Origin: Psammoneis japonica
Lineage: Eukaryota
Direction of reading: 5' to 3'
NCBI GenBank assembly: GCA_008632985.1
Contig: QPGO01000015.1
Location: 311,998-375,997, forward strand
DNA length: 64,000 bases
Below are positions 1 through 64,000 of the stretch, piece after piece (position 1 is the stretch's first letter; every line of letters begins with the position of its first letter). The notes below the pieces were generated by a model, which saw only the letters and a program-made list of their open reading frames with translations, searched no databases and was not told where the DNA came from. Both the position numbers and the translations under genes were made by a program.

Positions 1-38
1 ATGACATCCTTTTATCCTGTCATCCAAACTTTGAAAAG

Positions 39-620
39 GATCTGGCGTCCGGATATTCCAAAAGCTTTGTCAAGATGATGTGGGAGCATACAGGGCTGCT
101 CGACAAGTCTGGGGATCTAATCGTTGTCGACTTTGGCTGCGGCACCGGTCTCCTTACAGAAGAGCTGCGGACTAGCGTATCACAGGTGGTTTGTATCGAC
201 GCTGCTCCCCAAATGGTAAAGCAAGTTGAGGAGAAGATTCGGGCTGGCGAATGGCGGAATGTTCGATCTTATTGTGCTGTTCTGGGTGACCCTAAATCAT
301 TCACTCAAGAGGTTCGTGATGTCCTGCAAGAGCTGAGAGGCAAAGTTGATCTTATTGCTGCCTCCTCTGTGTTGAGTTTTATCCCAGAGCAGGACATTGC
401 GGAAACAATGAAGGTCTTAGGTGAGCTTCTGCGTCCCGAAGGGCTTCTGTGTCATTCCGATTGGCCAAAGAGCGAGAAGCATCCCGACGGTTTCACGCCC
501 GAGAAAGCGAAAGGGGTGTACGAAATGGCAGGCCTCAATGAAAAATCGATGAAGGAAATATCAATGGTGATGGGTGATTACGAAGACCCGGTTTTTATTG
601 GCGTTGCCGTCAAGCAATGA
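39..620 (+). CDS. Class I SAM-dependent methyltransferase, last exon (5' part lies upstream of the window)
   Basis: Motif I 'VVDFGCGTG', motif II 'VCIDAAPQM' and 'LLRPEGLL'. An AG acceptor at 37-38 is in frame with ORF 75..620. Confidence 0.85.
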   Translation, partial: DLASGYSKSFVKMMWEHTGLLDKSGDLIVVDFGCGTGLLTEELRTSVSQVVCIDAAPQMVKQVEEKIRAGEWRNVRSYCAVLGDPKSFTQEVRDVLQELRGKVDLIAASSVLSFIPEQDIAETMKVLGELLRPEGLLCHSDWPKSEKHPDGFTPEKAKGVYEMAGLNEKSMKEISMVMGDYEDPVFIGVAVKQ

Positions 621-693
621 GCGAGAGAGCTTTTTGCATTTTAACTCAAACAAGTTTTTAGATAACCCGTAGAGACTTCGTGATCACACATTG

Positions 694-1991
694 TCACTGG
701 TTTGTTCGCAGATGTTCGTGGCTCAAAAGAAGTATTCCTGCTACTGTCAAGGAACCGCACGCAAGCCACTTAATAATCCTATTGAATCCCTGCACTTCAC
801 GGAAATAGAAAATTCCCCACAGACCAGCGACCAACAACTGCGATTGGACAATGCTGTAGCCGACACCCTCACCCAGATTTTGTACCGCCAGAATGGAGCA
901 AAAATTGCCTATGCTCCAAAGAAGTCCTGCTGTGGCTCCAGGTAGCCACATGATTCGAAGGTGGAAAGAAGGGAGAGCCGCAACCGAAGAGGATAGAGAC
1001 TTTGTGTTGAGGACATGGTACGAGAATCTAACAAACCACATGAGAATCAAAACCGTCGATGCTCCCACTGCAAAACTGATGATGTATCCAAGACCCTCGG
1101 CATCGCGTTTTGCGTAATGCATTGGGACAAGAATACTTCCGCCCCATATTCCATCGACGGCGGCACATACGAGCCCGACTCGATGAACATGCGCAGCAGC
1201 GGCACCACGCACAATTTGATATTCAGCTTCGCTTTCTTCCAATGAGATCTCAGCATCAGAACATTCTTCTACTGCAACTTCAGAAGCTACAACAGCATCA
1301 TCAGAGGAGATCAATGGCTTTCCAGCTCGCGTGATGGAGATGAGTCAGAACGATGCTCTGCAACGCTGTCATCACTGCTTGAATCTACTTGAGCAGGCGA
1401 AGAGAAATAACTCATACCCCACAACCCTATGATCATGAGTAGCACTGCTACAGTTGCAAACCATCGCTTTCTTACTTTCTCTCGGAAAACGAAAATACCC
1501 CAAACAAATGCCACCATGATTTTGAGAGTAGACCAAATTCCTTGACTCACCGCAAGGCCTGAGGTACGCACGGCGTAAATTCCCGCGGTCCCTCCAGGAA
1601 CCCAGAATAGACCCGAAACCAAACCCCACGGGGTGAATATTACTTTTTCTCCTGTCGTAGAACGAGAGATTCATATGGAGACTTTATAAGTACGGTCATT
1701 CGTCGATCTGCATCCACATTTTCATCGACAGCATGTACACGCAAATTTACCTAGGAGGACGACGGACCAACAAGTGAGGAAGCACATGCCTGTCTTGTAT
1801 GACTGCATCACTAGTGAATAGAAACAAGCAAAACAATGAGAAAAGAGGCAATTTCATCCTAATATGGCACCAGAAGACTCACCCAGCGGATCAATATTAA
1901 CGGAGTTGGCGGCTTCACCTTTGATCGGGACGGCGAACGAGCCAAAGGCCAAGCATGAAACGAAAGCTGCAATCCAACCGAAAGAACTCAT
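694..1991 (-). CDS. TMEM144-like / DMT-superfamily multi-pass sugar-transporter-like protein; spliced, with an apparent 1-nt frameshift near 1314
   Basis: ATG at 1991 gives 'MSSFGWIAAFVSCLAFGSFAVPIK', followed by an exon 'VMQSYKTGMCFLTCW'. Two homologous halves: 'GLAVSQGIWS...VWGIFVFRE' and 'GLLWSIGN...GVGYSIVQSQLLVAGLWGIFYFRE'. Confidence 0.75.
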
Positions 1992-2413
1992 TAGTAAATA
2001 AAAAGGAGAGTACCTGATCCCTCACATACGATACTCAAATGCAACAGTCGGGTCGGAAGCTTCAAGTGTGTTGATGGTGTGAAACTAGCATCATCATTGT
2101 GCCTACCTACGCCGGTACTGTGACAAGCCACGACCAGACCGACGAAGCGAAAAGCGAAATAATAAAAAGGCGGGAAACGCGGGCGGCGGGTTGACCGATT
2201 GGTCGTGACGTGAATGAGACATTTTGATTTATGTCCCTCTACTATGACATTTCTGGAAAGCGAACCGCTGAAGCGAACTCCATTCTTCCGCCACGAAACT
2301 TTCGTGCAAAAAATAAAACCCCGATCAAGATATGACATGTATGCGATACATAGAGCAGCGGCAGCGGCGACACAAGTTACAACTACTAACCGCACATTCG
2401 ATTCACAACTAGA

Positions 2414-3781
2414 ATGAGACAGACTACTCCAGTCATACATTTCTTTTGCACAGTTTTCCTATTGGGAATAGTCGGGTTCAACGAACCTCGGGTGGTCAAT
2501 TGCCAGGGTGACGACGGGAATAAAAAGTCGAGCCCTGATGAAGCGATTCATGGAATTCGTGGAGCCATTGTCCCTCTCAACGAATCATCCTTTATAAATC
2601 TCCGTACAACGAAAGAGCAATTGCTTGATCTCGGAGAGGATTTGTTCCTTCGAGAAACAACAATAGCATCGGCCGACGACATCGTCAGACCATTGTTCGC
2701 ACGTGCAGCATGTGATAGACTTGACCGACTGGAAGGGCTGGAAGAAATTAAGCATTCCCATGCTGAGGGATCTCTGCAACGCTCCATACTTTTCACAGAC
2801 TGCATGGATGCTCTTGAGAGAGCGCAACAATCTGTACGAAATCAATTTGGAAAGAGAACATGCACACCGGGTGAGAAAGACCTAATCCACGCAATGTGGA
2901 ATGTTGAAGGCGAAAGGACAACGCTGGCCAAGTCGGCTCTCCTTGGACTTTTGAGTATGGTTCGCTCATATCGACATGGTTGCGTCCACCTCAAAGTTTG
3001 GGTTGTAAACGAGAAAAGCAGACGTGCAATCGAATCTGAGTTGGGGAAGTTTCTGAAAACCGACTCGTTCACAGTGGAGCGATTAGACTTTGACAATTTG
3101 ATCGACCGCATTGCGCATCAGTATCCTGATCTCGAACCCTCTATTGCTGCCACTCGACATCATTTGGTCGAGTTGAACGATGGCGTGGAATCCATGGATC
3201 TTGCCGAATTCAGCAACGTTGTTCGCCTGCTCGTCTTGTCGGCGTACGGCGGGGTGTATCTTGACTGCAACATGATGCTGCTCAACCCATTGACTCCATT
3301 ACTATCTCAAGATTTCTACTACCAAGGCATAGATCGGCACATTGACACGTCTTTGATTCACTTGAGACTTGGGTCGCCAAATGCGCATGCCATTATGCAA
3401 TGGATATTCGAAGACACTTCATATGGATGGGAGAATCGACTTCGACAAAAGCTCTCTCCAGCACGTTTCGGTAACTCTGTCATGGAGGTGACTGAAAGCA
3501 TGGAGCTTCTACCTTCAGCTTACTTCGAGCCGCTGGGGGTAGTAGAGACCAGATATGTCGATGCTGCAATTGCTGCCACAGGTCGCTACGGTGTTAGCAA
3601 TTGTGGTCATTCGTTTTATGCGCGAGTGAGCCCCATAGACGATATTCAGGAAGACCCGATTCCTAACTTCTTTCCTGGAGTGTTTGCGTTCCATTTTGAG
3701 AATCAATGGAATACTCCATTTGTCCCAGGGAGTACAGCAGACCTTCTATTAGACGAGTATAAACACATGGAAGAAGAGTGA
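2414..3781 (+). CDS. GT32-like (alpha-1,4/DxD sugar-binding) glycosyltransferase with an N-terminal hydrophobic anchor
   Basis: 'LAEFSNVVRLLVLSAYGGVYLDCNMMLLNPL' matches the SD..R...L..YGG.YLD.D signature. C-terminal 'FAFHFENQWN'. Intronless 455 aa. Confidence 0.75.
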   Translation: MRQTTPVIHFFCTVFLLGIVGFNEPRVVNCQGDDGNKKSSPDEAIHGIRGAIVPLNESSFINLRTTKEQLLDLGEDLFLRETTIASADDIVRPLFARAACDRLDRLEGLEEIKHSHAEGSLQRSILFTDCMDALERAQQSVRNQFGKRTCTPGEKDLIHAMWNVEGERTTLAKSALLGLLSMVRSYRHGCVHLKVWVVNEKSRRAIESELGKFLKTDSFTVERLDFDNLIDRIAHQYPDLEPSIAATRHHLVELNDGVESMDLAEFSNVVRLLVLSAYGGVYLDCNMMLLNPLTPLLSQDFYYQGIDRHIDTSLIHLRLGSPNAHAIMQWIFEDTSYGWENRLRQKLSPARFGNSVMEVTESMELLPSAYFEPLGVVETRYVDAAIAATGRYGVSNCGHSFYARVSPIDDIQEDPIPNFFPGVFAFHFENQWNTPFVPGSTADLLLDEYKHMEEE

Positions 3782-4076
3782 GTAGCAAGTCGTACTCACT
3801 TTGTTCCTAACATACTTCTACTTAGAAGTACTTCCTCACGCATTCAGTTTAGCATCCACACCTAAATTAAATACATAATATTTATATTGAGTATACAGGT
3901 GTTTATACACATATTTCTTGAGATCCGCCGCGTGTGCTGCGGGCTGCGGGATGCGGGCCTCAAACACACCGGCGATCGGCAATGAACGCCGATTGCGACG
4001 ATCGCGAGGCATACTAAAAACAAGAGTAGAGGAGCGCACGACATCTTATTGCTTGCTTGCTGAAACGCGGAGAATC

Positions 4077-6553
4077 ATGTCATATTCACCACCTCGTAGC
4101 AACCCCGGAGTCCCCATTGTCGCAGAAAAGGATGCGACTGTCGTTCTTCCGCCACCGAGTTCCTCAAACCCTCTGCCGACTCTCCCTGCTGCGCTGCGGT
4201 TGGACAATCGAGAGCAGCTCGTATCTCTGCTCCAAACGGATCCAGCGGGTGATTCAAGCATGGCTTCGAAGCGGCAGGTGCTATTTTTCGCTACGGAGAG
4301 TTTGCGTACACTTTTATTGCGGCAGGTTCTCAGTGATCCGTCGACCCGGACTTACAAAGGAAAGAAGAATTGGGATAAGCGGAATGTGTTCCCATTGCCA
4401 CGCGGATTGGGGATAGTGGGGACAAGAGTCTTGCCACCCATCGGCGGTAATTCTCATTCAGGAAGTCATCGTGTGAGGATCGCTGCCGAACACCACGACG
4501 CTGCGGAGGTCTCTCTCCTAGCAGAATCTACCAGCGCTGAATCAGTCGAAGACGAGATGCCAGCAAACGTTGATGTTGCTACCTACTTCATTCGCCCTAC
4601 TCCCTTGACTCAGACTCAGAGTGTTGCTGCGCTGATTCGATCGTGGACTTCTAAGCATACCTATCACCGAATTGTCTACCTACCGCAACCTACAGCAGTT
4701 TGTCACAAGATTCTTACCAACCTCGGATTGAGCAACAAGCACAGCATGGTTTCGGTCCACAGGCTCCAAATGGATGTGTTTCCTTTGGAGACGGATGTCT
4801 TGTCATTGGAATTGGATGACGCTGCTCGACAGACCGAACTGGAGGGTACGCCGAGCAACGTTGTAACGACTGCTGCGCGAGCATTGTTGAAGCTTCAGGA
4901 TGTTGTCGGCAAAATTCCTAGAATTCAAGCAGTCGGCCCGACAGGAGAAGAGATTGTGAAAAAGCTGTTGGCTTTGACGGTAGACGAATATGTCGATGCT
5001 CAAGAAGAGAAGTCGGCCGTGGCAAGCGATTCCGACGATGGTGACGTTGCAGCTCTTATGGTGATTGATCGCAAGGTCGACATGGTCACCCCGATGCTCA
5101 CACCACTAACTTTTGAAGGCCTTTTGGACGATGCGATTGGTATTGATTGTGGGTAAGTTCAAGCATTTGGTTAACCCTGTGTCATTGTGTTTCTAGAAAA
5201 CGGCGGCTGACGTGCGTTGTTTTAGCTTTATTGATGTAAATGTCAACACCATCAACCCACCAGATGACGGTGACAAGAAACAGGGCGAAAATGAATTTGT
5301 GGCTTTGGCAATGCATGGATCGGACACTTTATATGCGGAAGTGCGTGATCAGCACGTGGAAAAGTTTGGGTCTTTCCTTCAAAATCAAGCAATTGCTCTC
5401 AAGGAGTCTCACGCAGAGTTCACGAGTAAGGGAAAGAAAAAGGATCTCACGGAAATCCATCAGTTCGTCAAGCAAATTCCCGTGAGTACCGGTAGGGCAT
5501 TGGCTTTGTCTATCAGCAAGTTTTTCTTTGAGCCTTGATCTAGCTCACCGACACGCGTTTTTGCTATGCCGCCAGGTATTCACGCAAAATCTACGGTAAG
5601 GCGGATTCATTCACGTTGTCGGCGACTGCAGACCAGCTCTCCCTTTCTTATGTTGTCTTCTCGCACGTTATTGTTCTTGTAGGTCTCTGACCAACCATAT
5701 CCACTTGGCGGAACTCGTAAAACGTAATACGGAGGAGTCGTCATTTAGGGAACGGTGGCAGACCGAACGATCCATGGTTGAAGGGGAACTCTGCTATGAT
5801 ATGTTGGAAGATCTTATTGCGACCCAGTATCCACCATTCCGGATACTTCGACTACTGTGTTTACAGTCTTTGTGCGGGGGAGGAATCAAATCTGCCAAGT
5901 ACGATCAATTGAGGCGGGATGTGGTGCAAGCATACGGGTAAGAGGTACATGTAGTCTTTCGAAGGTCGCCATTCAGCAAAGAGAAGACTCACAGATGCGT
6001 CTTCACTCGCACGCATTCTCAATCCAGATTCGAATTTCTTCTAGTTCTACATAATCTGGAGAAGGCCGGATTGCTCCGACGACGTGAAACCATTTGGATG
6101 GATTCAACTTCTCCGTTTAACTCCCTGAGGAAATCCCTGATTCTTATTAATGCAGAGGTTGACACTGTTGAACCTGATGACATTTCGTATGTGTCCAGTG
6201 GCTACGCGCCGCTCTCTGTTCGCATCATACAGACTGCAATACAGGGGTGGAAGGGCAAAGAAGAAGTCCTTAAAGAGTTACCAGGCCGTTTAGTCGACAT
6301 TACCCAGCAGCGCCCACCTGAAGAGTTGGCGACTGCCATGAAGCGTAGGCCCGGTGCAAGCCTGGGAGCGATGGTTGCAGCCAGTAGCAGCGGCAAAAAA
6401 CCTGTGTTATTGGTATTTTTCGTCGGTGGTGTAACATTTATGGAAATTGCGGCTTTGCGTTTCCTGAGCAAGCGGCAGTCCTTCCCGTACCATATTATTT
6501 GCTGCACAACCAAGATAATCAACGGGAAGTCGATGCTAGCTTCATTTAGTTAG
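4077..6553 (+). CDS. VPS33: Vacuolar protein sorting 33 (Sec1/Munc18 family); exons 4077-5152, 5226-5481, 5576-5595, 5683-5937, 6028-6553
   Basis: Motifs 'FPLETDVLSLEL', 'IDRKVDMVTPMLTPLTFEGLLD', 'SLTNHIHLAE', 'DISYVSSGYAPLSVR' and 'VFFVGGVTFMEIAALRFL'. All four GT-AG introns preserve frame. Confidence 0.93.
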
Positions 6554-6849
6554 AGATTTGTTTTCTTTAATCTGCGGTCGACTGATTCTTTGAACGAGAC
6601 AGACATATGACAGCAAACAAATAGCTACGAAGAAGATCTATTCCGTGCTCATTGAAACTCATGAATCAGATTTTTTGCCAATTCATCAGACGCAGATCAC
6701 ATCATCTTTTTCGCCGGGTCCCGCGTTTCGGGTTTTGTCTTCACCATTCGTGCCTGCAGTGCGGTAGGCCCTACTCTTTATGTCAAGCTGAAGCAAGTTG
6801 TGACGCTTCTTGGTCTGCCGGCGCCCGAAAACATTATGTTGTGGTCTGC

Positions 6850-9800
6850 TTGCGCCGCCGCTCTTCCTTCGCAGATTCTTTGTGTCGCATTTCCCGTTGC
6901 ACTGTCTTTCTTGACAGAAGGAAGACATGTCGATCCGGGAGTTTGAGAAAGGTCTCCGCGCATGTGCCTTGGATGAAACCAGTTTCATTCATTTTATTTT
7001 GTGGTTCGAGTGTGCCTTTGAATTGTGCGTGTCCCTTGTTGCACCCATGCGTGTCCCTCGTTGCGCCCATGGACACACAATTGAACAACAGGATGGATGG
7101 GCTTTGTTCAATCAGTGTCAGGTTGGTTGCCAACTGGCCTCCTGCTTCCAGCACAATCCTGCAGCATCTGCAGAGACTTCGAGTTGTTGTGCACACTGAA
7201 TTTTGCGGGGCAAAGCTTTTTCAATGCACGGGTCCAAATCTGCACCATGCACCATGTTGCATCCTTTCAAAAATCAACATCTGTCAGTGTTGACAGTGCT
7301 GCCTGTGCATTGCAAGTGTGTCACAATGGCACATGTCCATTGTGTTTTTTGCCCCTCTTGCCCTCATCATTTGCAGCTTGATCTGCTGCTCTCTTCTTTG
7401 GCGCATGCTCTTTTGTTGCTTTTTCAGATTGGCTCTGTTCTGAACACTGCTTTTGCACTTCCCTTTGCTCTGTGATCTGCAGCTTGCTTTCTGTGTGGCA
7501 TTTGGCTTTTGCTCTTGCACGGACAACCTTTTTCACAATGTTCTTCCATGTGCACTTCAGTGATGCAATGGCCAAAGGAGCAGCTTGTTGACAAAGGAAT
7601 TTCTCTGCCAGAGAAGATGTCAATGTCTGATGCTGGCATCAACAGATTGCCAGGTGGTGCAACAAAAACAAACCTCAATGAGTGATGCACCTGCCATCAT
7701 GCATTCATGGAGCAGCAAGGGTGAGATGGGCACTGCCATGGCAATGCAATGGAAAAAATGTCACTTGAGTGCATTGTCTGGCAAAAGCAACAGTGACTGA
7801 GGGAAGTTGCCTGGTGACTGCTCTTGTCATTGATGAGCAGGTGTGGGGTGTCTCACACAAACATTGTCATCACCAGATTGCAGATGCAGCCTGAGTCCCC
7901 ATCTCACTCAAAGTGGTTCAACACACCAACCGTTCAGTTCGTCTGATGGAAAACCCTGGGGAGCAGCATTTCTGGTGCTTGGCAATGTCCTGTCCAGATT
8001 TGCCTTTTTGACCTTCAAGTTGTGTTGGCAAGACACTTGCTTTTCAGCAAAACACACACCAGTTGCTGAGCAGGCTCTGGCTGTGGTGCCGTGAGGTGTG
8101 ATGCAATGACATTCTGACAAGCAGCATTTTGCAAATCTGTCAAAAACAAAACTGCATCTGTTTCAGTTTCCAATGTTGCCTCATGCTCCACAGCCATTTT
8201 TGCCTCATCTTTGTCAAACACTTCCACCAAGGACTTCTTTGGATCCTCCACCTCCGTTGCATCATTTTGGTTGTTGTGATGTTGAAAGGATCACATCAAT
8301 GTCACAATGACTGCATTGCACTGCACTTGGCTCTTCCACACTGGCAGGTTGGTGCTTGTGCAAACACATTTGAGAATTGAGCAATCATGTGACTCAGCTT
8401 CTGCTTTGTCAATCTCTGCTCAGAACTTTTGCATCAGCTTGCCATCTTTGTTGCAGTTGCATCACATGACCTTGGCCAACACTTTGCACTTTTCCCTGCA
8501 ATGTTTGCACAGGTTGAAGTGATTTTCAATGCAACTTTTGCAGTTGCTTGTTCTTGTCTTCTTGCACAATTTTCACAAGGCAGGTCATGTTGTGCTTGTT
8601 GGATGCACCAAGCATGCGGGTGCAATGCAAAAGCCTTCCTCACCTTCCTTTTTGTTTCAACTGCAGTCTTGGTGTCAGGTGCTGCCTTTGCACTGCAAGT
8701 TCATGAATGGAACAAAGTGGCTCCAATGGTGTTTGCATTTGCTCCATTGTCCAGTTGGCTGTTGCATCAATGTTTGTTTTTCAAGCATTGTTGCGTGTTG
8801 TGGCTGGTTTTCAGAAAAATCAAAAATTTTGAAATGCTCCACCCTGCAAAATTTGGCATGCAAAAACTCAAAACCTCTGCAGCCCACGGACATTTGCACT
8901 GGAAATGGGTGGCTTGACTTGCCAGCAACCAGTCTGACACTGACTGAACTGGGGCAAATTGCGGAAGCTGACAGCAGGCCCGTGGAGACCCACCTGTCCT
9001 GCTGATTTTGATTGCACATCATCCCCACCACAGTTGTGCCTTTGAGCAACAGTGCACAACTTTTGGATCAGCCACAGTCATTTTGTGGTCTTTCACTGCA
9101 CTGTTGCAGGAAAGTGCAGCCAGGGTTGCACTCACATCTGTCTCATCACATGCCACACAGAGTTGGTGCCAAGCATGTCAAATGCCTCACTTGGCATGAA
9201 CAAGAGAAAAAGTGGGTGTCTGCAGTTGATGCAGCATGAGAGTGAGGGGCAGTTGTCACACACAAGTTTGGATGTCTGTGCACACAAAATTTGAGTGGAC
9301 TCTCTGGTGGATGCATTGGTGTGGTTTTGTCATCTTGTCAGCTTGATCTTGACAGTGTCTGAGGGTGGGTGGTCAGCACTCAGTCTGGACAGGTGGAGCC
9401 CAATTGAGCTGTGATCTCTCAGCATCTGCAAAGGGACAGACCCACACCATCTTCCTGCTGGGGATGCCTGGAGAGAGCTGATCTGGGGTGTGGGGATGCA
9501 AGAGCCCCCTGGACAATGACGGGTCACCACCCACCCGCCCACTCGCCATTCAAGGGGGGTCATCCCCGTGTTTGTCCCAAAGTCACCATGGCATTTGAAC
9601 AAGGTCATTTGCTGGCATCTGTTTTTGAACACAAAAATTGTTCTCCTGTCATTGTTCACACCCAACTGCCGATGTTGCACAAAAACCAGAACATCAACCA
9701 CCACAATCGAAGCACGGTGATGACAGCAGCTGTCAGAACTTTGATGCACAAGAAGGCTCTCAGGAACACAAAGCAACAGCGAGAGTTTAAAGATGGGCCA

Positions 9801-10150
9801 CCTCCGCGGTGTGTGAAGCATGGTGAAACTCAGGAAAAACTGTGCAAAGCATGAGTGATTTAGCCAGATTCAAGCCAAAAACAAGCAGCAACCTGCCACT
9901 CTTAAAAAATGGTGCTCCAAATGTCGCCCCTGCAGAGTTTTGCATTTGCTCCAGTGCAAACCTTGCTGTGCTTTTCCACAGAGTGGTGGCGATTTTCACG
10001 ACCAAAAATGTGTGCCTCTCTTGCTGGTTGTCTCATGAAAGCCACCTCAGGTTGTTTAACACCACAAAACAGCCAGACACAATCATTAAAGCATGCTTTA
10101 AAACCACTGCCGGTACAGCAGTTTCAGTTGGGTCAAGTCAGGTGAGGATG
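6850..10150. mobile_element. Unidentified, heavily mutated 3.3 kb insertion (TpA- and CpG-depleted), probably a decayed minus-strand coding element
   Basis: Abrupt compositional shift to CA/TG-rich sequence between two ordinary genes. The fragmented ORFs are Tyr-poor and Cys/His-rich. No family motif recognised. Confidence 0.5.
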
Positions 10151-10459
10151 CGCGGACCTGTCCAGGTTTTGTCCCAATTCGGTCATTACGACTAACTCTT
10201 CTTTAAATATTTTACAGCGGATTTCCACGAAACCTCCAGTGTAGATAATGAGGTGTTCGTCGAGTCATAGGTCTTACTATTTTATATCAAGAAGAGACAG
10301 AATAATGACCGGAAGAGAATGTCGGAACGTCGTTCCAGAAGCACCGCAACGAGTGAACCGCCGAGTACGAAGTCGAGAGTTGATGACCAGATTATTCATG
10401 TTGTTGACAACCTCATAATTTGTGCTCGGCCCTCGGTAGTCGATTGATGCACTGTTGCA

Positions 10460-12486
10460 ATGACATCTTCCTTTGTGCTCTGGTTCTGCCTTGGATGCCT
10501 CATAAAAATGAGTGCGGCTCGGCAGCCAAACTTTGTTGTCTTTCAACCGGACGATCTTCCCTTTTTCGAACAATGGACTCCGCCTCCGCACTTTCCGACA
10601 CGCGGGGAGAGTATTGACTTACCTCCTGCTGGCCTACCACACATGGAGCGTCTTCGAAAAAAGGATTGGAAATGGAAAGGGCTTATGCGTAAGTAACGAA
10701 CAGCGGTAGTCAGGTACCGGAGGTGTGCGCCGCCAGGTCCGGGATGAATGATGTCGCGAAGAGTGAAGCTCATCTAGTGCACAAAACTTTTTCTTGTCAG
10801 AGCCTCGCCCATGTGCGGAACCTCACGATATTCCACCATTACAGGACGGTATCCATCCCGATCTGCTTATGGAAGGAATCAAAACTTTGACCAAGTTGTG
10901 GCGACCGTTACAATCCCAACAACAAAGCTGGAGGATGTCGACGAGGTTGTGGATGGAAACGATTGTAGCGAAAACAACATCGCAGCGCTTCTTTCGCAAA
11001 ATGGTTACCACACAGGAGTCGTCGGGAAGTGGCATCTCTCTCACATCGATAATGGGAGCTACAACTACACAATATTCCAAGAAGAAGTTCGTGCTTGTGG
11101 TTTCGACTTCGCCGAGGCTCTGTACGCTGAAAATATGCGTGGGTTTTGGCACGACGGCAGCTTCAACCACAACCAAGAATACGTCACAGCGATGGCCCTC
11201 GATTTTATGGATGAAGCCAAAAAAGCTGAGAAGCCGTTCTTTCTCTACATTAACCCGACCGTGCCTCATGCTAGCGGCAACGTTTATGATGCCTTGACAA
11301 AATTCGACTGTTCGGACACTCCGGCAGGGAAGCGAGATATTAGGCCAATCAAAACAATGACGGCAGGTACTACCTGTGAAGACTACCGGAAAAGTGTTAT
11401 CAAGCGTGCTGCGGGATCGCAGAGTAACATTGATCTGGGAGCCATTTGGGTTGATGACTCGGTTGGAGCTATTATCCAACACCTCGAAGACAACGTTGAG
11501 CTTAACAACACGTTTTTCCTCTTCCAGATCGACCACGGACGCGAAGGCAAAGGAACTCTCTACGAACCTGGCACTCGCATTGCTCAGTTCGTTCACTACC
11601 CAGACGGTTTCGGCACCCAAGGCAAGTCTTTCGATGGATTGGTTTCGACCATTGATGTTGGCCCGACGATCATGAGTTACGTGGGTATCAGCGACAAGTC
11701 CAACGGATACTATGAAATGGATGGTGAATCTTGGAGAAGTGCTGTCGAAGATGCTGCAGTCGCCACTCATTGGAAGGCTGACCGATGCTTGGCATTTGAG
11801 CTTGAACAGTCTCGCTCAATCACATGCGATTGCTACAAGTACCTTTCCATTTTTGACACCAGCTCTTCGAGCACAGCATGAAAAGGAAGCCGCAAGGGTA
11901 TGGCAGTTGGCGACGTGCTTCTGTTCAACCTATGCGACAGCAATAATGGAGAGTACCTGACGTCTAAAAGCACAAGTTCGGAGGCAACGGACATCAAAAG
12001 CTCTGAAATTTTGAAGCTTCAGGATATGAAAGAGCTACAAGACTGTCACCTTGATATGACCAATCCATCGTTGTTGCCTCGTTACTCAAAATGTGCAATA
12101 GAGAGTACGCCGCAACCAACGCTTGCTCCAACTGCCCCACTGTCTCTTCCTCCTTCACCAGGTCCTGTTACAAAGGCGACTTCTACTCCTGTTTCGTGCG
12201 AGGATGCAGCAGATGGAAGTTTCACTGGTCACAACGGTGTTGCGCGAACTTGCAAATGGGTTGGAAAGAAAGCGTGGCGGTGCAATTGAGGAAATTCGGA
12301 CGAAACTGTCCTGTCACTTGTGGGAATTGCCCTTCGGTTTCCTGTGTTGATGCACCGGATGGGAGTTTCTTCAGTAGCAACGGCAAAGCAAGAGATTGCG
12401 CCTGGGTTGGGAGAAAAAAGGTTCGGTGCAAGTCGCGTCGCTTTGGCAAGTACTATCCTGAAACGTGCGGGAGCTGCTCTGTTTAG
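10460..12486 (+). pseudogene. Secreted sulfatase with two C-terminal Cys-rich repeats, disrupted as assembled (frameshifts at about 10660 and 12285, in-frame TGA at 11879-11881)
   Basis: Signal peptide, 'QPNFVVFQPDDL', intron to 10800, 'ASPMCGTSRYSTITGRYP', 'GYHTGVVGKWHL', 'KPFFLYINPTVPH', 'DHG...KGTLYEPG.RI' and 'LVSTIDVGPTI'. Confidence 0.85.
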
Positions 12487-12776
12487 TCTTTATGCCGGAC
12501 ATAGTCTAGTGCGTGTGTCGCCTAATATGTAAAACAATCTAATCTGTGCGTTGCAATTCTGTCTCAATGTTGCAACAAACAACGCATTTAACACTAGTGT
12601 ACCAAGATAGTCCTGCAGTGCTTCGTTCTGCCAAGACCATAGGCCGGGACACTTACTCTACATTATCGCGAGAGCAGCTCTTCGAAGCCACTATCCCTAG
12701 CATATCTAGTATGGTTGTATGGCGCTTAAATAACTATTTGAAGTCGATAAGTTCAACAATGAAGACAACCTATCGC

Positions 12777-14511
12777 TCAACGACGACCGTGCAAATTACT
12801 GCTCATTTCAATTGTCTTCGGAGATGTTGTGAGGAAGGGGTCAACTTCTTTGCCTCGAGCCTTCTTCTTCCTCGAGTCCTTGTGCTTCAAATTCTCCCAT
12901 TCCACGCGAAGCAAGTTCCATATCGCTCGCCTACATGAAGCCATGCACAATCGTAAGTGACACATAATTGCAAGGGAATTTGTAACAAGTACATCATTCC
13001 GTGACGGACAGCAGAAAACCTACCGAAAGACTTCAAGAAACTGCGTTGCAAGGACAAAGTGGTCCTTACTGGGGAACCATGATTCTTGGAAGCGAAGCGT
13101 CCAACTGAAGCGTAATACCGCGTCGGCTAAGAGGATCACGGTGGACATGAGGACGCCAAAACGCAACCTCGGACGGAGAAGTGCGTGCCCGCAACTTGAA
13201 GCCTTTTTTTCTGCAGAAGACGGAACACATGTGTAGTCAATAACAACAGATGGGTTCTGCATCATGCCCCAATCCATTAGGACGTCCCAGCAGAGTGAGT
13301 AAGTTGCGTTAATTCTGTAAAAGCCATAAGAAAACGAGGCAAAGTTATTCATTGAAATCTCCACACCAATATACCGGTAGCGAAGAACTGAGCACGCGAG
13401 TGAAGTACGTACACCAAGAGGATGATAAGCAAACCCTCTAGTCCCCTAGCGGTCTCCTCACTAACAGTCTGCTGAAACGCCGACAAACAAAGGGGCCAAA
13501 TACTAGTCGAATACTTAATGGCATTCAAGATGTGCTGGTACCTTTTCGGATCACTCTGCAGGGAGAATCGAGTCACAGAACAAAATCAAAAACAAGCATT
13601 GAGGCCAACGGCATACTGTAGCACGAATTGACAAAGTCCGCTGGCGATGCCCTTACCTTTATTCGTCCTACATTATACATGATCAGACATTGCCTGGCTC
13701 GAATCAGATACGGCACAGCCGCACACATTGATGGAATCAAGATTGTGTCCAATTCTTTAGGAACAGGATCTGGATAGTGAGCTGCCATATGCCAGAGCAT
13801 ACCCCAATCAAAGAAGACTTTGCTGAGAGAACACATTGCATCAGCAAAGAAAACATCAATAAAAGGGATGGGTCTTGGCCCTTTGGGGTCCGGCGCCACA
13901 CAGGAACATCGTGGGTTTAGCAACTCAAAAAACCGCTGCAAGACTATAACGCTGGCCCTTCTGAGCCACCGAGTAGAGGGAAGCGGTACAACAATACCAA
14001 TGGTAACTGCGCTATAGAACGCAAAAATGGCACCAATTGAGCTTCCACCTAGATGCTCGATCCAGACATAAATTGTCGTGTGAAGAAGCACCAGCAAAGT
14101 TACAGACAGGATCACAAGCTTCGGCCACGTGATCAAGCCACCCATGGGAGGTGTCTCGTCAAGTCCGGCGATAGTGTGATTCAGATTGCTCTCGTCAGAC
14201 GATTGTGCTTCAGTTCGTGTCTGAGAGGTGCCATTCTCCTCGGAGCCCACGACGAGTGCCTCCATGTCTGGTTCACTGTTCTTCCTACTCTTATCAGTAC
14301 CACCTTTCGCTGTCTTGGCAAGCTCTTCTTGCTCCTTCACCAAATCATGGTTGAGCACACGTGCATAATCAATGCCGAAGAGTCGAAACATGTACACGTT
14401 CATTCCCCACAGCCCGACACTTGCTATCAGAACGGTAGGCGATCGAAGCATGGCTTGAGCGGGACCAACTCCATCGCCAAAAATCTCTCCGACCTCTTGC
14501 GTTGACGACAT
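12777..14511 (-). CDS. EXS-domain (ERD1/XPR1/SYG1-type) membrane protein, 4 exons
   Basis: 'FIDVFFADAMCSLSKVFFD', 'PYLIRARQCL', 'QHILNAIKY', 'YSLCWDVLMDWG', 'DAVLRFSW' and 'LEVFR|RAIWNLLRVEWE'. Confidence 0.9.
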
Positions 14512-14881
14512 TATAGTTTGATGCCTTTCAGAACCGCCCTTTGTTGTGTGCACGTTGTGTAGTAACCCTAGTCTGATGCCTTTCTAAACCTCCCCTTTGT
14601 GTTGTTGCTGCATGCGTTGGACGAAAATATAAGCGCAACGCCGGTTGGAGGGAACTTGCGAACCCCGCACCGCACACCCACGCAGACCCACGGTCATTGG
14701 AGTGACCATCATACGTAGGATCCCGTACAAATTGTACATTCCATCACGTACGGTACTGAGCGAATCAGCCAACCTTTTTTTCGCTCACTTTTTCCGGCCA
14801 GCTTTTCTCATCATTCCTTGTCATTCCTAAATTTGTTCGTCCTGTCTATGTAGTCCTAGCTAGCCGTCTCTAGTAGCTACT

Positions 14882-14905
14882 AGAGAGAGAGAGAGAGAGA
14901 GAGAG
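14882..14905. repeat. (AG)n microsatellite
   Basis: Perfect AG dinucleotide run between the EXS gene and PRP6. Confidence 0.95.
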
Positions 14906-15093
14906 CAATTGAGCAAATAGACAGAAATATATCACCAGAGTTCCAATGCTACGCGTAGCTCAGTGAGGGTGCAAACGGGGATAGATTGAGTCATCAACTT
15001 GCCAAAGCCCCAAACGAAGAATTTTCTAGCTAGAATAGCTACACAGAAAACATCGCTGACAAATAAGCTTCTCTTCAATGATAAGTGCTGCCT

Positions 15094-17985
15094 TTAATTA
15101 ATCCGATCCTGGGTCGAGCGCAGGATTTCGTGAGCCACCAGCTCTAACTTATCTGCGGTGGATTTTCTTCGATTCTTCATATCTTTGGCAATGCTGCACC
15201 ACAACTCTCCGTGTGTTGGTTCTGCTGATACGCACCTTGTCTTCACACTCTCTTGTTGCTCCTTCGACCCGACCTCAAGTTCAAACGCGTAATACTTTGC
15301 CCAAGAGTCGCCAATATCTGGATTCAGAACCACCGATCGCTCAAACCATTTTCGAGCTTTCTCATTCTTCCTGTCAGAAAAGAATAGAGAAGCTACTGCT
15401 GATATCACGTAAGGATCGTCGGGACATCGTTTTATTGCAATGGCGGATTTCGATTTCTGTTCCACCCGTGGAGCCGTGACAATGTTTTCCGCGAGCAACA
15501 GCCCCGACGACGGACACTCTTGAAGAGCTCGAGCCATGAGAGTCACAGCAAGCCTGTCGTTCCCGGTTCTCCGCTCGAGTCGAATTGCCTCTATCCAGAG
15601 ATCTGGATTCATGGAATTCTCTAATCGAGCCAGCTCTAATAGACTACGAGCCTTGGTCACACCGACACCCGACGTCACACTGTTCGTGGGATCATATGTA
15701 TGTGCTTTCTCTTCTAGCCTACTGGCTAATATCCACAAGACAACACTCTTAGGGCACAGTTTGAGTCCCCTCTGATAGAACTTCCGAGCTTGTCCAAGGC
15801 TTCGTTTGCTCTTTGGTAAATCATCCGAGCATATTTGCCCGCCCATCATGTAGAGCTTCGAAAACTTCGGGTATTTTTCAATTCCCTCTTCAATGAGTTT
15901 CAGTGCATCTTCATAAAGCTCGTTCTCTCTCTCGAGAAGGGCTGATTTCATGTACACTCTGCCAGTCGGCGCACGTTCTCGAGCACGCTGCAACAGTACT
16001 CTAGCTCGTTCCACTTCTCCCGTCTCCCACTCTAACTTTGCCGCAGCCAACCACACCGCTTCAGAATCAGGGTTGGCAGCAAAAGCTTCGGTCAGAATTT
16101 CTCTTGCCTTATCAATTTCGCCCGCAAGCCAACGTTCTTTTGCGCGGAGAAGCCAAAACACTTCAGCGCGAGGCAGCCGCTCTGCGGAGGCTGCCAAGAC
16201 TTCGTCAAGCGACTCGGGCGTACCATGCTTGCGTTCGAGGTCGATTGCTTGCATCCAGAGGCTCTTCTTATGTGGAAAAGCAGCTAGCGCGTTGCCAATA
16301 ATGGCTCTAGCGGTCGCAACAGCCTTTCGAGATAATGCCCCCTTCGCGTCGTCGGCCCATGTTCGCTGGCGATCTTCTGGGTCTACACCCAGACCCACCG
16401 TGTGCCGTGCAATAGAGCCAGCTGTAAGCGGCGCACCGGCATGCTCAGCGGCTTCTGCTTCTTGTAACCATTGGTCCCTGGTTACGACAGCGTCGTGCTT
16501 TGCTAGTGACTTGACAGCCTTTTCAACAATTTTATCAACGGTGTCGTTGTGGTTCTGCGATTCTTCTAGCTTGGCAGCAGCTATCCACACGGCACGTTCG
16601 CCGGGAAGAGCGCGTCGGGCCTGATTCAACACCTTTCGTGCATTCTCATACGTCTCAAGGCGTGCAAGTGCTAACCACATTTCAACCGAGTGCGGGACGC
16701 GTTCGACGGCAACAGCCAACAGGATTCTAGCGTCATCCGCATCTTCCAATTCAATAGCAGCCTTCCACAGGGTAACAGAAGCAGGATTGGACTCGAGCGC
16801 CTTTCTCAGTACAGCCTTCTTTGCCTGCTCATTTGATTCCAGGTCGGCGGCTCGCAGAAAAATCTTGACAGAGTGAGGGTTTTTCCGAACAGCTGTTGCG
16901 AGGATGCTCTTGGCCACTTCGGGTGGATGAAGACGCGCGGCTTCCAACCAAACATCATCGGATGTCGGACACGCCTCGCATCCTTCTTGAATGATTTTTC
17001 GTGCTTGCAAGATTTTCCCGGCAGCTTCCTCAACACGTGCAGATGCAATCCACCCCGGGCCATGCATGGGGTTGGTGTCGCGGACAGATTTGAGTAGCAG
17101 TCGCGCTTTGTTGATGTCGCCTACCTCTGCGTTACTCGATATTTGTGTATTTGAAAGGCTGGTGAGGTATCCCTTTGGATCCACGTTGGTTTGTCCAGAT
17201 ACAGAGTCTGAAATTTTGTCTAGACTCATTCCAATCAGTGTTCCTCGTGCCTCGGCCAAGCCACTCATGTTCGACACTGCAACCGAACGAGCACCGTCCG
17301 CAGCTGTGGTAGTTGCAGCTACCGCGGCGTTTCCTGCTGTTGCATCGGTGTTTTGCTTGAGACGAGATTCTAGAAGAGAGTCACTGAGCGGGGTAAAAAC
17401 ATCCTCTCGTCGTTTTTGTTTGTACTTGAGGCTGTAATCACCGACATCGGGGATGCTCGCCCATTCTGCTTCTGACACATCAGCCAGTTTTTCCTTGAGC
17501 TCTCGGAACTGCGATCCAATCTTGGCTCTAGCAGTATCGGCAACCTCTTCTTCGCCACCCCTTTTTCTTTTCTGCGAACGGTTGCTCATGCGTTCGTCGA
17601 TCGCAGCGTAAATTTGGTCTGCCTCTTCGTCATCCTGGTCGTACGGAGTCTCCTCAAACAGTTTTTCTGAGTAGCCTCCAAATGCATCGTAGCCGGTCGG
17701 ACCGGCGTCTGAATCCCCCATAGTCCCCGCTCCTCGTCCTGCACCGGCAACATATCCTTTGGGAGCGACTCCAAAGGCACCGCCACTTTGTTGCTGCCTC
17801 ATTTTCGCAGCCCGAAGCTCCGAAGCTCGGCTTCCACTGCCACTCGCATCCGCTGTTCCGCCAGCGCCCGCGGCAGGTCCAATGTCGGATCTTGTCGTGA
17901 AACCAGCAGCTCCTCTTCCGATACCAGCCACATAGCCCAGTGGAGCGGACTTACCCCTGCCGCTGGCTCCCGGTCGAAACGACAT
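15094..17985 (-). CDS. PRP6: Pre-mRNA splicing factor 6 (U5 snRNP, HAT/TPR repeats), intronless
   Basis: 'APLGYVAGIGRGAAGFTTRSDIGPA', 'YDQDDEEADQIY', 'VDPKGYLTSL', 'GDINKARLLLKSVRDTNP.HGPGWIASARVEE' and 'PDIGDSWA...EPTHGELW'. Confidence 0.97.
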   Translation of the reverse strand: MSFRPGASGRGKSAPLGYVAGIGRGAAGFTTRSDIGPAAGAGGTADASGSGSRASELRAAKMRQQQSGGAFGVAPKGYVAGAGRGAGTMGDSDAGPTGYDAFGGYSEKLFEETPYDQDDEEADQIYAAIDERMSNRSQKRKRGGEEEVADTARAKIGSQFRELKEKLADVSEAEWASIPDVGDYSLKYKQKRREDVFTPLSDSLLESRLKQNTDATAGNAAVAATTTAADGARSVAVSNMSGLAEARGTLIGMSLDKISDSVSGQTNVDPKGYLTSLSNTQISSNAEVGDINKARLLLKSVRDTNPMHGPGWIASARVEEAAGKILQARKIIQEGCEACPTSDDVWLEAARLHPPEVAKSILATAVRKNPHSVKIFLRAADLESNEQAKKAVLRKALESNPASVTLWKAAIELEDADDARILLAVAVERVPHSVEMWLALARLETYENARKVLNQARRALPGERAVWIAAAKLEESQNHNDTVDKIVEKAVKSLAKHDAVVTRDQWLQEAEAAEHAGAPLTAGSIARHTVGLGVDPEDRQRTWADDAKGALSRKAVATARAIIGNALAAFPHKKSLWMQAIDLERKHGTPESLDEVLAASAERLPRAEVFWLLRAKERWLAGEIDKAREILTEAFAANPDSEAVWLAAAKLEWETGEVERARVLLQRARERAPTGRVYMKSALLERENELYEDALKLIEEGIEKYPKFSKLYMMGGQICSDDLPKSKRSLGQARKFYQRGLKLCPKSVVLWILASRLEEKAHTYDPTNSVTSGVGVTKARSLLELARLENSMNPDLWIEAIRLERRTGNDRLAVTLMARALQECPSSGLLLAENIVTAPRVEQKSKSAIAIKRCPDDPYVISAVASLFFSDRKNEKARKWFERSVVLNPDIGDSWAKYYAFELEVGSKEQQESVKTRCVSAEPTHGELWCSIAKDMKNRRKSTADKLELVAHEILRSTQDRIN

Positions 17986-18936
17986 GTTGACCACTGCTTG
18001 TCACTGGTGTCCTGTCGGTACTTCTATCACCATCTCTATTAGAAGTTCAAAGTACCGTACCGGTACTCTCTATGATACTGTGGCGTCTCGTTTTTTTGTT
18101 TGTTGTGCGCGTCTGTTCCATGATTTTGTTCCTTTTTCCTCAAAAGCTGAAAAAATCAAAAATAGAGGAAAAAGTAAATAAAAACGTTGGGGAAAGCATG
18201 TGCGCTCGTACGTCGTACGCCAATACTGTAGCCTGGTGGAGCCAGTAATGTTTCTAGAGTATGTACAAGTCAGTAATAAAAAGATGTAGAAAAGACGAAA
18301 TGTTTTTCCCATAAGTAGCTGTGGCCAATGAAATCGCATCTTTCTCAGTACTGAAAACGCGTAGAAAGTACGGCGGCATCAGGAGCGCCGATCACAAAAA
18401 TCCATGCTTTTTTCTCTCGTTGTTGAACGCAAGTCAACCAGCCAGGCCTGGTGAAGAGGAAGCTGTGTGCCACGGAGATATCAGCAGCGAACGTTATGTT
18501 TCTCCAAAATACTTCGAGAAGGCGTTTGATCAGCTCTTCGTGATTCAACTTTTCGACTTTGTTCGACAGCTCTTTCCCCGTTGAAACACGAAGATACTGT
18601 CCCCGCCCCGCATAGCGCTACATTGAGGAGCTTATTGCGGGACAAGAGGTAAGCAAGAGGCATTGTATCAACTCGATTTCGCTCTTCGTTGATTCTAGTA
18701 CCAAGGCCCTGTAGGAGCTTAGGTGAACGTATACGGGCTGGGAATTATGTCCACTCTAGAGTCAACTGTGCTGGTAGTCAGTGTGGTCGCCTTTCTTTGT
18801 TTTTGTTCATCGCCACATAGCGTCACGCAACACTCTCAACGTCTCTCTTTGACAACCTTATGACTGATTTTTTCAGGGCGAGTAGAAGTCTTTCGTTCTC
18901 TTTTCCACGATACGAGTTACCAACTAATATCTCACA

Positions 18937-21900
18937 ATGAGCGACTCAAACGACGACTCAAGCGACGGCGAACAAGTTCAGGAAGCCATGGCGATCGACA
19001 GCGATCACGATGACGAAGAAGAAGTAGAGGAGGCCCAAGTAGTGCTTGAAGAAGAAGAAGACGACGATGCTTCACAAGAGGCGCTATCGGAAGGTCGCGT
19101 TCTTCTTTCACCGAACGACGTCTCCGTAGATGCATCTACAGAAGCACCTACTCCAAATGATGCTCTGGAAACGCCACATGCCGATGGAGACGATGCCAGC
19201 CACGACGACTCGGATTCCAAGGAAGACCACGTGGTTGACGAAGACGAGGAGGGTGTTATGGCTGTTGTTGTTCTCGAAGACGATGCGGACGAAGAAATGG
19301 ACGATGAGGTGGCTCAAGCAGAAGTTGTGCAAGATATCGGTGCGGTAGATGATCACTCCAACACGCCGGAGAACGGGACCAAAGTTGGGCAACCCACCAA
19401 AGAGAGCTCCTCCAAGACGTCCAGCAGTAAGTCTCCGGGAAAGGTCAAGAAAACGAAAAAGAAGAAAACTAGCAAGCGCGGCCGTGGTCATCAAGGCAAC
19501 TTTGGCGGTGTCCCCTTGGAGCGCTTGGAGGCCGCTTCCACAGCTAGAGATTTGCTTCTGGATAGTGTTCCCCGCCTTCCAGCAGAACTGTCGGACACAC
19601 TCACGGTCCGCAGTTTTGGCCGTCTGCACGTCAAAGATTCAATCGAAAGCCCTTTCTCAACTGCAGCATCCTTGTACCCGGTTGGCTTTTCATGCGATCG
19701 CTTCGAGTTTAGTCCCGTTCACGGGCGCGTCCTGAAGCTTCGTTGTACCATCCTTGACAGGTCAAAGCTATCTGGCAAAAACAATGGAGCTTCTCCCGCT
19801 CCGGTGTTTCGTGTCATGTGGGGACGGGGGGTGGACGACGACTCTGCCGACGTGGACTATCCATATTATCCATACACTTCATCCGCTCCCATTGCCGATA
19901 GTGACAAGGTCGATGCGGTGGCAATGCCGTTGTCAGAAGACAACTCATCTCCTACGATGGCGCCCGAGGTGGGCATGAGAGTCAGGGTCCGTTTTGGAGA
20001 AGATGAATGGCACGGGGGGACGCTTGTTCATGTTGGGGATGAAGAAGCAGCGAGAAAGGAAAATGGGGCAAGTGTTGAGATTTGCATACAGTACGATGAC
20101 GGTTCCACAGAGGACGCTGCGTTTCCTGACCCGGATATCAAACTCAATCTCCCAGGTAAAAATCATGTTCTCGTCTTTCATTTTGTCATATACTGGCCTT
20201 TTTCATGTTTCAAAATCTAATTATTTTCTCGTTCTCCGTTTGACACACTGTAGGGGAAGAAGACGAGGTGACGCCGGAAGGTGTTGCAACCATATCTCAG
20301 TTGCACGGCAAACCTGTCACCTCGGTTAGTGGTGACACTCCAATTGAAGCGTGGGGGAAGACGCTTTTGGCACTGGGTTTAATAGACGAAATCATTTTTG
20401 AGTCTGCTATGAATGCGCTCTCAATGTCACGAGAAGAGGGTCGCGCCGAAGCTGCCGAAAAGCTCAAGTCACTCAAGGACCAAAGCCATCAATTTCGTAG
20501 CAAGAACGAACTGAAGTCGTCGCAGGAAGACGAGAGCGAAGAGCGTATTTCCGTTGACTTATCGCCAAAAAGTCAAGAGAGCGAAACGCGTACTTCCTCT
20601 CCTGACCCTTCCAGGAAGGCAGAAGCTGGTGATGAGAAAAAAGAGAACGACGGAAGTGACGATGAAAGGAAGGAGGAGAATGGCGATCATGAGTTAGAGA
20701 CGGCTGAGGACGAGACGGAAGAAGAAAAGGAGTTGCGCTCCAAGGTGGAAGGTGTCCGCGCTGAGCTGAAGAAGCTCCAGGCAAAGAATCGCGATGCTTT
20801 GCTTTCACTGACAGACGCCCGCATAAAGAAAATGGGCCCTCTCTTCTGCAATCCATTCCGTGAAAATGATCAAGCCGTTACTCAGCACTGGTTGTCAACA
20901 GTTATAAGGAAAGAGAAGACGAAGATGGGTAGCACAGGAAATAGAAAGAAGATAGTAACTCGAACGGACCTTCTTGAACGAAATGACACGTTTTACAGCG
21001 GGGAAATCGAAAGTCTGCTCGAGGGGCTTCCCGGGAGCGAGTATTGTCACTCATATGTGTTCCAAGAGTTCCGCTCTGGGGGCGTTGCAGGTCTCAACCA
21101 AGCCTGGGTTCACGAAGCTGAGCTTCGCCAAGAGAAACTCAGAAAAAGACAGTTGAAGGTCGCGAAAGAAGCGAAAGCCAAGGCGTCGCAGGAGCGAGAA
21201 AAGGAAATAAAGAAAAGAAAACGAGAGGAAGACCGTGATGCACGAAAGCGTTTGAAGATTGAGGAAGCGGAACAGAGAAAGAAAGCCAGAGTCGAAGATC
21301 GTATGTCAAGACTGAGCGTCCAAATTGATGATCGTCTCTCCAAAGAGGCGTGTTTCCAGCGCGAGAGGATTGTTCTCGCGTTATCGCGATCTCTTGGAAA
21401 GGAGTTTACTCGACGTCGAAGGGCCGCGGAGATTGTTGCAGGCAACCTTGTGGCGAATAGCAAGAAAAGTCAACGCCGGATACACTACGAAGACGTAAAC
21501 GGCGCCAGAGACTTGCCGCCACTATCAAAGATGTACGACGAAGAAATTCTGCGAGTATGGGATTTTATATCATCGTTCGGTTCCGCCTTTACATCATTGG
21601 GATTCATGAGTTCCTTGCCTTCGCTTGACTCACTGCAGGCCGCTGTTGATTCAATCAGAGGAGATTCTTCGCATGGAAGCCTTGAAAAGGCAAAATCGAT
21701 TGCTTCTCTGATTGACTTAGCTGTCGCCTTGTCAAAGCCACTTGCTGCCAGTTTAACTAAGCTGTTGTTTGCCAGTCTCATCGCGTTGAACCCCGGTCTA
21801 CAAAAAGACTATGGCGCATCCTTTTTTGCTGATATAAATGCAACGTCGAAAGACTCGATAACTCAGCAAGGGAAAAATGGAGAATCTTCCTCGCGCTGTC

Positions 21901-24900
21901 TCATACCGGTGAACAAAATGACGTGGCAGGAAGTTGCAAGGGTTGCTTTTCTTTCTGAGGCCCTCGGCGAAATCGGCTTCTCGCGACAAGAAACCGCTCA
22001 TTTACTTCGTGGGTATCGAAGTGGAGGCCACCCTAACTCAAAAGAAGCTAAGCGTTTACGCAGAACTGAAGATTACTCCCTTGCTATACTACGACAAATC
22101 ATGATTCAGTCCGCTGAAGGGACCCAGGATGAAAGCAAGAATGCAATGCTGGGGGGAAAGAATAGTTACAGTGTAAGGGTCCATGTCCCCTGCATACCAT
22201 CATGTTCTCCGTCTGAGTGGATATTCTATCTACACAACGTGAAAGCGCTGCCCAGCAATGCTACTGCGTCAATTCAGGCGGCTACAATCAAGGCGATTTC
22301 TTTGTTGAAGTCAAGAACTACTAGTTTGTCAGATAATGACTCAATTTTGTCTGATTTGAACAAGGCTCTGGCTCTACTCGGGAAAGAAGAAAAGCAAGAT
22401 GATTCCGGTGTTAAGGCGAAGCAGGTCGTGCTAAACGTCCTGGATCGTGTTACTGGTGAGAGTTACTCAGAAGAGTTTCTTGGCCGTGTCGTGTATCGAG
22501 ACATTCCAGATTCTGAGGTGAAGGAAGAAGAATCCGCGTCTCGCGCATGTTTTTCGACAAGCAAGTTGCCCAGGCAAAGAATGGGAATGCTTCGCTCTCT
22601 TGAATTATCGGGCGAGGCCTATAAGGAAATGGTCCATGCGAGAGAAGCATACATGACGGATGCGCTCCGGCTGAAGGAGGAAATGGATAGGAAGAAAACG
22701 AAAGGCGAAGAGGATGATGACGAGGAGGAAGATGATGAAGACGACGAAGGAGAGTCGAAGCCGCCGTCAAACGACGATTCAAAAGCTGTGGAAGATGCAA
22801 AGGCAGAAACGGAAGTCCCGAAGAATGAAGCCACGGAAAGCACGGCAGCTACTGGGCCTGCCTCACCAAAAGGGTCCTCGGATGAAACCGTCGCCTCCGT
22901 TGTAGAAAATGGTAGTCAGAGCGCTCCAATGGACGCCTCTTTACCAGGGAAAATTGGAAAATCTACTCAGTTCGATGAGTTTTGCGAAGATATACCGGGT
23001 GCCCATGAACTTATTCGGCGTTGCCTCGCGGTACTTCGGACTCTATGTCAGACTGGACCTGCCGAACCTTTTGTCTATCCCGTTGATCCGCAGGGATATC
23101 CTGGCTACTACGAAGCTTTGATCAAACCGATGTGCCTGCGTGAAGTTGGAAGGATTCTTCGAGAGGCTTCCAGGAGTGCTGATCCGCAGAGTGCGAATTA
23201 CGAACAGACTACCGAGGGCGCCGTTGCTCAATTCGGCAGGAACGTCCGTCTCATCAATCAGAACTGTTCTTGCTACTCCAACGTTGGTGCGTCCATAATA
23301 AGCTCCGCAGAGGAGATGCTTCGAATTTTCGAGCGGCTGTTTCTTGAATGGGTACTGGCCCCAGAACATTTGTTGCCTCCGTTGGATCGCCTTGACGATG
23401 ATCGCTGTGTTGAGTATCACCCCTCAGATGAAGACTCTTTGGTGCTACTTTGCGACGGTTGTGAGGGCAAGTACAACATGAGTAGACTCAATCCTCCACT
23501 TAGAGAGGTGCCGAAGGGGGATTGGTTCTGTCCGCGCTGTCTCAGCGGTCGTTGCTTTGAAGAGATGGATCCAAGGATTGGAAGGGAAGTGCCGTTGAGT
23601 TGTTTGGACTCAGATGGAGTTCAGTTGACCGGCGTCATCCGTCGGAGCATATTCAGATATCCAGAAGGCCCAGATAGCAAGCCTTCGATGATATACATTA
23701 TTGAGAACAGCGATGGTTTCGAGGAACAGTGGAGCTTGGAAGATATCGACAAACAATTGTCTCAGACTAGCAGCCCTGTTGCGAAAGTGCGATGTCTGGA
23801 AGCTGTTGCAGAGAGTCCAGGTTACAGCCGAGGAAATGAACGCGGATTGCACGCAGACATAGTGCCGGGACCGTTGAACCCTGGGGTGTCAGACGCTGCT
23901 GCCCAAGCCACTTCATCGAGTGTAGCGTTCCGGGACATAATTGCAGGCGCTAGCTCGCTCCTCCTGTTGAATCCAGAAGAGATGACAGCTTCAGAGTGGT
24001 CCCGTCTGTTAATTTTACTCACAATGAAATGCGCTTCCAGCGAGATGATGCTCGGCCTTGCGAGTAAGATGGAGAATGAGGCCGCACAAGATCTTGCAGC
24101 GCAGGTATCGGCATTTGGGAAAGTATCAGGTATCTCTGAGATCTTGTCTGAAATAACTGAGGTTGAAGGAGACAGTGACGCCGACGACGACCAAGTGGTT
24201 TCAATACAGAACAATCTTGCCTCGGATACTACACTTTCAGGGAAGGAGAATGTGCGCGATAGCGCTGTTGTTGTCGATGTTGATTCTACCGCTGACGTGA
24301 TTGTCGAAGCTAACAGTGTTGAAATTATTGCAGATGAAGATGCGATAGAGAATAAAACTGGGGATGCAAACACTGCAACAGAAGTGGTGGCTGCTGAAGC
24401 GGTTACGCTGAGAGCTTCTAGTGAGAAGGACGATACGAGAAAGAAGGAAAGAGCCGCAGCCTTGGCGGAAAAGGAGAAGCGCCACAAGACTCGGGAGGAC
24501 AGTATAGCGGCGCACTGCATTAAGAACCAGCTTCGCTCAATCGTTGCTTCATTCGAAGAGGATGCTGTATCTCAAGTCGTTGATTCAAGCATGGCGTCGA
24601 CGGAGCCTGGTCTCAGTTTTTCATCTTGTCGATGCCGAGGCGCGACTTGCCACTTTTGCGGCCTGTCAGATATTGCGTTGGGTACTCCTCTCCTTAGAGT
24701 CCCTGATCATCAGGAATGGAACGAATTTATGCCCCATGCTTTTCGTTCCCGGAGAATTCATCTCGTCGCCGAGTTTTGGAATAATAGGAAAAACCAGGGG
24801 ACAGCGCAACTCGATATGGACGGTGTAGTGTTTTCGCCATCCCGCACAAGACGCCAGAAAAAACTTGTAGTGGTCCGTCTTCGTGTCGGGGGCGATATTG

Positions 24901-26496
24901 TCTCGACGAAGGACGAGTCGGGTTACTTTGACGATATTACCGACGGGGATATGCTCCAATTTCTCCCTAAGAACGAAGAGGGGTTCCAAATGGAATTGCA
25001 ATGTCGCGTTGAAACAGGCCTCCCGTTCACATCCGGTTCGCTGTCTGCACACGAGTGCTGTGCTGTTGCTGCACATGAAGCAAGGAACACGAAAGTCGTG
25101 CAACTCTACAAAGAAAATCGCTCACTCCTTGCAGAGAAAGACTGTGGAATCGCTTGCGGGCGGACACTTTCTTTGGGGACAGATGAAATGGGTAGATCGT
25201 ACTGGAAACTCAACTCCGATTCCGCTTCTTTGTTCGTTTGTCTTAGCAACTATGAATCATTCCCTTCAACGTCAACTAGAAAGTGGCATCGATACGCAGC
25301 ACCTGAGGATATCGCCAGTGTAATTGTTAGCTTGGGGAAACAGGAAGTAGCTCGTGAAATCAAGCGAACGTATCCTGAGTCTTCGTTGATGATCAGGAGC
25401 GGAAAATGGTCAGAGTTGCTGCAAATGCGTGTCTTCCCTATACACGGGAGTAGTCGGGATGAGTCGATGACAAATGATGTCTCGAGTGATACTGTTACGA
25501 CTATTTCTTTACACAAATCGGCAGAAAAGCAAGATTCAGAAGATAACGTCATAGAAAGTGACGAAGAGGTATGTCCTTGAGTTACTACGCTTTTCCTTTG
25601 TGTGCGGAACCCTCAATTGGAACCTTGTGTGCGTTCTTCGTTGTATATGAATTTCTGAAAGCCTTACGAAGAGGGAGAGGATGTTCTTGTTGAGGCGACA
25701 TCAGGGAAACTTCTCTGGGATGCGACAGTCGTGGGCGTATCAAGATCAAGGACGAAAGACAGAGTGAATGGGTACCGCGTTCATTATAAGGGTTGGAGCA
25801 GTCGTTTCGATGAATGGGTCAAACCGTTTAGGGTAGTTGAGGCGAGCGAGAATAACCTCCAGGTGCAGGTGAGTCATTGTAGCCGTAGTGGACGGGATGA
25901 TTTAGGCGTCGTCGCTAGGGGCATGATCTAAGTAAGAACCTAACATGTAGTCCTTTCAATCTTAGGAGGAACTCTTGGAGGAACTGTCGGCCGGCAAGGA
26001 TCAAGTTCCACCATCTCTGGATGGTATGGTAGCGTTGAAATTTTTGAATAAGAAGGATCGATCAAGAGGGCGAGCTGATTTGCCAAACTTCATTGGTGCG
26101 GCTCAAGTTAGCCCTGGCGCTTCTTCCGACTTAAAGACTTTCGCAGCAATGAAAGCGGCGATTCTTTTGGTGGAGTCTGCCTTGCCGATTGGCGCTGTTG
26201 ATTATTCCGAGTCAGGGCCTTGGAGGCCTTCCATGGCTTCAGCATGGCGATCGATCGTTCTGAACGCCAGAGGCCCTTCAAGTTTGATGCGATGTGTCAT
26301 ACTCTTAGAGGACGCCATAGATCCTGGATGGTTCGACGAGGACGTCGGGCATATGCTGTCGTGTATGCCAATAGGTTGGAAGGCAATAGGAGAAGCATCA
26401 ACTTCTTCGCTGGCGCTTAGGATTTTCCTGATCGACCAAGGTATCAAATACGGTGTGGTAGACAAGCACAAGTTTGCAACACGAAGGAAGAAGTAA
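18937..26496 (+). CDS. Large chromatin-reader protein (FYRN, Tudor-like, FYRC, DDT-like, bromodomain, PHD-like, WHIM/WSD, chromo-barrel), BAZ/MBD9-like; exons 18937-20155, 20254-25568, 25662-25868, 25966-26496
   Basis: FYRN 'VRSFGRL...LYPVGF'. Tudor 'VGMRVRVRF..W..G..IQYDDG'. FYRC 'GDTPIEAW...LLEGLPG'. DDT 'ILRVWDFISSF'. Bromodomain 'AEPFVYPVD...PGYYEALIKPMCL'. PHD 'LLCDGC...VPKGDWFCPRC'. WSD 'LGTDEMGRSYW'. Chromo-barrel 'YRVHYKGWSSRFDEWV'. Confidence 0.85.
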
Positions 26497-27042
26497 TGGG
26501 CACGTATCCTGCAGTGATTATAACCACGACTCTAGCAAGGTAGCCAGAAAACGCTCAGACAAGTCCTAGTCTAAACCCATGATTTTCCTTTTCGTGATGT
26601 CAGCTTGAGCTCTCCGACCAACTTATTTGGCAGCGATGACGCACCTCTGGAGGTGAAACATAATTTTCACTTGACAAACGATGTGTTCGGCGAAAGTGAA
26701 ATTCATGGGATTCAAGCATCAACGATCACAGCTGCCAACCGAGGAGTACAAGTAGTGTTGAAGACAACATACCGCTTGAGACCAAGGCGCCAGCCGCATC
26801 CCTGCTAGTGACACTGAGACATACTGTTGACCATCTCAGGTAGTTTAAAAAGACTTGGTATCGTGCTCTACAGTAGAGAAATGACGTGTTGGACGGACAT
26901 GGTTGCCGCTTCGTTCTCTCCTCATAGTATGGTGCTTGGAAAGAACTCTGATTATTTAGTCACATCAGTCAATCAGGATGCCGTGGCCGTTCAAGGCAAG
27001 GGGTGAACTTATTTTGATTAGGCAGACGAATTCCCACATTCA

Positions 27043-30000
27043 TTATGCTCCCACTGCAATTGAATTCGTGGCCGACATAACGGCCTCCCATATCTCCTTC
27101 AGCAGATTCTTTCGACGCGTGGCCACAATACCTGTCACTCCGCTCAATATTGTGTCACTCTTGCACATTCCCATGATCTTCTGCAAGGCAATTGCACATT
27201 CACGGCGCACCGACGGATCTCGCACATTTGCCTTCCTCAATGTATTCAACATTGAAAAGAAAGCTCTCCTGAATATTTGCGTAACATCAAGATCACCCTC
27301 CTGGCAAAGCACATTCACCGGCACTCCCAGTGGACCAATGACAAGGAAGAACGAAGAAACCATGACGCTCAGGCATACATATACGAGGGTTCTCACATCA
27401 ACATCGTTTCCAGAGCCATGGGTAAGAGCGATTCGCAACGCTGCATCAGCAGTCTTCAATCGATCTGCAGCCGTCTGGGAGTCTTTCTCTGAAAGCAACG
27501 CCGTGAAAGCCCCGGCGCTGTTTTCTAGAGCTTCCGGTACGCATTCGACAATCCAGTCAACCGCTTCGTCGGGAACCCCCTGCTTTATCAGCATTGCAAT
27601 TATCCCCGGTTGCTTTGCTACGAGCAATCTGACCAAGTTCCACGTCATCGAGCAGTGCAGCGCACCATTGTTAATATGTGGTGACCCTCCGCAAGCAGAT
27701 GTTATGAGGCACCTTACGATTACCATGTTCCGAGCCATGATCAATTCAGTTGCGGTTTCCTCGGCCCTTGAAAGCCGGTTGACGATTGCATCGTTGGCCT
27801 TTAGCAGTCGGTTCAAGATGCTCAAGGCCATTCGACGTAGCCCTTGGCACATAAAAATAGAGCAAGGGCATTTCAACACCACCAATGGATCGCGACAAAG
27901 CATGCCATATGTGAAATATGGCAAGGGTGAGTTCCGTGTCCTCAACATGGCAGCTACCGTAGTAGCATCCACTTCAGAAAAGGGCAGATGCATCTGTGCA
28001 ACTAGGTAGGCCCTTTCAGCGAAAACACCCGACGGATCGATTCCACCGCCATCAAGGCAGGCTAAGACAGATGAAGACAGCATCTCTTTTATTGCACGAT
28101 GGCTGGTCTTTCCTATCTGGTTGAATGTGCAAGGAATACAACAACTCGCTTCCATGGGACATTGCGCGTTGGAAGCAATACCGGGAAAATGCCTTCCCAA
28201 CATGCCCTCGAATTCAACACCAAAGGTACGCTCGGTCGGTCTTCTCCATTTGGCGAGTATTTCACAAGCACAGATGAGCTGCCTCTGGGGGAGCTGCTGA
28301 GGATCAATGCAGAAAGGTGAATCGGGCTCCAACTCCGAATAGGTAAGACAGTAATACACCTGAAGTACAAAAGCATATGCATCAAGAGACAGACTGCCAC
28401 ATTCATGTTGCCATGTTATCTTGCTTGCAAGCATATCAAGATCCATTTCCGTCACAAGTGGTAGATTCGGCTCTTGGTGTTTAGAAAGCAGTACGACACC
28501 TTCCGTAATAAGCGATCCTGCGTTTCTGCTTTCAATCAAGGCCTTGCATTTTGTAGGATCATGCAACAGATTTCTCAGAATATCACGCAGCTCGGAAGGG
28601 TGCATATCCCCGGCTTTGATGGAGTCTACGACCGCAGATGCGTCCACAAGTATCGACGATTCTAACGCACCGAGATGGGACGCTGAAACAAACTTCTCAT
28701 TGCTAACGACAGAACCGGCGATTTCCTCTAATCTCGCGACTGACGCACTATCAACAGAACGTAAGGCTTCTCTTCCAGTCCTGTCGCCCTCTATTACACC
28801 TATGATTAGATTCAAAAGCTCTGTGACTTCGGATCGGCAAAGAAAGCCGGCCACACGCGCAGTGAACACGTCACTCTTGATCGAAACCGATGATACCAGC
28901 ATTGTCCGCAGCAACTTCTCCAATTCTTCCCGATCAGCAATGCTCATTACGTCATGAGATTTGTAAAACCGAAGATTTGTCAATAGACACGACGAAACCA
29001 GTAGCTGATAGCATCTGTCCATCTTAGAGCTCGTACTCGCGGTTTCAGTTTGACTGGCCAACTTTGACATCTTATTCGCTAGCAGGTGTAGTTCAGTCGT
29101 TATTCCCTTTGCGAGTTTTGTTTCGTCAGCTGGTGAATCAGATATCTTCGAACTCAAATGAAGTCGTGCCATTAATAAGGAATACGCGTGGAGAAGAAGA
29201 GCTGTGTTACCCCATGAATCCATATTGCCGTTGGAGCGAAGCGCCACTAGAGCCTTTGCAATACTGCAGCATGATTTACAGACAAGCGATGGATTTTTCT
29301 GTAGAAGGTGTTGCAGGGAAGGCATCGCATAATTTTGGTGAGATGGGTAGCGAGGTCGGATGCGTCTAAAAGCTGACTTATTCCGTTGGCGGATGGGTGC
29401 CACAGACGAAGTTTGAGCGGTGGGACTTGCAACAGACAAGTGCCGGATGAGCAGCGACGCCAATAAAGAAGGGTCTGTAACACAAAGCTCCAACAACAAA
29501 TCAACCATGACACCATTTGAGCCCTGCAATAAAGCCACAACACGCCCGGTTTCAACCTGAGACAGTCGCGCTATAGCTCTAACAGCGGAAGTCGCCGCGC
29601 TGGATATCAGATCACGGCTTCGTTGATTGGTGGATGGCGATGTTAAGTAGGCGCTTCGATAAGCATCAATACAGCCTTTCACGAGGCATGGAGATGCATC
29701 GGGACAATTTGCTGCCATTCGCGCCACCAAATCAGCCGTCTGTGGGCTTGCCGTGCGGCACAAGGCGTTCTGACAAAAAAAGGTTTCGCACGAGCAAATG
29801 AGTACAAAAATCTGGGACCAGCCTACAATGAATGCAACTTACCGCGACATGCCGATGACGGAGAACCGGCGCGTTGTGCATGAGAGCAACAATTGTTGCA
29901 CCCAAGTCGCTTCCTCCGATCGCTCCGACGCTATCCACCGCTTCCATGAGCAAAGAATCTGACGTGACTGCGAGGGCCACCGTTCCAATCTCATTTTCAC

Positions 30001-30784
30001 CAGAGTCCTCTCCAGATGAAGATACTGGTTTGAGTGATTCAACAACTAGGGATACCACCTCGCTCAGGGTCTTGTTCACCATGGACTCCTGGCTGTCCTC
30101 AACGGCAACAGATGCGCCCACGAGAAAAGCCTGGGAGTTCTGAGGAGATTCGTTTTCGGTTTTGGTGGTCGGGCTGGATTTAGATTTTTGTTGTCGAGCC
30201 TTAGACTCTTCTTCTATGTCAACAGAGGTATCATAATCACTTTCGTCTTCTTCGGCGACAATTTCGTCTGAAGCGCCCGCGTCCTCAGATTTGACATGCT
30301 CCGACATCCTTCGTCTCTTACGACGCCCAGAGGAAGAAGCAGCGACGAGGTCTCGAGTGTCCCACCAACCATCCCACTTCCTTTTCGCTTGTCTGTTTTC
30401 AGTTCTAGAATAAACACGTTTGAGGGGTGGAGTTCTTGCGATCTTTCGACTTACGGACGGAGCCAGATTGACTAATGCATCAACGCTCTCGGCAGCTGAA
30501 TAAGAAGCGGCCACATCCTCCAAACGAGATACAACTCCATCTATTACATCATCTGAGGGTGATTCTTCTGTTTCATCGCATTTTTCTTTGCCGCCAATGA
30601 GTGGAACTGAGGCCAGTGGTTGCGATCCGGATAAAAGGCGCAAAAGAAGTGGAAGACGGTGGATTTGTTCCCGCCGACGCCCTTCGTCGTCATGGCCCTG
30701 ATGGTCTGGTGACAGTGCCAGCTCTATCTCTCCAAGACGTAACCAGTCATGAAGGGATCCCTGTTCCGGTTTGGTCTTTGACAT
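27043..30784 (-). CDS. INTS2: Integrator complex subunit 2-like; exons 30784-29843 and 29769-27043
   Basis: C-terminal 'RDPLVVLKC', 'LSILNRLLKAN' and 'PGIIAMLIKQGVP..AVDWIVECVP' resemble the conserved INTS2 C-terminus. The GT-AG intron restores the frame. Confidence 0.65.
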
Positions 30785-31035
30785 CGTTAACGACGTCTTC
30801 TTTACTCTCTAGTAGCTAGTAGTAGTAGAGAGTGCATATCCGCCGTTTCTTCCATCGTCGCCCCTCGAATAATCTCAAATCAGCACTCATCGTTATCCAC
30901 GTGTCTGAATCATCTGGTCGCTGAGGATGCGTCGTCCTCGTGTGATCCTGCGTGACATACAATGGTGGCCGCCTTTGGAAACAATGTCGCCAACAGAGAA
31001 TCAGTAAGGTTCGAAGTATTTTTTAAGAGATATAT

Positions 31036-31069
31036 AACGATATATGTTTAGCAACGATATATGTTTAGC
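31036..31069. repeat. Perfect 17-bp tandem duplication (AACGATATATGTTTAGC x2) in an AT-rich divergent promoter region
   Basis: Read directly from the sequence. Confidence 0.9.
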
Positions 31070-31383
31070 GGCAATTTAAAAATTATATTTGGTATAATAC
31101 AGTATCATTAAAATTGTATTTCCACGCCAGATCGCAAATTTTGAGGCGCGCTCACTTTTTTATATTTTTTTGACTTCACCACAAAGAGCGAAGAGAGCAG
31201 CCAGCAACAGCAGCTTTCAGCGAGGCAGGTGAGGCGCTTCTTGAGAGGTTTCCAGATACTGTACAGTAGATCTCGCTTTCACCACACACGTCGTTGAGTT
31301 GCAAGTTGTCGAAAAGCAGCACAAATCTGGGAGCTTCTGGACTAGTTGTTGTCGAAGCAGAGAAAGTTCTACAGCATTGCATC

Positions 31384-33599
31384 ATGGCCGAGGCTTTAAT
31401 TTCGCCGCCAGCACACCAGAAGATGCATGGGCGAAGCACCCCAATACCCACGAACGACAATTCTTCTTTGGTATCGGCTAGTCTCTCTTTGACGACTGGT
31501 CGCGATGACAAGAAAGAAGACGACACCGTGTCGCTGTCATCGAAAACTACTGCGGTGGCGTCCAACGTTAACAAGACACAGCACACTTTGAGCACCAACA
31601 AATTGAGACTGGCTTCTTCTTCCGAGGCACGGCGAATGTTGCGTAATCGAGCCAGAGAGAAGTCCCAAAACCGAGTCGCTGGAGGGGCGGCCGCAAAGCT
31701 TATGGCTCCCGACGCACTACTTGATTCCACCCCAGAATTTGATGTCGTGAAGATAGCCTCCACAGACAGTAGTAATGTCGATTTCACGATACGCGACGAG
31801 AAAATAAATGAAATCCGTGAGCGGGCAAAGGAGGAATGGAAGAAAGGGAAACAAGAAAACAAGTACTTCTTTCCAAGCCGATCCTCCGACGACGATAGAG
31901 AGACTCCGGTTGCGACACCAAGAGAGCTCCCGAGTGCTCTTAACCGTCAAGATATATTCCACGAGACTGCGGATGCAGCACTACTTTCTTTGCTTTCGCC
32001 CACCAAGAATTTTACAGTGGGTTCATGTTTTCCTGCCGAAGAAATACAGAGCCCCATCGCCAACCCTCTCATCACTGCTAAAATCGAGAAGAAGGTAGAA
32101 GGGTTGAAAGAGAGAATGCAGGATCCTTCCAAGACTCTCTCCGACTTGTTGACATCTATTTGCTCTCGGCCTGATGGTGAAGAGATGGATAGAGGATACA
32201 TGGTAAGGAGAAAGAATGCATGTGGAGCTCTCAAAGTTCTGACGTCAAAACCAGAGAACCGCAAAACCATCTGCTGGACCGTTGGTGTTCTCACGGCATT
32301 GACCTCAGTGCTGGAAGATGCAGGCGGTGAAGGAATCGAAGTGGCATTTCCTGATAATTCAATTCGAGTTGAATACGTCGAAGCACGAAGAAGAGCCGTT
32401 TCAAGCATTTTGAATCTCGCAAAGCCAAAAGAGAACAGGTTCGCGATATTCCACAGCGTGGGGCTTGTCCAGGCCTTACTCAACACGATTAACGACGATA
32501 CTGAAGAATGTCGCCACAGCTGCTGTGCCATCCTGGCATATCTTGCCAGGACGAACGATAATCGTCTGCTCATGGCTCACATACCAGATTTCATTGATAC
32601 GCTTACAGATGTAATAGATCCTCAAGCAGACAAGGATAAGGATGTTGGGGTGGTTTTGAGTACCAGGATGGCATCACCGGCCTCCTCGATTTCCGTGCCA
32701 GACGGAGAAGTGGAGTTCGCATTGGTCGAAGATGCGGCGCCTGAAGTGGCGCCTATTCCGACTGACACAAACGGTATGAGCCCGTCCATTCCCCGCCGAG
32801 GCGCGAAAGTCTACGACAAACATCCGAACGAGCATCTAAATAGTGCCCGACAGTACGTTTTTGCCATATTCAGTCATCTGGCGAAGGAGAAAGGAAACGC
32901 CGTAAGTTCTCTTTACGTAACCAGCAAAGCATCGTCGGTTTTCTTTTTTACTTACAATTGTATGTCCCAGTTTATCTTGCCAGGCACGGGAACCTTATCG
33001 ATCTTATGGTATCGATTTCAAAATTCCACAATTGTGTGTCACACAAGCACGCTTTGGCGTTTCTCGCCAATCTCACCCGTCACAAGGATAATTCAAAGTG
33101 GCTGGTGTTTAAGCTTCCGGATGTTGTCGATGCGTTTGTTACTGCCACGATTTCTCCAGATCAAGAAAGCAAAGGGTTCGGGTGTTATGGACTTCAAAAT
33201 TTCTCTCAAGACAGAGCATGTCGTCGGGAACTTGGAAAAATGCAAAATGTGCTAAAGGCACTTTGCTCTCGAGCCCGATCTGCCACGGATGAGGGAGAAA
33301 AGCTATCCGCAATCAGCGCACTCAGAAATCTTGCCGAAGAACCGTCGAATTTAGTGCCCATGACTAATGGTCCTGAATGTGTGGCTACGTTAATACAATT
33401 CGCCTGTGCCCGAGGTGATGGTATCACCGAAACAATGCAGTATCGTGCTTGTGATGGTTTGGCTACGTTGAGTCAATGGCTCCGAAAGATTGCAACAAGA
33501 GGAGAGAAGGTTATAGGCGGAAAGGAGCAACGGGATCCAATGGCATTGAAATCCATCATTCCCACGCTGAAAGTCGTTACTTGGAACCAGTGGAACTAG
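31384..33599 (+). CDS. Armadillo-like repeat protein with a disordered N-terminus; intron 32902-32970, apparent 1-nt deletion at about 32971
   Basis: Helical repeats 'RRKNACGALKVL', 'AVSSILNLA', 'CCAILAYLA', 'ALAFLANLT' and 'AISALRNLA'. Confidence 0.75.
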
Positions 33600-33718
33600 T
33601 AGTCTTCCATTTTCATTAAAACTCTTTTTTTCAAAATGTCGACGATATGTGCCGGTACCGTAGTATCAGAGGACTCGTAGAGTTCCATTAATTTGAGCTA
33701 ATACTTAATTTTACGAGA

Positions 33719-36151
33719 TCAGTCAAAGCTACGCCAACCTGACGTGGTGTGCGATGGCAGTGGTACCATCAACAGTCCTTCCGGTGCAGTACCGGATTCG
33801 GCGGCTTTCTGCAACCAGAGACCAATCGTGGCTAGGGCATCGCACGACATGCGGCGGACGGCATCGGGGCTATCAGAATCGTGAGCAAGATGAATTAGCG
33901 TTGCCACAACTGTTCGTGTATTCGTAATAGGGACCACAGCGTCTGGATGTAAGGCGTGAAATTATGTGCGAAATTGTTTAGAAAAAAAGAAATCGGTAGA
34001 CAAGGCAGTGGAGAAAGAACGACACACCTGCATCTGTTGAAATGTTGTAAAGAGCCGCAACCGCTGCAACCTGCTGCTCGTGGTCTGTTTCAACTGCGCA
34101 TGTACTCAACACTGTGAGAATGGGAGTCGTCGCTAAGATACACCTTGCGGCTGAGTCCGACGAGATGTTCTGAAAAGCTCGCAATGCCCATAGTCGATCG
34201 TCAGGTAGTCTTGACATGACGCAGACAACCAAAGTCTCCAAAAGCTCAGGCGTATTAGCGAAAACTTCATTGTTTGCCGGGAATCTTGTCAAGTTGCACA
34301 AAATTTCGATGCACCTAGTGTGAAGTTTGCTCTCGAATTCAACTGAAGTGCTCATCATCGCTTTGAGGAAGCCATCATTTTGACCTAGAATACTCTGTAT
34401 TGGAGAGCGAAAGAGAATGATGAAGTATGTGTACCACCCCAGAACAATGTTTTAATCAGAATAAATCACAAAGGAATGAGGCACAAAGGGGTAATCGGCT
34501 ATTGCTTTCTTACCGCGCAAAAGCATTGCTTGGAGAGATGAGCTAGAGCTGCACACGCATTGTATCGGGCACAGCGTGCAAACTCGTCTTTCTGCCCATC
34601 TTTTTGGACTTTGCAGGAGCTCGGTTTCGTGTCATCTTCATCGGAAAGGTCACTGGATTTCCTGAATGACGCAGAATGCGAGGAAAGTGAGCGCATAGAT
34701 GAACCATCACTGGAAGAATCTGGTTGTTCCAAGTCATCTCCAGAAGACTCGTCATCCTTTCGAAGCTGATTGCACTTTCTTTTGACTATAGAAGCAAGCA
34801 TTGAAACAAGATTCTTCTTCTGTACCATTTGCTCTCGATTGGAAGCTGTCTTGGCCAGCATGGCGAGTGCGCCGCAGGCATGAGCCCGGGCTTCACCATC
34901 GTCTATCTCCAGAACTCGAACTAGCGACTCGCAAAGCCCGGGGTGAGCCATAAGTATATCCCGATTGTGCTTGGGCTCGGAAAGATGAAGCAGTGATACT
35001 ACCGCCCTGGCTCTCGCTGTGGTCCCGAGTTGCGCGTTTTCTGGTCCAAAGGAAGCGTTTACTGCTGAGAGCAGAGCATCCAGTAGGCCTACTGTACGCG
35101 CCATGGCGAGCTGATTTTTCTTTTGCAACGACAGCACTTTCAAAGCACCAAGGGCGTTCGCGCGCCGAGACAGCGAATCACCTCTAGCAGCCACAATCAA
35201 TTCTTGAAGCTTTGGCGTCGGACTTGACCACACTCCATCAGAGTTTGGTGGCTTTGCCTTGTTATCCTGAATGATTTCGTGCGAAGGCCTCGGAGAAGCA
35301 AGAGGGGTAGGAGTAGGATAGGGATCCTTGAACTGCACCTGACGAGGATGGATCTTCCTTGGTTGCGACGTGTTGGTGGCAGGCTTCAGACTCTTATCCT
35401 GTTGATCGTCCTCATCTTCAGAAACCTGAGGCGAAATCGCCCACGGGTTCTCAGAGGGACTTGTTTTCCCAGACCTTTCGGAACCGTTTTGAGACGATTC
35501 CTCATGATCCGCTTCATTCATTGTCGGATCACCCGACAAATCCATTGCACCGGAGCTCCTACCCTTTGTTTTAGTAAGCTCCTCTTCCTTTCCTTCCCTG
35601 GATACAGGTAATATGTCACCTGCGAGATCGTTCGACCTGTCTGATCCGCCTGTTGGCTTGTCATCATCTGATCTCTTGCTGCTTTTGCTCGACTGCGGCT
35701 GGTCTTCGTCTTGTGTTTCACTGAATTCTTCGTGAATCATGTCCCTAGCAACTGAAAAGGACGTCTCCGTCGCTCGCATGCTTGATTCTCCATCATCCTC
35801 AGCAACGTCGCCAGTTACATTCAGAATCTCCCGAATGGCAGCGTCAACGGAGTTTTCAGTCTCGACGCTGTTGTCTAAAAGCTCCTTGGACTGGGAACGC
35901 CCCTGCTCGTCAATTGACTCATGGATCGCAGTGTAGCTACCTTTAGGCCTTGTGGCTTCTCGAGCCATTTTAAGCGCATTGGAGACAAGCTTTCTCACCT
36001 CATCCTGTGACATGCCAGAATGAGTGCTCTGCCATTCGTAAGAACAATCTGAAATGGCAGATTTCTTATCAAGCATGTCATTTTCGATGGAAGTTTGATG
36101 GGCCTCAGAAGAATTGATTGAAACCTCGTCCAAGGGATGTTCAGAAGACAT
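33719..36151 (-). CDS. Armadillo-like repeat protein, paralog of 31384-33599; exons 36151-34514, 34394-34028, 33942-33719
   Basis: 'RRANALGALKVL', 'AVVSLLHLS', 'ACGALAMLA', 'ILCNLTR', 'AVAALYNIS' and 'CDALATIGLWL'. The GT-AG introns preserve frame. Confidence 0.8.
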
Positions 36152-36901
36152 GATCTGAGGCAGAATGTTCTTGTTCAGAAGACTGGAGAGTTCGTGATGA
36201 AGGAAACCGATGAGTTTCACCAAAAAGACGGTGTACGAGCAAAAATCGCCTCGTTCAATGTCTTGCTCGTTTCTTATATTAGATCTTTGCTGTTTCGCTG
36301 AACAACTTCAGCGACATCAAGCATCGCAGCCCTGCCTGCTACAGACAGTCTACAGTACCTGGTACCGGTATTGACTATTGTCAGTGCAACGAAATGCGAC
36401 ACATACACACACATACAAGAAGAAGTACTGTAGTGTGAGCGATGGGCGGGGCTCGCCGGTCCCGCGGGGCGAGGGAAAAATGGCGCGAAGCCCAAAGAAG
36501 AAGAAGTGGTATGAATTTGACGTAGAATTCCACATGCTGTCGCCTCTCGCCCAAATCGCCGTTGAATTTAAATTAGATATTCATAGTTGGAGAAAGGCAA
36601 GTGATGTGCTGAGTTGAAACATATTAGAGGTCATATGTATGAATATGCTCCAAATTCAAATTTTGGGTTATGAGACAATTTCATCTGGAAACTAGCGCCG
36701 CGCGCAGCGGTTCCGTCTGGACTTCGTCAGGGTACTGTAAAAAAGCACTTTTTGAAAAACATCAAAAAAACGCACGCCATGACGAGCGCCGTCTTGCGGA
36801 CGTTTATTTCACAATAACTACAAGGCTTATCACAGTCATACTAAAGGAACCGTTTCTTCTTCTACACTCAAGTGATACTGTATCTTCAAATTTTTCACAG
36901 G

Positions 36902-39860
36902 ATGTCAATGTCAGCGAAGAAAAGGGCTCGGAGAGTGTATGGTGGTTCGTCTCGGTCAAACGGGGTGACTGTTGAATGTGAGCTCGGATCGTTTTATTCG
37001 TCGGAGAAGACGTGTACAAGTTGTGAGAATGCAATATATACTTCAATTGAAAGCTATTATGAGCTGGGTTGTGCCGACAAATGTGCAATATGCGTTAGTT
37101 GCTTCGGCAGCACTGTCGCATTGAGAGGTTGTGACGCAACGCTATACTGCGGGGTATGCAACAGACAAACAACCTAATATGCAATACATGCAGTCCGTTT
37201 TGAACGTCATAATGGCACTATCAAACCAATTAAACAACCCAGCTATCATAAAATCACTCCTCCCAATTCCAAGATGGATCCGGTGCGTCATTTCATCCGA
37301 AACAAGGAAACACCGGACCAACTCTTCGGAGACAACACTCACATCGCGTCATCAAGGATTCACGATTATTCTTCACTGACCTTTGCTGGATACAAAGAGG
37401 ACGGTGATATTGCGGTTGTTTCAACGGTTCTACCCACTTACTCGCAGGATGATTGGACGAGCGAAATGAAAGAAGCGCTCGAGAAAATCTTCAAGTTTTT
37501 TCACACCATCCTGATCACCCTTTGCCCGACGAAAAAGTTTGATTCATTAGAGCTATCGAATCGGTCAACTTTAACAAAGCTTGCATACAATCAGGAGTTC
37601 ATTCTCCTCAGATGTCTCTACGCTCTTGGGTATGGAGAAATACTGGACGATAGCATACCTGCACTCCAAGTGCTGAACCAGTCCAAAGTGTGGGACAAGC
37701 ACTTGAAGTGCGTCTTTACTGCTGCTGATATGCTGCTCTACCTTCGAAATCAGCATTCAGGGGTTACAAAATCAGTGTTAAGTAAACAGTTAGGGACGGT
37801 TCTGGTTCAGAGTCAGACTGATAGCTCATGATGATGAATGCCGGTAGCTACAGTCGATTCCGGTCTACGTCACATATCAAGCGGTATGGTATGTTAATCG
37901 GAGACGCATTCTCAATAGTTCAATGACAATGCTAGTATTGTTCACCGCTTTGAAACAACTTCCTCTCACAGAGTCTCCAGTGTCTTGTAATCAGAAGCCA
38001 AGTGCCGTTCGACGATATCTATCTCGAGCATATTGTGGCAAAGCAATCTGCGCTCTCTCCCCACCCCATACATCAAGGACGTGCAAGTAATTTTCAGAAT
38101 ATGCTAGTCAATACTGTATCTGGGAAAGCTAATAGATTTCGGGCCAATTCCCCTCATGATAAAAGCCACTGCATCTCCGATCAAAGGTGGCATTCCTCGT
38201 TCTTTCACTTGTCCGCCGGTCATGGCAACGGTTATGCTGTCTGATGCTACAGTGGCGGATGCTGTCTTTTCTTGTGATCCTTGACCTTGCGCTACGTTCC
38301 CAATCTCGACCTGATTTGCATTGACGGGAAAGCTAAAAGTAGTACATACTCGCTATTTCAGTGGTCGTACGGCAGGCGTTAAATTCGAAATATTTTTATT
38401 CAGCTTTTAGTACAAAACATAAAACAGTGACGGTCTGTCTGGCTCCACGTTCCAGCACACACCTACATACGGTACTACACAGACAGACCCACCACACGGC
38501 ACCACACGGCCATAGCAAATTAAAAATGCAATGCGAGCCTGCAGTGTGATTGTAGGACCCTCTCTCTAGCTAGCTAGACTCCTTTCAATGTGAAATACCG
38601 GCAGGTAACCAAGCCGGATGCAACACCTTTGGACTGCACCAAAACTTACCCAACTTGCAAAAGCTTCACAAAGACAGAGACTTGCTGGTTTTCTTTGCCA
38701 ATGCAGGGGGTCTTGGAAAGCCCACAACGAAGGAAACACATGAAGCAGACACAACTCTTTACGCATGGTACATGGACGTTCGAGATTCATACAGACTAGT
38801 GTCATGAAGCTGTCGAAACAGGAATTTGAAATTTTTGGAAGACTCCTCTCAAACGCCTTGGCTCATTCAGGAAAATCGGTGAAGAATTTCCGAGTTTCGA
38901 AACAGTGGGAATTGGTTCTTTGATCCATTAGAGAAAGCATCAGTGTCGCACCGTCTTTCATGAGTCCAAATTCAATGGAAAAAGGCAACACAGATCTCAG
39001 TGCCCACTATGACCTTTCAAACGATCTGACAGCGGGCTCCAAGGGATTGCAATACTAAGGATGCAGAACACCGTAAGGAGTCTTCGCACGGAGGAGGACT
39101 TGCGCAGTATCTTTCTGCGAGCAAGCCAGAACTCTCATCACCGGTAAACTCGACGGGTACAGTATCGATTCCAAGCGTCTTCGCCGTCCTCGCTGTCTTA
39201 AAAAAAGGTCTCTTCAAAGGGTAGTAGCACCAACAAACCTTGGCTCTCTTTTCCAGCTCGACCTGTGCGTCCGAAGCGGTGAATGTAGTTTCCTTGATGT
39301 CGGGTGCTCCATACAGTACACCCGTTTTAATTCAGTACGAGACGATTCTTCAAACTGGGATGCTCGACCTGCTCAGGAGCGATAATGACGCGCAGGCAAG
39401 TTGCGCGTCGCTTTTCCGTTCTGGTGGGTAGCTACTTCAACTCTTTTTGTTGTTACGCAACACGGCCGGCAGTCATCATCCAATCCATCCATCAAATAAT
39501 CAAACTCGAGAGGTATTATCTTGCCTACGAAACTTGCCCCACACTGCACTCCACACTGAACTGTGCTCGAAAGCGTTTCGTTGTTTGGGATGCTCAATAA
39601 GCCCTTGTACAGGTAGGGCCTACCGGTACATTGTATGGTGAATGTTCCCGTTGCTCAAGTACTCTTTTGTATGCTTTCAAAACTGGCGGTATGGTCAAGT
39701 CGATTCGACCATACGTACATTGAAGAATTTCCGACTTTCGAACTAACGAGAATAATTGGTGCTGTGATCGACGATGCGGTGGTTGATGGTTGATGAGGAT
39801 GTCAACAGCGACAAACACAACATCATCATCTTGGGTGATGATGCATGGATCGATTCATTC
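36902..39860 (+). pseudogene. Decayed long ORF of unknown family with an N-terminal RING-like Cys cluster
   Basis: 'CTSC...C.DKCAICVSC...CGVC'. ORFs 36872..37177 and 37274..37831 share a frame, separated by one TAA. Downstream sequence looks coding but has many stops and frameshifts. Confidence 0.4.
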
Positions 39861-40419
39861 TGGGCGAACATTCGGTCGGCCACGCGCGCACCGCGCGCTC
39901 AGTTTGCTCGAAATTCGTGGCTACGAAAAACCTACGTTGATTTTACTACCACGAGATTCTCGCCAGAGCGAGAAATCCGTTGGGCCGTCCGCGACTTGGC
40001 TCACAATTTCCAAATTCAGCCGTTTTGTTGCTGGTCGATTGTTTTTCTTTGTTGGCTTCCAAGCGGTGAGTGTTGGTCTTGTGCAGTTCCATTCTGATTG
40101 TTGTTGCGTTCGATTTCCTCATCATGCGTCTCGTGTGTCACTTCTGTTTGTGGCAACGTTGAGAGACGCTCTGGCAGGTGTCAAACGACAAATCAAAGCT
40201 CGGATTTACCGGTGGTGTCGAGTTTGAAATCGACTTGAAAAACCGCTGTCCTTTCCGTCTGGCGAGAGGCAAGAATTTCTTTGTGTCGCTGTTGCATTTG
40301 TCCGTTCTCCTCTTTGTGGAAGTCTCCCCATCTCTGTCTCTCTCTGACAAACATGCTTTGTTTTCGTCTTTCCCGCAAGTGAAGCTTGAAGGTTGTCTCG
40401 CAGGCCATTTGAATCAAGT

Positions 40420-43400
40420 GTGGCGACATTCACGGCACCGTCGTCATCGGATGAGGACTCACCATGGGAGGATTCACCATCAACAAATGCCCTCTGTGAA
40501 GAGCGCACTCGGGATTCGCACAATGGAAAGTCCAAACGGAGGAAGGGCAAACGAGACAATGACCAGAATTGGGATAAAAGGCGGAAGCTGTCTGTTGAAG
40601 CGAAGCCATCAAATGAAAAGATGCCATCTCCCTGGCGCCATTTTGCCAACAACATTCCTTTGCCCGACTCGATGTCACCCCACACTCAAGACCGTCAAAG
40701 CCGTGCTGCTGCCACAAATGGGACAAGCGAATCGCATGCTGTCAAGCGAGTGCCATCTTCAGGTGCAGTGTCGGTAAAACGAACAAGTGAGTTTGCCGCT
40801 GGAAAGCCACAAGTTTTGAATGGAAGCGCCAAAGCTGGCGGCTTCCCAGAAGAATCTTCCGTGAAGAAGCGCCAACGAGGTCCAGGTGAGATCGTGACTC
40901 GCTTTGTTTGTTTCCTGCATGATGATGATTGTCGTCATGAAACTCATTCTTGTCAATTTCATCTCATTTGTTGAATGTGGGCACAGATGGAGCTTCCAAT
41001 GCTGCAGCCAGTGGTGGGGTTGACGTGGAGGCACCCGCCACTGTGGCAAAGGGTGCAACACTTGCTGTCGGTGGATCTCCTGTGCCATCTAAAAGGAGGA
41101 GGGGCAAGAGAGATGAGGATCCGAGTCGCCAGCACGACAAGGAACAGCTGGCTAAGAAACAAAGGATCTGCAACGACAAGCTGACGAACGAGCCGCAGCC
41201 TCGTAAAGGATCACTTTTAGCGGCATTCATGAGGAATAAAAAGAGAAAGGAACTGTTTGCATCTAAGCAGGGCAACCATCAAAACAATCGTGATGTGAAT
41301 GCAGGAAATGCACAAGGCGCTGCCACCAGCAAGAAGAAGAGTCCACGTGGTGCTGGCAAAGCCAAGACACCTGACAGCAAACAGAAGTGGCAATGGAGCC
41401 CTTGGGAAGGACATTGCAGGATCACTTCCGATGGTCGCCGTGAATGCCAAGCCCCCGACTTAGCCGTGAGAACAATCAAAGCTGTTGGTGCTCGCAAGAA
41501 GACGACCATGTCTTTTGGCGCAACACTGACTGACACTGGATCTCAAAAACTCAGCAGTGGCGCTCATTTGAAACGGTCTGGCACCCTGTCACCACAAGCA
41601 ACTGCTGCCCGTGATGCGGACTGTCAAGGATTGCATCAGAACATGGCTTCTGAGAAAACAAGTGAGCTTCGCGCTGCTGCTGCTACAGCTGGTGCAGCAA
41701 AGCCGCCGATTCCCACAGGACAGGAAGCTGTTGCTCCAAACGAGAAGGGGGTCCTTTGCGATGGTGCGAATCGTCCGCGTGTCCACTGCGCTCGTTCCGG
41801 CAACCCCGTCGCCGCTGCTGTGAGCACTTCTGCCGCAAGCAAGCCTGAGTCTAGAGTGCAAATAAAAGCCAGAGTCAAGAAGAAGAAACCACATTGTGCA
41901 CTCAATCCCCTTCCGAGCATTCCTGAAGAGTGCAATGTAATTGATGGTGCGACTGCCAAGAAGAACACAAGTCCTAGTGGGGTGGACCAAGCCAAGACAT
42001 CTGTGAGCAATTGTGAATTCGAAATGAGTCGTTCGCAAAGAAATGCGGTTCCAGCTCCTCCACTTGTCCCAACCGGTAAAGCTGCAGCTCCCAAGAAACA
42101 GAGAACTTTGCAATGTGGTGGTGAACGGCGCGGTCGTTCCGAGAACGAGAACACTGCCACCAATGAAGACACACATGTTGCTGCCCAAGCCTCACCTTCA
42201 GCTGCAAATGGAACTCCAAAAATGGACGGTCTGTCGAAAGAGCACACCTTGAACATCACAGGCAGGAAAATGGTTCGGTTTGTTTCGCTGTGCCTTGTTC
42301 TTGACGAGGAATTTATTCTCACCACTTTCACATCTCGTTCGTTTCGTATGGACGCACGCTCTGCCCGTGTTGTTGTCTTGGACGCACCCACTGTTACGAG
42401 TCAACTTGGGAAGATCCAAGCCAGGATGCCTGATGTAAGTTTGAAATCGGGACCAACTGAGCACACGGGGAAACAAAAGGCTGCTTCTCCGGATGCATCC
42501 GTTTCTGCCATGGATTTGGAAATGCCGAATTTCAAGCGTGGAGATGATTGTCACAAGACCACAATGAGATTTGATGAAATGGATTCATTCCCCATGCAAG
42601 AGCCTGACAAAGAAGCAAACCAAGAAGACGATGAAAATCCCACGCCCAAAGTTGCAGAACCTGTTGTTGCTGCGTCATCAATCCAAATGGGCAATTCTTC
42701 CGGCGGATTGGCGCACGCTGCCAATGCAGGAAGTGAAACCGGTGGCTTGCCAAACGAGCCCTCTCCCAGAAAACGCAAACGAACTGCAGGTGGGACAGTT
42801 GCCCACGTTTTGCTTGTTGCTTCTGTTGTCTGCTGTCAACATTGATGCGACCCCCTTCTCATCGGTGTCATCTCACTCGTTGAACACAGACTCTGAAAAT
42901 GCATCTTTTGGCAATGATGGAGAATGTGAATCTGATGCCTTGGGTGACTTTCCTTTGGGATCTTCACCTGTTGCTGCCGCTGGCATCCTGTCCAATGACT
43001 CATTTGGCGCTCCCACCGCTTCGTCTAAAGAATCAAGCTGCAACCGAATTTCAGGCAAGAAGATGATGATTCCCTTTTCGTTGCTGCCTGTGTGATTTCA
43101 TTGTTGTTGACACTACCTCTTGCCGGCATCATCTCATTTCATTGAATGCAGACACAGAAAATAGATCTTCTGGCGAGGTTGAGAGGCAGCTTGATGCTTG
43201 CGACTCTGTTGAAGAAGAGGAAGAAGCAGCCAAGGCACCCATGCTTCCCACGACAGCCGGTGACCGTGAAGCTGGTGGGTGGCGTGGCTGTCCCATTCAA
43301 GGAGCATCGGATGGGCTAGGCCTGGCTTCGAATGCAACCGTCAATGCGACTGAGACCAATGGGTCAACGGATCCAACAAGCAAATCCACTTCCACTTGCT

Positions 43401-44350
43401 CGAATCATTCAGTTTCTACCATGTCATCTCGTTTGCTGAACAGAGACAGAGACTACAATGGATCTTCTGGCGAGGGTGACTTGCAGCTCACCCTTTTGAC
43501 TCTGATGAAGAAGAGGAAGCAGAAGAAACCAATGCCGGTGCACCCACGCGTTTCATTGCCGCCGGTGGCTGTGGAGGTGCTGGTGACTTGGGTGGCTCTG
43601 TCATTGGGGGGGGTGCCTGATGCCATGACAGAAGATGCCGAAGCAGCTGTGAGTGAAAGCGACGATTTGGACAGCCTAGATTTAGGGGCTCCACCTGCTG
43701 CTGCGACCGGGAACTCTGAGCAAGCTGTAGAAAAGGCTGCCAAACCTTCGGAAAAAGGACATCGTGTCAAGAGATGGAAAAGTGGTACAGGCGCTAGGTT
43801 GATGACTCAAGCAGAGGCTTCAAAAACCGGATTGAGCTTCGACAAAGGGCTTGCACCGGCAGGCTATTGCATTCCGGACACGCTTCGTCTTATCTTCCTT
43901 AACATGGTTCACAACAAAAACGTGAGAAGGGGATTAAAGATGTCCAAAGCGGCGATTCGAAAGGAATTAGGCCAATGGGTAGCGTCCGAGAAATACGTCC
44001 CTTTTTGTGCGAGCAAAGGATTTGAGGCGCAACTGTTGTGCCGTGAAGAATCTCGAAGTAAAATGGCGTTGCTTCTGAAAGAAGAAGGCGTGTGTCTTGT
44101 CATCGTGGATTGCACAGACAGGGTCAAAAACGTGATGGCCAAGCATGCAGTGGCATATTTTGCGAAGCATGGTGTCCTCGTAGACACTGAGCCTTGCACT
44201 CACTTCGTCAGGCTTGAAGAGAAGGATCGAGGGACTCTTAAGCGCCGAAACAAGACGTCCATCAAGAAAGCAAATCGCATCTTCAAGAAATTATTTGACG
44301 GCGAAGAAAACAAAATATTCGAAATATACCAGATTTCAAGGAAAGTGTAA
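40420..44350 (+). pseudogene. Unknown multi-exon gene (low-complexity N-terminal region, globular C-terminal about 200 aa), TpA-eroded over its 5' three quarters
   Basis: Long ORFs 40393..40974, 40950..42845 and 43142..44350, separated by four pyrimidine-rich intron-like segments. The 631-aa ORF contains no Tyr. Confidence 0.5.
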
Positions 44351-44469
44351 GAAACGGGTAGTCAGGTTTTTCATAATCAGTTGTATAGAGCGCAATAAAA
44401 CCATTTTGTAAACCACTGCATAAAATTGTAAGGAGAGACTTCAGACAGTGGCATTCTAGACGCGGTGAC

Positions 44470-47400
44470 AGCCACCAGCCCATGAGGGCTTTACGACCAA
44501 TTCAGAACACATCAGTGGCCAATCCTTTGGCAAAATGGCAGACAAGCTGTGCAGCAGAGCTGACAGGCTCAATCTTGATCTCCAAAGCCTCAACCCCAGT
44601 GCAAAACCAGTGGCATGGAATGCCGATGGGCTTGGTTCATGGGGACAATTTAGGCATGCAAGCAAGCTGGGGGCAAGCAGCATTGTCTTCATGCACAACA
44701 GATGCTGGCAGGTTGGCAGCATTGATGGGTGAGGAATCGGTGCTGTCCTTGGCCTGCAGGAAGGCCTCGGAGTGGGCAGTTGCCTTGTTGTGAGCATCCG
44801 GTTGTGCAAAGACGTGTGTGTTAATTTCCTTCAAGATCTTGCAAAGGGGGGTGAGATCGCACATTGCTTGGGAGAGTGCGACATGCTCGGCTTCCATCCC
44901 AGAAAGTGCCGCCAGGGTCTGCAGCTTGGACACCCAGATGATGGGACATCTGCCACAATGAACAACACAACTGGTGTGTGACTTGACAGAAGTGTGGTTT
45001 TGTCCATCTTCAATGCCAAAGAGTCCTGCAAAATCAGCAACAACATGACAATCAAGCCAATGATCTGCAGTGGGTGCTCGGATGAGACCCTTGTCAGCAG
45101 TGTCCTTCAAGTGCCAAAGAATGTGCTTGATTTCAACAGCATGGGAGGCCTTGGGAGCAAAGGAGAACTGAGCAACTTGGTGGGTGGCACAGGCAATGTC
45201 CAGGTGGCTGTTGGATGCCAGATGAGTCAACATGCCGACCATGGGCCGACAGTTGCCACAAGGTTCATCGAATGATGGGCCTTCAGAACCACTGCCAGCA
45301 GGTGCAGGAAGTGTGGGAGCAGGAGCTCTGTTGCAGTTTTCTGTCTGGGCAGCATGCAGCACTTTCTCAATTGGGCCAGGTTGGGTTGGCAGAAAGCAGC
45401 CATCCTTGAGTTTCTGGATCTTCTTGATGCCAAAAAAGTTGCCAACTTTGCCTGCATCATGCAGGTTGAATGCATGGCATTGCTCATCATTGGAAACACC
45501 CAATTTGGCAATCTCAGCTTCAAGCTCTACAGATGACACTCCGGTGAACAAATCATTGTCAACACATGCCATGCACAACATGCCCTTCTTGAAACAAATG
45601 CAAGGGTCAACAGCAGACTGAATCCATCCTTGTTCAATCAATCCATGGTGCAGCTTTTCACAGAAGCACTTGGGAGACTGGCAGAGTCCATGCAGGTCTT
45701 TCAACAATTTTGGTGCCAAGTCAGCACCTGATTTCTGCTGAAAACCCTCAGGAGGCTCCACACAGACTTTCTCCTTGACATCAGCTTGGAAAAAGGTGGT
45801 GACACAGTCAATTTGATGAGTGGTCCAACCTTCTTTGAGCACCATTGTGAGGAGAAGCCAAGTTGATGACCATTGCATGACGCACAGGTCTTAAAACAAT
45901 CAACACCTTGCACATCTGCAAATCACCATAAACACAACACTGGGCTTTGTGCTTCAAGGGTGCACCATCAGAAAGTCTTTTAAGCCAGAAAGCCCATGTG
46001 CCAGGCAATGCATTCATGTCATCAGTCCTTGGCACCATTTCCCATGCACGATGGTGGAGCAGCACATTTGTCTCAATCTTCATGGACCCATTTGTTGGCC
46101 CTGTGACTGCACACAGCTTCATGCGAGGGATGGCACATCAGGGTCCTTGTGTTTCTTTGCAGTTGCACAAACCCTTTGCGCAAACCCTGGGATCATCAAA
46201 GTTTCAGGTCTGCAAATCAATGCAGGTGTCCAGAGCAGCAAGATGCACCAACTGAGCTGCAGTCCCAAGCAACTCGTCTTTTGAGTTTACTGGAGCAAAG
46301 AAGACTTTGTCCATGAACCTTTCAGACAGCAACTGACCCTTGTTTGATCAACTTGAACAGCACAGTGGAGGAGCTAACTCTGGAGAAGTGGCAGGAGGAG
46401 ATTCCGGTGTTGTTGGCATTGTTGGAGGAGCAGGTTCAGGCAGAGTGATGGCAGGTGGTGGTTTTAACTCTGGTGGCAGTTCTGCAGGAGCACAGGCAGA
46501 GGACTGGAGGGTCATCAGGTGCATTGGGAACTTCAATGTGGACATCAGGTGTGTCCGGTGGAGGCAGTTTGAAAGCAGTCCATGCCTCTGAGCATGAGTG
46601 GATTGTCTGGGATCTGCAGGGGGGCGGCAAGTCATTGATGACAGAAGTGGTTTCAGGGTCACAGAATCACAGAAGTCAAACCCGTGATGGTGGATGCTTG
46701 GAGGTGAGTTCTCACAGGTGTCATTAAAAGATGCTGGGTTGCTTGCTTCATGCACAAGGTCATCCAACATGCTGTCTGACAGTCCTTCCATGTGACTTGA
46801 TGTGGCATCATGAAACACAACTGGATTCTTGATCTCTGATGCAGTGTGCAGGCTGAAAACAACTCAAGAGCTGGCAGTTCCAAGTTAAAAGAGGACAGAG
46901 CATTGGAGAGCTTGTGGAAATTGTCAGTGTCTTTGGGGTCAACCGTCTTGACCAAGATTGGAGCTGGTTTGGCCATGGCAGTTTCCCTCTTGGCCATTGG
47001 AGCAGGAGTGAAAGATGCAGAAGCAATGACCACAGGAGGGCTGCCCACAGCATTGTCAACAGGAGCACACCACATGCCACAATGGACAAGTTCTTCATTG
47101 GCATCAGAGTCCTTGTCCATTGGTGGAGCCGTTGTTTGCTCAGGAGGACCAAATGGGACACCCACAGAAGGATCATTTGCAGCAGAGAGATTTGCTGAAG
47201 CAGTGGCACTGGAGGTGGGTGAAAATTTGCTGGTGTGTTCAGCACTTGAATGGCCTTGTCACATGCCCATCTCACTGGTTTCCTTGTTGATGCACTTGTC
47301 ACACAATTTCCAGAGCATGCCTTTGTCATCAGTGAGGGTGGGTTCCTTGTTCACGAAATGCCAGGTGGGCTTGGAAGGTTTTGGTTTTGGAGATGGTGAG

Positions 47401-48850
47401 TCCCTGTCTGTCTTCTTTGTGTTGTTCTTGGACTCATCTGCTTTCACCCTCTGCACTGCCACGTGCTCTTTCTCACATGCAGAACACACATGCTTGGTGC
47501 ATCCAACCACACCACATCCCTGCAGCAATGCTTGTCCTTGATGGAAGTGTTGCTCGACTTGGGGAGTTTAGCTGTTGAGGCAGGCCAGTCTTCATCACTG
47601 ATGAGCTTGTCATGGGTCATGGCAATCCAGCCAATGTGGCCAACAGGCCCTGAAATTGTGCAGTCAGAGTGGTTTGGCACTTTAGCCAGGTTGCAGAGAC
47701 AACACTTTTGTGTTCCATCTTCTTAACATCATCCATCTTCAAGAATGCTTGACAATTAAAGAACTTGGATGAAGTCTTGGATGCTTTGGTTAAAATGGCA
47801 GAACCTGTGTCAACCAGCAGCACACAGTCCATCTTCACAATCTTGGCCAGAGGAAGAGCTTTGGCCACAAGCTCAGTGCAATCCTTGCCAGGGTGGAACT
47901 TGAGCAACAGTGCCTTGAGCTTCTCCTTGGTGGACTTGACATCAACAAGAGCACTTGCATTGCAAGTGTCCAGAGCCATCACAAACAACACTGACCCTGG
48001 AAGATCCTTGAAGTCCTTGATGTGGTTGAACTTGACTTTGATCTTCTTGCAGGACGTTTCCGTGATTTGAGACTTGACTTGGAGTTGAGAGAGACCAACA
48101 TTGTCCTTCTTGTAATTGTCACAGCCTTTGTCACCTGAAGCAGCATTGCAAGACTTGCACTCCTTCTCAAGAAGGTTGCTGACAGAGATGGCATGAAGGG
48201 AGTCTAACAGACAAACAACCTTGCTGACAGACGTCCTCTTTCAACGGCAGAAAATTTCTTGCCCGTGCAACTGACAAGGTCTTGGATGGTTTTGACAAAG
48301 TCTTTCTTGTCCAGTTTGGTGCTTGGACCGTTGGACAGCTTGATTTGACTGATGAACTTTGAGACAGTTGCTGAAGCAAGTTGTTCACAAAGGGATTGCT
48401 TGATGGACTTGGCAGCCTTTGGATGGCAATGCTGAGAGTGTCATCAAGAAGAGACCCACCAAGGCACATGCCACAAGAGGGATGCAATCCACCATGGATG
48501 GGGGTTGGGATGGGTGGATGTGCATCGGATGCTTGCATGGCTGCAAAAGCCTCGGCAAACTTCTTGAATGTTTCCAGATCCTTTCTGGGAGCAGTGGCAT
48601 CAGAATCAGACATGATGCTGGATGAGGATTTGACACAAAAGATCAACTGCAAGGACAGGATTGCAGCACAGAAGATCACCGCAGGATGGGATGTCATCAC
48701 AATGCAGTGCAGAGGATGACAATCACAATTGACTGGAGATTGCATTTTGACCTGACGGTTTTGTGTGTCACTCTGGTTGCTGTTGCCAGAAGACTCAATG
48801 GACATTTCTTCCAGAAGCAGAGATTGATGACCGGAAGCATCATCCATGAA
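44470..48850 (-). mobile_element. Degenerate Ty1/Copia (diatom CoDi-like) retrotransposon: gag about 48613-47240, RT-RNase H about 46200-44475; protease and integrase not seen
   Basis: 'LPGTWAF.LKRLSDG...KHKAQCCV.GD', 'VCVEPPEGF', 'LHGLCQSP', 'DPCI...CVDN', 'DCHVVADFAGL', 'PIIWVSKLQT..ALS.MEAEH.ALS', 'HEDN' and terminal 'LMGW'. Gag 'PIHGG...GG' and 'WKLCDKC'. Confidence 0.9.
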
Positions 48851-50299
48851 TCACACTTGGCATTTGACTCGCGACTCTGCAGGCTGGAACTTTGTTGTGT
48901 TTGATCTTTGTTGTTTCAAGAAACACAGCCACAGTTGTCTTCAAATGTCCTCAGGCTGTCCTTGTGACATTTTTGTGTTTGACAAACATGTGTTGACTCA
49001 TCTGAACAAGAGACAAAATGCCATGGGGGCACTCCTGGTGTTGAGAAAAAGCACATGGGCTCTGTGCAACCACCATGCAGGAGCACACCATGGACAAAAT
49101 AAAAAAATGTTGCTGTGGTTCACACAAACAGTGGTTCAGTGGAAGGGATGTTTAAAATGCACCCTGAACAGAACTCAGATGCAACACAGAAACTGAGATG
49201 AGGGAAGAGGCATCTCCTCCTGGCCTGCTGTGACACACTCAATGAGCGCACCCTCACCATCATCTGACAGCAGCAACTTAAGAATTCTCTGAACATGAGC
49301 TCCTCTGAGCTGTCACTTTTGGTGACCTCTGTCCTTTGCACAGCTTTGTTGGGCTTGCCAAGCTCTCCATCTGGCTGTTGCTGATGCCTCCTTTTGCAGC
49401 ACTCCAGATTTCTTCCATGGGCCCTCTCATGACACTCCCAGCCAGCCACAAGCTTTTGTCAGCTCCTCACTCTCACCAGCTGCTGGGAACTGTGCCCTGC
49501 TCTCTGCCCACAGCTTCACTCACATGCTGCTGCAAGTGGGGCAAGCTGTCTCTTTGGAAGCTTTTTGCTGCATCACCTGTCAAACCTGGTTCAGAGGATG
49601 GACTTGCAAGTTTGAGGGCAGACTCATCATTCCATCACACACCACAAAACAGTTTGCAGCTTTGAAACAGAGCAAAAGCAGCTGCTGCTTGACAAAGCCA
49701 CAGCCTGGAAGCAAGGTGTGGAACAACAAATGGTGTGGCATGTTGATGAGCTGTTGCAGGGAGGAGGGCAGTCCTCATTGCCATCTGCTGGTCCAAAAAC
49801 CATGTCAGCAACAACCATGTTTAACTCATGGAAGAGCCTCTGTTTTAACAGTTGTCAGCTTGACACCATTTTGGACATCTCACATTTCTCTTGTGGAAGA
49901 ACTCAAGGTCAATCAAATCTTCTGTGTTTGGAGCCATGAAAGCTGGCGTGGTCTCTGTGAACAATTTGTTGGAGTCAAAGTCACACACCATGTTTGCACA
50001 GCTTGTTTGTGTGATTTCAAATGTGCATGTTGCTTGTCCTTGCAAAAGCTCATCAGCCTTGTTTCTCAAAGTTTTGCAGCAGCTCACTTGCTTGCAACTG
50101 GCAATGGGCTGCATCTGCTGGTGACAACTCAGCGTTCATGACCTTGTCACCCCCAAAGCTGCACTGACTGAAGATCTTGAACAGATTTGATTGATTGTGG
50201 ACAAAGCTCTCTCTTTGTGGCTGCTCCTGAAGCTTCTTCAATTTGTCCAAACCATGCCAATCTTTAGAAAGCTGTGATCAAGGCAATCTCAGATGGTTG

Positions 50300-50760
50300 T
50301 GACACCACAACAGTCCATGTTGAGACTTTTTTCTCTTTTTCCGTCCTGATGCATTTCCAATCTTTTGCATGTTGGGATGATGTGTTTGTGATGCTCCATG
50401 CATGAAGTTGTCTTGTGCCTCAAGTTCTGCACCTCCACCGGCTGCTGCTGCAGGCACCACCACCAAGGGCTGTTTGCTCTGCAGCTTTGTTGCCTGGAAG
50501 AAGCTTGGCATGACCTTCCTCCCACTTGTCCTTTAGATGCATCATCTCAAACATGGTCCAGGTGCTGCTTTCAAGCAGCTGGTGCACAGGCTCCTGATGC
50601 TTCTCCAGACAAAGGGCAAGAATGTTTTACCCTGCCACAACATGGTTTGCACATTGCACAGGAACAACAGGTGCTCTTCACATGCACCTGCAGAAAAGTG
50701 CTGAAAACTCAGTTCAAGCACAGGACTGTCAGCATTGGCTGGAGGGTCCACGTTAGAGTC
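50300..50760 (-). mobile_element. Possible Ty3/Gypsy gag N-terminal fragment
   Basis: 'DPPANADSPVLELSFQHFSAGACEEHLLFLCNVQTMLWQG' resembles the diatom Gypsy gag pattern 'DP..ADSP.YEL....F..G..EE.L.F'; recognised from memory. Confidence 0.45.
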
Positions 50761-53700
50761 ATTTAGGAGTGTTAGTTTTTCAAACTACATACTTGTCTGC
50801 TGCTGCACCTGAGCTCAAATGTCAAACTCACCTTTTGACAGTGCCTTCTCTTCTCCAGATGTTGCAAAGGAATTGGCAGCTCACTCCACTTCTTCATGAT
50901 TGGTCAGTTCATCAACTGTGGTGTTGAAACCTGGCACACTTGCATGAATGTGTGCAAAAGAAGAGAGTTGGCAGACAAGAATCCTGCAGCTTCAGAGGTC
51001 AATTCATGCCAAAAAAACACCAAGAAAAGACAAGGATTCTGTGATGAAGGTGAGTGTTGAGTGAGTGCTTGTCAATTGTTGATCAGTTGATGCCTGCTGG
51101 TGATGATGAGCCACCTGAGTTCAAACTGCCAGCCAAGAAGCAGTGGAAAAGCAGCCCAAGTGCATCTCATTTCCAGTTGCAACAACACAAGTTGTGTGCA
51201 CCTGGCATGGTCAGGGGGTGGTGTCCCTGACCACCATGGCCCAAAGCAGTGAAATCATGCTTCACAAGAAGCTGCAAAGTGGTTTGATGTGACAAGCTGC
51301 TTTGGTGCCACCTTGGGGTCAGACAAAAGAAAATTCAAAGAAAGGACAATGGACTCTGCAGTGGGCACACATTTGGGCTGTGAACAGAAAAAGTGGAATC
51401 GCAAATGTGCGGCAAGGACAGCTCACACGAAAATGCATTTGAGTGTGCAGCAAAAGCAAGAACTGTCAGCAGCTGGAGTCAGTGTGTCAGTTGGTCCCAG
51501 GCCCTCAAATTGCTCAAACTGTGGAACTGGGGTGTCAGACACACAAGAAGCCAGCTGTGGCCATGGCAACTGCATGTCTGTGAGATGAGTGAGAAGAGTC
51601 ATCTCATGGACTTGATCTGCTGGTCCAAGATGTGGATCTCTGTGCTCTTGGTGTGCCAACACCCCCCATCCTGTTCCCTGATCAAAGCATGTTGCAGACT
51701 CCAAAGAAAAAGCAATGACATGAAGGCTGAACTTGCAAGTGTTCAAACTAAAAAAATCAGCAAGCTCATGGGTGCTGCTGTTCTTGAGCAAATCTTGAGA
51801 ATGTTCCAACAGCTGTGCTTGCAGCCAGCAGCCTTGATGTTCATGTTTGGCCGTTGCCTGGGAAGTCCACTGCCAATGTCAAGGCACATGTGTCATTTTG
51901 CCCTGCCATGACACAGCGGGAGCCAGCCTGCACTGCACAGACACAATGACTGGGTGTGCACTTCACACACTGGCAAAAAAGTGCAGAACATTCAGCTTGT
52001 GCATTGGGCTGTCAGCATCAGCTCTGGCAAGTTCCTGAGCTCACATGTCAAGCACTCTCTTTTTGACAATGCCTTCTTCTCCAGACATTTCAGCAGAGTT
52101 CATGTGGCTCAACCTGCTCATTCATGATTGGTTGATTTGTTGTTGGCATGGCTGACATCACAACCTTGGGCACTTGTGGGAGCAACACCACTGTGCCTGG
52201 TGCACTGTCAGGTGATGACATGGGGAAACAGCAGAGGGTGCCAAAGCTGCATTTTGTGAAAGTTGTTGTGAGGCTGGTTTGTCTCTAAAAAATGGAGTGG
52301 TGTGAGCAGGAAATGTGGAAATTCTCTTGTTGATTTGCACCATGGGCTGCAATGAAGCTGTGTTGATTTGGCCCACAGCTGGCTTCATTCAGAATTTGCA
52401 CAAGTTTTGAAAAAAACCAGATGCATCATCACATGTGCTTGCCAAATAAATTTCAACAATGAGCCAACTTTTGTCCATTTGCAAAACAACAAAGAGTCCA
52501 CTGATGATGATGATCATGGCCATGCATCATGTTCAGCTTGGCAACTCTGGACATGTCATCTGCAGCCGGTCAAATGCCAGCTGTTGGCATTTCCTGGGAA
52601 GTTGTGCCTTGTCCAACCACAATCAGTGCATTTTTGGCAAAAAACAGTGGTTTGCTTGTTGAATGTGACAGCTGTGGTAAATTCAAAAATTGGCATTTTG
52701 AATTTGAAGGTTGATCAGCACAGTTTGCATGAAGGTGTTGCAGCCCTGGTGGGCAGTGGATGAGTTCCAAGTGTTTGGGGGAACTCAAGAGAGGCATTCA
52801 AAACAACATGAACAAAGCATGAGCTGTTTAAAAATTTGCCAAGAGCTGATTGTTCATCCTTGAATCAGCTGCATTTAAGTTTCTTGGCTCTGACATTGTC
52901 TGCATGTCATCATGTGTGCACATGTGCATGCTGTGCCTGCATTGCTGTGCCTGCATGTGTCATCATCTTTGTGTCCTCAATGGCCTGAGTTGTTGATCCA
53001 CAGGCCCCCCTGTGCTGCCATGATGCATGCTTGCACAGTGCAGCAAACTAAAAGGAGAGAAATGATTGGTCCCAGCAACTCTGCCATTTGCATGTCCTTT
53101 CTACAAATCATTCCACGTGCACAAGCAAAGCACAAAACTCAGCATGCTGCATGTGGCTGGTGTTGACTGCACACACTGACCACAACAGCTGAAAACTGGA
53201 GCATGCTCTGGAGTGGTCAACAAGAAACAACAATTTGTTCCCTGTCCCATGAGACATGCTGCTTGGCTCCCTTTTTTGGGAGATGACAAACCCAATGTGC
53301 AAGCACACCTTTTCGGAGAGCAATGATCTCACCACCCAAGAGGATTGGCAGAGCTGAGATTTCAAGGATGACCATGAAGAAATTTGGGAGGGCAAGCCAT
53401 TTGGTGGAACCATTTGGTCTTGACAAAAGAGAGCCACCCATCTTTCTCACTTTTGGTGTGCACAGGACCAGCATGCAGCACAGTCACTGACTTTCCTGTG
53501 CATGCCAAAGAAACAACACCATTGCAGGCATGAGCTGAGGAAGGGTGGCTTTTAAATGATGACAAATGATGGCAAGTGCAAAGGAGGAAACCTGTTGCAG
53601 CATTGCTTGGTTGCAGAGAAGGAAGACAAGTTGCTTGACAATGTTTTTTTTTTCATTTTTGAGCATCTTGAGCACATCAAGTGAAGAGGTGCCTTTGGCC

Positions 53701-54149
53701 AAGAAAGGGATGGAGGAGGAGAGGAAAGAGTTCAGAGCCTGCATGGCTGCAAAGGAGGGGGACTCAAGAGCTCAGAGACTGCCTGGCTGTGAGGGAGAAA
53801 AACATGAAGCTGTCTGCAATCTTGAAGCCACTGAGCTGCAGATCCATGTCATCCCTGTTCAAAGATGCTGTGCAAGCAGCAGCAATGAAAGGGACCAAGA
53901 ATGCCTGTTTGTCACAGATTTTCATGCAAAAAGGCATGATCAGACTGCCCAACATGCTGCTCCACACTTGTGCCTTGGACCCAGCCTTGGCTGGCTGTGT
54001 TTTGGGCACCATGATTGACAAAGCATCTTTTTCACAAATCCATCTGTTGTGCCAAAGAAAGGCATTTACACTGTACAAAGCTGCAAGGACTGCAGGCCAA
54101 CATCAGCTGGTGGAAGCAAGGGCAGTGCACATCCCCATTGAGGATCCTT

Positions 54150-56900
54150 GCCTGATCCAAAGACATGATGTGCCAGTTGGTTTGTGGCAAACTGTGCTGC
54201 ACCACCCCACTGAGACCTTTTTGGTGCTCGGTTGTTGTTGACGTTGTGTGTTTCCCACCAACCTCATGTGCACTCCAGGAGTTGACTGGTGTCATGGAGC
54301 AGGTGCCAGCACACATTGACTTCTGACAACCCAACAAACTCATCTGTGGCACATTGCAACTGCTGATTTTTCTTGTGGTTGTTGAAGAGTGGGAGTCCCC
54401 TTGGGTTTTGCAATGCTGTTCTTAACGCAGATTCTTGTTTTTTCCCTGAATCATCCCCCCAATCCTCACCTGGGTGGACAACTCTCTTGCCTGGTGCTAA
54501 AGGCTGTTGTCTAAATTCCCATGCATTGTTTGTCATGCAGTTTCATCACCTTTGGCACCCATTCCTCTGTCCAACTTGATGAGTGCCCCCCTCCCCACAC
54601 CCATCCAGCAGTTGACCCCATCTCTCAGCTCCTGCCCTCACAGGCTCTTGGTCTGCAGCACCCAGTTGCTGGGGTCTAGGTTGCCTTGGATGGCATCATT
54701 CTCAGGGGGCTGGGTGGCCTTGCCTGCAGGGGGGGGTTGATTGGGCTCACCCTGTCCTTGCAATGCTGCGGTGGGTTCATTCTGACATGTTGAGTTTGCC
54801 AGTTGGACTTGAACTTGAAGGTTCCTGATGGTGGCTTCCATCTCAGCTGTCTGTGTTTGCATCTGTTCTGGTTCATCTGCAGTTAAGGTGGGTGTGCTTT
54901 GCGTTGATTGAAGCTGGTGAATTAAGTTGATGAGGCCTGGTTCCAATGGGCAATTTGAGCCCATTGTGGCCACAGATTTGTTGGTGACATCCGGGCAGAA
55001 ATCACATTGGCTTCAACACATCTTGGGGGCTGGTTGTTCAGGCAGCTTGGGTTTGTTGCTTGCCTCAGGCTTGGATCTGTCTGCGAAGATTGTGAATTAA
55101 AGATCCTTGTCTCCTTCAAGCAACTCAGCTGGGGTGAGGTCTTCCTCAGTTGCTGCTGCTGCGCCATTGGAAGGATCAAAGATGAGAGAGTCTGCCAGCT
55201 TGTTGGCAGCAGTCATGAAGTTCAGATGGTGTTGCTCATCTGAGTGGCGGTGCTTTAAGAGTGGCAGGAGACTGGTGATTCTTCCTCTTGCTTTGTTGGA
55301 CAGCTTGGGCAAAAAGTTGAATTTTGTGCATCCGGCATTTTCTTGTGCTTGTTGATGACTGGGAAAAGTTTCTCTCCTGGGTGCTTGTTGGAATCCATCT
55401 GCGTTGTTGCCTCACACAAGGATTTTCTGTTTGGCTGACTTTCAGATTTGCAGCCAAGTTCAAAGATCTGGTCCATTGATTCCTGGCAGCAGTCATTGCT
55501 TCTCATCATCCTGACAAAAGTGTCTTGCCCAGCTCGCAGCATCTGTGCACCCCATTTTGACCAGTCATTGAAGACGTTTCTACAGCTTGGAATGAAATGG
55601 CAGCATTGGCCTGAAGGGAATCTATCTTTTGCTTTTGAGGAGCAAACATGCTGCAGAGCCTTCCTGCCTTGGTGTTCCTTTTTGGAATTGGCTTCAGCTT
55701 TGGCTTCGAAAGCACAGACTTTGTTTGTCTTCATGTCCCGCCTCTGGCCTGGTTCCTGCACATTGACATTTCTCCATCTAAAGCCTGCCTCCTGGCCCAC
55801 GGCTTCCTGGAAAACAACCTTGTGGGCTTCACGGTTGTGGTCCTCAAAAGAAAAAAGCAGCCAACCCAGCTTGGAGAGCTCCTGTGGAAGTGGCACTGAG
55901 CCAGGGTACAGTCTGACATCGTTGTCCTGGAAGAAGTGGTCAACCTCCTCCATGATGGTGTTGTGGGACTTGTTGCTTCTAATGAAGTTGTTGTGAAAAG
56001 CCTCCACCTCCTTTTGGGTGACACAGCACTTGTGAAAGTGCTCCCTCATCTGTGCATCATTCTTGGGTGGCTCTTGTGGTTTTGTCAGTGGCTTCTTGTT
56101 CGAGCCCTCTCTTCATGGGCATGGCATGTGTGATGTGTCCACTTCCTGGAGCAGTTCTCTGCCAGGACATCCTGATGGCATTTTCTAGCCTCGCTCCTGT
56201 CCTTCTTGGCAATGAACTTGATGATGAGCATGCACCTGTGTCAGTGGGTCCTGGGTGCAGCCTGAACCGCCAGCATGAGTTGCTGAACCATCTCCTGGGG
56301 GGTGGGTTTGAGGTGGAGGTTTCTGTGTTCCAAGAGCTCTCATTGTCCTTTGGAGCACCAGTCACTGGAGCAGCATCAGAGTTGTTTCCAGATGGGCCAT
56401 GGTCTTCTTGAGAGTTTTCATTTTGGGCCAGGGTGGAATTGTTTTGTTCGGGGTTGTCCTCCTCACCCTCATTGTGATTGGATTGGTTCACTCTTGGGTC
56501 AGATGCCAGCAGGAAGCAGGGGTTGTATCCTGGATCACCAGGGAACAGCTGTGAGCTGTGGCCTCGGGTTCCAATGGAGCGGGTGGGCATTGTGGCTTGT
56601 GATGTCATAAATCCCCTCTGCCTCCATGTCTGTGGTGATGTCCTGAATGGTTGGATCAACCATGACGAGTTTGAAACTGCCTGGCTTGCTTTTGAGGAGA
56701 TTTCTGAGTGAGATTGTAGCTGTTGGTGGCAGCTGATGAGGACAGTGATTCCATGTCATCATCTTGGTTGGTTTGAGTTTGTGAAATCGTCATTCCATCC
56801 CCCCCTGCATCATCAATGGACTGTTTGGATTGTTCAACTCCAATCGGTGTCCAAGCAACCACCCAATTGTCCATCAGCCCAATCAGATGGGAGTCAGTTC
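54150..56900 (-). mobile_element. Degenerate non-LTR retrotransposon (Ambal-like): ORF1 about 56900-54900 plus the start of the ORF2 AP-endonuclease about 54540-54150; RT not seen
   Basis: APE N-terminus 'WGDD..KKQESALR.ALQNPRGLP...KN...GLSEVNVCWH'. ORF1 'LGWLLFS...FRWRNV...SS...FPSG...FIP...LR..Q..F...KLF'. Confidence 0.7.
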
Positions 56901-57139
56901 TCGATTTTTTTTGTCCTTGTTTGTTTGAAGACCCTTCAGTTGCCGGAATTTCACAGTCTCTGACCATGGTGCTGCACACATTTCCCCATCCTGGTCGCAG
57001 TTGGTCCTGTGGCACTGCTGGCATTGATTCCATGTGTCAGATTTGAGTGGCTGTGACTTCCCTGCACACCTCTGCACAAGGGATGCACCACAGCATGTTT
57101 GTCCACAGTTTCTGCCAGTTCACAATGTCACAGATCTTA

Positions 57140-57967
57140 GAGAAGTGCAATGGGCTGCATCACATCACTGCAGCCACCATGTCCCTCTCCAGCTTCCATG
57201 CTGCACCCCGTCAAGGCTGTTTGGATTGCACCAAACATGTCTGTGGATTCTTGTGCAAGATTCAACATGGTGCCCTGCAATTGCATGCCAAGGAACACGA
57301 CTGTTTGGACCTTTCTAAGCCTGTGCATGACTGGGCTCAAACCACACATGGTGATGCGGAGCAACTGATTCCCAAAGACATGCGCAGCCCTCTTGGCAAC
57401 TTTGTCACCATGACCCATTGTGTTGATGCAAGCTTGCTCCATTGCATGCTCACTGGATGCTCTGTCACAGGCATCATTTTTCATTTCCTCAACAAGTTTC
57501 CAGCTGATTGGTTCTTCAAGAAACAAGCTGCAGTTGAGACTGCAACTCATGGATCTGAGTTGTTTGTTGCTGCTGGGATGTGTGTTGAACAACAGATCAT
57601 TGATCTGTGCATCACATTGCATCACCTTGTTGTCCCAATCCACAACACATGTTGCATGTTTGGGGACAACAAGTCAGTTGTGGACAGTGCCACCATCCCC
57701 CACTCCAAGTTACACAAGCGACACACCGCCCTCTTGTTCCATCATGTGCGTGAGGCAATTGCCTCTGGTTTCCTCAAGTTCGACTTCCTTGAAGGTTCCT
57801 GCAACCCCGCTGACATCCTCAGCAAACACTGGGGTTGCTCCCAGGGTTGGAACCTCCTCCATCCTCTCATGTTTTGGAGCTTTGATCCTGAGGCCTTTGG
57901 TCAATCTGACTTTGAATCTGTTGCTGCTGTGGACTCCTCAAGCAAACTGAGGAGTGACAGGATTTGA
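57140..57967 (+). mobile_element. Degenerate Ty1/Copia (CoDi-like, second family): RT C-terminus and RNase H, then a PPT-like GAGGAG and probable LTR start TG at 57955
   Basis: 'MSLSSFHAAPRQG.LD', 'THCVDASLLHCMLTGCSVTGI', 'KKQAAVETATHGSE', 'MFGDNKSVVDSATIPHSKLHKRH.AL.FHHVREAIA' and 'NPADILSKHWG'. Confidence 0.92.
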
Positions 57968-58227
57968 ACAAGATTTTAGTTTGTTGCACAAAAATGTGTG
58001 TGCTTTCAGTTCTGCACATGACACAAATGCAGTTTGCTTTTGAGCCACTTGGCTCATGAGAATTGTGACAGTGGCACCCACATCATGACACCCCAGTCTT
58101 TGGGCTCCCACAACACATTGTCTGCATGAGCACTCATCTGCTGTTTAGACAGCAGCAAGGAGTCATTGTTTTCTTCCACCCAGTCATCTTGTTTTCTGTG
58201 AACTCACATTCATGCTCACAAGGACTG

Positions 58228-58575
58228 CAACAGAGGCAACACTTTTACCCTGAAGAGCAAAGGACTTGATTGAACAGCAAAGAAAAGAGGTGGCATTGAA
58301 GACTGACTGGTGTGGATGGAAGCAGTCATCCAGAGTCATGACAAGCTGAGAGTCAGTGGCTTCATGCAGAAACAATGCCAGATCTTGCCCAGAAAAGCCA
58401 ACAGGCACAGCAAATGAATGATCAATGGACACTGGAGGATGACTCATGCTTGCGCTAGAAAGGGATCCAACAACAGAGGCAGTGCTTTCACCCTGAAGAG
58501 TGAGGGAAAAAGAAGCAGTGTTGAAGAGAACCCACTGGCATGGACAGAAGCAGTCTAGAGATGTGACATGCAGAT
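58228..58575. repeat. Diverged direct repeat of about 110 bp (about 58228-58345 and 58470-58575)
   Basis: Shared 'caacagaggca..ctt.accctgaagag', 'ttgaaga..actgg..tgga..gaagcagtc'. Confidence 0.7.
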
Positions 58576-58639
58576 TGTCAACAGTTTCTTCTGAGTCCTG
58601 CAGAACTTGAGCTGGAACCTGTGCAAAAAGGTTTCTGAG

Positions 58640-59920
58640 ATGACAGAAATTTGAGAGAAACAACAACCAGTGTGTGAGCCACAAGGCTTTGACACACACA
58701 ATTTTCTGCTGAAGAATGTTGCTTGTCATGCTGCAGTTGGCAAATGTGAACAAAATGGGCTTGTTGGAGCCAACATGACACCATCTGAGAAGGGCAACAT
58801 CAGTGCAAGAAGTTGTGCACAAACCCGCATGGAGACCAGAATGTGCAGCTGACATCAAAAAGTGCAATTGCAAAAAGAACAGCTGCATGTTTGCCAAATG
58901 CACTGCACTCCAGTTCACCCTTCACCTGTGTGCTTTGTGGGGGGGGGGCACACAACAACAGCCAGGATGCCATCAAGACAAAATTGTTGTGCTGCCTGGA
59001 GGTGTTGACAATGCCTCCACCAGCTGAGTGGTGCATGAGCAGCTGCACTGCCCTGGCAAGACATGTGCAGAAACATCCACTGCCCATCACTTCCACTGGC
59101 CTGGCATCATGAGTGCTGCAGTGCATTCTGCATGTGTCAAGTGCAAACAATGCCAGGAGATGAAATGCCAGACACAGCATTGCAAGAAGCTGTCAGAAGT
59201 CCAAAAAAACAGCCAAAAGAATCCTGCAGGAGACCTTGTGTGTGGATGTGACATGGGGTCCCACCAAATTGAGTGATTTGGAAAAGACACTCTGCAACAG
59301 TGAACAGCAACTGTGACTGCCCAGGCACCAGGAAGATTCAAGTGCCAAGATTGTGGAAGTGTCTGCCAAACATGATGCAGGTGTCACAGAGTCACCAGGG
59401 CAAATGTCATGAAGCAAACCTCCCTGGCCATGTGCAGGTGCATCCAAATCCACAGGCAAGCACTTCTGCAAAAATGCACACAACAGACACTTGGAAATGT
59501 GGTGTGCTCATTTTCAGTGTGGGACATGGAGTTGGACAAGGGGAAGGGCATCCTTTCAGCCATGGCTTCTGTCATGCATGCTGCATCACATGCCACTGCA
59601 TGGGCAAATCCCAAACAATTGGCCTTTGACATGATGCAGCTCTTCTGTCCATTGCCCTTTGTGCCAAGTGGTGGCACACCTGATGCAGAAAGCTGAAGCT
59701 GATGCACTCAAATGACAAATGCAAAAGCATGAAACAAAAGGAGTGCCAACACACCACAGGGCAGTTGGCACTTGTTGTCAAACAAGGGCAAAAAGACAAA
59801 ACACAGAACTGGTTGTCATGCAGGTCCTGCCAGTGTTGTCAGCATGAGTGACAGCAACACTTTGCATCCACAAGATGGTGTGCTGACACAGACATGTGCA
59901 ATCTGTGGCAGATTGTGCAC
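58640..59920 (+). mobile_element. Degenerate Ty3/Gypsy RNase H end and integrase
   Basis: Zn-binding region 'HEQLHCPGKTCAETSTAHHFHWPG...CKQCQ'. Core end 'QQTLGNVVCSF...GILSAMASVMHAASHAT..ANPKQLAF'. GPY/F-like 'HAGPASVV'. Confidence 0.8.
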
Positions 59921-59934
59921 TGCCATGCCACATC

Positions 59935-60670
59935 ACATTTTTCTTGATGCAACAATGCAGATGAGCACTGATGGTTGATGTGCAGGAGTCATTGGCTCTC
60001 CCAAATTTGCATGAGAGGCCAATGGATGAACATGATGACAGTGTGGTGGCAGAACTGTCAGCACTTTTCTGCTGCCATGCAACAGCACAATGTTGTCATT
60101 GACATGACAACACAGATGAGTGCCAATGGCTGGTGCATCAGAATGGCCCATTTTGCTCAAACTGCAGGAGCTCATCATTTTGTTCAAACTTGCATGAGAC
60201 TGGCACCACTTTCATGATGGTGTTGCAAGCACTTTTCTGCAGCCTTGTTGCAGGGTGTCTTTCTTCACAACACAGATGAGTGCTGACGGCTGGCACAAGA
60301 AGAGAACAACCACTTTTGCTCAAATTGTGGGAGTCACTGGCTTGTTCAAATTTGAAGGAGAGACCAATGGTGCCAACACAATGACAACATGGTGGTGGCA
60401 TGTCAACACTTTCCCACAGCTGTGCCACAACAGCATGTCTTTCATGATGTGACAAGACTGCAGATGAGCATTGATGGCTGGTGTGAAGGAGAGCAGCCTG
60501 TTTTGCTCAAACTGCAGGAGTTCATCACATTGTTGTTCAAGCTTGCATGAGACAGCCAACAGCACTTTTTTGTGATGATGATGTGGCAGAGTTGTCAGCA
60601 CTTTCTTGCAACCTTGCCACAGTGTGTCTTTCTTGACAAGACAGCACAAATGATTGTTGATGAACATGTC
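59935..60670. repeat. Degenerate tandem array of about 4.5 units of 155-188 bp with an ABAB higher-order structure
   Basis: Anchor 'cagatgag' at 59958, 60113, 60273 and 60461 (variant at 60647). Shared 'ttttgctcaaactgcaggag' and 'tgtcagcacttt'. Confidence 0.8.
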
Positions 60671-61229
60671 ATGTTCTGGCACACATCAGCAATTTGGAGA
60701 TGCACTGGGCAGCAACAATGTTCCTGTCATTGGCACACTGCCAAGGTGCACATGAAATGGTGGTTTGTGAGCTTGGCTGCTGCACCACCCCCACATGAGT
60801 GCCTCAGAACTGCCAAGCAAGTGTTGATCTTCAGATGGTCCTGATGCATGATTTGGTCATTTTGGAAGACTGGCAGAGATTGTGCTTTGAATCCATGGGG
60901 CACCCTGCCTAAAAACAACTTCCATGTTGGCAACATCTGCTTTTTCAATTGCCACAAAACAAGTCTCAGCATGTGGTCCAAACACTCTGATGGCAGCACA
61001 TGCACACTTGTGGGACATTGTCACATGCAGAGACAATGCTGCAGTTGCCATGAAGTGGTGGGAACTTCAAATGGTGGCATCTGCTGTTGCACCATTGTAG
61101 AGTGCAGCATCTTCACTCCTCATGTCTCTTCATGATGTCTGCATGGTGCATCACAGAATTGTGCATGGCGCATGCATGCATGGAGCCCCACATGGGGTTG
61201 CACTTGCACACCAAAATGAGCTCTCTAAG

Positions 61230-62130
61230 CTTTCCATGGCCATGACATCTTTTCCTAGAGAATGTTGGGTGAGTCATTGCATGAGCCCATTTGCAGGACC
61301 TGCGTGTCTTGCACCACCTTCCTCATGGGCAGACAAGCATGCACATCTTTTGGCTGCCACCATCAACAAAGTCAAATGTGGCAGCATCCAGCATTGAGGA
61401 GATCCGATGATGTCACCCACCACACAAAGCCTTCAAGCTCATGCAGCATGTCCTGGATGTGAGGAATTGGGTGGGTCAATCTTTTGACCCCATTGTTGAG
61501 CTCCCAGAAATCACCAAGAAACCATGCCAGCACAAAATCTTGCTTTGGCAAGGAAAATGATGGAGCTGCACACTGCAGACACAGTTGGTTGTGCATCCAG
61601 TGATGAGAATTTCACAAATGCGCTCCACTTCCTTTCTCTTGGCATCGCTTCACATCCCCTTGGGGCTTTGCAAGGATGTCTGTTGTCAGCAACATGGCTC
61701 AGCATGATCCTCTTTAAGCTGGGTGTGGTGAGGACCCCCTTTCCATTCACCTGACATGCCATCAAACAAGGACTCACACTTTTTCAACAAACTGAGCAGC
61801 TTCACTTTCCAGTTGCTGTCAAGTCCTGTTGCTCCCTGCATTGTGTCCTCAAGGCATGCTGGCACATGCTTGGCATCTGAGATCTTTAAAATTCCATTGC
61901 TTTCTGAAAACAGTGGCTCTGGATCTTGAAAACAGATGGAGGTTTCTGCAGTGGCTTCTGTGCATTTAAATGGCATCTTGTTGTTAACCTTTGGCCACTC
62001 TAGCATGTCTCATCCAACAACCATGTCAGGTTTGCCCAATGATCAGCTGTGTGTGTGGTGAACTTCACACACAAGTTCTGCAGTTGTGGACAATTCTGGC
62101 AACTGGAAATTGGTGGTGTGAGAACTGTGT
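61230..62130 (-). mobile_element. Degenerate Ty3/Gypsy protease-RT fragment
   Basis: 'LLSLLKKCESLFDGMSGEWKG.PHH.QLK', 'KEVERICE', 'AAPSFSLPK', 'DFWELN..VKR..HPIPHIQDMLHELEGF', 'SDLLNAGCCHI' and 'MG.CN'. Confidence 0.88.
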
Positions 62131-62439
62131 GCCATCTTAACTCTTTGTTTGCCAGAATAGATTAGATTGGAATTTTTTGCATGGTGTGCAGATGCACATG
62201 TTTTTCATGATGTGCACCACCACACACCACAAGGGTGGTGATGCCAACAGCCACAACAGCGTTGTTGCATTTGCCATTGTTGCAGAGCCACCATGGCAGG
62301 TGATGTCCTCCACCATTTTCCAGTGGCATTTTTTTATTTCAATGTTGTGGTTGCTGTCATTGCCAATTTTTCCTCTGCAACAATTTGACTGCATTCATGT
62401 GGTTGCTGTTGTTGTTGCTGTGTGAGACATTCCAACTGT

Positions 62440-62955
62440 GAGCTGTGCTTGGAATTGTGGAAGGGGGGCAAAAGAGATGCAAGCAAGCTTTTGTTTCATG
62501 GTTAAAGCAAGACATGTTGTTGTCTCTTGCATTGTCATTCAGTGCTCAACACATTTCATGTGATGCCTTGGCATCACACACTGATGCATGTTTTCTGGCT
62601 ACACTCATTTGTTGCATCAGAACAAATGGAGAGCACTGTTGGTGGCATGGCAGTGAACTGTCACAGCAATGCTTTTTGTTCAGATTCAGGTGCAAGTGCT
62701 GCAGGAATGGCAGGATGCATGCCAGTTTAAAGAAGTCGCTCTTCCTTTAAAAAAATCATTTGGAAACTGTTGTTGCGCGTGATGCTGTTGGATTTCAAGT
62801 GTGGATGGGGGGCAAAAGCAACAGATGCAGGCAAGCTTTTGTCATTTTTCAAAGTGAGTTTACATTGTCTTTTCTTTGTTCAACAGATTCCATGCATCAC
62901 ATGCCAACACACATCATTTTTTACACCTCGGCACTGCACACTGATGCATGTGGTC
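62440..62955. repeat. Diverged direct repeat (about 62440-62600 and 62785-62955) in unidentified degenerate DNA
   Basis: Shared 'tgtgga.ggggggcaaaag...agatgca.gcaagcttttgt' and 'cacactgatgcatgt'. Confidence 0.7.
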
Positions 62956-64000
62956 AAATGTCTTCATTGCCTTCTTGTTGTGCACAAGGTCTTCTTCTTG
63001 CACAGGCCTCTTCCTCCCTTTCTTTGGTTGACAGGTCTTTCCATGTGTGAGACCATGTTTGCTGAAAGAGCACCACTGCAAGGCACACACTCAATTAAGC
63101 CACAGCACAGAGTGGCGCATGTTGTGTGACAGACAATGCACGTGCACATTGCCAATTTTAAACTGGCAGTTGCTGCACTTTGTTGCACCCAACATGTGTT
63201 TTAGATGTGTTGATGGCAACAATCTTAAATTGCACTGGCAGTCTTCTGTTCAGCTTTTCTTTTCTCATTGGCTGAGGGAGCCTTGTCTGCAGTGCCTGTG
63301 GACAGACATCTCCTTCCCCATGACTTCCTTGTCAAGATGCCTCTCAGAGGATCAGGGTGCAGGACATGTTCTTTGTGCATTGCATGTGAGCTTGTGCAAG
63401 TGAACAAGAGACAAAAAGGCATTCAGTGGACAAACAGCAAAGGGCTGGTCTTCTGCAAATGGATGCAACTAAGATCAGTGGAAGCTCACCTCATTTTCTT
63501 TTGTTGGTCAGTGCAAGAAATGACGGGTGAAACAGCAGCTGCAATTTCTGATGGCACTGGAGGTCAAGCAGTGGCTGGGGGAGCCATGCAGGACTCCAAA
63601 TCAGCATTCTCCATGGCAGTGTCAAGGGAGCTGAAGGTGAGCATAAAGACATGCTTGCCATTGTCCATGTCCATCATGCCCATGCCACAAACAACCGTGA
63701 TTTTGCAATGAAAAGTGGAAAACAGCAGCACAAAAAGCAAGGGTTAGCTGAGGGAATGTGAAGTGCAAAAAAGGACAATCCAGCGTAACAGAACAACAGC
63801 GTTGTGATGCACACTTGCCCATTGTTTGACAATCCACCAGATTCCATCCTGCAAATGACAACACCATTCTGTCAATGATGGTGGCTGGTTGCACCTGTCA
63901 TGATGCAAGAAATGCTGATGCAACAGCCGGTGAGTCACAAAGTGAAAACAAGATGGCAACACAACAACACACCAAGTCAAGCCATCACAATGCACCTCGC

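Follow-up and report, generated by a model that had tools for sequence, protein, structure and literature searches.

The first 3.7 kb of a nuclear gene of the diatom Psammoneis japonica are strongly depleted of TA dinucleotides. We consider it likely that a regionally confined TpA→TpG/CpA transition hypermutation caused this depletion, and that the same process, together with CpG decay, eroded the copia-type retroelement remnants next to the gene. The 64-kb stretch of DNA analyzed here is referred to as the window.

TA and CpG loss in the domain

The segment 40050–43720 is diatom nuclear DNA. By count, it contains 28 TA (observed/expected ratio (o/e) 0.13), close to the roughly 30 sites estimated by eye in the original prediction, and 173 CG (o/e 0.72), along with o/e ratios of 1.58 for TG and 1.29 for CA. 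Pooled host sequence (36.6 kb) had o/e ratios of 0.57 for TA and 0.99 for CG, and 293 host windows of 3751 bp ranged from 0.44 to 0.66 for TA and from 0.87 to 1.11 for CG; the segment lies below every one of them (0/293 with TA < 0.44 or CG < 0.87). The comparator 43750–44460 reached 0.52 for TA and 1.03 for CG. Even the low-complexity host exon 18937–19500 (TA 0.39, CG 1.19) is richer in TA, and the segment thus falls outside the range of such exons. Judged by the positions of TA, dense TA ends at 39947 and is followed by a gap until 40207, and TA density resumes at 43677, which places the TA-poor, CpG-retaining, and probably TpA→TpG/CpA-hypermutated domain at 39950..43680 (borders approximate, no strand assigned). 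Between 39950 and 43700, 28 TA were counted versus 142 expected (Poisson P = 1e-31) and 180 CG versus 220 expected (Poisson P = 0.003), with o/e ratios of 1.55 for TG and 1.30 for CA. Per dinucleotide step, TA (−0.030) and CG (−0.011) are decreased relative to the host and both products, TG (+0.028) and CA (+0.010), are increased. Total YpR is nearly unchanged (0.2331 in the domain versus 0.2365 in the host), and GC content is 0.511 versus 0.486. Along the domain, TA o/e per 500 bp was, in order, 0.03, 0.06, 0.28, 0.19, 0.16, 0.00, and 0.20.

CpG is abundant in the domain, as had been predicted with two CpG-bearing strings as examples, both located exactly at 42123 and 41766; it is not untouched, however, since CG lies ~27% under the host inside the same borders. 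Overall, ~80% of TA were lost versus ~18–27% of CG. Within the first kilobase (40001–41000), TA o/e dropped to 0.03–0.06 with CG still at 0.84–0.95, in agreement with the claim that TpA loss is not a by-product of CpG deamination. The reverse order, i.e., CG-poor sequence with normal TA, occurred in no 500-bp window of the 64 kb, and all TE-type 500-bp windows had TA ≤ CG. Measured in log terms, the same DNA has gone ~3–8 times further in losing TA than in losing CpG. These data support a TA-directed mutation process that is distinct from ordinary CpG decay and outpaces it. The proposal that TpA loss acts earlier, faster, or independently therefore holds as far as a distinct process running ahead is concerned, but not for full independence. 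Because the CpG deficit has the same borders as the domain (35 CG versus 34.2 simulated in the adjoining tail of the gene), the data fit a single targeting signal acting at two rates as well as they fit two separate processes. Methyl-CpG decay is the probable cause of the missing CG, and the domain could equally be a cellular gene kept in a TA-only steady state as an early stage of the TE-like state.

The gene carrying the domain

Within a diatom nuclear gene, the domain forms the promoter-proximal 3.7 kb and comprises the 5′ leader, short phase-1 introns, and low-complexity N-terminal exons. As read from the sequence, the gene, with all its features on the + strand, would contain three or four phase-1 introns of ~100 nt and a Lys/Arg-rich low-complexity N-terminal region of ~1000 residues. 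A possible first intron (GT..AG) lies in the 5′ leader (40067..40403; 1 TA and 19 CG in 337 nt). The following exon (40404..40885, in the frame of ORF 40390..40974) belongs to the low-complexity Lys/Arg-rich N-terminal region; its 165 codons include no Tyr, and 2 TA were present versus 14.8 in synonymous resampling. Putative intron 1 (40886..40986; GT-AG, phase 1, frame-keeping) has 0 TA in 101 nt. The large exon (40987..42789) contains the ORF 40950..42845, which spans 631 aa plus a stop and is indeed free of Tyr. It comprises 601 open codons with 0 stops in the coding frame versus 7–32 in the remaining five frames, and no homologue was found among proteins of 330–1052 aa. Putative intron 2 (42790..42889; GT-AG, phase 1) has 0 TA in 100 nt; a motif at its 3′ end recurs at 40957 and 43422 (repeat family D2). 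The short exon (42890..43054, in the frame of ORF 42568..43095) has no Tyr and 1 TA in the 57 codons scored (42883–43053), and putative intron 3 (43055..43151; GC-AG, phase 1) has 1 TA in 97 nt. The last exon with the stop codon (43152..44350; ORF 43070..44350) is TA-poor over its first ~530 bp (6 TA versus 17.5 simulated in 43151–43720) and normal over the remainder, where both TA (18 versus 27.2 simulated in 43721–44347) and CG are within host ratios. A TA-rich 3′ flank (44351..44460; 9 TA in 110 nt), probably the 3′ UTR, separates the gene from an eroded block.

In its final 630 bp, where TA is normal, the gene encodes a conserved C-terminal domain (43790..44347), which is not hypermutated and resembles papain-fold cysteine peptidases according to homologues and an AF2 model. 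We identified 14 distant homologues, and a Pfam search assigned no family to this domain. Across 11 sequences, H142 and D155 do not vary and C50 hardly does, and in a 4-sequence set all three are invariant; in the order Cys, His, Asp, they are candidate catalytic residues of a papain-fold cysteine peptidase (clan CA-like). The AF2 model (pLDDT 82.4, pTM 0.82) has a papain-like alpha+beta fold. VIA-align matched it to the C39 peptidase domain of PCAT1 (Z 11.5, rmsd 2.9 over 130 residues) and to staphopain C (Z 11.2), and the 17 chains at Z ≥ 8 were cysteine peptidases nearly throughout; the best E-value with Foldseek was 4.9e-3.

Eroded retroelement blocks, a second DNA sample, and competing explanations

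Two blocks of the window are fully eroded (no strand assigned). In the retroelement-type block 44460..64000, TA and CG are each at ~0.1 of expectation, and the second block, 7000..9790, comprises a TA-free run (6995–9788) with CG o/e ratios of 0.00–0.43 per 500 bp. Pooled, both blocks reach o/e ratios of 0.06 for TA, 0.11 for CG, 1.80 for TG, and 1.96 for CA, and lie beyond both cut-offs (TA rho and CA+TG rho) of a preprint on Bigelowiella natans (Mettrop et al., bioRxiv 10.64898/2026.01.13.699255). The four 1-kb windows of 40001–44000 are under the TA cut-off as well (rho 0.05–0.31); their CA+TG rho of 1.28–1.47 (host 0.91–1.34) is below the value of 1.52, a species-specific cut-off set on the B. 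natans genome and not on this diatom. Within the first block, a degenerate Ty1/copia reverse transcriptase ORF (44640..45890, − strand) matched Pfam RVT_2 (PF07727; E = 9.6e-17; 61.8 bits, cut-off 31.6) and had 125 relatives at E ≤ 1e-10 (top identity 49%). The target here is mobile DNA, unlike the cellular-looking gene of the domain. Compared to 30 relatives, the 10 conserved Tyr columns now hold five His, four Cys, and one Leu, and the 10 conserved Arg columns hold four His, two Trp, two Gln, and two Cys. The direction of change follows from these replacements, i.e., TA and CG were lost to TG/CA. RTAY accounts for 31% of the TA sites in the host, 4% (1/28) in the domain, and 4% (4/96) in the eroded blocks, and YTAR for 18%, 39%, and 69%, respectively (host versus domain: chi-square p = 9e-4). 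The hypermutation thus prefers RTAY (5′ purine, 3′ pyrimidine) and spares YTAR, and this preference is common to the domain and the eroded blocks.

For comparison, we used run X1, a second DNA sample whose contigs may be alleles, another strain, or paralogues. Listed, as unpolarized differences, were 40 of 300 places. The 23 rows inside the domain correspond to 17 events: six adjacent CA↔TG doubles (12 rows), four TA↔TG/CA, five CG↔TG/CA, and two others. The 5.9-kb host flank accounts for the other 17 rows, none of which is a double change (Fisher p = 0.018 versus the domain rows), and all six adjacent doubles among the listed rows fall inside the domain. At these six positions, the window reads CA three times and TG three times, and double hits on one CpG were expected 0.017 times. 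The sequences indicate that the doubles are independent hits on one ancestral TA.

An early stage of TE-type silencing, i.e., young foreign, mobile, or newly heterochromatic DNA with CpG loss still to follow, is an unlikely alternative explanation of the domain. The domain is not an insertion, because a long variable N-terminus joined to a conserved C-terminal domain is an architecture common to distant, cellular-looking relatives, and the frame stays open across three frame-preserving introns. A spread from the retroelements is contradicted by the unaffected 0.7-kb tail and the 3′ flank between the domain and the eroded block. Early silencing would fit the partial CpG decrease within the same borders, the uniform order of TA and CG in TE-type windows, the intermediate residual YTAR share, and the recent activity suggested by the CA↔TG doubles. 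The Pfam search revealed no TE or viral family in the domain, and no second copy was found elsewhere in the 64-kb window, the sole internal repeat being 184 nt long with 69% identity.

The TA loss of the domain is mutational and not compositional, with both strands hit and introns and exons affected alike. We see little chance that composition or selection alone, in the form of a Tyr-free low-complexity protein, codon bias, or UpA avoidance in mRNA, made the domain TA-poor. This reading is largely refuted by the non-coding parts, since the leader and the putative introns (752 nt) are as TA-free as the exons (2 TA versus 28.5 expected; P = 2e-10). The deficit also remains with the amino-acid sequence fixed: in synonymous resampling with host codon usage (200 draws), ORF2, which corresponds to the large exon 40987..42789, had 17 TA versus 54.7 ± 6.3 (lowest draw 37) and 87 CG versus 127 ± 8.5, and host ORFs had TA at 0.66–0.86 and CG at 0.87–1.02 of simulated values. 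TA per 1000 codons at the three codon positions amounted to 0/8.3/19.9 in the domain versus 18.9/36.8/38.8 in the host. Low-complexity acidic host exons are rather TA-low themselves (o/e 0.39 in 18937–19500; rho 0.39–0.43 in 1-kb windows of 19001–22000), Tyr makes up merely 0.8% in two host ORFs, and the 601-codon open frame argues for coding constraint; yet the TA-low host exons lack the TG/CA gain (CA+TG rho 0.91–1.05 versus 1.28–1.47 in the domain), and the shift towards YTAR is the same as in the eroded blocks. Moreover, homologues are not devoid of Tyr, as the N-terminal parts of five family relatives contain 35 Tyr in 2309 aa (range 1.06–2.5%) versus 1 in 1014 aa in the domain. His and Cys are not elevated in the domain exons (2.0% each in ORF2), and a change of Tyr to His/Cys is therefore not demonstrable there.

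Very little credence can be given to a transcription-coupled or programmed diversification, in which a mutator at the 5′ end of the gene, comparable to AID, would vary a nuclear peptidase in its disordered N-terminal region and spare its catalytic domain. Such a process would match a domain that begins in the putative leader or first exon, extends over ~3.7 kb, ends before the conserved domain, and keeps its reading frame open, as well as the many indels between samples (27 nt absent at 39822, 8 nt extra at 40004, 12 nt extra at 41672, and 42630–42916 skipped (285 nt)). However, the TA deficit shows no gradient away from the 5′ end (o/e 0.03 in the first 500 bp, 0.28 in the third, and 0.20 in the last), dead retroelements bear the same signature, which speaks more for defence or silencing than for a dedicated diversifying machinery, and this is a single example. 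An artefact, i.e., an assembly or base-calling error or a chimeric paralogue join behind both the apparent domain and the double differences, is hardly credible: summed X1 contig depth is higher over the domain (222–338) than on the long flank contig (58), so that more than one copy or allele is possible, and the doubles are known from 40 of the 300 places, but the independent X1 contigs cover 30/30 bins, agree with the eroded blocks (8 differing letters in 4577 bases) and the flank (2 in 2707), and, listed differences aside, reproduce the TA-poor domain, and errors would not give Tyr→His/Cys at conserved columns with the frame open.

Known systems and implications

Under the favored explanation, TpA hypermutation, transitions to TpG or CpA would have affected the 5′ 3.7 kb of the gene within sharp borders, and the same process combined with CpG→TpG/CpA decay would have led to the complete erosion of the neighboring copia-type remnants. 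Selection may have sharpened the right border, which lies ~100 bp ahead of the conserved peptidase domain; by arithmetic from the resampling rates, hypermutation combined with strict purifying selection would leave ~11 TA in the tail versus 18 seen, a model that is excluded only marginally. Opposite products (TG versus CA) at six dinucleotides in the second DNA sample suggest that the process is recent or still active. By analogy to the proposal for B. natans, its chemistry may be the deamination of DNA adenines in T-A context, catalyzed by an ADAT/TadA-like enzyme. Targeting would rely on local chromatin, transcription, or an RNA-guided signal and not on sequence, and CpG decay would be a separate, slower result of cytosine methylation.

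Our literature search found no report on TpA hypermutation in diatoms; the closest was the 2026 B. natans preprint. In B. natans, integrated NCLDV and virophage DNA is reported to undergo TpA-specific hypermutation; of 231 new mutations that mutation-accumulation lines gained in two viral insertions, 230 were A>G/T>C, all of them at TpA (Mettrop et al., bioRxiv 10.64898/2026.01.13.699255). Both systems share the TpA target with TpG/CpA products on either strand, a regional, sharply bounded, and GC-increasing effect, and TpA-poor, CpA+TpG-rich clusters that include reverse-transcriptase genes. They differ in the organism (a chlorarachniophyte there, a diatom and thus a stramenopile here), in the target (viral DNA there, the 5′ part of a cellular-looking gene here, single-copy within the window and not visibly repeated), and in the evidence (measured new mutations there, composition and one two-sample comparison here). 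Furthermore, the eroded blocks described here also lack most CpG, which has no mention in the main text of the preprint, and the preference for RTAY over YTAR has no counterpart flank analysis in its accessible part.

Other known processes resemble parts of the pattern. RIP in ascomycete fungi converts CpA to TpA, leaves DNA AT-rich and TpA-rich, and requires duplicated sequence. Regional, near-saturating transition hypermutation, the destruction of mobile elements, and a dinucleotide scar are features in common. However, TpA is destroyed here and GC increased (TA o/e 0.13; GC 0.511 versus 0.486), and the domain has no duplicate within the 64-kb window; neither a TpA gain nor AT enrichment is present. 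Diatom methylation is reported to occur mainly at CpG and to be concentrated on repeats (PMC5124317). Methyl-CpG decay would account for the loss of CG to TG/CA in the copia-type blocks (Arg→His/Cys/Gln/Trp), and CpG depletion with TpG/CpA gain is strong there (o/e 0.11) and weak in the domain (0.73). It cannot remove TpA, however, and the first kilobase of the domain is nearly TA-free at CpG ratios of 0.84–0.95. Among adenosine deaminases, whose A-to-I products read as A>G, ADAT2/3 and TadA edit tRNA A34, which always follows U33, the natural context of TadA is U-A-C, and ADARs favor a 5′ U and prefer a 3′ G on dsRNA. The 5′-U/T preference of all three fits the T-A target, and the U-A-C context of TadA fits the 3′-pyrimidine preference seen here, to which the 3′ G preference of ADAR is opposite. 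Moreover, these enzymes edit RNA, whereas the change here is fixed in genomic DNA including introns and leader. Somatic hypermutation by AID deaminates cytosine in WRC context in the immunoglobulin genes of vertebrate B cells; it likewise acts on a domain of a few kilobases from near the promoter and spares the downstream constant part, but the target here is TpA.

In the literature searched, regional TpA→TpG/CpA hypermutation has one previous report, the 2026 preprint on a chlorarachniophyte, which concerns integrated viruses only. Added here are the same scar in a diatom; a stretch that has both substrates and in which the TA process is naturally separated from CpG decay; a constraint on the enzyme through the flanks, with RTAY lost first and YTAR last; and a target that resembles an ordinary cellular gene and in which two samples show signs of recent independent hits. 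If the process acts genome-wide, mutation-rate estimates, repeat annotation, and the statistics of codons and dinucleotides in diatoms would have to allow for TpA hypermutation, and 39950–43680 would offer a ready-made locus for assays aimed at identifying the mutator. More speculatively, diatoms might possess an active, RTAY-preferring TpA DNA hypermutation of adenine-deaminase type, independent of cytosine methylation, not limited to foreign or repeated DNA, and guided by chromatin or transcription, here on the 5′ 3.7 kb of a single-copy cellular gene, which together with that of Bigelowiella could be an old SAR-wide editing system. If this is true, TpA editing could reshape host proteins, here by removing Tyr from a 1000-residue region.

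TA loss and CpG retention in one domain

Over 40050-43720, dinucleotide counts gave 28 TA (observed/expected ratio, o/e, 0.13) and 173 CG (o/e 0.72), with TG at 1.58 and CA at 1.29, in agreement with the original prediction that TA is rare and CpG abundant in this segment. The CpG-rich strings cited in its favor were located at 42123 and 41766, and the ORF at 40950..42845, at the position of the large exon (40987-42789), does encode 631 aa without Tyr. By comparison, o/e values were 0.52 for TA and 1.03 for CG in the next 0.7 kb (43750-44460), and 0.39 and 1.19 in a host low-complexity exon (18937-19500).

Three compositional states were found in the window. Pooled host DNA (36.6 kb) shows o/e values of 0.57 for TA, 0.99 for CG, 1.11 for TG, and 1.13 for CA. 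The corresponding values are 0.06, 0.11, 1.80, and 1.96 in the retroelement-type eroded blocks (7000-9790 and 44460-64000; 22.3 kb), two runs of which (2793 and 2354 bp) lack TA altogether, and 0.13, 0.73, 1.55, and 1.30 in the TA-poor domain (about 39950-43680). Across 293 host windows of domain length, the minima were 0.44 for TA and 0.87 for CG. The domain contains 28 TA versus 142 expected (P 1e-31) and 180 CG versus 220 expected (P 0.003). Both borders are sharp, with dense TA until 39947, gaps of 260-590 bp thereafter, and dense TA again from 43677, about 100 bp before the start of a conserved peptidase-like domain (43790-44347).

The conversion of TA to TG and CA in the domain is regional and independent of coding. 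In the 5' leader and inferred introns (752 nt), 2 TA were observed versus 28.5 expected (P 2e-10), and 38 CG versus 44. For coding DNA, the protein sequence was kept fixed and codons were drawn from host usage (200 draws). The large exon contains 17 TA versus 54.7 ± 6.3 after resampling (lowest draw 37), a ratio of 0.31 compared to 0.66-0.86 for host ORFs, and TA is lowered at all three codon positions. Total YpR is unchanged (0.2331 in the domain, 0.2365 in the host), and by mass balance the lost TA and CG are recovered as TG and CA; TA-low host exons (19-22 kb) lack a comparable TG/CA gain. A genome-wide neutral equilibrium was rejected, as the intergenic host DNA adjoining the domain is TA-dense, and so was GC-biased gene conversion, given that AA (1.34), AT (0.86), and TT (1.20) are not depleted.

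CpG loss in the domain is partial and not proportional to TA loss. CpG is abundant, as predicted, but not untouched, lying about 27% below the host by o/e and about 18% by raw count. After resampling, observed/simulated CpG ratios were 0.63-0.77 in the domain, 0.87-1.02 in host ORFs, and 1.02 in the tail, i.e., the last 209 codons of the same gene (43721-44347). Arithmetic from counts and resampling places TA loss 3-8 times further than CG loss on a log scale, and CG loss with normal TA occurred in no 500-bp window. At 40001-41000, TA is 0.03-0.06 and CG 0.84-0.95. The proposal that TA loss is separate from CpG decay and faster held up, while full independence is unproven. Diatom cytosine methylation is described in PMC5124317 as mainly CpG and located on repeats, which would explain why the retroelement blocks have lost CpG; as a source of the TA loss, cytosine methylation cannot account for the data. 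That the domain is a transient en route to a TE-like state, the "snapshot" originally proposed, rather than a steady TA-only regime, is likewise unproven.

Gene structure and the unaffected C-terminal domain

Four ORFs in three different frames can be joined through three introns of about 100 nt inferred from the sequence, all of phase 1 and frame-preserving: 40886-40986 and 42790-42889 (both GT-AG), and 43055-43151 (GC-AG). A 3'-end motif is common to all three. One motif recurs at 40957-40982, 42866-42891, 43130-43150, and 43422-43447, each time where an inferred intron ends and the next exon begins, except for the fourth copy (43422), which the last exon reads through. The motif copies and the all-phase-1 introns suggest gene growth via duplication of an intron-exon module. 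The large exon has no stop over 601 codons in frame and 7-32 stops in the other five frames, and therefore the coding region is real or was so very recently. Exons within the domain encode about 1000 low-complexity, Lys/Arg-rich residues with one Tyr in 1014 codons. No homologues of the N-terminal exons were found among proteins of 330-1052 aa; five relatives in the family have 35 Tyr among 2309 N-terminal residues (1.06-2.5%), in regions that are not alignable residue by residue.

The last 209 codons belong to a small family for which 14 distant relatives were found. Pfam assigns the relatives no family, and their N-termini are variable and of low complexity. In the alignment, H142 and D155 do not vary, and C50 varies hardly at all. 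The AF2 model (pLDDT 82.4) was compared to known structures by VIA-align, yielding Z 11.5 against the C39 peptidase of PCAT1, 11.2 against staphopain C, and Z ≥ 8 in 17 chains, nearly all of them cysteine peptidases; Foldseek alone was weak (best E 4.9e-3). We read the C-terminal domain as a putative papain-fold cysteine-peptidase domain. Long disordered N-termini occur among the relatives, one of which carries a Med26/TFIIS-type domain. In diatoms, the unnamed family may be a nuclear peptidase or a deubiquitinase-like enzyme. A pattern search of metagenome contigs with the smaller of two alignments returned 268 pattern stretches, none of them confirmed; the patterns contained this gene's own peptides.

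The tail contains 18 TA versus 27.2 simulated and 35 CG versus 34.2, both inside host ratios, and the 110 nt 3' of the stop codon contain 9 TA. An unaffected 0.7 kb therefore lies between the domain and the downstream eroded block. The right border could also arise if hypermutation continued through the tail under strict selection on the conserved domain. With about 11 TA predicted for the tail and 18 seen, this model is only marginally excluded.

The internal repeat 43100-43320 versus 43395-43625 shows 75 mismatches in 216 columns (33 transitions, 42 transversions), only 10 of them of the YR<->YR type, and the units are too diverged to be informative. No convincing terminal or inverted repeats were found at the domain edges. 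The window is eukaryotic DNA: its intron-less PRP6 gene (15097-18000, minus strand) has its best named relatives among diatoms, namely Seminavis robusta (71% identity) and Cyclotella, Thalassiosira, and Skeletonema (66-69%), with no match above 74%.

Signature shared with retroelement blocks and differences in a second sample

The adjoining eroded block contains a Ty1/copia reverse transcriptase ORF (44640-45890, minus strand; RVT_2, E 9.6e-17). Compared to 30 relatives, ten conserved Tyr columns are occupied by His (5), Cys (4), and Leu (1), and ten conserved Arg columns by His (4), Trp (2), Gln (2), and Cys (2). As judged from the aligned sequences, these replacements match exactly those predicted for TAY>CAY/TGY and CGN>CAN/TGN. 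The Tyr and Arg replacements thus establish the direction of change in that block, with both strands affected.

The domain and the retroelement blocks have a flank signature in common. TA preceded by a purine and followed by a pyrimidine (RTAY) makes up 31% of TA sites in the host, 4% (1/28) in the domain, and 4% (4/96) in the eroded blocks, and YTAR 18%, 39%, and 69%, respectively (host versus domain, chi-square p 9e-4). ATAT is missing from both the domain and the eroded blocks. TTAA is at host level in the eroded blocks (33 sites, ratio 1.02) and was found 0 times versus about 5 expected in the domain; its survival in the blocks reflects either resistance to the mutator or constant re-creation from TTGA/TCAA. 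GTAC is almost gone from the fully eroded blocks.

The 2.8-kb block between host genes (6995-9788) has no TA, a CG o/e of 0.00-0.43, borders that match the large downstream block in sharpness, and five long ORFs without a Pfam family. Pfam assigned no family to 26 ORFs of the eroded blocks. A second hypermutated element, sought via the composition of 120 copia relatives, was not found; none of these is Tyr-free (lowest 1.9%). Self-comparison of the window gave just one other repeat, a tandem pair of about 300 bp inside the eroded block (59985-60644, 71% identity).

Contigs from three runs of a second DNA sample were aligned onto 34000-53999, covering 30 of 30 bins (X1), 12 of 30 (X2), and none (X3). 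Long X1 contigs showed 2 differing letters in 2707 bases of host flank and 8 in 4577 bases of eroded block, and the contig spanning 39749-40366 showed 9 differing letters and 35 gap letters. Transitions predominate among X1 changes (A>G 64, T>C 61, C>T 45, G>A 43; transversions 41), which are unpolarised; the contigs may represent alleles, strains, or paralogues. Sequence context was assigned for 40 listed of 300 X1 difference places. Among those listed, 23 lie in the domain and comprise six adjacent CA<->TG double changes of two places each (40120/1, 40151/2, 40213/4, 40997/8, 41114/5, and 41324/5), four TA<->TG/CA, five CG<->TG/CA, and two others; the 17 in the 5.9-kb host flank comprise eight TA<->TG/CA, three CG<->CA, and six transversions. 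Double changes among the listed places thus number six in the domain versus none in the host flank (Fisher p 0.018). CA versus TG at one dinucleotide is what would result if an ancestral TA were hit twice independently, once per strand; for CpG, the five single differences lead to an expectation of 0.017 such double hits. Some of the erosion, at least, is therefore younger than the split of the two sequences.

Indels also lie within the domain or at its edge: X1 lacks 27 nt at 39822, carries 8 additional nt at 40004 and an additional (GCT)4 at 41672, and one contig omits 285 nt, inferred intron 2 included (42630-42916). The N-terminal region is hypermutated and also structurally unstable. At 36668-38001, summed X1 contig depth is 469-621 versus 58 in the neighboring flank, and 7 of 11 differences among those listed are TA<->TG/CA, though TA o/e is normal. 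This segment may be a multi-copy element whose erosion has only just begun; Pfam assigned no family to nine ORFs of 36.6-40.2 kb.

A candidate mechanism and its relation to known systems

In the literature searched, the single description of TpA chemistry is a preprint by Mettrop et al. (bioRxiv 10.64898/2026.01.13.699255). It reports on mutation-accumulation lines of Bigelowiella natans, in which an integrated giant virus and a virophage acquired 231 new mutations; 230 of these were A>G/T>C, every one at TpA, and the rate was about 1000 times the genomic one. Genome-wide, 124 TpA-poor, CpA+TpG-rich clusters are described, and an ADAT2-like DNA adenine deaminase is proposed; neither "CpG" nor "diatom" occurs in the preprint text. 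TpA-directed hypermutation in diatoms was not found in the literature searched, in which few subscription journals are included. The domain resembles the B. natans system in target, products, strand symmetry, and regional confinement, but differs in lineage, in its cellular-looking target, in the co-located partial CpG decay, and, relative to the preprint's main text, in its RTAY preference. Fungal RIP offers a conceptual parallel; however, RIP creates TpA, whereas the process here destroys it.

The chemistry in the domain would be adenine deamination at T-A, directed by a signal from chromatin, transcription, or RNA, and the double differences in X1 suggest that the erosion is recent. In known tRNAs, A34 is always preceded by U33, and the natural context of TadA is U-A-C, which fits the 3'-pyrimidine preference seen here; the 3'-G preferred by ADAR does not. 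The domain is of interest because, within a single stretch of DNA, it sets the two kinds of decay apart, and because it adds diatoms and a cellular gene to the known range of TpA hypermutation.

Follow-up and report, generated by a model that had tools for sequence, protein, structure and literature searches.

The 64,000-nucleotide stretch of Psammoneis japonica DNA analysed here (the window) contains, besides host genes, a graveyard of LTR-retrotransposon relics of the diatom nuclear genome, in which two copia elements are identified and the rest is unclassifiable (Table 1). The left border of this cluster is sharp, copia homology stopping at 44475 and normal TA density being back at 44457; to the right the cluster runs up to the window end and may continue past it. 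The relics are broken by stops and frame breaks, 102 stops being counted along 10 kb in a single frame. Copia 1 contains an open frame (44640-45890) and has homologues of up to 49% identity, the named ones being from diatoms; no LTR was found adjoining its 3' end. Its RT catalytic motif YVDD reads CVDN, a replacement that would be expected to inactivate the RT. Copia 2 gave no direct match in the Pfam scan and is supported by homologues (50-58% identical, E 2e-82), of which a large number carry RVT_2; its family is high-copy in the same sample, the summed contig depth being about 34,000 at 57343-57999. Both copia assignments of the original prediction are therefore upheld, and all 11 peptide motifs that it quoted were found at the elements and on the strands to which it had assigned them. 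Its 'gypsy' fragments, by contrast, find no support, as Pfam on 286 ORF pieces gave one TE family match in all and a PDB sequence search was no more favourable; the fragment at 61375-61611 had no Pfam match and no retroelement among its PDB sequence matches.

Two further affected regions fall outside the span to which the original prediction referred. The island between host genes contains no TA at all (105 expected) and 27 CG (164 expected), its CpG-poor part (about 7065-9520) being narrower than its TA-free part, and Pfam on its 19 ORF pieces gave no match. The block next to the cluster has 26 TA where 132 are expected and 171 CG where 206 are expected; a 634-aa 'ORF' within it (40941-42842) had no matches at E<=0.001 among 1.84 billion representatives, and none in the Atlas.

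Table 1. Features of the window, with positions counted from its first nucleotide
Feature	Position	Strand	Basis
Isolated unclassified relic island between host genes	6996..9788	.	2793 bp with zero TA
Unclassified block depleted of TpA, CpG mostly retained	39951..43460	.	TpA o/e 0.12, CpG 0.74
Transposon-relic cluster	44470..64000	.	TpA o/e 0.07, CpG 0.10
Copia 1 relic, RT/RNase H part of pol	44475..46374	-	RVT_2 E 9.6e-17, homologues; tblastn extent
Pair of direct repeats, 50623-50914 and 51894-52142, some 1.2 kb apart	50623..52142	+	recoded self-BLAST
Copia 2 relic, C-terminal pol, RNase H region	57056..57964	+	homologues; tblastn extent
Short tandem repeat within relic	58201..58588	+	recoded self-BLAST
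Internal tandem repeats within relic	59930..60663	+	purine/pyrimidine-recoded self-BLAST, 244 bits
Possible gypsy-type RT fragment	61375..61611	-	motifs HPIP and GCCHI alone

The near-absence of TpA claimed for the cluster is borne out: relative to genic per-base frequencies, it holds 95 TA against 732 expected and 116 CG against 1144, together with 2347 TG (1325 expected) and 2203 CA (1400 expected). The corresponding observed/expected ratios (o/e) are 0.07 for TpA, 0.10 for CpG, 1.80 for TpG and 1.94 for CpA, compared with 0.57, 0.99, 1.10 and 1.13 in genic DNA (10-40 kb). None of the other 12 dinucleotides shifts comparably (AA 1.14 vs 1.13), the biggest change being that of TC (0.96 in relics vs 1.20 in genic DNA), and the YpR o/e values add up to much the same total (3.91 in relics, 3.79 in genic DNA), which matches the expectation if transitions within YpR alone took place. 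At 1-kb resolution, rho(TA) ranges from 0.00 to 0.13 in the 19 relic windows and from 0.39 to 0.71 in the 29 genic ones (Mann-Whitney p=7e-9), and the longest TA-free runs start at 6996 (2793 bp) and 58557 (2354 bp), compared with a genic maximum of 285 bp. Six-frame translations reflect this in a Tyr content of 0.09% vs 2.12% (Cys 6.5 vs 3.5, His 5.5 vs 3.1, Arg 3.8 vs 9.2).

Does the loss of TpA merely accompany that of CpG? Deamination of 5mC in methylated repeats accounts for the CpG>TpG/CpA half of the pattern, and decay of this type is common, since CpG o/e is <=0.25 in 9/80 related environmental copia loci; removal of TpA is beyond its reach. The two losses come apart, and they do so in both directions. 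The block at 39951-43460 has lost TpA and mostly kept CpG, and the losses also separate in two copies from unrelated environmental collections, in which the TpA-loss signature recurs: L052 has a TpA o/e of 0.02 and a CpG o/e of 0.44, with 1/9 conserved CpG changed by transition, and P0308 retains 15 of 17 conserved Arg and 1 of 16 conserved Tyr. Conversely, in all nine CpG-poor loci just mentioned TpA o/e is >=0.47. The long open frames of L052 and P0308, along with Tyr>Phe transversions at 5/18 conserved TpA sites and 4/16 conserved Tyr columns, respectively, hint that selection may contribute in these two copies.

The direction of change can be read from conserved positions. In agreement with the Tyr>His/Cys replacement noted earlier, neither copia relic, the two lying on opposite strands, retains any of its 10 conserved Tyr columns, most having become Cys or His, and conserved Arg columns are kept at 0/9 in copia 1 and 3/15 in copia 2. 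At the nucleotide level, strongly conserved sites in a consensus of 79 environmental relatives served as the reference for copia 2, these being relatives at 45-58% protein identity rather than intact copies from the same genome and offering few conserved TpA sites (8 in the window, 18 in L052). All 8 conserved TpA are lost (three by A>G, four by T>C and one by a transversion), as are 6 of 7 conserved CpG. Transitions occupy 7/16 site slots at TpA and 3/76 in other A or T contexts (Fisher p=1.2e-4), the latter comprising A>G at 3/49 ApA, CpA or GpA and T>C at 0/27 TpC, TpG or TpT, so that the predicted concentration of A>G/T>C at TpA is what was found. In pooled leave-one-out controls TpA transitions amounted to 1.6% and 3.0%.

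Repeats within the relics provide a clock-free test of decay in place. The pairs were obtained by a transition-blind search and a transition-tolerant alignment, which favours transition differences. The tandem repeats at 59930-60663, whose score compares with 85.7 bits for the best reversed-sequence control, show CA opposite TG at 14/66 aligned YpR sites and 0 single-step YpR differences, far over a rough expectation of ~1.5/66 (15% background transition frequency); CA/TG discordance also affects 6/19 and 9/28 sites in the direct repeats and 10/25 in the short tandem repeat. Non-YpR transitions between these old copies are common as well (25/162 sites), implying that ordinary divergence is mixed in. 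In the 39951-43460 block, where hypermutation is recent, comparison with high-depth contigs of one sample, probably the assembly source, gave 13 events, 11 of them YpR (4 CA/TG doublets, 3 TA vs TG/CA, 4 CG vs TG/CA), while flanking genic DNA gave 10 transitions and 12 transversions. These contigs rule out a polishing artefact but do not amount to an independent biological sample, and the differences may lie between haplotypes or very similar copies. CA/TG doublets distinguish both the repeat copies and the haplotype or close-copy contigs, which means that the change arose in place, on DNA, after integration. Both strands are affected: polarised sense-strand A>G and T>C changes number 17 and 20 (p=0.74), and TG and CA counts are balanced in 9/10 2-kb bins. 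One bin (54470-56469) is strand-biased, with TG 249 and CA 154.

Survival of TpA depends on its flanks. A four-parameter model in which the strands are hit independently fits the surviving TpA well (deviance 1.59, 6 df, p=0.95), whereas uniform survival fits badly (deviance 157.7, 9 df). The fitted efficiencies for TAN, in relative units, are 2.8 for T, 2.0 for C, 0.9 for G and 0.2 for A, and it follows that TTAA lasts longest and ATAT goes first. The heavily mutated 2793 bp contain 0 TTAA vs about 4 expected, which shows TAA to mutate slowly rather than to be immune.

What could have produced such sequences? It is highly probable, in our view, that TE relics underwent two context-specific transition processes in place, CpG decay and an independent TpA>TpG/CpA hypermutation. 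CpG>TpG/CpA decay would follow from deamination of 5mC in diatom repeats, the methylation of which is reported to lie mainly at CpG (PMC5124317). The second process would be faster, CpG-independent and limited to TE-like or orphan DNA, and would hit each strand of double-stranded genomic DNA independently at 5'-T-A-N-3', leaving dead diatom TE copies with nearly every TA turned into TG or CA, over ordinary CG decay. The TpA specificity of the transitions and their separability from CpG loss thus support the second, TpA-directed mutator of the original prediction. Such a process may well be enzymatic and targeted as a defence, with its targets perhaps chosen via heterochromatin, small RNA or repeat sensing. 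Its description as 'repeat-targeted' finds no support in the duplication-triggered sense of fungal RIP, the evidence consisting of restriction to TE-like or orphan DNA only.

Three readings dispense with such a process, and each conflicts with several of the observations. That these families lack TpA and Tyr natively or by adaptation would suit the long open frames and conservative Tyr>Phe changes of L052 and P0308, and loss of TAA/TAG stops leaves frames open whatever the function; yet this is very improbable, because all 42 and 46 aligned homologues of the two copia relics contain 2.3-5.5% Tyr, Tyr falls below 1% in 1/240 copia matches, TpA o/e is 0.33-0.94 in 79/80 environmental loci, and a related copia 2 copy in the same sample, compared by eye, has His-Tyr-Val where the window has His-Cys-Val, quite apart from the CVDN motif, stops and frame breaks. 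That modified DNA misled the sequencing, base calling or polishing is scarcely conceivable: the window may come from a long-read assembly and its sequence was found in one sample only, but independently built run X1 contigs (summed depth >100) cover 30/30 bins and match the relics, with 0 differences in 1092 bp, 2 in 1348 bp and 11 in 2397 bp, and the signature is also present in the unrelated collections. Quite improbable, too, is that the element's RNA or cDNA was edited by an ADAR-, ADAT- or APOBEC-like enzyme in the course of retrotransposition and the changes were inherited at integration, with no process on genomic DNA. A>G changes with a 5' preference for U or T are also made by ADAR hyper-editing and by fungal TAD2/TAD3 in the A-to-I editing of mRNA, but these work on RNA and on a single strand at a time, and favour G 3' of the edited A, where T or C serves best and A least well here; ADARs, moreover, are not known outside animals. 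The identified elements are indeed retrotransposons, ADAR and ADAT favour U 5' of the edited A (discussion of bioRxiv 10.64898/2026.01.13.699255), and TG gain exceeds CA gain on the L052 sense strand (23.3 vs 11.3 per kb). Against this stand the strand balance of the polarised changes, the CA/TG doublets between tandem copies of one relic and between haplotype or close-copy contigs, and the lack of retroelement homology in 39951-43460 and 6996-9788.

If a DNA-level mutator is accepted, there is about an even chance that it works by deaminating adenine in DNA, through an ADAT2/3- or TadA-like enzyme. The original wording 'adenine-directed' is narrower than the data warrant, as A>G on one strand equals T>C on the other and double-stranded sequence does not separate the two; the flank effect can just as well be attributed to whichever base stands 5' of the opposite-strand T (A > G > C >> T). 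A thymine-directed route, in which a TET/JBP-type dioxygenase would hydroxylate the T of TpA to 5hmU in silenced TEs and mispairing or faulty repair would fix T>C, touches the chemical step alone, leaves the phenomenon unchanged and seems rather unlikely. 5hmU is probably only weakly mutagenic, and neither 5hmU nor TET/JBP marking with it is known from diatoms. A dinoflagellate TET/JBP homologue does make 5hmU that is TE-enriched and TE-silencing, and older work cited in the same report has it preferentially replacing T in TA and TC (PMC11572971). As described there, however, it is an epigenetic mark and not a mutator, and TC is unaffected here (T>C at TpC 0/7 for the window, 0/14 for L052). 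The remaining probability belongs to chemistries other than adenine deamination or thymine oxidation. Pol-eta-type error-prone gap filling (WA>WG), the other candidate originally put forward, predicts ApA loss and does not agree with the data, ApA being untouched (AA o/e 1.14; A>G at ApA 1/12).

Among known systems, fungal RIP likewise inactivates transposons in place by dinucleotide-specific transition hypermutation of DNA with sharp borders. RIP, which depends on duplication, acts premeiotically and uses a RID-type enzyme, turns CpA into TpA and so makes TpA and stops; here TpA is destroyed and TAA/TAG stops are removed. The literature yielded no report of TpA-erasing hypermutation in diatoms, but the statement that no described system matches is outdated, such a targeted process having been reported once before, in the unrelated alga Bigelowiella natans (Mettrop et al., bioRxiv 10.64898/2026.01.13.699255). 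In its mutation-accumulation lines, integrated viral regions acquired mutations that were A>G/T>C in 210/211 and 20/20 cases, every one of these at TpA and at a rate of some 6e-7 per site per generation, and an ADAT2/3-type deaminase was proposed. The two cases share a spectrum of A>G/T>C at TpA only, yielding TpG and CpA, limitation to foreign or mobile DNA, and a long-term footprint of clustered windows poor in TpA and rich in CpA+TpG; in B. natans, the coding sequences low in TpA show an excess of RT and DDE domains. The hosts differ, a diatom (stramenopile) here and a chlorarachniophyte (rhizarian) there, and so does the evidence, a de novo rate having been measured in B. natans and a footprint read from sequence here. 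The flank dependence TAY > TAG >> TAA and the independent-strand kinetics were derived here and are absent from the main text of the preprint. CpG decay is superimposed in the diatom, unlike in B. natans, and its targets are LTR-retrotransposon relics near saturation (TpA o/e 0.07), compared with 0.45 in B. natans's NCLDV region.

Transposon remains at the distal end of the window (the relic cluster, 44470-64000) are stripped of both TpA and CpG, and this depletion is real and far beyond chance. In a window with a G+C content of ~48% over its 64 kb, observed/expected ratios (o/e) in the relics are 0.07 for TA, 0.10 for CG, 1.80 for TG and 1.94 for CA, vs 0.57, 0.99, 1.10 and 1.13 in genic DNA at 10-40 kb, and the gains in TG and CA take up the deficit in TA and CG. 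None of the remaining 12 dinucleotides shifts comparably between relics and genic DNA (AA 1.14 vs 1.13; the largest change, in TC, is 0.96 vs 1.20), and the o/e summed over the four pyrimidine-purine (YpR) dinucleotides is preserved (3.91 vs 3.79), which is what transitions confined to YpR would produce. All 19 of the 1-kb relic windows have a rho(TpA) of at most 0.13, whereas 29 genic windows span 0.39-0.71 (p=7e-9); the cut-off for low rho(TpA) given in a preprint on Bigelowiella natans is 0.43 (bioRxiv 10.64898/2026.01.13.699255). The longest TA-free runs measure 2793 and 2354 bp in relic-type DNA vs 285 bp in genic DNA, and the relics carry the footprint of a B. natans-type process, with low rho(TpA), high rho(CpA+TpG) and clustering of such windows.

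The original prediction had placed the anomaly at 44470-64000; the near-absence of TpA and CpG there is confirmed, but two more affected regions lie outside it, an island and a block, both of orphan DNA (see the table). The affected DNA is confined to transposon-like or orphan sequence with host genes nearby spared, and the relic border falls within ~20 bp of the point where copia homology stops, the genic DNA beyond being of normal composition. About 0.8 kb of normal composition (43680-44460) lies between the TpA-poor block and the relic cluster. TA is already sparse in the flank of the island from ~6640, and the TA-free stretch is wider than the CpG-poor one (~7065-9520), which hints that the TpA process may reach a few hundred bp beyond CpG methylation decay.

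Affected regions and elements in window coordinates
Feature	Position	Strand	Length	Composition or homology
Isolated island between host genes	6996-9788		2.8 kb	0 TA vs 105 expected
Orphan block	39951-43460			TA 26 vs 132 expected; CG 171 vs 206 expected
Relic cluster	44470-64000			TA 95 vs 732, CG 116 vs 1144, TG 2347 vs 1325, CA 2203 vs 1400 expected (genic per-base frequency)
Copia 1	44475-46374	minus		RVT_2, E 9.6e-17; homologues to 49% identity, E 2e-107
Copia 2	57056-57964	plus		Homologues of 50-58% identity, E 2e-82, many with RVT_2
Possible "gypsy" RT fragment	61375-61611	minus		

The genes on either side are eukaryotic, their exons long and unbroken (PRP1/PRP6, Sec1, sulfatase, EXS, a bromodomain-PHD protein and Integrator subunit 2). 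Among the best 120 relatives listed for the PRP6 frame, all those with organism names are diatoms (Seminavis, the best named at 71%, Cyclotella, Thalassiosira, Skeletonema, Cylindrotheca and others), and the best match overall is 74% identical, so the host is a diatom, with no sequenced close relative in the collection searched. The two identifiable relics, copia 1 and copia 2, show homology to the reverse transcriptase (RVT_2) and RNase H region of copia pol, and the remainder of the cluster is unrecognisable. Self-BLAST of the window, ordinary or after purine/pyrimidine recoding, revealed no LTR pairs, and the two copia elements are truncated fragments; copia 1 stops at 44475 without an LTR, its truncation falling exactly on the composition border. 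For the "gypsy" fragments, the third element of the original prediction, the motifs are present, but neither Pfam (E<=0.05) nor a PDB sequence search returned a match; heavy mutation may mask homology. Most relics are apparently single-copy at >=90% likeness among the contigs of the sample, the exception being 57343-57999, where summed contig depth in sequencing run X1 is ~34,000 vs 110-340 elsewhere, and the copia family there is accordingly high-copy in the sample. In a related copy of this stretch, compared by eye, the His-Cys-Val of the window is still His-Tyr-Val, and two CGs survive there. Less-mutated copies belong to this repeated family.

At the protein level, all 11 peptide motifs quoted in the original prediction are found where it had placed them, and six-frame translations contain 0.09% Tyr in the relics vs 2.12% in genic DNA, with Cys and His roughly doubled and Arg more than halved. 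Copia 1 was aligned with 42 of the 120 homologues listed and copia 2 with 46 of 120 listed, a conserved column being one with at least 60% agreement among at least 20 homologues. The aligned homologues carry 2.3-5.5% Tyr, hence the families are not natively Tyr-free. Copia 1 keeps 126/194 conserved columns but none of its 10 conserved Tyr (to Cys 5, His 5) or 9 conserved Arg (to His 3, Trp 2, Cys 2, Gln 1, Asp 1); of its 68 changes, one TpA/CpG transition accounts for 31, one transition of another kind for 8 and a lone transversion for 14, while 15 require at least two changes. In copia 2, where 139/210 columns are kept, conserved Tyr is again lost throughout (0/10 kept; to Cys 5, His 3, Ser 1, Phe 1) and Arg is kept in 3/15. 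Changed Arg columns read Trp, Cys, His or Gln in 8/9 cases in copia 1 and 10/12 in copia 2.

Polarity was also established in nucleotides. Among 80 copia 2-family loci from environmental metagenomes none exceeds 71% identity in DNA to either copia or to L052, a TpA-poor member of this set, which is too distant for pairwise polarisation; codons were instead threaded for the window's copia 2, L052 and 79 further environmental relatives, and a site was polarised if 25 or more relatives covered it and 70% or more of them agreed, both there and at its neighbour. Copia 2 of the window has lost all 8 conserved TpA, 3 through A>G, 4 through T>C and 1 through a transversion, whereas A>G at ApA/CpA/GpA amounts to 3/49 and T>C at TpC/TpG/TpT to 0/27 (Fisher p=1.2e-4); TpA transitions in 79 leave-one-out controls run at 1.6% and 3.0%. 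Conserved CpG is lost at 6/7 sites, all through C>T or G>A. L052 has lost 18/18 conserved TpA, 13 of them by transition, with A>G at other NpA at 4/101 and T>C at other TpN at 1/54 (p=2e-7). The restriction of A>G/T>C to TpA is that of B. natans-type hypermutation. It is also the outcome that the original prediction had set beforehand as the test of its proposal that mobile DNA is attacked by a second mutator, one directed at TpA, and these polarised substitutions support that proposal.

The changes arose on the DNA itself, in place and on both strands. If TpA and CpG decay proceeds independently after duplication, the two copies should often disagree at an aligned YpR site, one having TG and the other CA. 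Ordinary self-BLAST of the window finds one weak repeat, and purine/pyrimidine recoding is needed to reveal the others (244, 182, 105 and 99.6 bits, vs 85.7 for a reversed-sequence control). The four repeat pairs are CA/TG discordant at 14/66, 6/19, 9/28 and 10/25 YpR sites. Every one of the 28 transitions that the first pair shows at shared YpR sites belongs to such a doublet, where ~1.5 doublets would be expected on a rough estimate from a 15% background transition frequency, the repeat search and the alignment scoring both favouring transitions; its background divergence comprises 25 non-YpR transitions and 20 transversions. Polarised A>G and T>C changes on the elements' sense strands are balanced (17 vs 20, p=0.74), as are TG and CA counts in 9/10 2-kb bins, and this balance is not predicted by editing of single-strand RNA or cDNA. 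The exceptional bin, 54470-56469, is the only one with a strong plus-strand excess of TG over CA (249 vs 154), and its AT skew is ~-0.21. Contigs of the sample skip 285 bp at 42630-42916 and 1297 bp at 50688-51986, in both cases between internal direct repeats; these skips would be structural variants at repeat copies within the mutated DNA.

The window sequence was found in three runs, all from one sample, which is probably the source sample of the assembly. In run X1, summed contig depth exceeds 100 in 30/30 bins, and contigs reproduce the relics without a difference over 1092 bp, with 2 differences over 1348 bp and with 11 over 2397 bp. Such agreement excludes a polishing artefact; it is not independent biology. 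Between the window and the X1 contigs, the block differs at 17 listed sites representing 13 events, namely 4 CA/TG doublets, 3 TA vs TG/CA, 4 CG vs TG/CA, 1 other transition and 1 transversion, so that YpR events make up 11/13, whereas the differences listed for the adjacent genic stretch are 10 transitions and 12 transversions (222 more lie beyond those listed). YpR decay has continued since the contigs diverged from the window, and this holds both if they stem from the other haplotype and if they stem from a copy almost identical to the window. At 38160-38161, in genic DNA, the window reads TA and the sample's other contig CG, an adjacent double difference in a contig that otherwise shows a mixed spectrum.

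Could the loss of TpA simply accompany the decay of CpG? In the relics, the CpG o/e of 0.10 and the C>T/G>A losses at conserved CpG fit 5mC deamination and hence a predicted methylation, and repeats of diatoms are reported to be CpG-methylated (PMC5124317); that CpG decay alone is common is as expected from such methylation. It occurs with normal TpA in 9/80 loci (L026, L005, L012, L016, L006, L039, L079, L080 and L042; CpG o/e 0.04-0.25), which would represent ordinary methylation decay and are useful negative controls for the TpA process. The reverse is also found. The block combines a TA o/e of 0.12 with a CG o/e of 0.74; L052, a locus of 2766 bp, has a TpA o/e of 0.02 with a CG o/e of 0.44 and only 1/9 conserved CpG changed by transition; and P0308, a stored copia homologue protein, has 0.24% Tyr but 5.0% Arg, the sole such case among 240 stored homologues, and keeps 15/17 conserved Arg columns but 1/16 Tyr columns (to His 5, Cys 4, Phe 4, Gln 1, Val 1). 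The loss of TpA is a process distinct from, and rarer than, CpG decay, and is ahead of CpG loss in three cases. The other 79 of the 80 loci have a TpA o/e of 0.33-0.94, a set in which mutated copies are under-sampled because one of the two locus search patterns demanded Tyr or Phe. L052 and P0308, copia relatives from unrelated environmental data, have long open frames and several Tyr>Phe transversions, features that could mean that selection against TpA is shaping such an element.

The 95 TpA surviving in the relics are non-random with respect to their flanking bases. TTAA survives 32 times, vs 45.5 expected from control copia composition or 30 from genic composition, whereas CTAA/TTAG survives 27 times vs 79 expected, CTAG 6 vs 39 and ATAT 0 vs 82. 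A model in which the two strands are hit independently and survival is set solely by the base 3' of A fits the ten symmetric classes (deviance 1.59 on 6 df, p=0.95, vs 157.7 on 9 df for uniform survival), with fitted survival of 0.84 for A, 0.39 for G, 0.14 for C and 0.06 for T. TAA is slow rather than immune, since the most heavily mutated stretches are without any TTAA. By symmetry, the fit can be read equally as an effect of the base 5' of T. The flank effect is not mentioned in the main text of the B. natans preprint, whose mutation table S2 and figure 2B logo may carry flank information. Two loci that resembled intermediates, L024 and L030 (TpA o/e 0.33 and 0.44), are not counted as such, the contexts of their surviving TpA being not significantly different from those in controls (p=0.18 and 0.29).

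How do other mutators and editors fare against this spectrum? Fungal RIP, a response to sequence duplication, consists of C>T at CpA and leaves an excess of TpA with depletion of CpA/TpG; the relics run in the opposite direction (TpA o/e 0.07, CpA/TpG 1.8-1.9). ADAR-type editing clusters on one transcript strand and prefers G 3' of the edited base, whereas here the sense strands carry A>G and T>C at 17 vs 20 and bases 3' of A are favoured in the order T > C > G >> A, which speaks against RNA hyper-editing of this kind. Pol-eta-type WA>WG mutation, one of the candidates offered in the original prediction, is disfavoured because ApA is untouched (AA o/e 1.14 vs 1.13 in genic DNA; A>G at ApA 1/12 and 2/26). 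Adenine-directed chemistry is not separable by sequence alone from a thymine-directed route; dinoflagellate TET/JBP enzymes are reported to make 5hmU on TEs with a TA/TC preference (PMC11572971); TpC, however, is unaffected in the diatom relics.

That no described system matches the pattern, as the original prediction had it, has been overtaken by one 2026 preprint on one rhizarian alga, the only report so far. In B. natans mutation-accumulation lines, two integrated viral regions are reported to mutate at ~6e-7 per site per generation, with 210/211 and 20/20 mutations being A>G/T>C, all at TpA, and with a de novo rate raised roughly 1000-fold and active in some lines only; TpA-poor, CpA+TpG-rich clusters of its genome are enriched in RT and DDE domains, and an ADAT2/ADAT3-type deaminase is proposed by the authors (bioRxiv 10.64898/2026.01.13.699255). 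As far as the preprint describes the process, its spectrum, footprint and target class are all shared by the diatom relics, where it is known from the footprint left in the sequence. The differences are the host, a diatom as opposed to a rhizarian, the near-saturation of retrotransposon relics, a CpG decay lying on top of the TpA loss, and the kinetics by flank and by strand that come from the present analysis. The literature searched yielded no report of TpA-specific hypermutation in diatoms. We rate the case as a fresh instance of a newly described process, to which are added a diatom host, independence from CpG decay, a motif and strand kinetics.

The saturated diatom footprint and the single environmental examples suggest that the process may be widespread among ecologically dominant algae. 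It is conceivable, though we lean slightly against rather than towards it, that diatoms and chlorarachniophytes, and possibly much of the SAR supergroup, have a common enzymatic DNA-editing defence which would sense silenced mobile or foreign DNA and convert TpA to TpG/CpA, on a single strand per event and at T-A-Y, outpacing the CpG decay driven by 5mC and not depending on it. On this reading, the match of the motif to the U-A-C context of the TadA/ADAT tRNA deaminases would point to a tRNA-editing deaminase recruited into genome defence. Beside RIP and APOBEC, a DNA mutator targeted in this way, whether at adenine or at thymine, would constitute a second class of mutational genome defence. 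The question of the enzyme is made more tractable by the quantitative motif, the independent strand hits and the separation from CpG methylation decay; together these predict concretely what biochemical assays, and a fresh look at the mutations listed for B. natans, should show.

Were this reading true, the erasure of TAA and TAG would, as a side effect, seed long spurious open frames in algal annotations. Because these stops are lost, the relics keep long open frames that can be called as orphan proteins, an example being the 634-aa frame of the block, which has 0 matches among 1.84 billion representatives and none in Atlas or Pfam, and which is probably open only through the erased stops. 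Pfam was run on 286 ORF pieces (136 of at least 80 aa, hand-picked from 158 with 22 left out, and 150/151 of 48-79 aa), and RVT_2 was the sole real TE family, the others being weak chance matches; with standard HMM searches failing to this extent (1 TE family in 286 ORF pieces), the TE content of such genomes is likely under-annotated.

Follow-up and report, generated by a model that had tools for sequence, protein, structure and literature searches.

Transposon relics in the genome of the diatom Psammoneis japonica have lost nearly all their TpA dinucleotides. Alignment of related copies shows that the loss consists of A:T to G:C changes at TpA, which are pure transitions on both strands, arise after insertion and are confined to kilobase tracts. 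The neighbour profile of this process is well defined: the 5' T is essential, C or T at position +1 gives 2.4 times the rate of A or G, and loss is slowest in TTTAAA-like contexts. Such a rule would be the fingerprint of a DNA-editing defence acting on transposon DNA.

Surviving TA sites in the window

The window, i.e. the whole stretch of 64,000 nucleotides that was analysed, contains the following features:

6836..10056: second deep relic (TA/CG profile and segmentation)
10101..39900: host gene region with normal TA and CG, used as control (dinucleotide profile)
15094-18000, minus strand: PRP6-like splicing factor in the host region
36679..62715: stretch duplicated on contig C54, 95-99% (sequence comparison)
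39948..43676: younger-stage block, TA gone, CpG largely kept (segmentation)
40941-42845 and 43070-44350: frames of a duplicated host-type gene family in or near the younger-stage block
44493..64000: deep relic block stripped of both TA and CG, with CA and TG doubled (segmentation)
44637..45890, minus strand: copia-type reverse transcriptase relic, 417-codon open frame (Pfam RVT_2, E 1e-16)
57047..57967, plus strand: remains of a frame from a second multi-copy retroelement family (open reading frame; about 38 relatives at 76-83%)

Observed/expected (o/e) TA is about 0.4-1.0 in host DNA versus 0.00-0.15 per kilobase in the relic from 45001 on, where CG o/e is 0.00-0.25; this deep block runs about 3 kb beyond the window end, into the downstream stretch L043. 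Positions 40001-43000 have TA o/e of 0.05-0.31 and CG o/e of 0.64-0.89, and paralogues of the gene family located there (67% alike) are not TA-depleted. The direction of mutation, TA to TG or CA, follows from the reverse transcriptase frame at 44637..45890, because it contains no tyrosine, 5.8% cysteine and 5.5% histidine; of 27 TA sites aligned from a young copy (L012), 0 are still TA in this relic. The frame at 57047..57967 matched no Pfam family and, judging by a motif, presumably resembles the RNase H end of copia elements. Positions 38336-64000 and further are also present on contig C221, and the copies differ chiefly by transitions, many of them at TA, TG, CA or CG sites. No RNA data set is listed as containing 40000-44400. 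The one DNA run examined is probably the source sample and hence no independent support.

A direct count of the 19,001 bases of 44800-63800 gave 93 remaining TA. The earlier note had described them as mainly YTAR, with RTAY very rare, and this is what the counts show: YTAR 64, YTAY 14, RTAR 11 and RTAY 4, where base composition would give about 23 per class. The host control (1-6800 plus 10101-39900) has 1389 TA, with YTAR the rarest class (246, versus YTAY 361, RTAR 352 and RTAY 430), which corresponds to a Fisher odds ratio of 10.3 for YTAR enrichment in the relic (p 5e-25). By tetramer, the survivors comprise TTAA 32, CTAA 13, TTAG 13 and CTAG 6 for YTAR, and GTAC 2, ATAC 1, GTAT 1 and ATAT 0 for RTAY; all ten sites cited in that note are YTAR (10/10), lying 0-2 bases from where it placed them. 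Relative to host density, YTAR is retained at 50%, YTAY at 7.5%, RTAR at 6% and RTAY at 1.8%, in agreement with the predicted depletion ranking RTAY > RTAR/YTAY > YTAR. Non-coding host DNA, which might have carried the same skew, has none (YTAR 71 of 259 outside open reading frames of at least 100 amino acids). A second relic sample of 48 kb, picked by CpG loss only from 8 other stretches of the genome and independent of the window, retains 161 TA (YTAR 104, RTAR 28, YTAY 27, RTAY 2); in the other deep relic of the window, 6901-9950 retains 4 TA, 3 of them YTAR. Residual CG sites lack any flank skew (23/29/28/28 across the classes, 108 sites).

Mutation type, timing and neighbour rule in aligned copies

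Counting survivors could not by itself establish a TAY target, because an RTA target would give the same survivor ranking; a strand-resolved test was therefore required, for which 71 retrotransposon copies from 5 LTR families were aligned. With a column filter that favours purity, TA-bearing columns contain TA 4272 times, TG 2565, CA 2454 and everything else 51. Transitions amount to 0.13-0.39 at TA versus 0.025-0.07 at other A/T positions, and transversions at TA to 0.002-0.017.

Mutation must post-date insertion, because TA sites differ between the two LTRs of a single element. Across 11 direct-repeat pairs from 10 elements (3312 columns), the differences are TA versus TG/CA at 89 sites, TG versus CA at 36, CG versus TG/CA at 36 and others at 21, which implies recent activity of the mutator. 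As 125 of these 182 sites are TA versus TG/CA or TG versus CA, LTR divergence overestimates transposon ages in this genome.

The mutated tracts are kilobase-sized with sharp borders, and TA loss is shown to outpace CpG decay: in hot tracts CpG transitions reach 2-7% in four families and 22% in the oldest. CpG decay was rejected as a cause of TA loss, young copies having CG o/e near 0.95 and TA o/e of 0.14-0.32; several gypsy loci from metagenomes are CpG-poor with normal TA. C>T before A was seen in 2 of 10816 cases in hot tracts. Recent gene conversion as the origin of cold islands is unsupported (transversions 55/13,905 in cold versus 26/9,660 in hot parts of the G1 tracts). Derived alleles are common to copies beyond the context prediction (0.64-0.71 versus 0.54-0.56), which points to inheritance of some changes or to gaps in the model. 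Repetition alone is probably not the trigger, because five copies of a host-type gene with 99.4-99.8% identity, which may be too young, are not depleted of TA. Other duplicated DNA, including host-type genes and non-retro duplicates, is mutated.

A rate fit to 5785 hot observations at 772 sites gave relative rates of 0.59 for A, 1.56 for C, 0.70 for G and 1.57 for T at +1, a pyrimidine/purine ratio of 2.44 (site bootstrap 2.17-2.89), both pyrimidines exceeding both purines in 5/5 LTR families. This strand-resolved test supports the proposed target 5'-TAY-3', which was rightly called a preference only, as TAG and TAA mutate too. G at +2 is neutral (0.97, 0.88-1.08); among weaker distal effects, A at -2 and -3 raises the rate, and T at -3 and A at +2 lower it. 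Retention of TA in hot tracts rises from a fraction of 0.05 for ATAT through ATAC (0.08), ATAG (0.11), GTAC (0.16), GTAA (0.22), CTAC (0.24), ATAA (0.25) and CTAG (0.34) to 0.42 for both CTAA and TTAA. At mixed sites it is mostly the A with a 3' pyrimidine that is mutated (CTAC 531 versus GTAG 206, TTAT 439 versus ATAA 234, TTAC 381 versus GTAA 197, CTAT 327 versus ATAG 189). The requirement for 5' T is near-absolute, A>G after A being 0.010 versus 58-95% loss of TA in hot tracts, so that AA is barely touched. Low-level A>G outside TA in these tracts has the same 3' bias (0.014 before C, 0.013 before T, 0.004 before A, 0.004 before G), as would a leaky enzyme.

The modest 3' bias combined with about 90% loss is shown to suffice for leaving mostly YTAR: predicted survivors are 56.6/15.2/17.1/4.1 (YTAR/YTAY/RTAR/RTAY) versus 64/14/11/4 seen. 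This good fit depends on a transposon prior, because the model starting from the host DNA pool predicts only 40 YTAR. YTAR tetramers are unequal, CTAG (6) not exceeding TTAC (7) among survivors, and the protection of YTAR is mostly due to the 3' A.

Lesion and candidate enzymes

Our best guess, which the mutation pattern makes reasonably probable, is a DNA adenine deaminase behind TA erasure. A host activity would target repeat-rich tracts of chromosomal DNA, converting the A:T pair of TpA to G:C on one strand at a time; the resulting TG or CA would no longer be a target on either strand. The lesion would be hypoxanthine, formed from A by a zinc deaminase and read as G at replication. The activity may be a genome defence, the enzyme being steered to silenced repeats by chromatin or RNA. 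Nothing points to processive deamination of single strands: same-strand runs are absent (0.508 versus 0.506 permuted; sparse private events 5/9), although the sparse set is limited to 43 events and many mutation rounds would wash out strand clusters.

ADAT2/3 and a second ADAR/ADAT1-fold gene may be regarded as candidate enzymes. Searches with PF00383 and PF14437 returned only dCMP deaminase, TadA-like, ADAT2-like, RibD-like and guanine-deaminase-like frames (labelled by eye); the TadA/ADAT2-type genes are ordinary ones only, and three deaminase-family searches gave neither a chromatin-reader fusion nor an expansion. The second ADAR/ADAT1-fold gene lies on contig C79 of the genome (G000), its exons as seen having no dsRNA-binding domain. 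Widespread across many algae, this ADAR-fold protein would be a new, if weak, candidate. The ESM Atlas holds generic A_deamin clusters only, and a protein of Bigelowiella natans is absent by name among the named ADAR-fold matches, most matches being unnamed. Gypsy relatives in metagenomes have TA o/e <0.3 in 2 of 436 windows (80 loci), a weak control, as the search pattern demands that Tyr codons be intact and repeats are collapsed in assemblies. The broad distribution of the ADAR-fold candidate in algae, set against rare TA loss in these loci, counts against the deaminase reading. Absence of the AAG/MPG glycosylase would let hypoxanthine persist, and no match to it was found in the genome; Endonuclease V is present, which counts against the deaminase reading.

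A more specific version of adenine deamination is doubtful as a whole, namely that the alga-specific ADAR-fold deaminase on C79, lacking a dsRNA-binding domain, would be a natural adenine editor of chromosomal DNA in diatoms. It would act on duplex DNA or DNA:RNA hybrids, flipping out and deaminating the TpA adenine, and be guided to kilobase tracts of silenced repeats, an "inverse RIP" defence that diatoms would share with chlorarachniophytes.

Two rivals to adenine deamination are unlikely to a similar degree. In the first, a repeat-targeted enzyme would oxidise or alkylate the T of 5'-RTA-3', which then pairs with G. At the level of base pairs, A>G in TAY cannot be told from T>C in RTA, and deamination of A and a lesion on T would leave identical signatures, so that the sequence leaves the damaged base ambiguous. 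Several DNA methyltransferase-family genes are present, but the incomplete assembly yielded 0 TET/JBP candidates, and we know of no mutagenic system of this kind. In the second, error-prone repair, Y-family polymerases would fill gaps in silenced chromatin and at TA steps pair T with an incoming G (or A with C), in the manner of the Pol eta WA signature or the T:G misinsertion of Pol iota. The five Y-family polymerase loci of the genome and the tract-like pattern speak for it, as does the TA preference of Pol eta. The WA signature of Pol eta, however, has AA as well as TA hot and many transversions, while here AA is barely mutated, transversions at TA are far below transitions, and the same-strand runs expected of gap filling are missing.

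ADAR-like editing of retroelement transcripts, fixed by reverse transcription, is largely refuted and very improbable. The partly common alleles, one element with identical LTRs around a mutated interior and the existence of an ADAR-fold gene would fit it; yet both strands are hit about equally (sense-bias z of -0.6, +4.3, -2.0, -3.6 and +0.7, thus inconsistent), LTRs of single elements differ, non-retro duplicated DNA continues mutating, and human ADARs take 5' A as well as U, with ADAR2 favouring 3' G (PMC3113232), whereas the diatom process spares AA and is slow before G. Hardest of all to sustain, and refuted as the main cause, is a YTAR excess without target preference, through composition, A/T tracts or new TA in old DNA: TTTA or TAAA contains 51/93 relic survivors versus 161/1389 in the host and some relic TA may be new, so that re-creation may add a little, but YTAR is the rarest host class and the bias is visible directly in rates and strand choice of young copies.

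Comparison with known systems

Within the literature searched, measurements of a mutator that targets chromosomal DNA with A-to-G changes come otherwise only from one chlorarachniophyte preprint; among the titles and abstract openings, none concerned loss of TpA in diatom genomes or this ADAR-fold family of algae, and the available part of PMC11321652 offered nothing of relevance. The quantitative neighbour profile provides a test for any candidate enzyme, and one for whether B. natans and the diatom share a single process. Should adenine deamination prove to be the lesion, a natural editor of adenine in DNA would be indicated, with an activity that base editors acquired only through laboratory evolution.

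Fungal repeat-induced point mutation (RIP; RID/DIM-2) makes TpA from CpA by dense both-strand mutagenesis of repeats. Dense both-strand transitions in repeats, a dinucleotide rule and sharp borders are common to the diatom process, which runs in reverse: instead of C to T at CpA/TpG with raised TpA, TpA is erased and CpA and TpG are doubled, and near-identical gene copies can escape.

The reading in the earlier note is supported in part: the TAY preference holds, and a TadA-like deaminase is a putative agent only. As with TadA/ADAT2 and TadA-derived base editors, the outcome is A to G, the 5' neighbour is T/U and C at +1 is favoured; unlike in TadA, 5' T is near-absolute, T at +1 equals C, and +2 G is neutral. 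The available part of one source gives UACG within a loop as the natural TadA motif, G at +2 being strictly required, and for TadA8e only a slight YA preference, with none at +1 (PMC10586758). ADAR1 and ADAR2 use duplex substrates, prefer 5' U and have multiplicative neighbour effects (PMC3113232), and ADARs can deaminate dA in DNA/RNA hybrids, according to the part available (PMC5389660). The 5' U/T preference is similar, and the genome carries its own ADAR/ADAT1-fold gene, a candidate only. The target here is chromosomal DNA, mutated on both strands after integration, unlike sense-strand-only editing before it.

The closest system is TpA hypermutation of integrated viral DNA in B. natans, as described in the available part of a preprint (Mettrop et al., bioRxiv 10.64898/2026.01.13.699255). 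The dinucleotide rule was measured there in mutation-accumulation lines, only some of which were active, at a rate about 1000-fold above background, and ADAT2 was proposed as candidate enzyme. Its main text states no neighbour rule and does not contain the words "context", "flank", "trinucleotide", "diatom" or "CpG"; figures or supplements may hold flank data. The present case differs in being a diatom, from another supergroup, in near saturation, in kilobase tracts, in slower CpG decay alongside, and in the targets, which are copia and gypsy elements and duplicated host-type genes. In both, TpA becomes TpG or CpA at the DNA level by transitions only, against the usual AT bias and local to foreign DNA; in the diatom this is foreign or repeated DNA with genes spared, yet duplicated host-type genes are also hit. 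By these traits, as far as the preprint can be compared, the diatom process appears to match that of B. natans.

Surviving TA sites

The window occupies positions 311998-375997 of contig C15 in a eukaryotic assembly of 91.4 Mb (G000, 597 contigs). The source is taken to be a diatom, since the best named matches of one assembly gene come from diatoms (Skeletonema, Thalassiosira, Seminavis, Nitzschia, Pseudo-nitzschia and Fistulifera). Gene-rich DNA of the window has ordinary TA and CG content, and three blocks depart from it:

6836-10056: TA and CG both lost
39948-43676: TA lost, CG mostly kept
44493-64000: TA and CG both lost, with a copia reverse-transcriptase relic

The relic frame in the last block (417 codons) contains no tyrosine and has Cys and His in excess, the expected outcome of TAY changing to TGY or CAY. 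Window positions 36679-64000 form a 26-29 kb segment found on contigs C15, C54 and C221 at 95-99% identity, and partly also on C340. The segment, which includes 1.6-3.2 kb of normal host-like DNA, either arose by segmental duplication or is itself a large mobile unit. After duplication, the copies of the block on C54 and C221 continued to diverge by the same TA changes.

An earlier note had claimed that surviving TA sites are mostly YTAR, which it ascribed to a mutator preferring A in TAY. All ten sites it cited are indeed YTAR. The 93 TA sites in 44800-63800 comprise 64 YTAR, 14 YTAY, 11 RTAR and 4 RTAY, where composition predicts about 23 each. Host control DNA (36.6 kb) has fewer YTAR than any other class, 246 among 1389 TA (odds ratio of relic versus host 10.3, p 5e-25), and host DNA beyond long ORFs has 71 of 259. 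Depletion is therefore not uniform, and host intergenic DNA does not share the skew. The pattern recurs in another 48 kb of relic sequence chosen by CpG loss alone (104 YTAR of 161 TA); residual CG sites show no comparable flank skew.

Neighbour rule in aligned copies

As TA is self-complementary, mutators of A in TAY or in RTA leave identical survivor rankings, and only before/after comparisons discriminate between them. Seventy-one copies from five LTR families were therefore aligned, drawn from 21 of the 30 loci of one search, 21 of 30 of a second and 29 of 30 of a third, whose loci were the best 30 of 150 matches. The nine loci left out of the first search were the window's own block, its duplicates and distant relatives. 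A column was counted when 4 or more copies covered it, one or more of them still read TA and other states were few; sites that no copy has retained are thus invisible and the fastest contexts undercounted. The counted states were TA 4272, TG 2565, CA 2454 and other 51 (only 8 of these CG). Each copy was divided into hot (heavily mutated) and cold tracts, and the fit used hot tracts only, which hold 5785 of 9291 observations at 772 sites. Derived alleles are shared among copies beyond context prediction (0.64-0.71 versus 0.54-0.56), so mutation events are partly non-independent and the bootstrap was done by site.

In hot tracts, the fraction of TA kept is lowest at ATAT (0.05) and ATAC (0.08) and highest at CTAA and TTAA (0.42). 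At mixed sites, the strand with a pyrimidine 3' of A was mutated about twice as often (CTAC 531 versus GTAG 206), a choice repeated in three further mixed tetramer pairs. In a competing-risk fit, the relative rate depends on the base at +1 as follows: A 0.59, C 1.56, G 0.70 and T 1.57. Pyrimidines exceed purines by a factor of 2.44 (2.17-2.89 by site bootstrap), with C and T above A and G in all five families. The base 5' of T has a smaller effect (purine/pyrimidine 1.25; A 1.40), and further effects were found at -3 (A 1.34, T 0.69) and +2 (A 0.73).

The fitted model, applied to TA contexts of four lightly mutated gypsy copies and run to the window's TA density, predicted survivors close to those seen: YTAR 56.6/64, YTAY 15.2/14, RTAR 17.1/11, RTAY 4.1/4 and TTAA 28.8/32. 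With host DNA as starting pool, predicted YTAR falls to 40. The strong YTAR skew is thus a mild preference magnified by saturation. The TAY target preference is real and well supported.

Timing and targets

Both LTRs of one element are identical upon insertion. Across 11 repeat pairs from 10 elements, half of the 20 planned (one pair is a short extra repeat), there are 89 differences of TA versus TG/CA, 36 of TG versus CA, 36 of CG versus TG/CA and 21 others, so mutation took place in chromosomal DNA after insertion. Together with the absence of a consistent sense-strand bias across aligned copies, this largely rules out RNA editing. No same-strand runs of changes were found in these copies. 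CpG transitions reach 2-7% in hot tracts of four families, hence TA erasure proceeds much faster than CpG decay. In other hosts, CpG can decay while TA stays: metagenome gypsy relatives (L189, L205, L215, L221, L223) have strong CpG loss and normal TA.

Mutation is patchy even within single elements: one half of a copy has 13 of 153 sites mutated, whereas its second half has 101 of 123; private events in cold tracts total 43. Copies of one gypsy family, G1 (L128, L130, L133, L125, L131 and others), carry unmutated islands of 1-2 kb amid heavy mutation, in part because copies were picked for having their RT domain intact:

G1 anchor positions about 815-2680: islands free of mutation; several copies have tract edges in common, close to 1960 and 2690

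Judged by transversions, G1 cold tracts are no younger than hot ones. In another gypsy element (L266:2629-8010, G000:C77), identical 166-bp terminal repeats retain 15 TA and interior TA o/e is 0.03-0.26; either the interior alone mutated very rapidly or an already mutated copy transposed.

Five copies of a host-type gene with 99.4-99.8% identity retain TA, so repetition by itself is probably not the trigger, although these copies may be too young to have been affected. They are the unmutated copies, located elsewhere, of a multi-copy family without Pfam match that includes window 40941-44350 and L086-L090. Duplicated cytosine methyltransferase-family genes (L254, L255, L256; G000:C301, C297) are TA-eroded (TA o/e 0.02-0.18); other methyltransferase genes are unaffected, PF00145 matches totalling 29. 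A deaminase-family fragment (L040/L167, G000:C151:67547-67717) lies within a TA-erased block and has Tyr-to-His/Cys-like changes.

Lesion, candidate enzyme and known systems

The process acts on DNA and is tract-targeted, TpA-specific, transition-only and TAY-biased. The lesion is probably adenine deamination, as suggested by the pure outcome, the strict 5' T, a slight leak at non-TA adenines with the same 3' bias, and genome searches without a match to AAG glycosylase or TET/JBP. Against it count the presence of an Endonuclease V gene, five Y-family polymerase loci, and the lack of a specialised deaminase among PF00383 and PF14437 matches. Alternatively, the damaged base could be T rather than A.

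A PF02137 search of the genome found two genes, one on C40, labelled ADAT1-like by eye, and one on C79:

L165:4171-5887 (G000:C79): second ADAR/ADAT1-fold deaminase gene, zinc-binding motifs intact

The latter matches the ADAR deaminase domain by sequence, and a modelled homologue (pLDDT 62) suggests the ADAR fold; no dsRNA-binding domain lies in those of its exons that were seen. It is located right next to a TA-erased block. Its family spreads over diatoms, chrysophytes, haptophytes, dinoflagellates and Ulva, and one database member (P0425) has an added PF01035 DNA-binding domain; no paper on this algal family was found among the titles and abstracts searched. Among the named family matches, none is from B. 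natans. ADARs are described as acting on duplexes with 5' U favoured (PMC3113232) and as able to edit dA in DNA/RNA hybrids (PMC5389660). TA loss is almost absent from metagenome gypsy relatives (2 of 436 windows at 80 loci, a biased sample). The C79 gene is a weak and rather unlikely candidate for the mutator, and may be an ordinary tRNA editor.

The likeness to TadA drawn in the earlier note is loose: the natural TadA target is reported as UACG, in which the +2 G is strict, and TadA8e as having only a slight YA preference (PMC10586758), whereas in the diatom G at +2 is neither favoured nor avoided and T at +1 has the same effect as C. RIP is ruled out, since its direction is opposite. A literature search reaching few subscription papers found no comparable TpA process in diatoms. 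The closest system is that of Mettrop et al. (bioRxiv 10.64898/2026.01.13.699255), who measured TpA to TpG/CpA hypermutation of viral DNA integrated into the B. natans genome and proposed ADAT2 as the enzyme; the main text of this preprint mentions neither a flanking rule nor diatoms, and its mutation table might contain flanks. The diatom process is a variant of the TpA hypermutation known from this one preprint.
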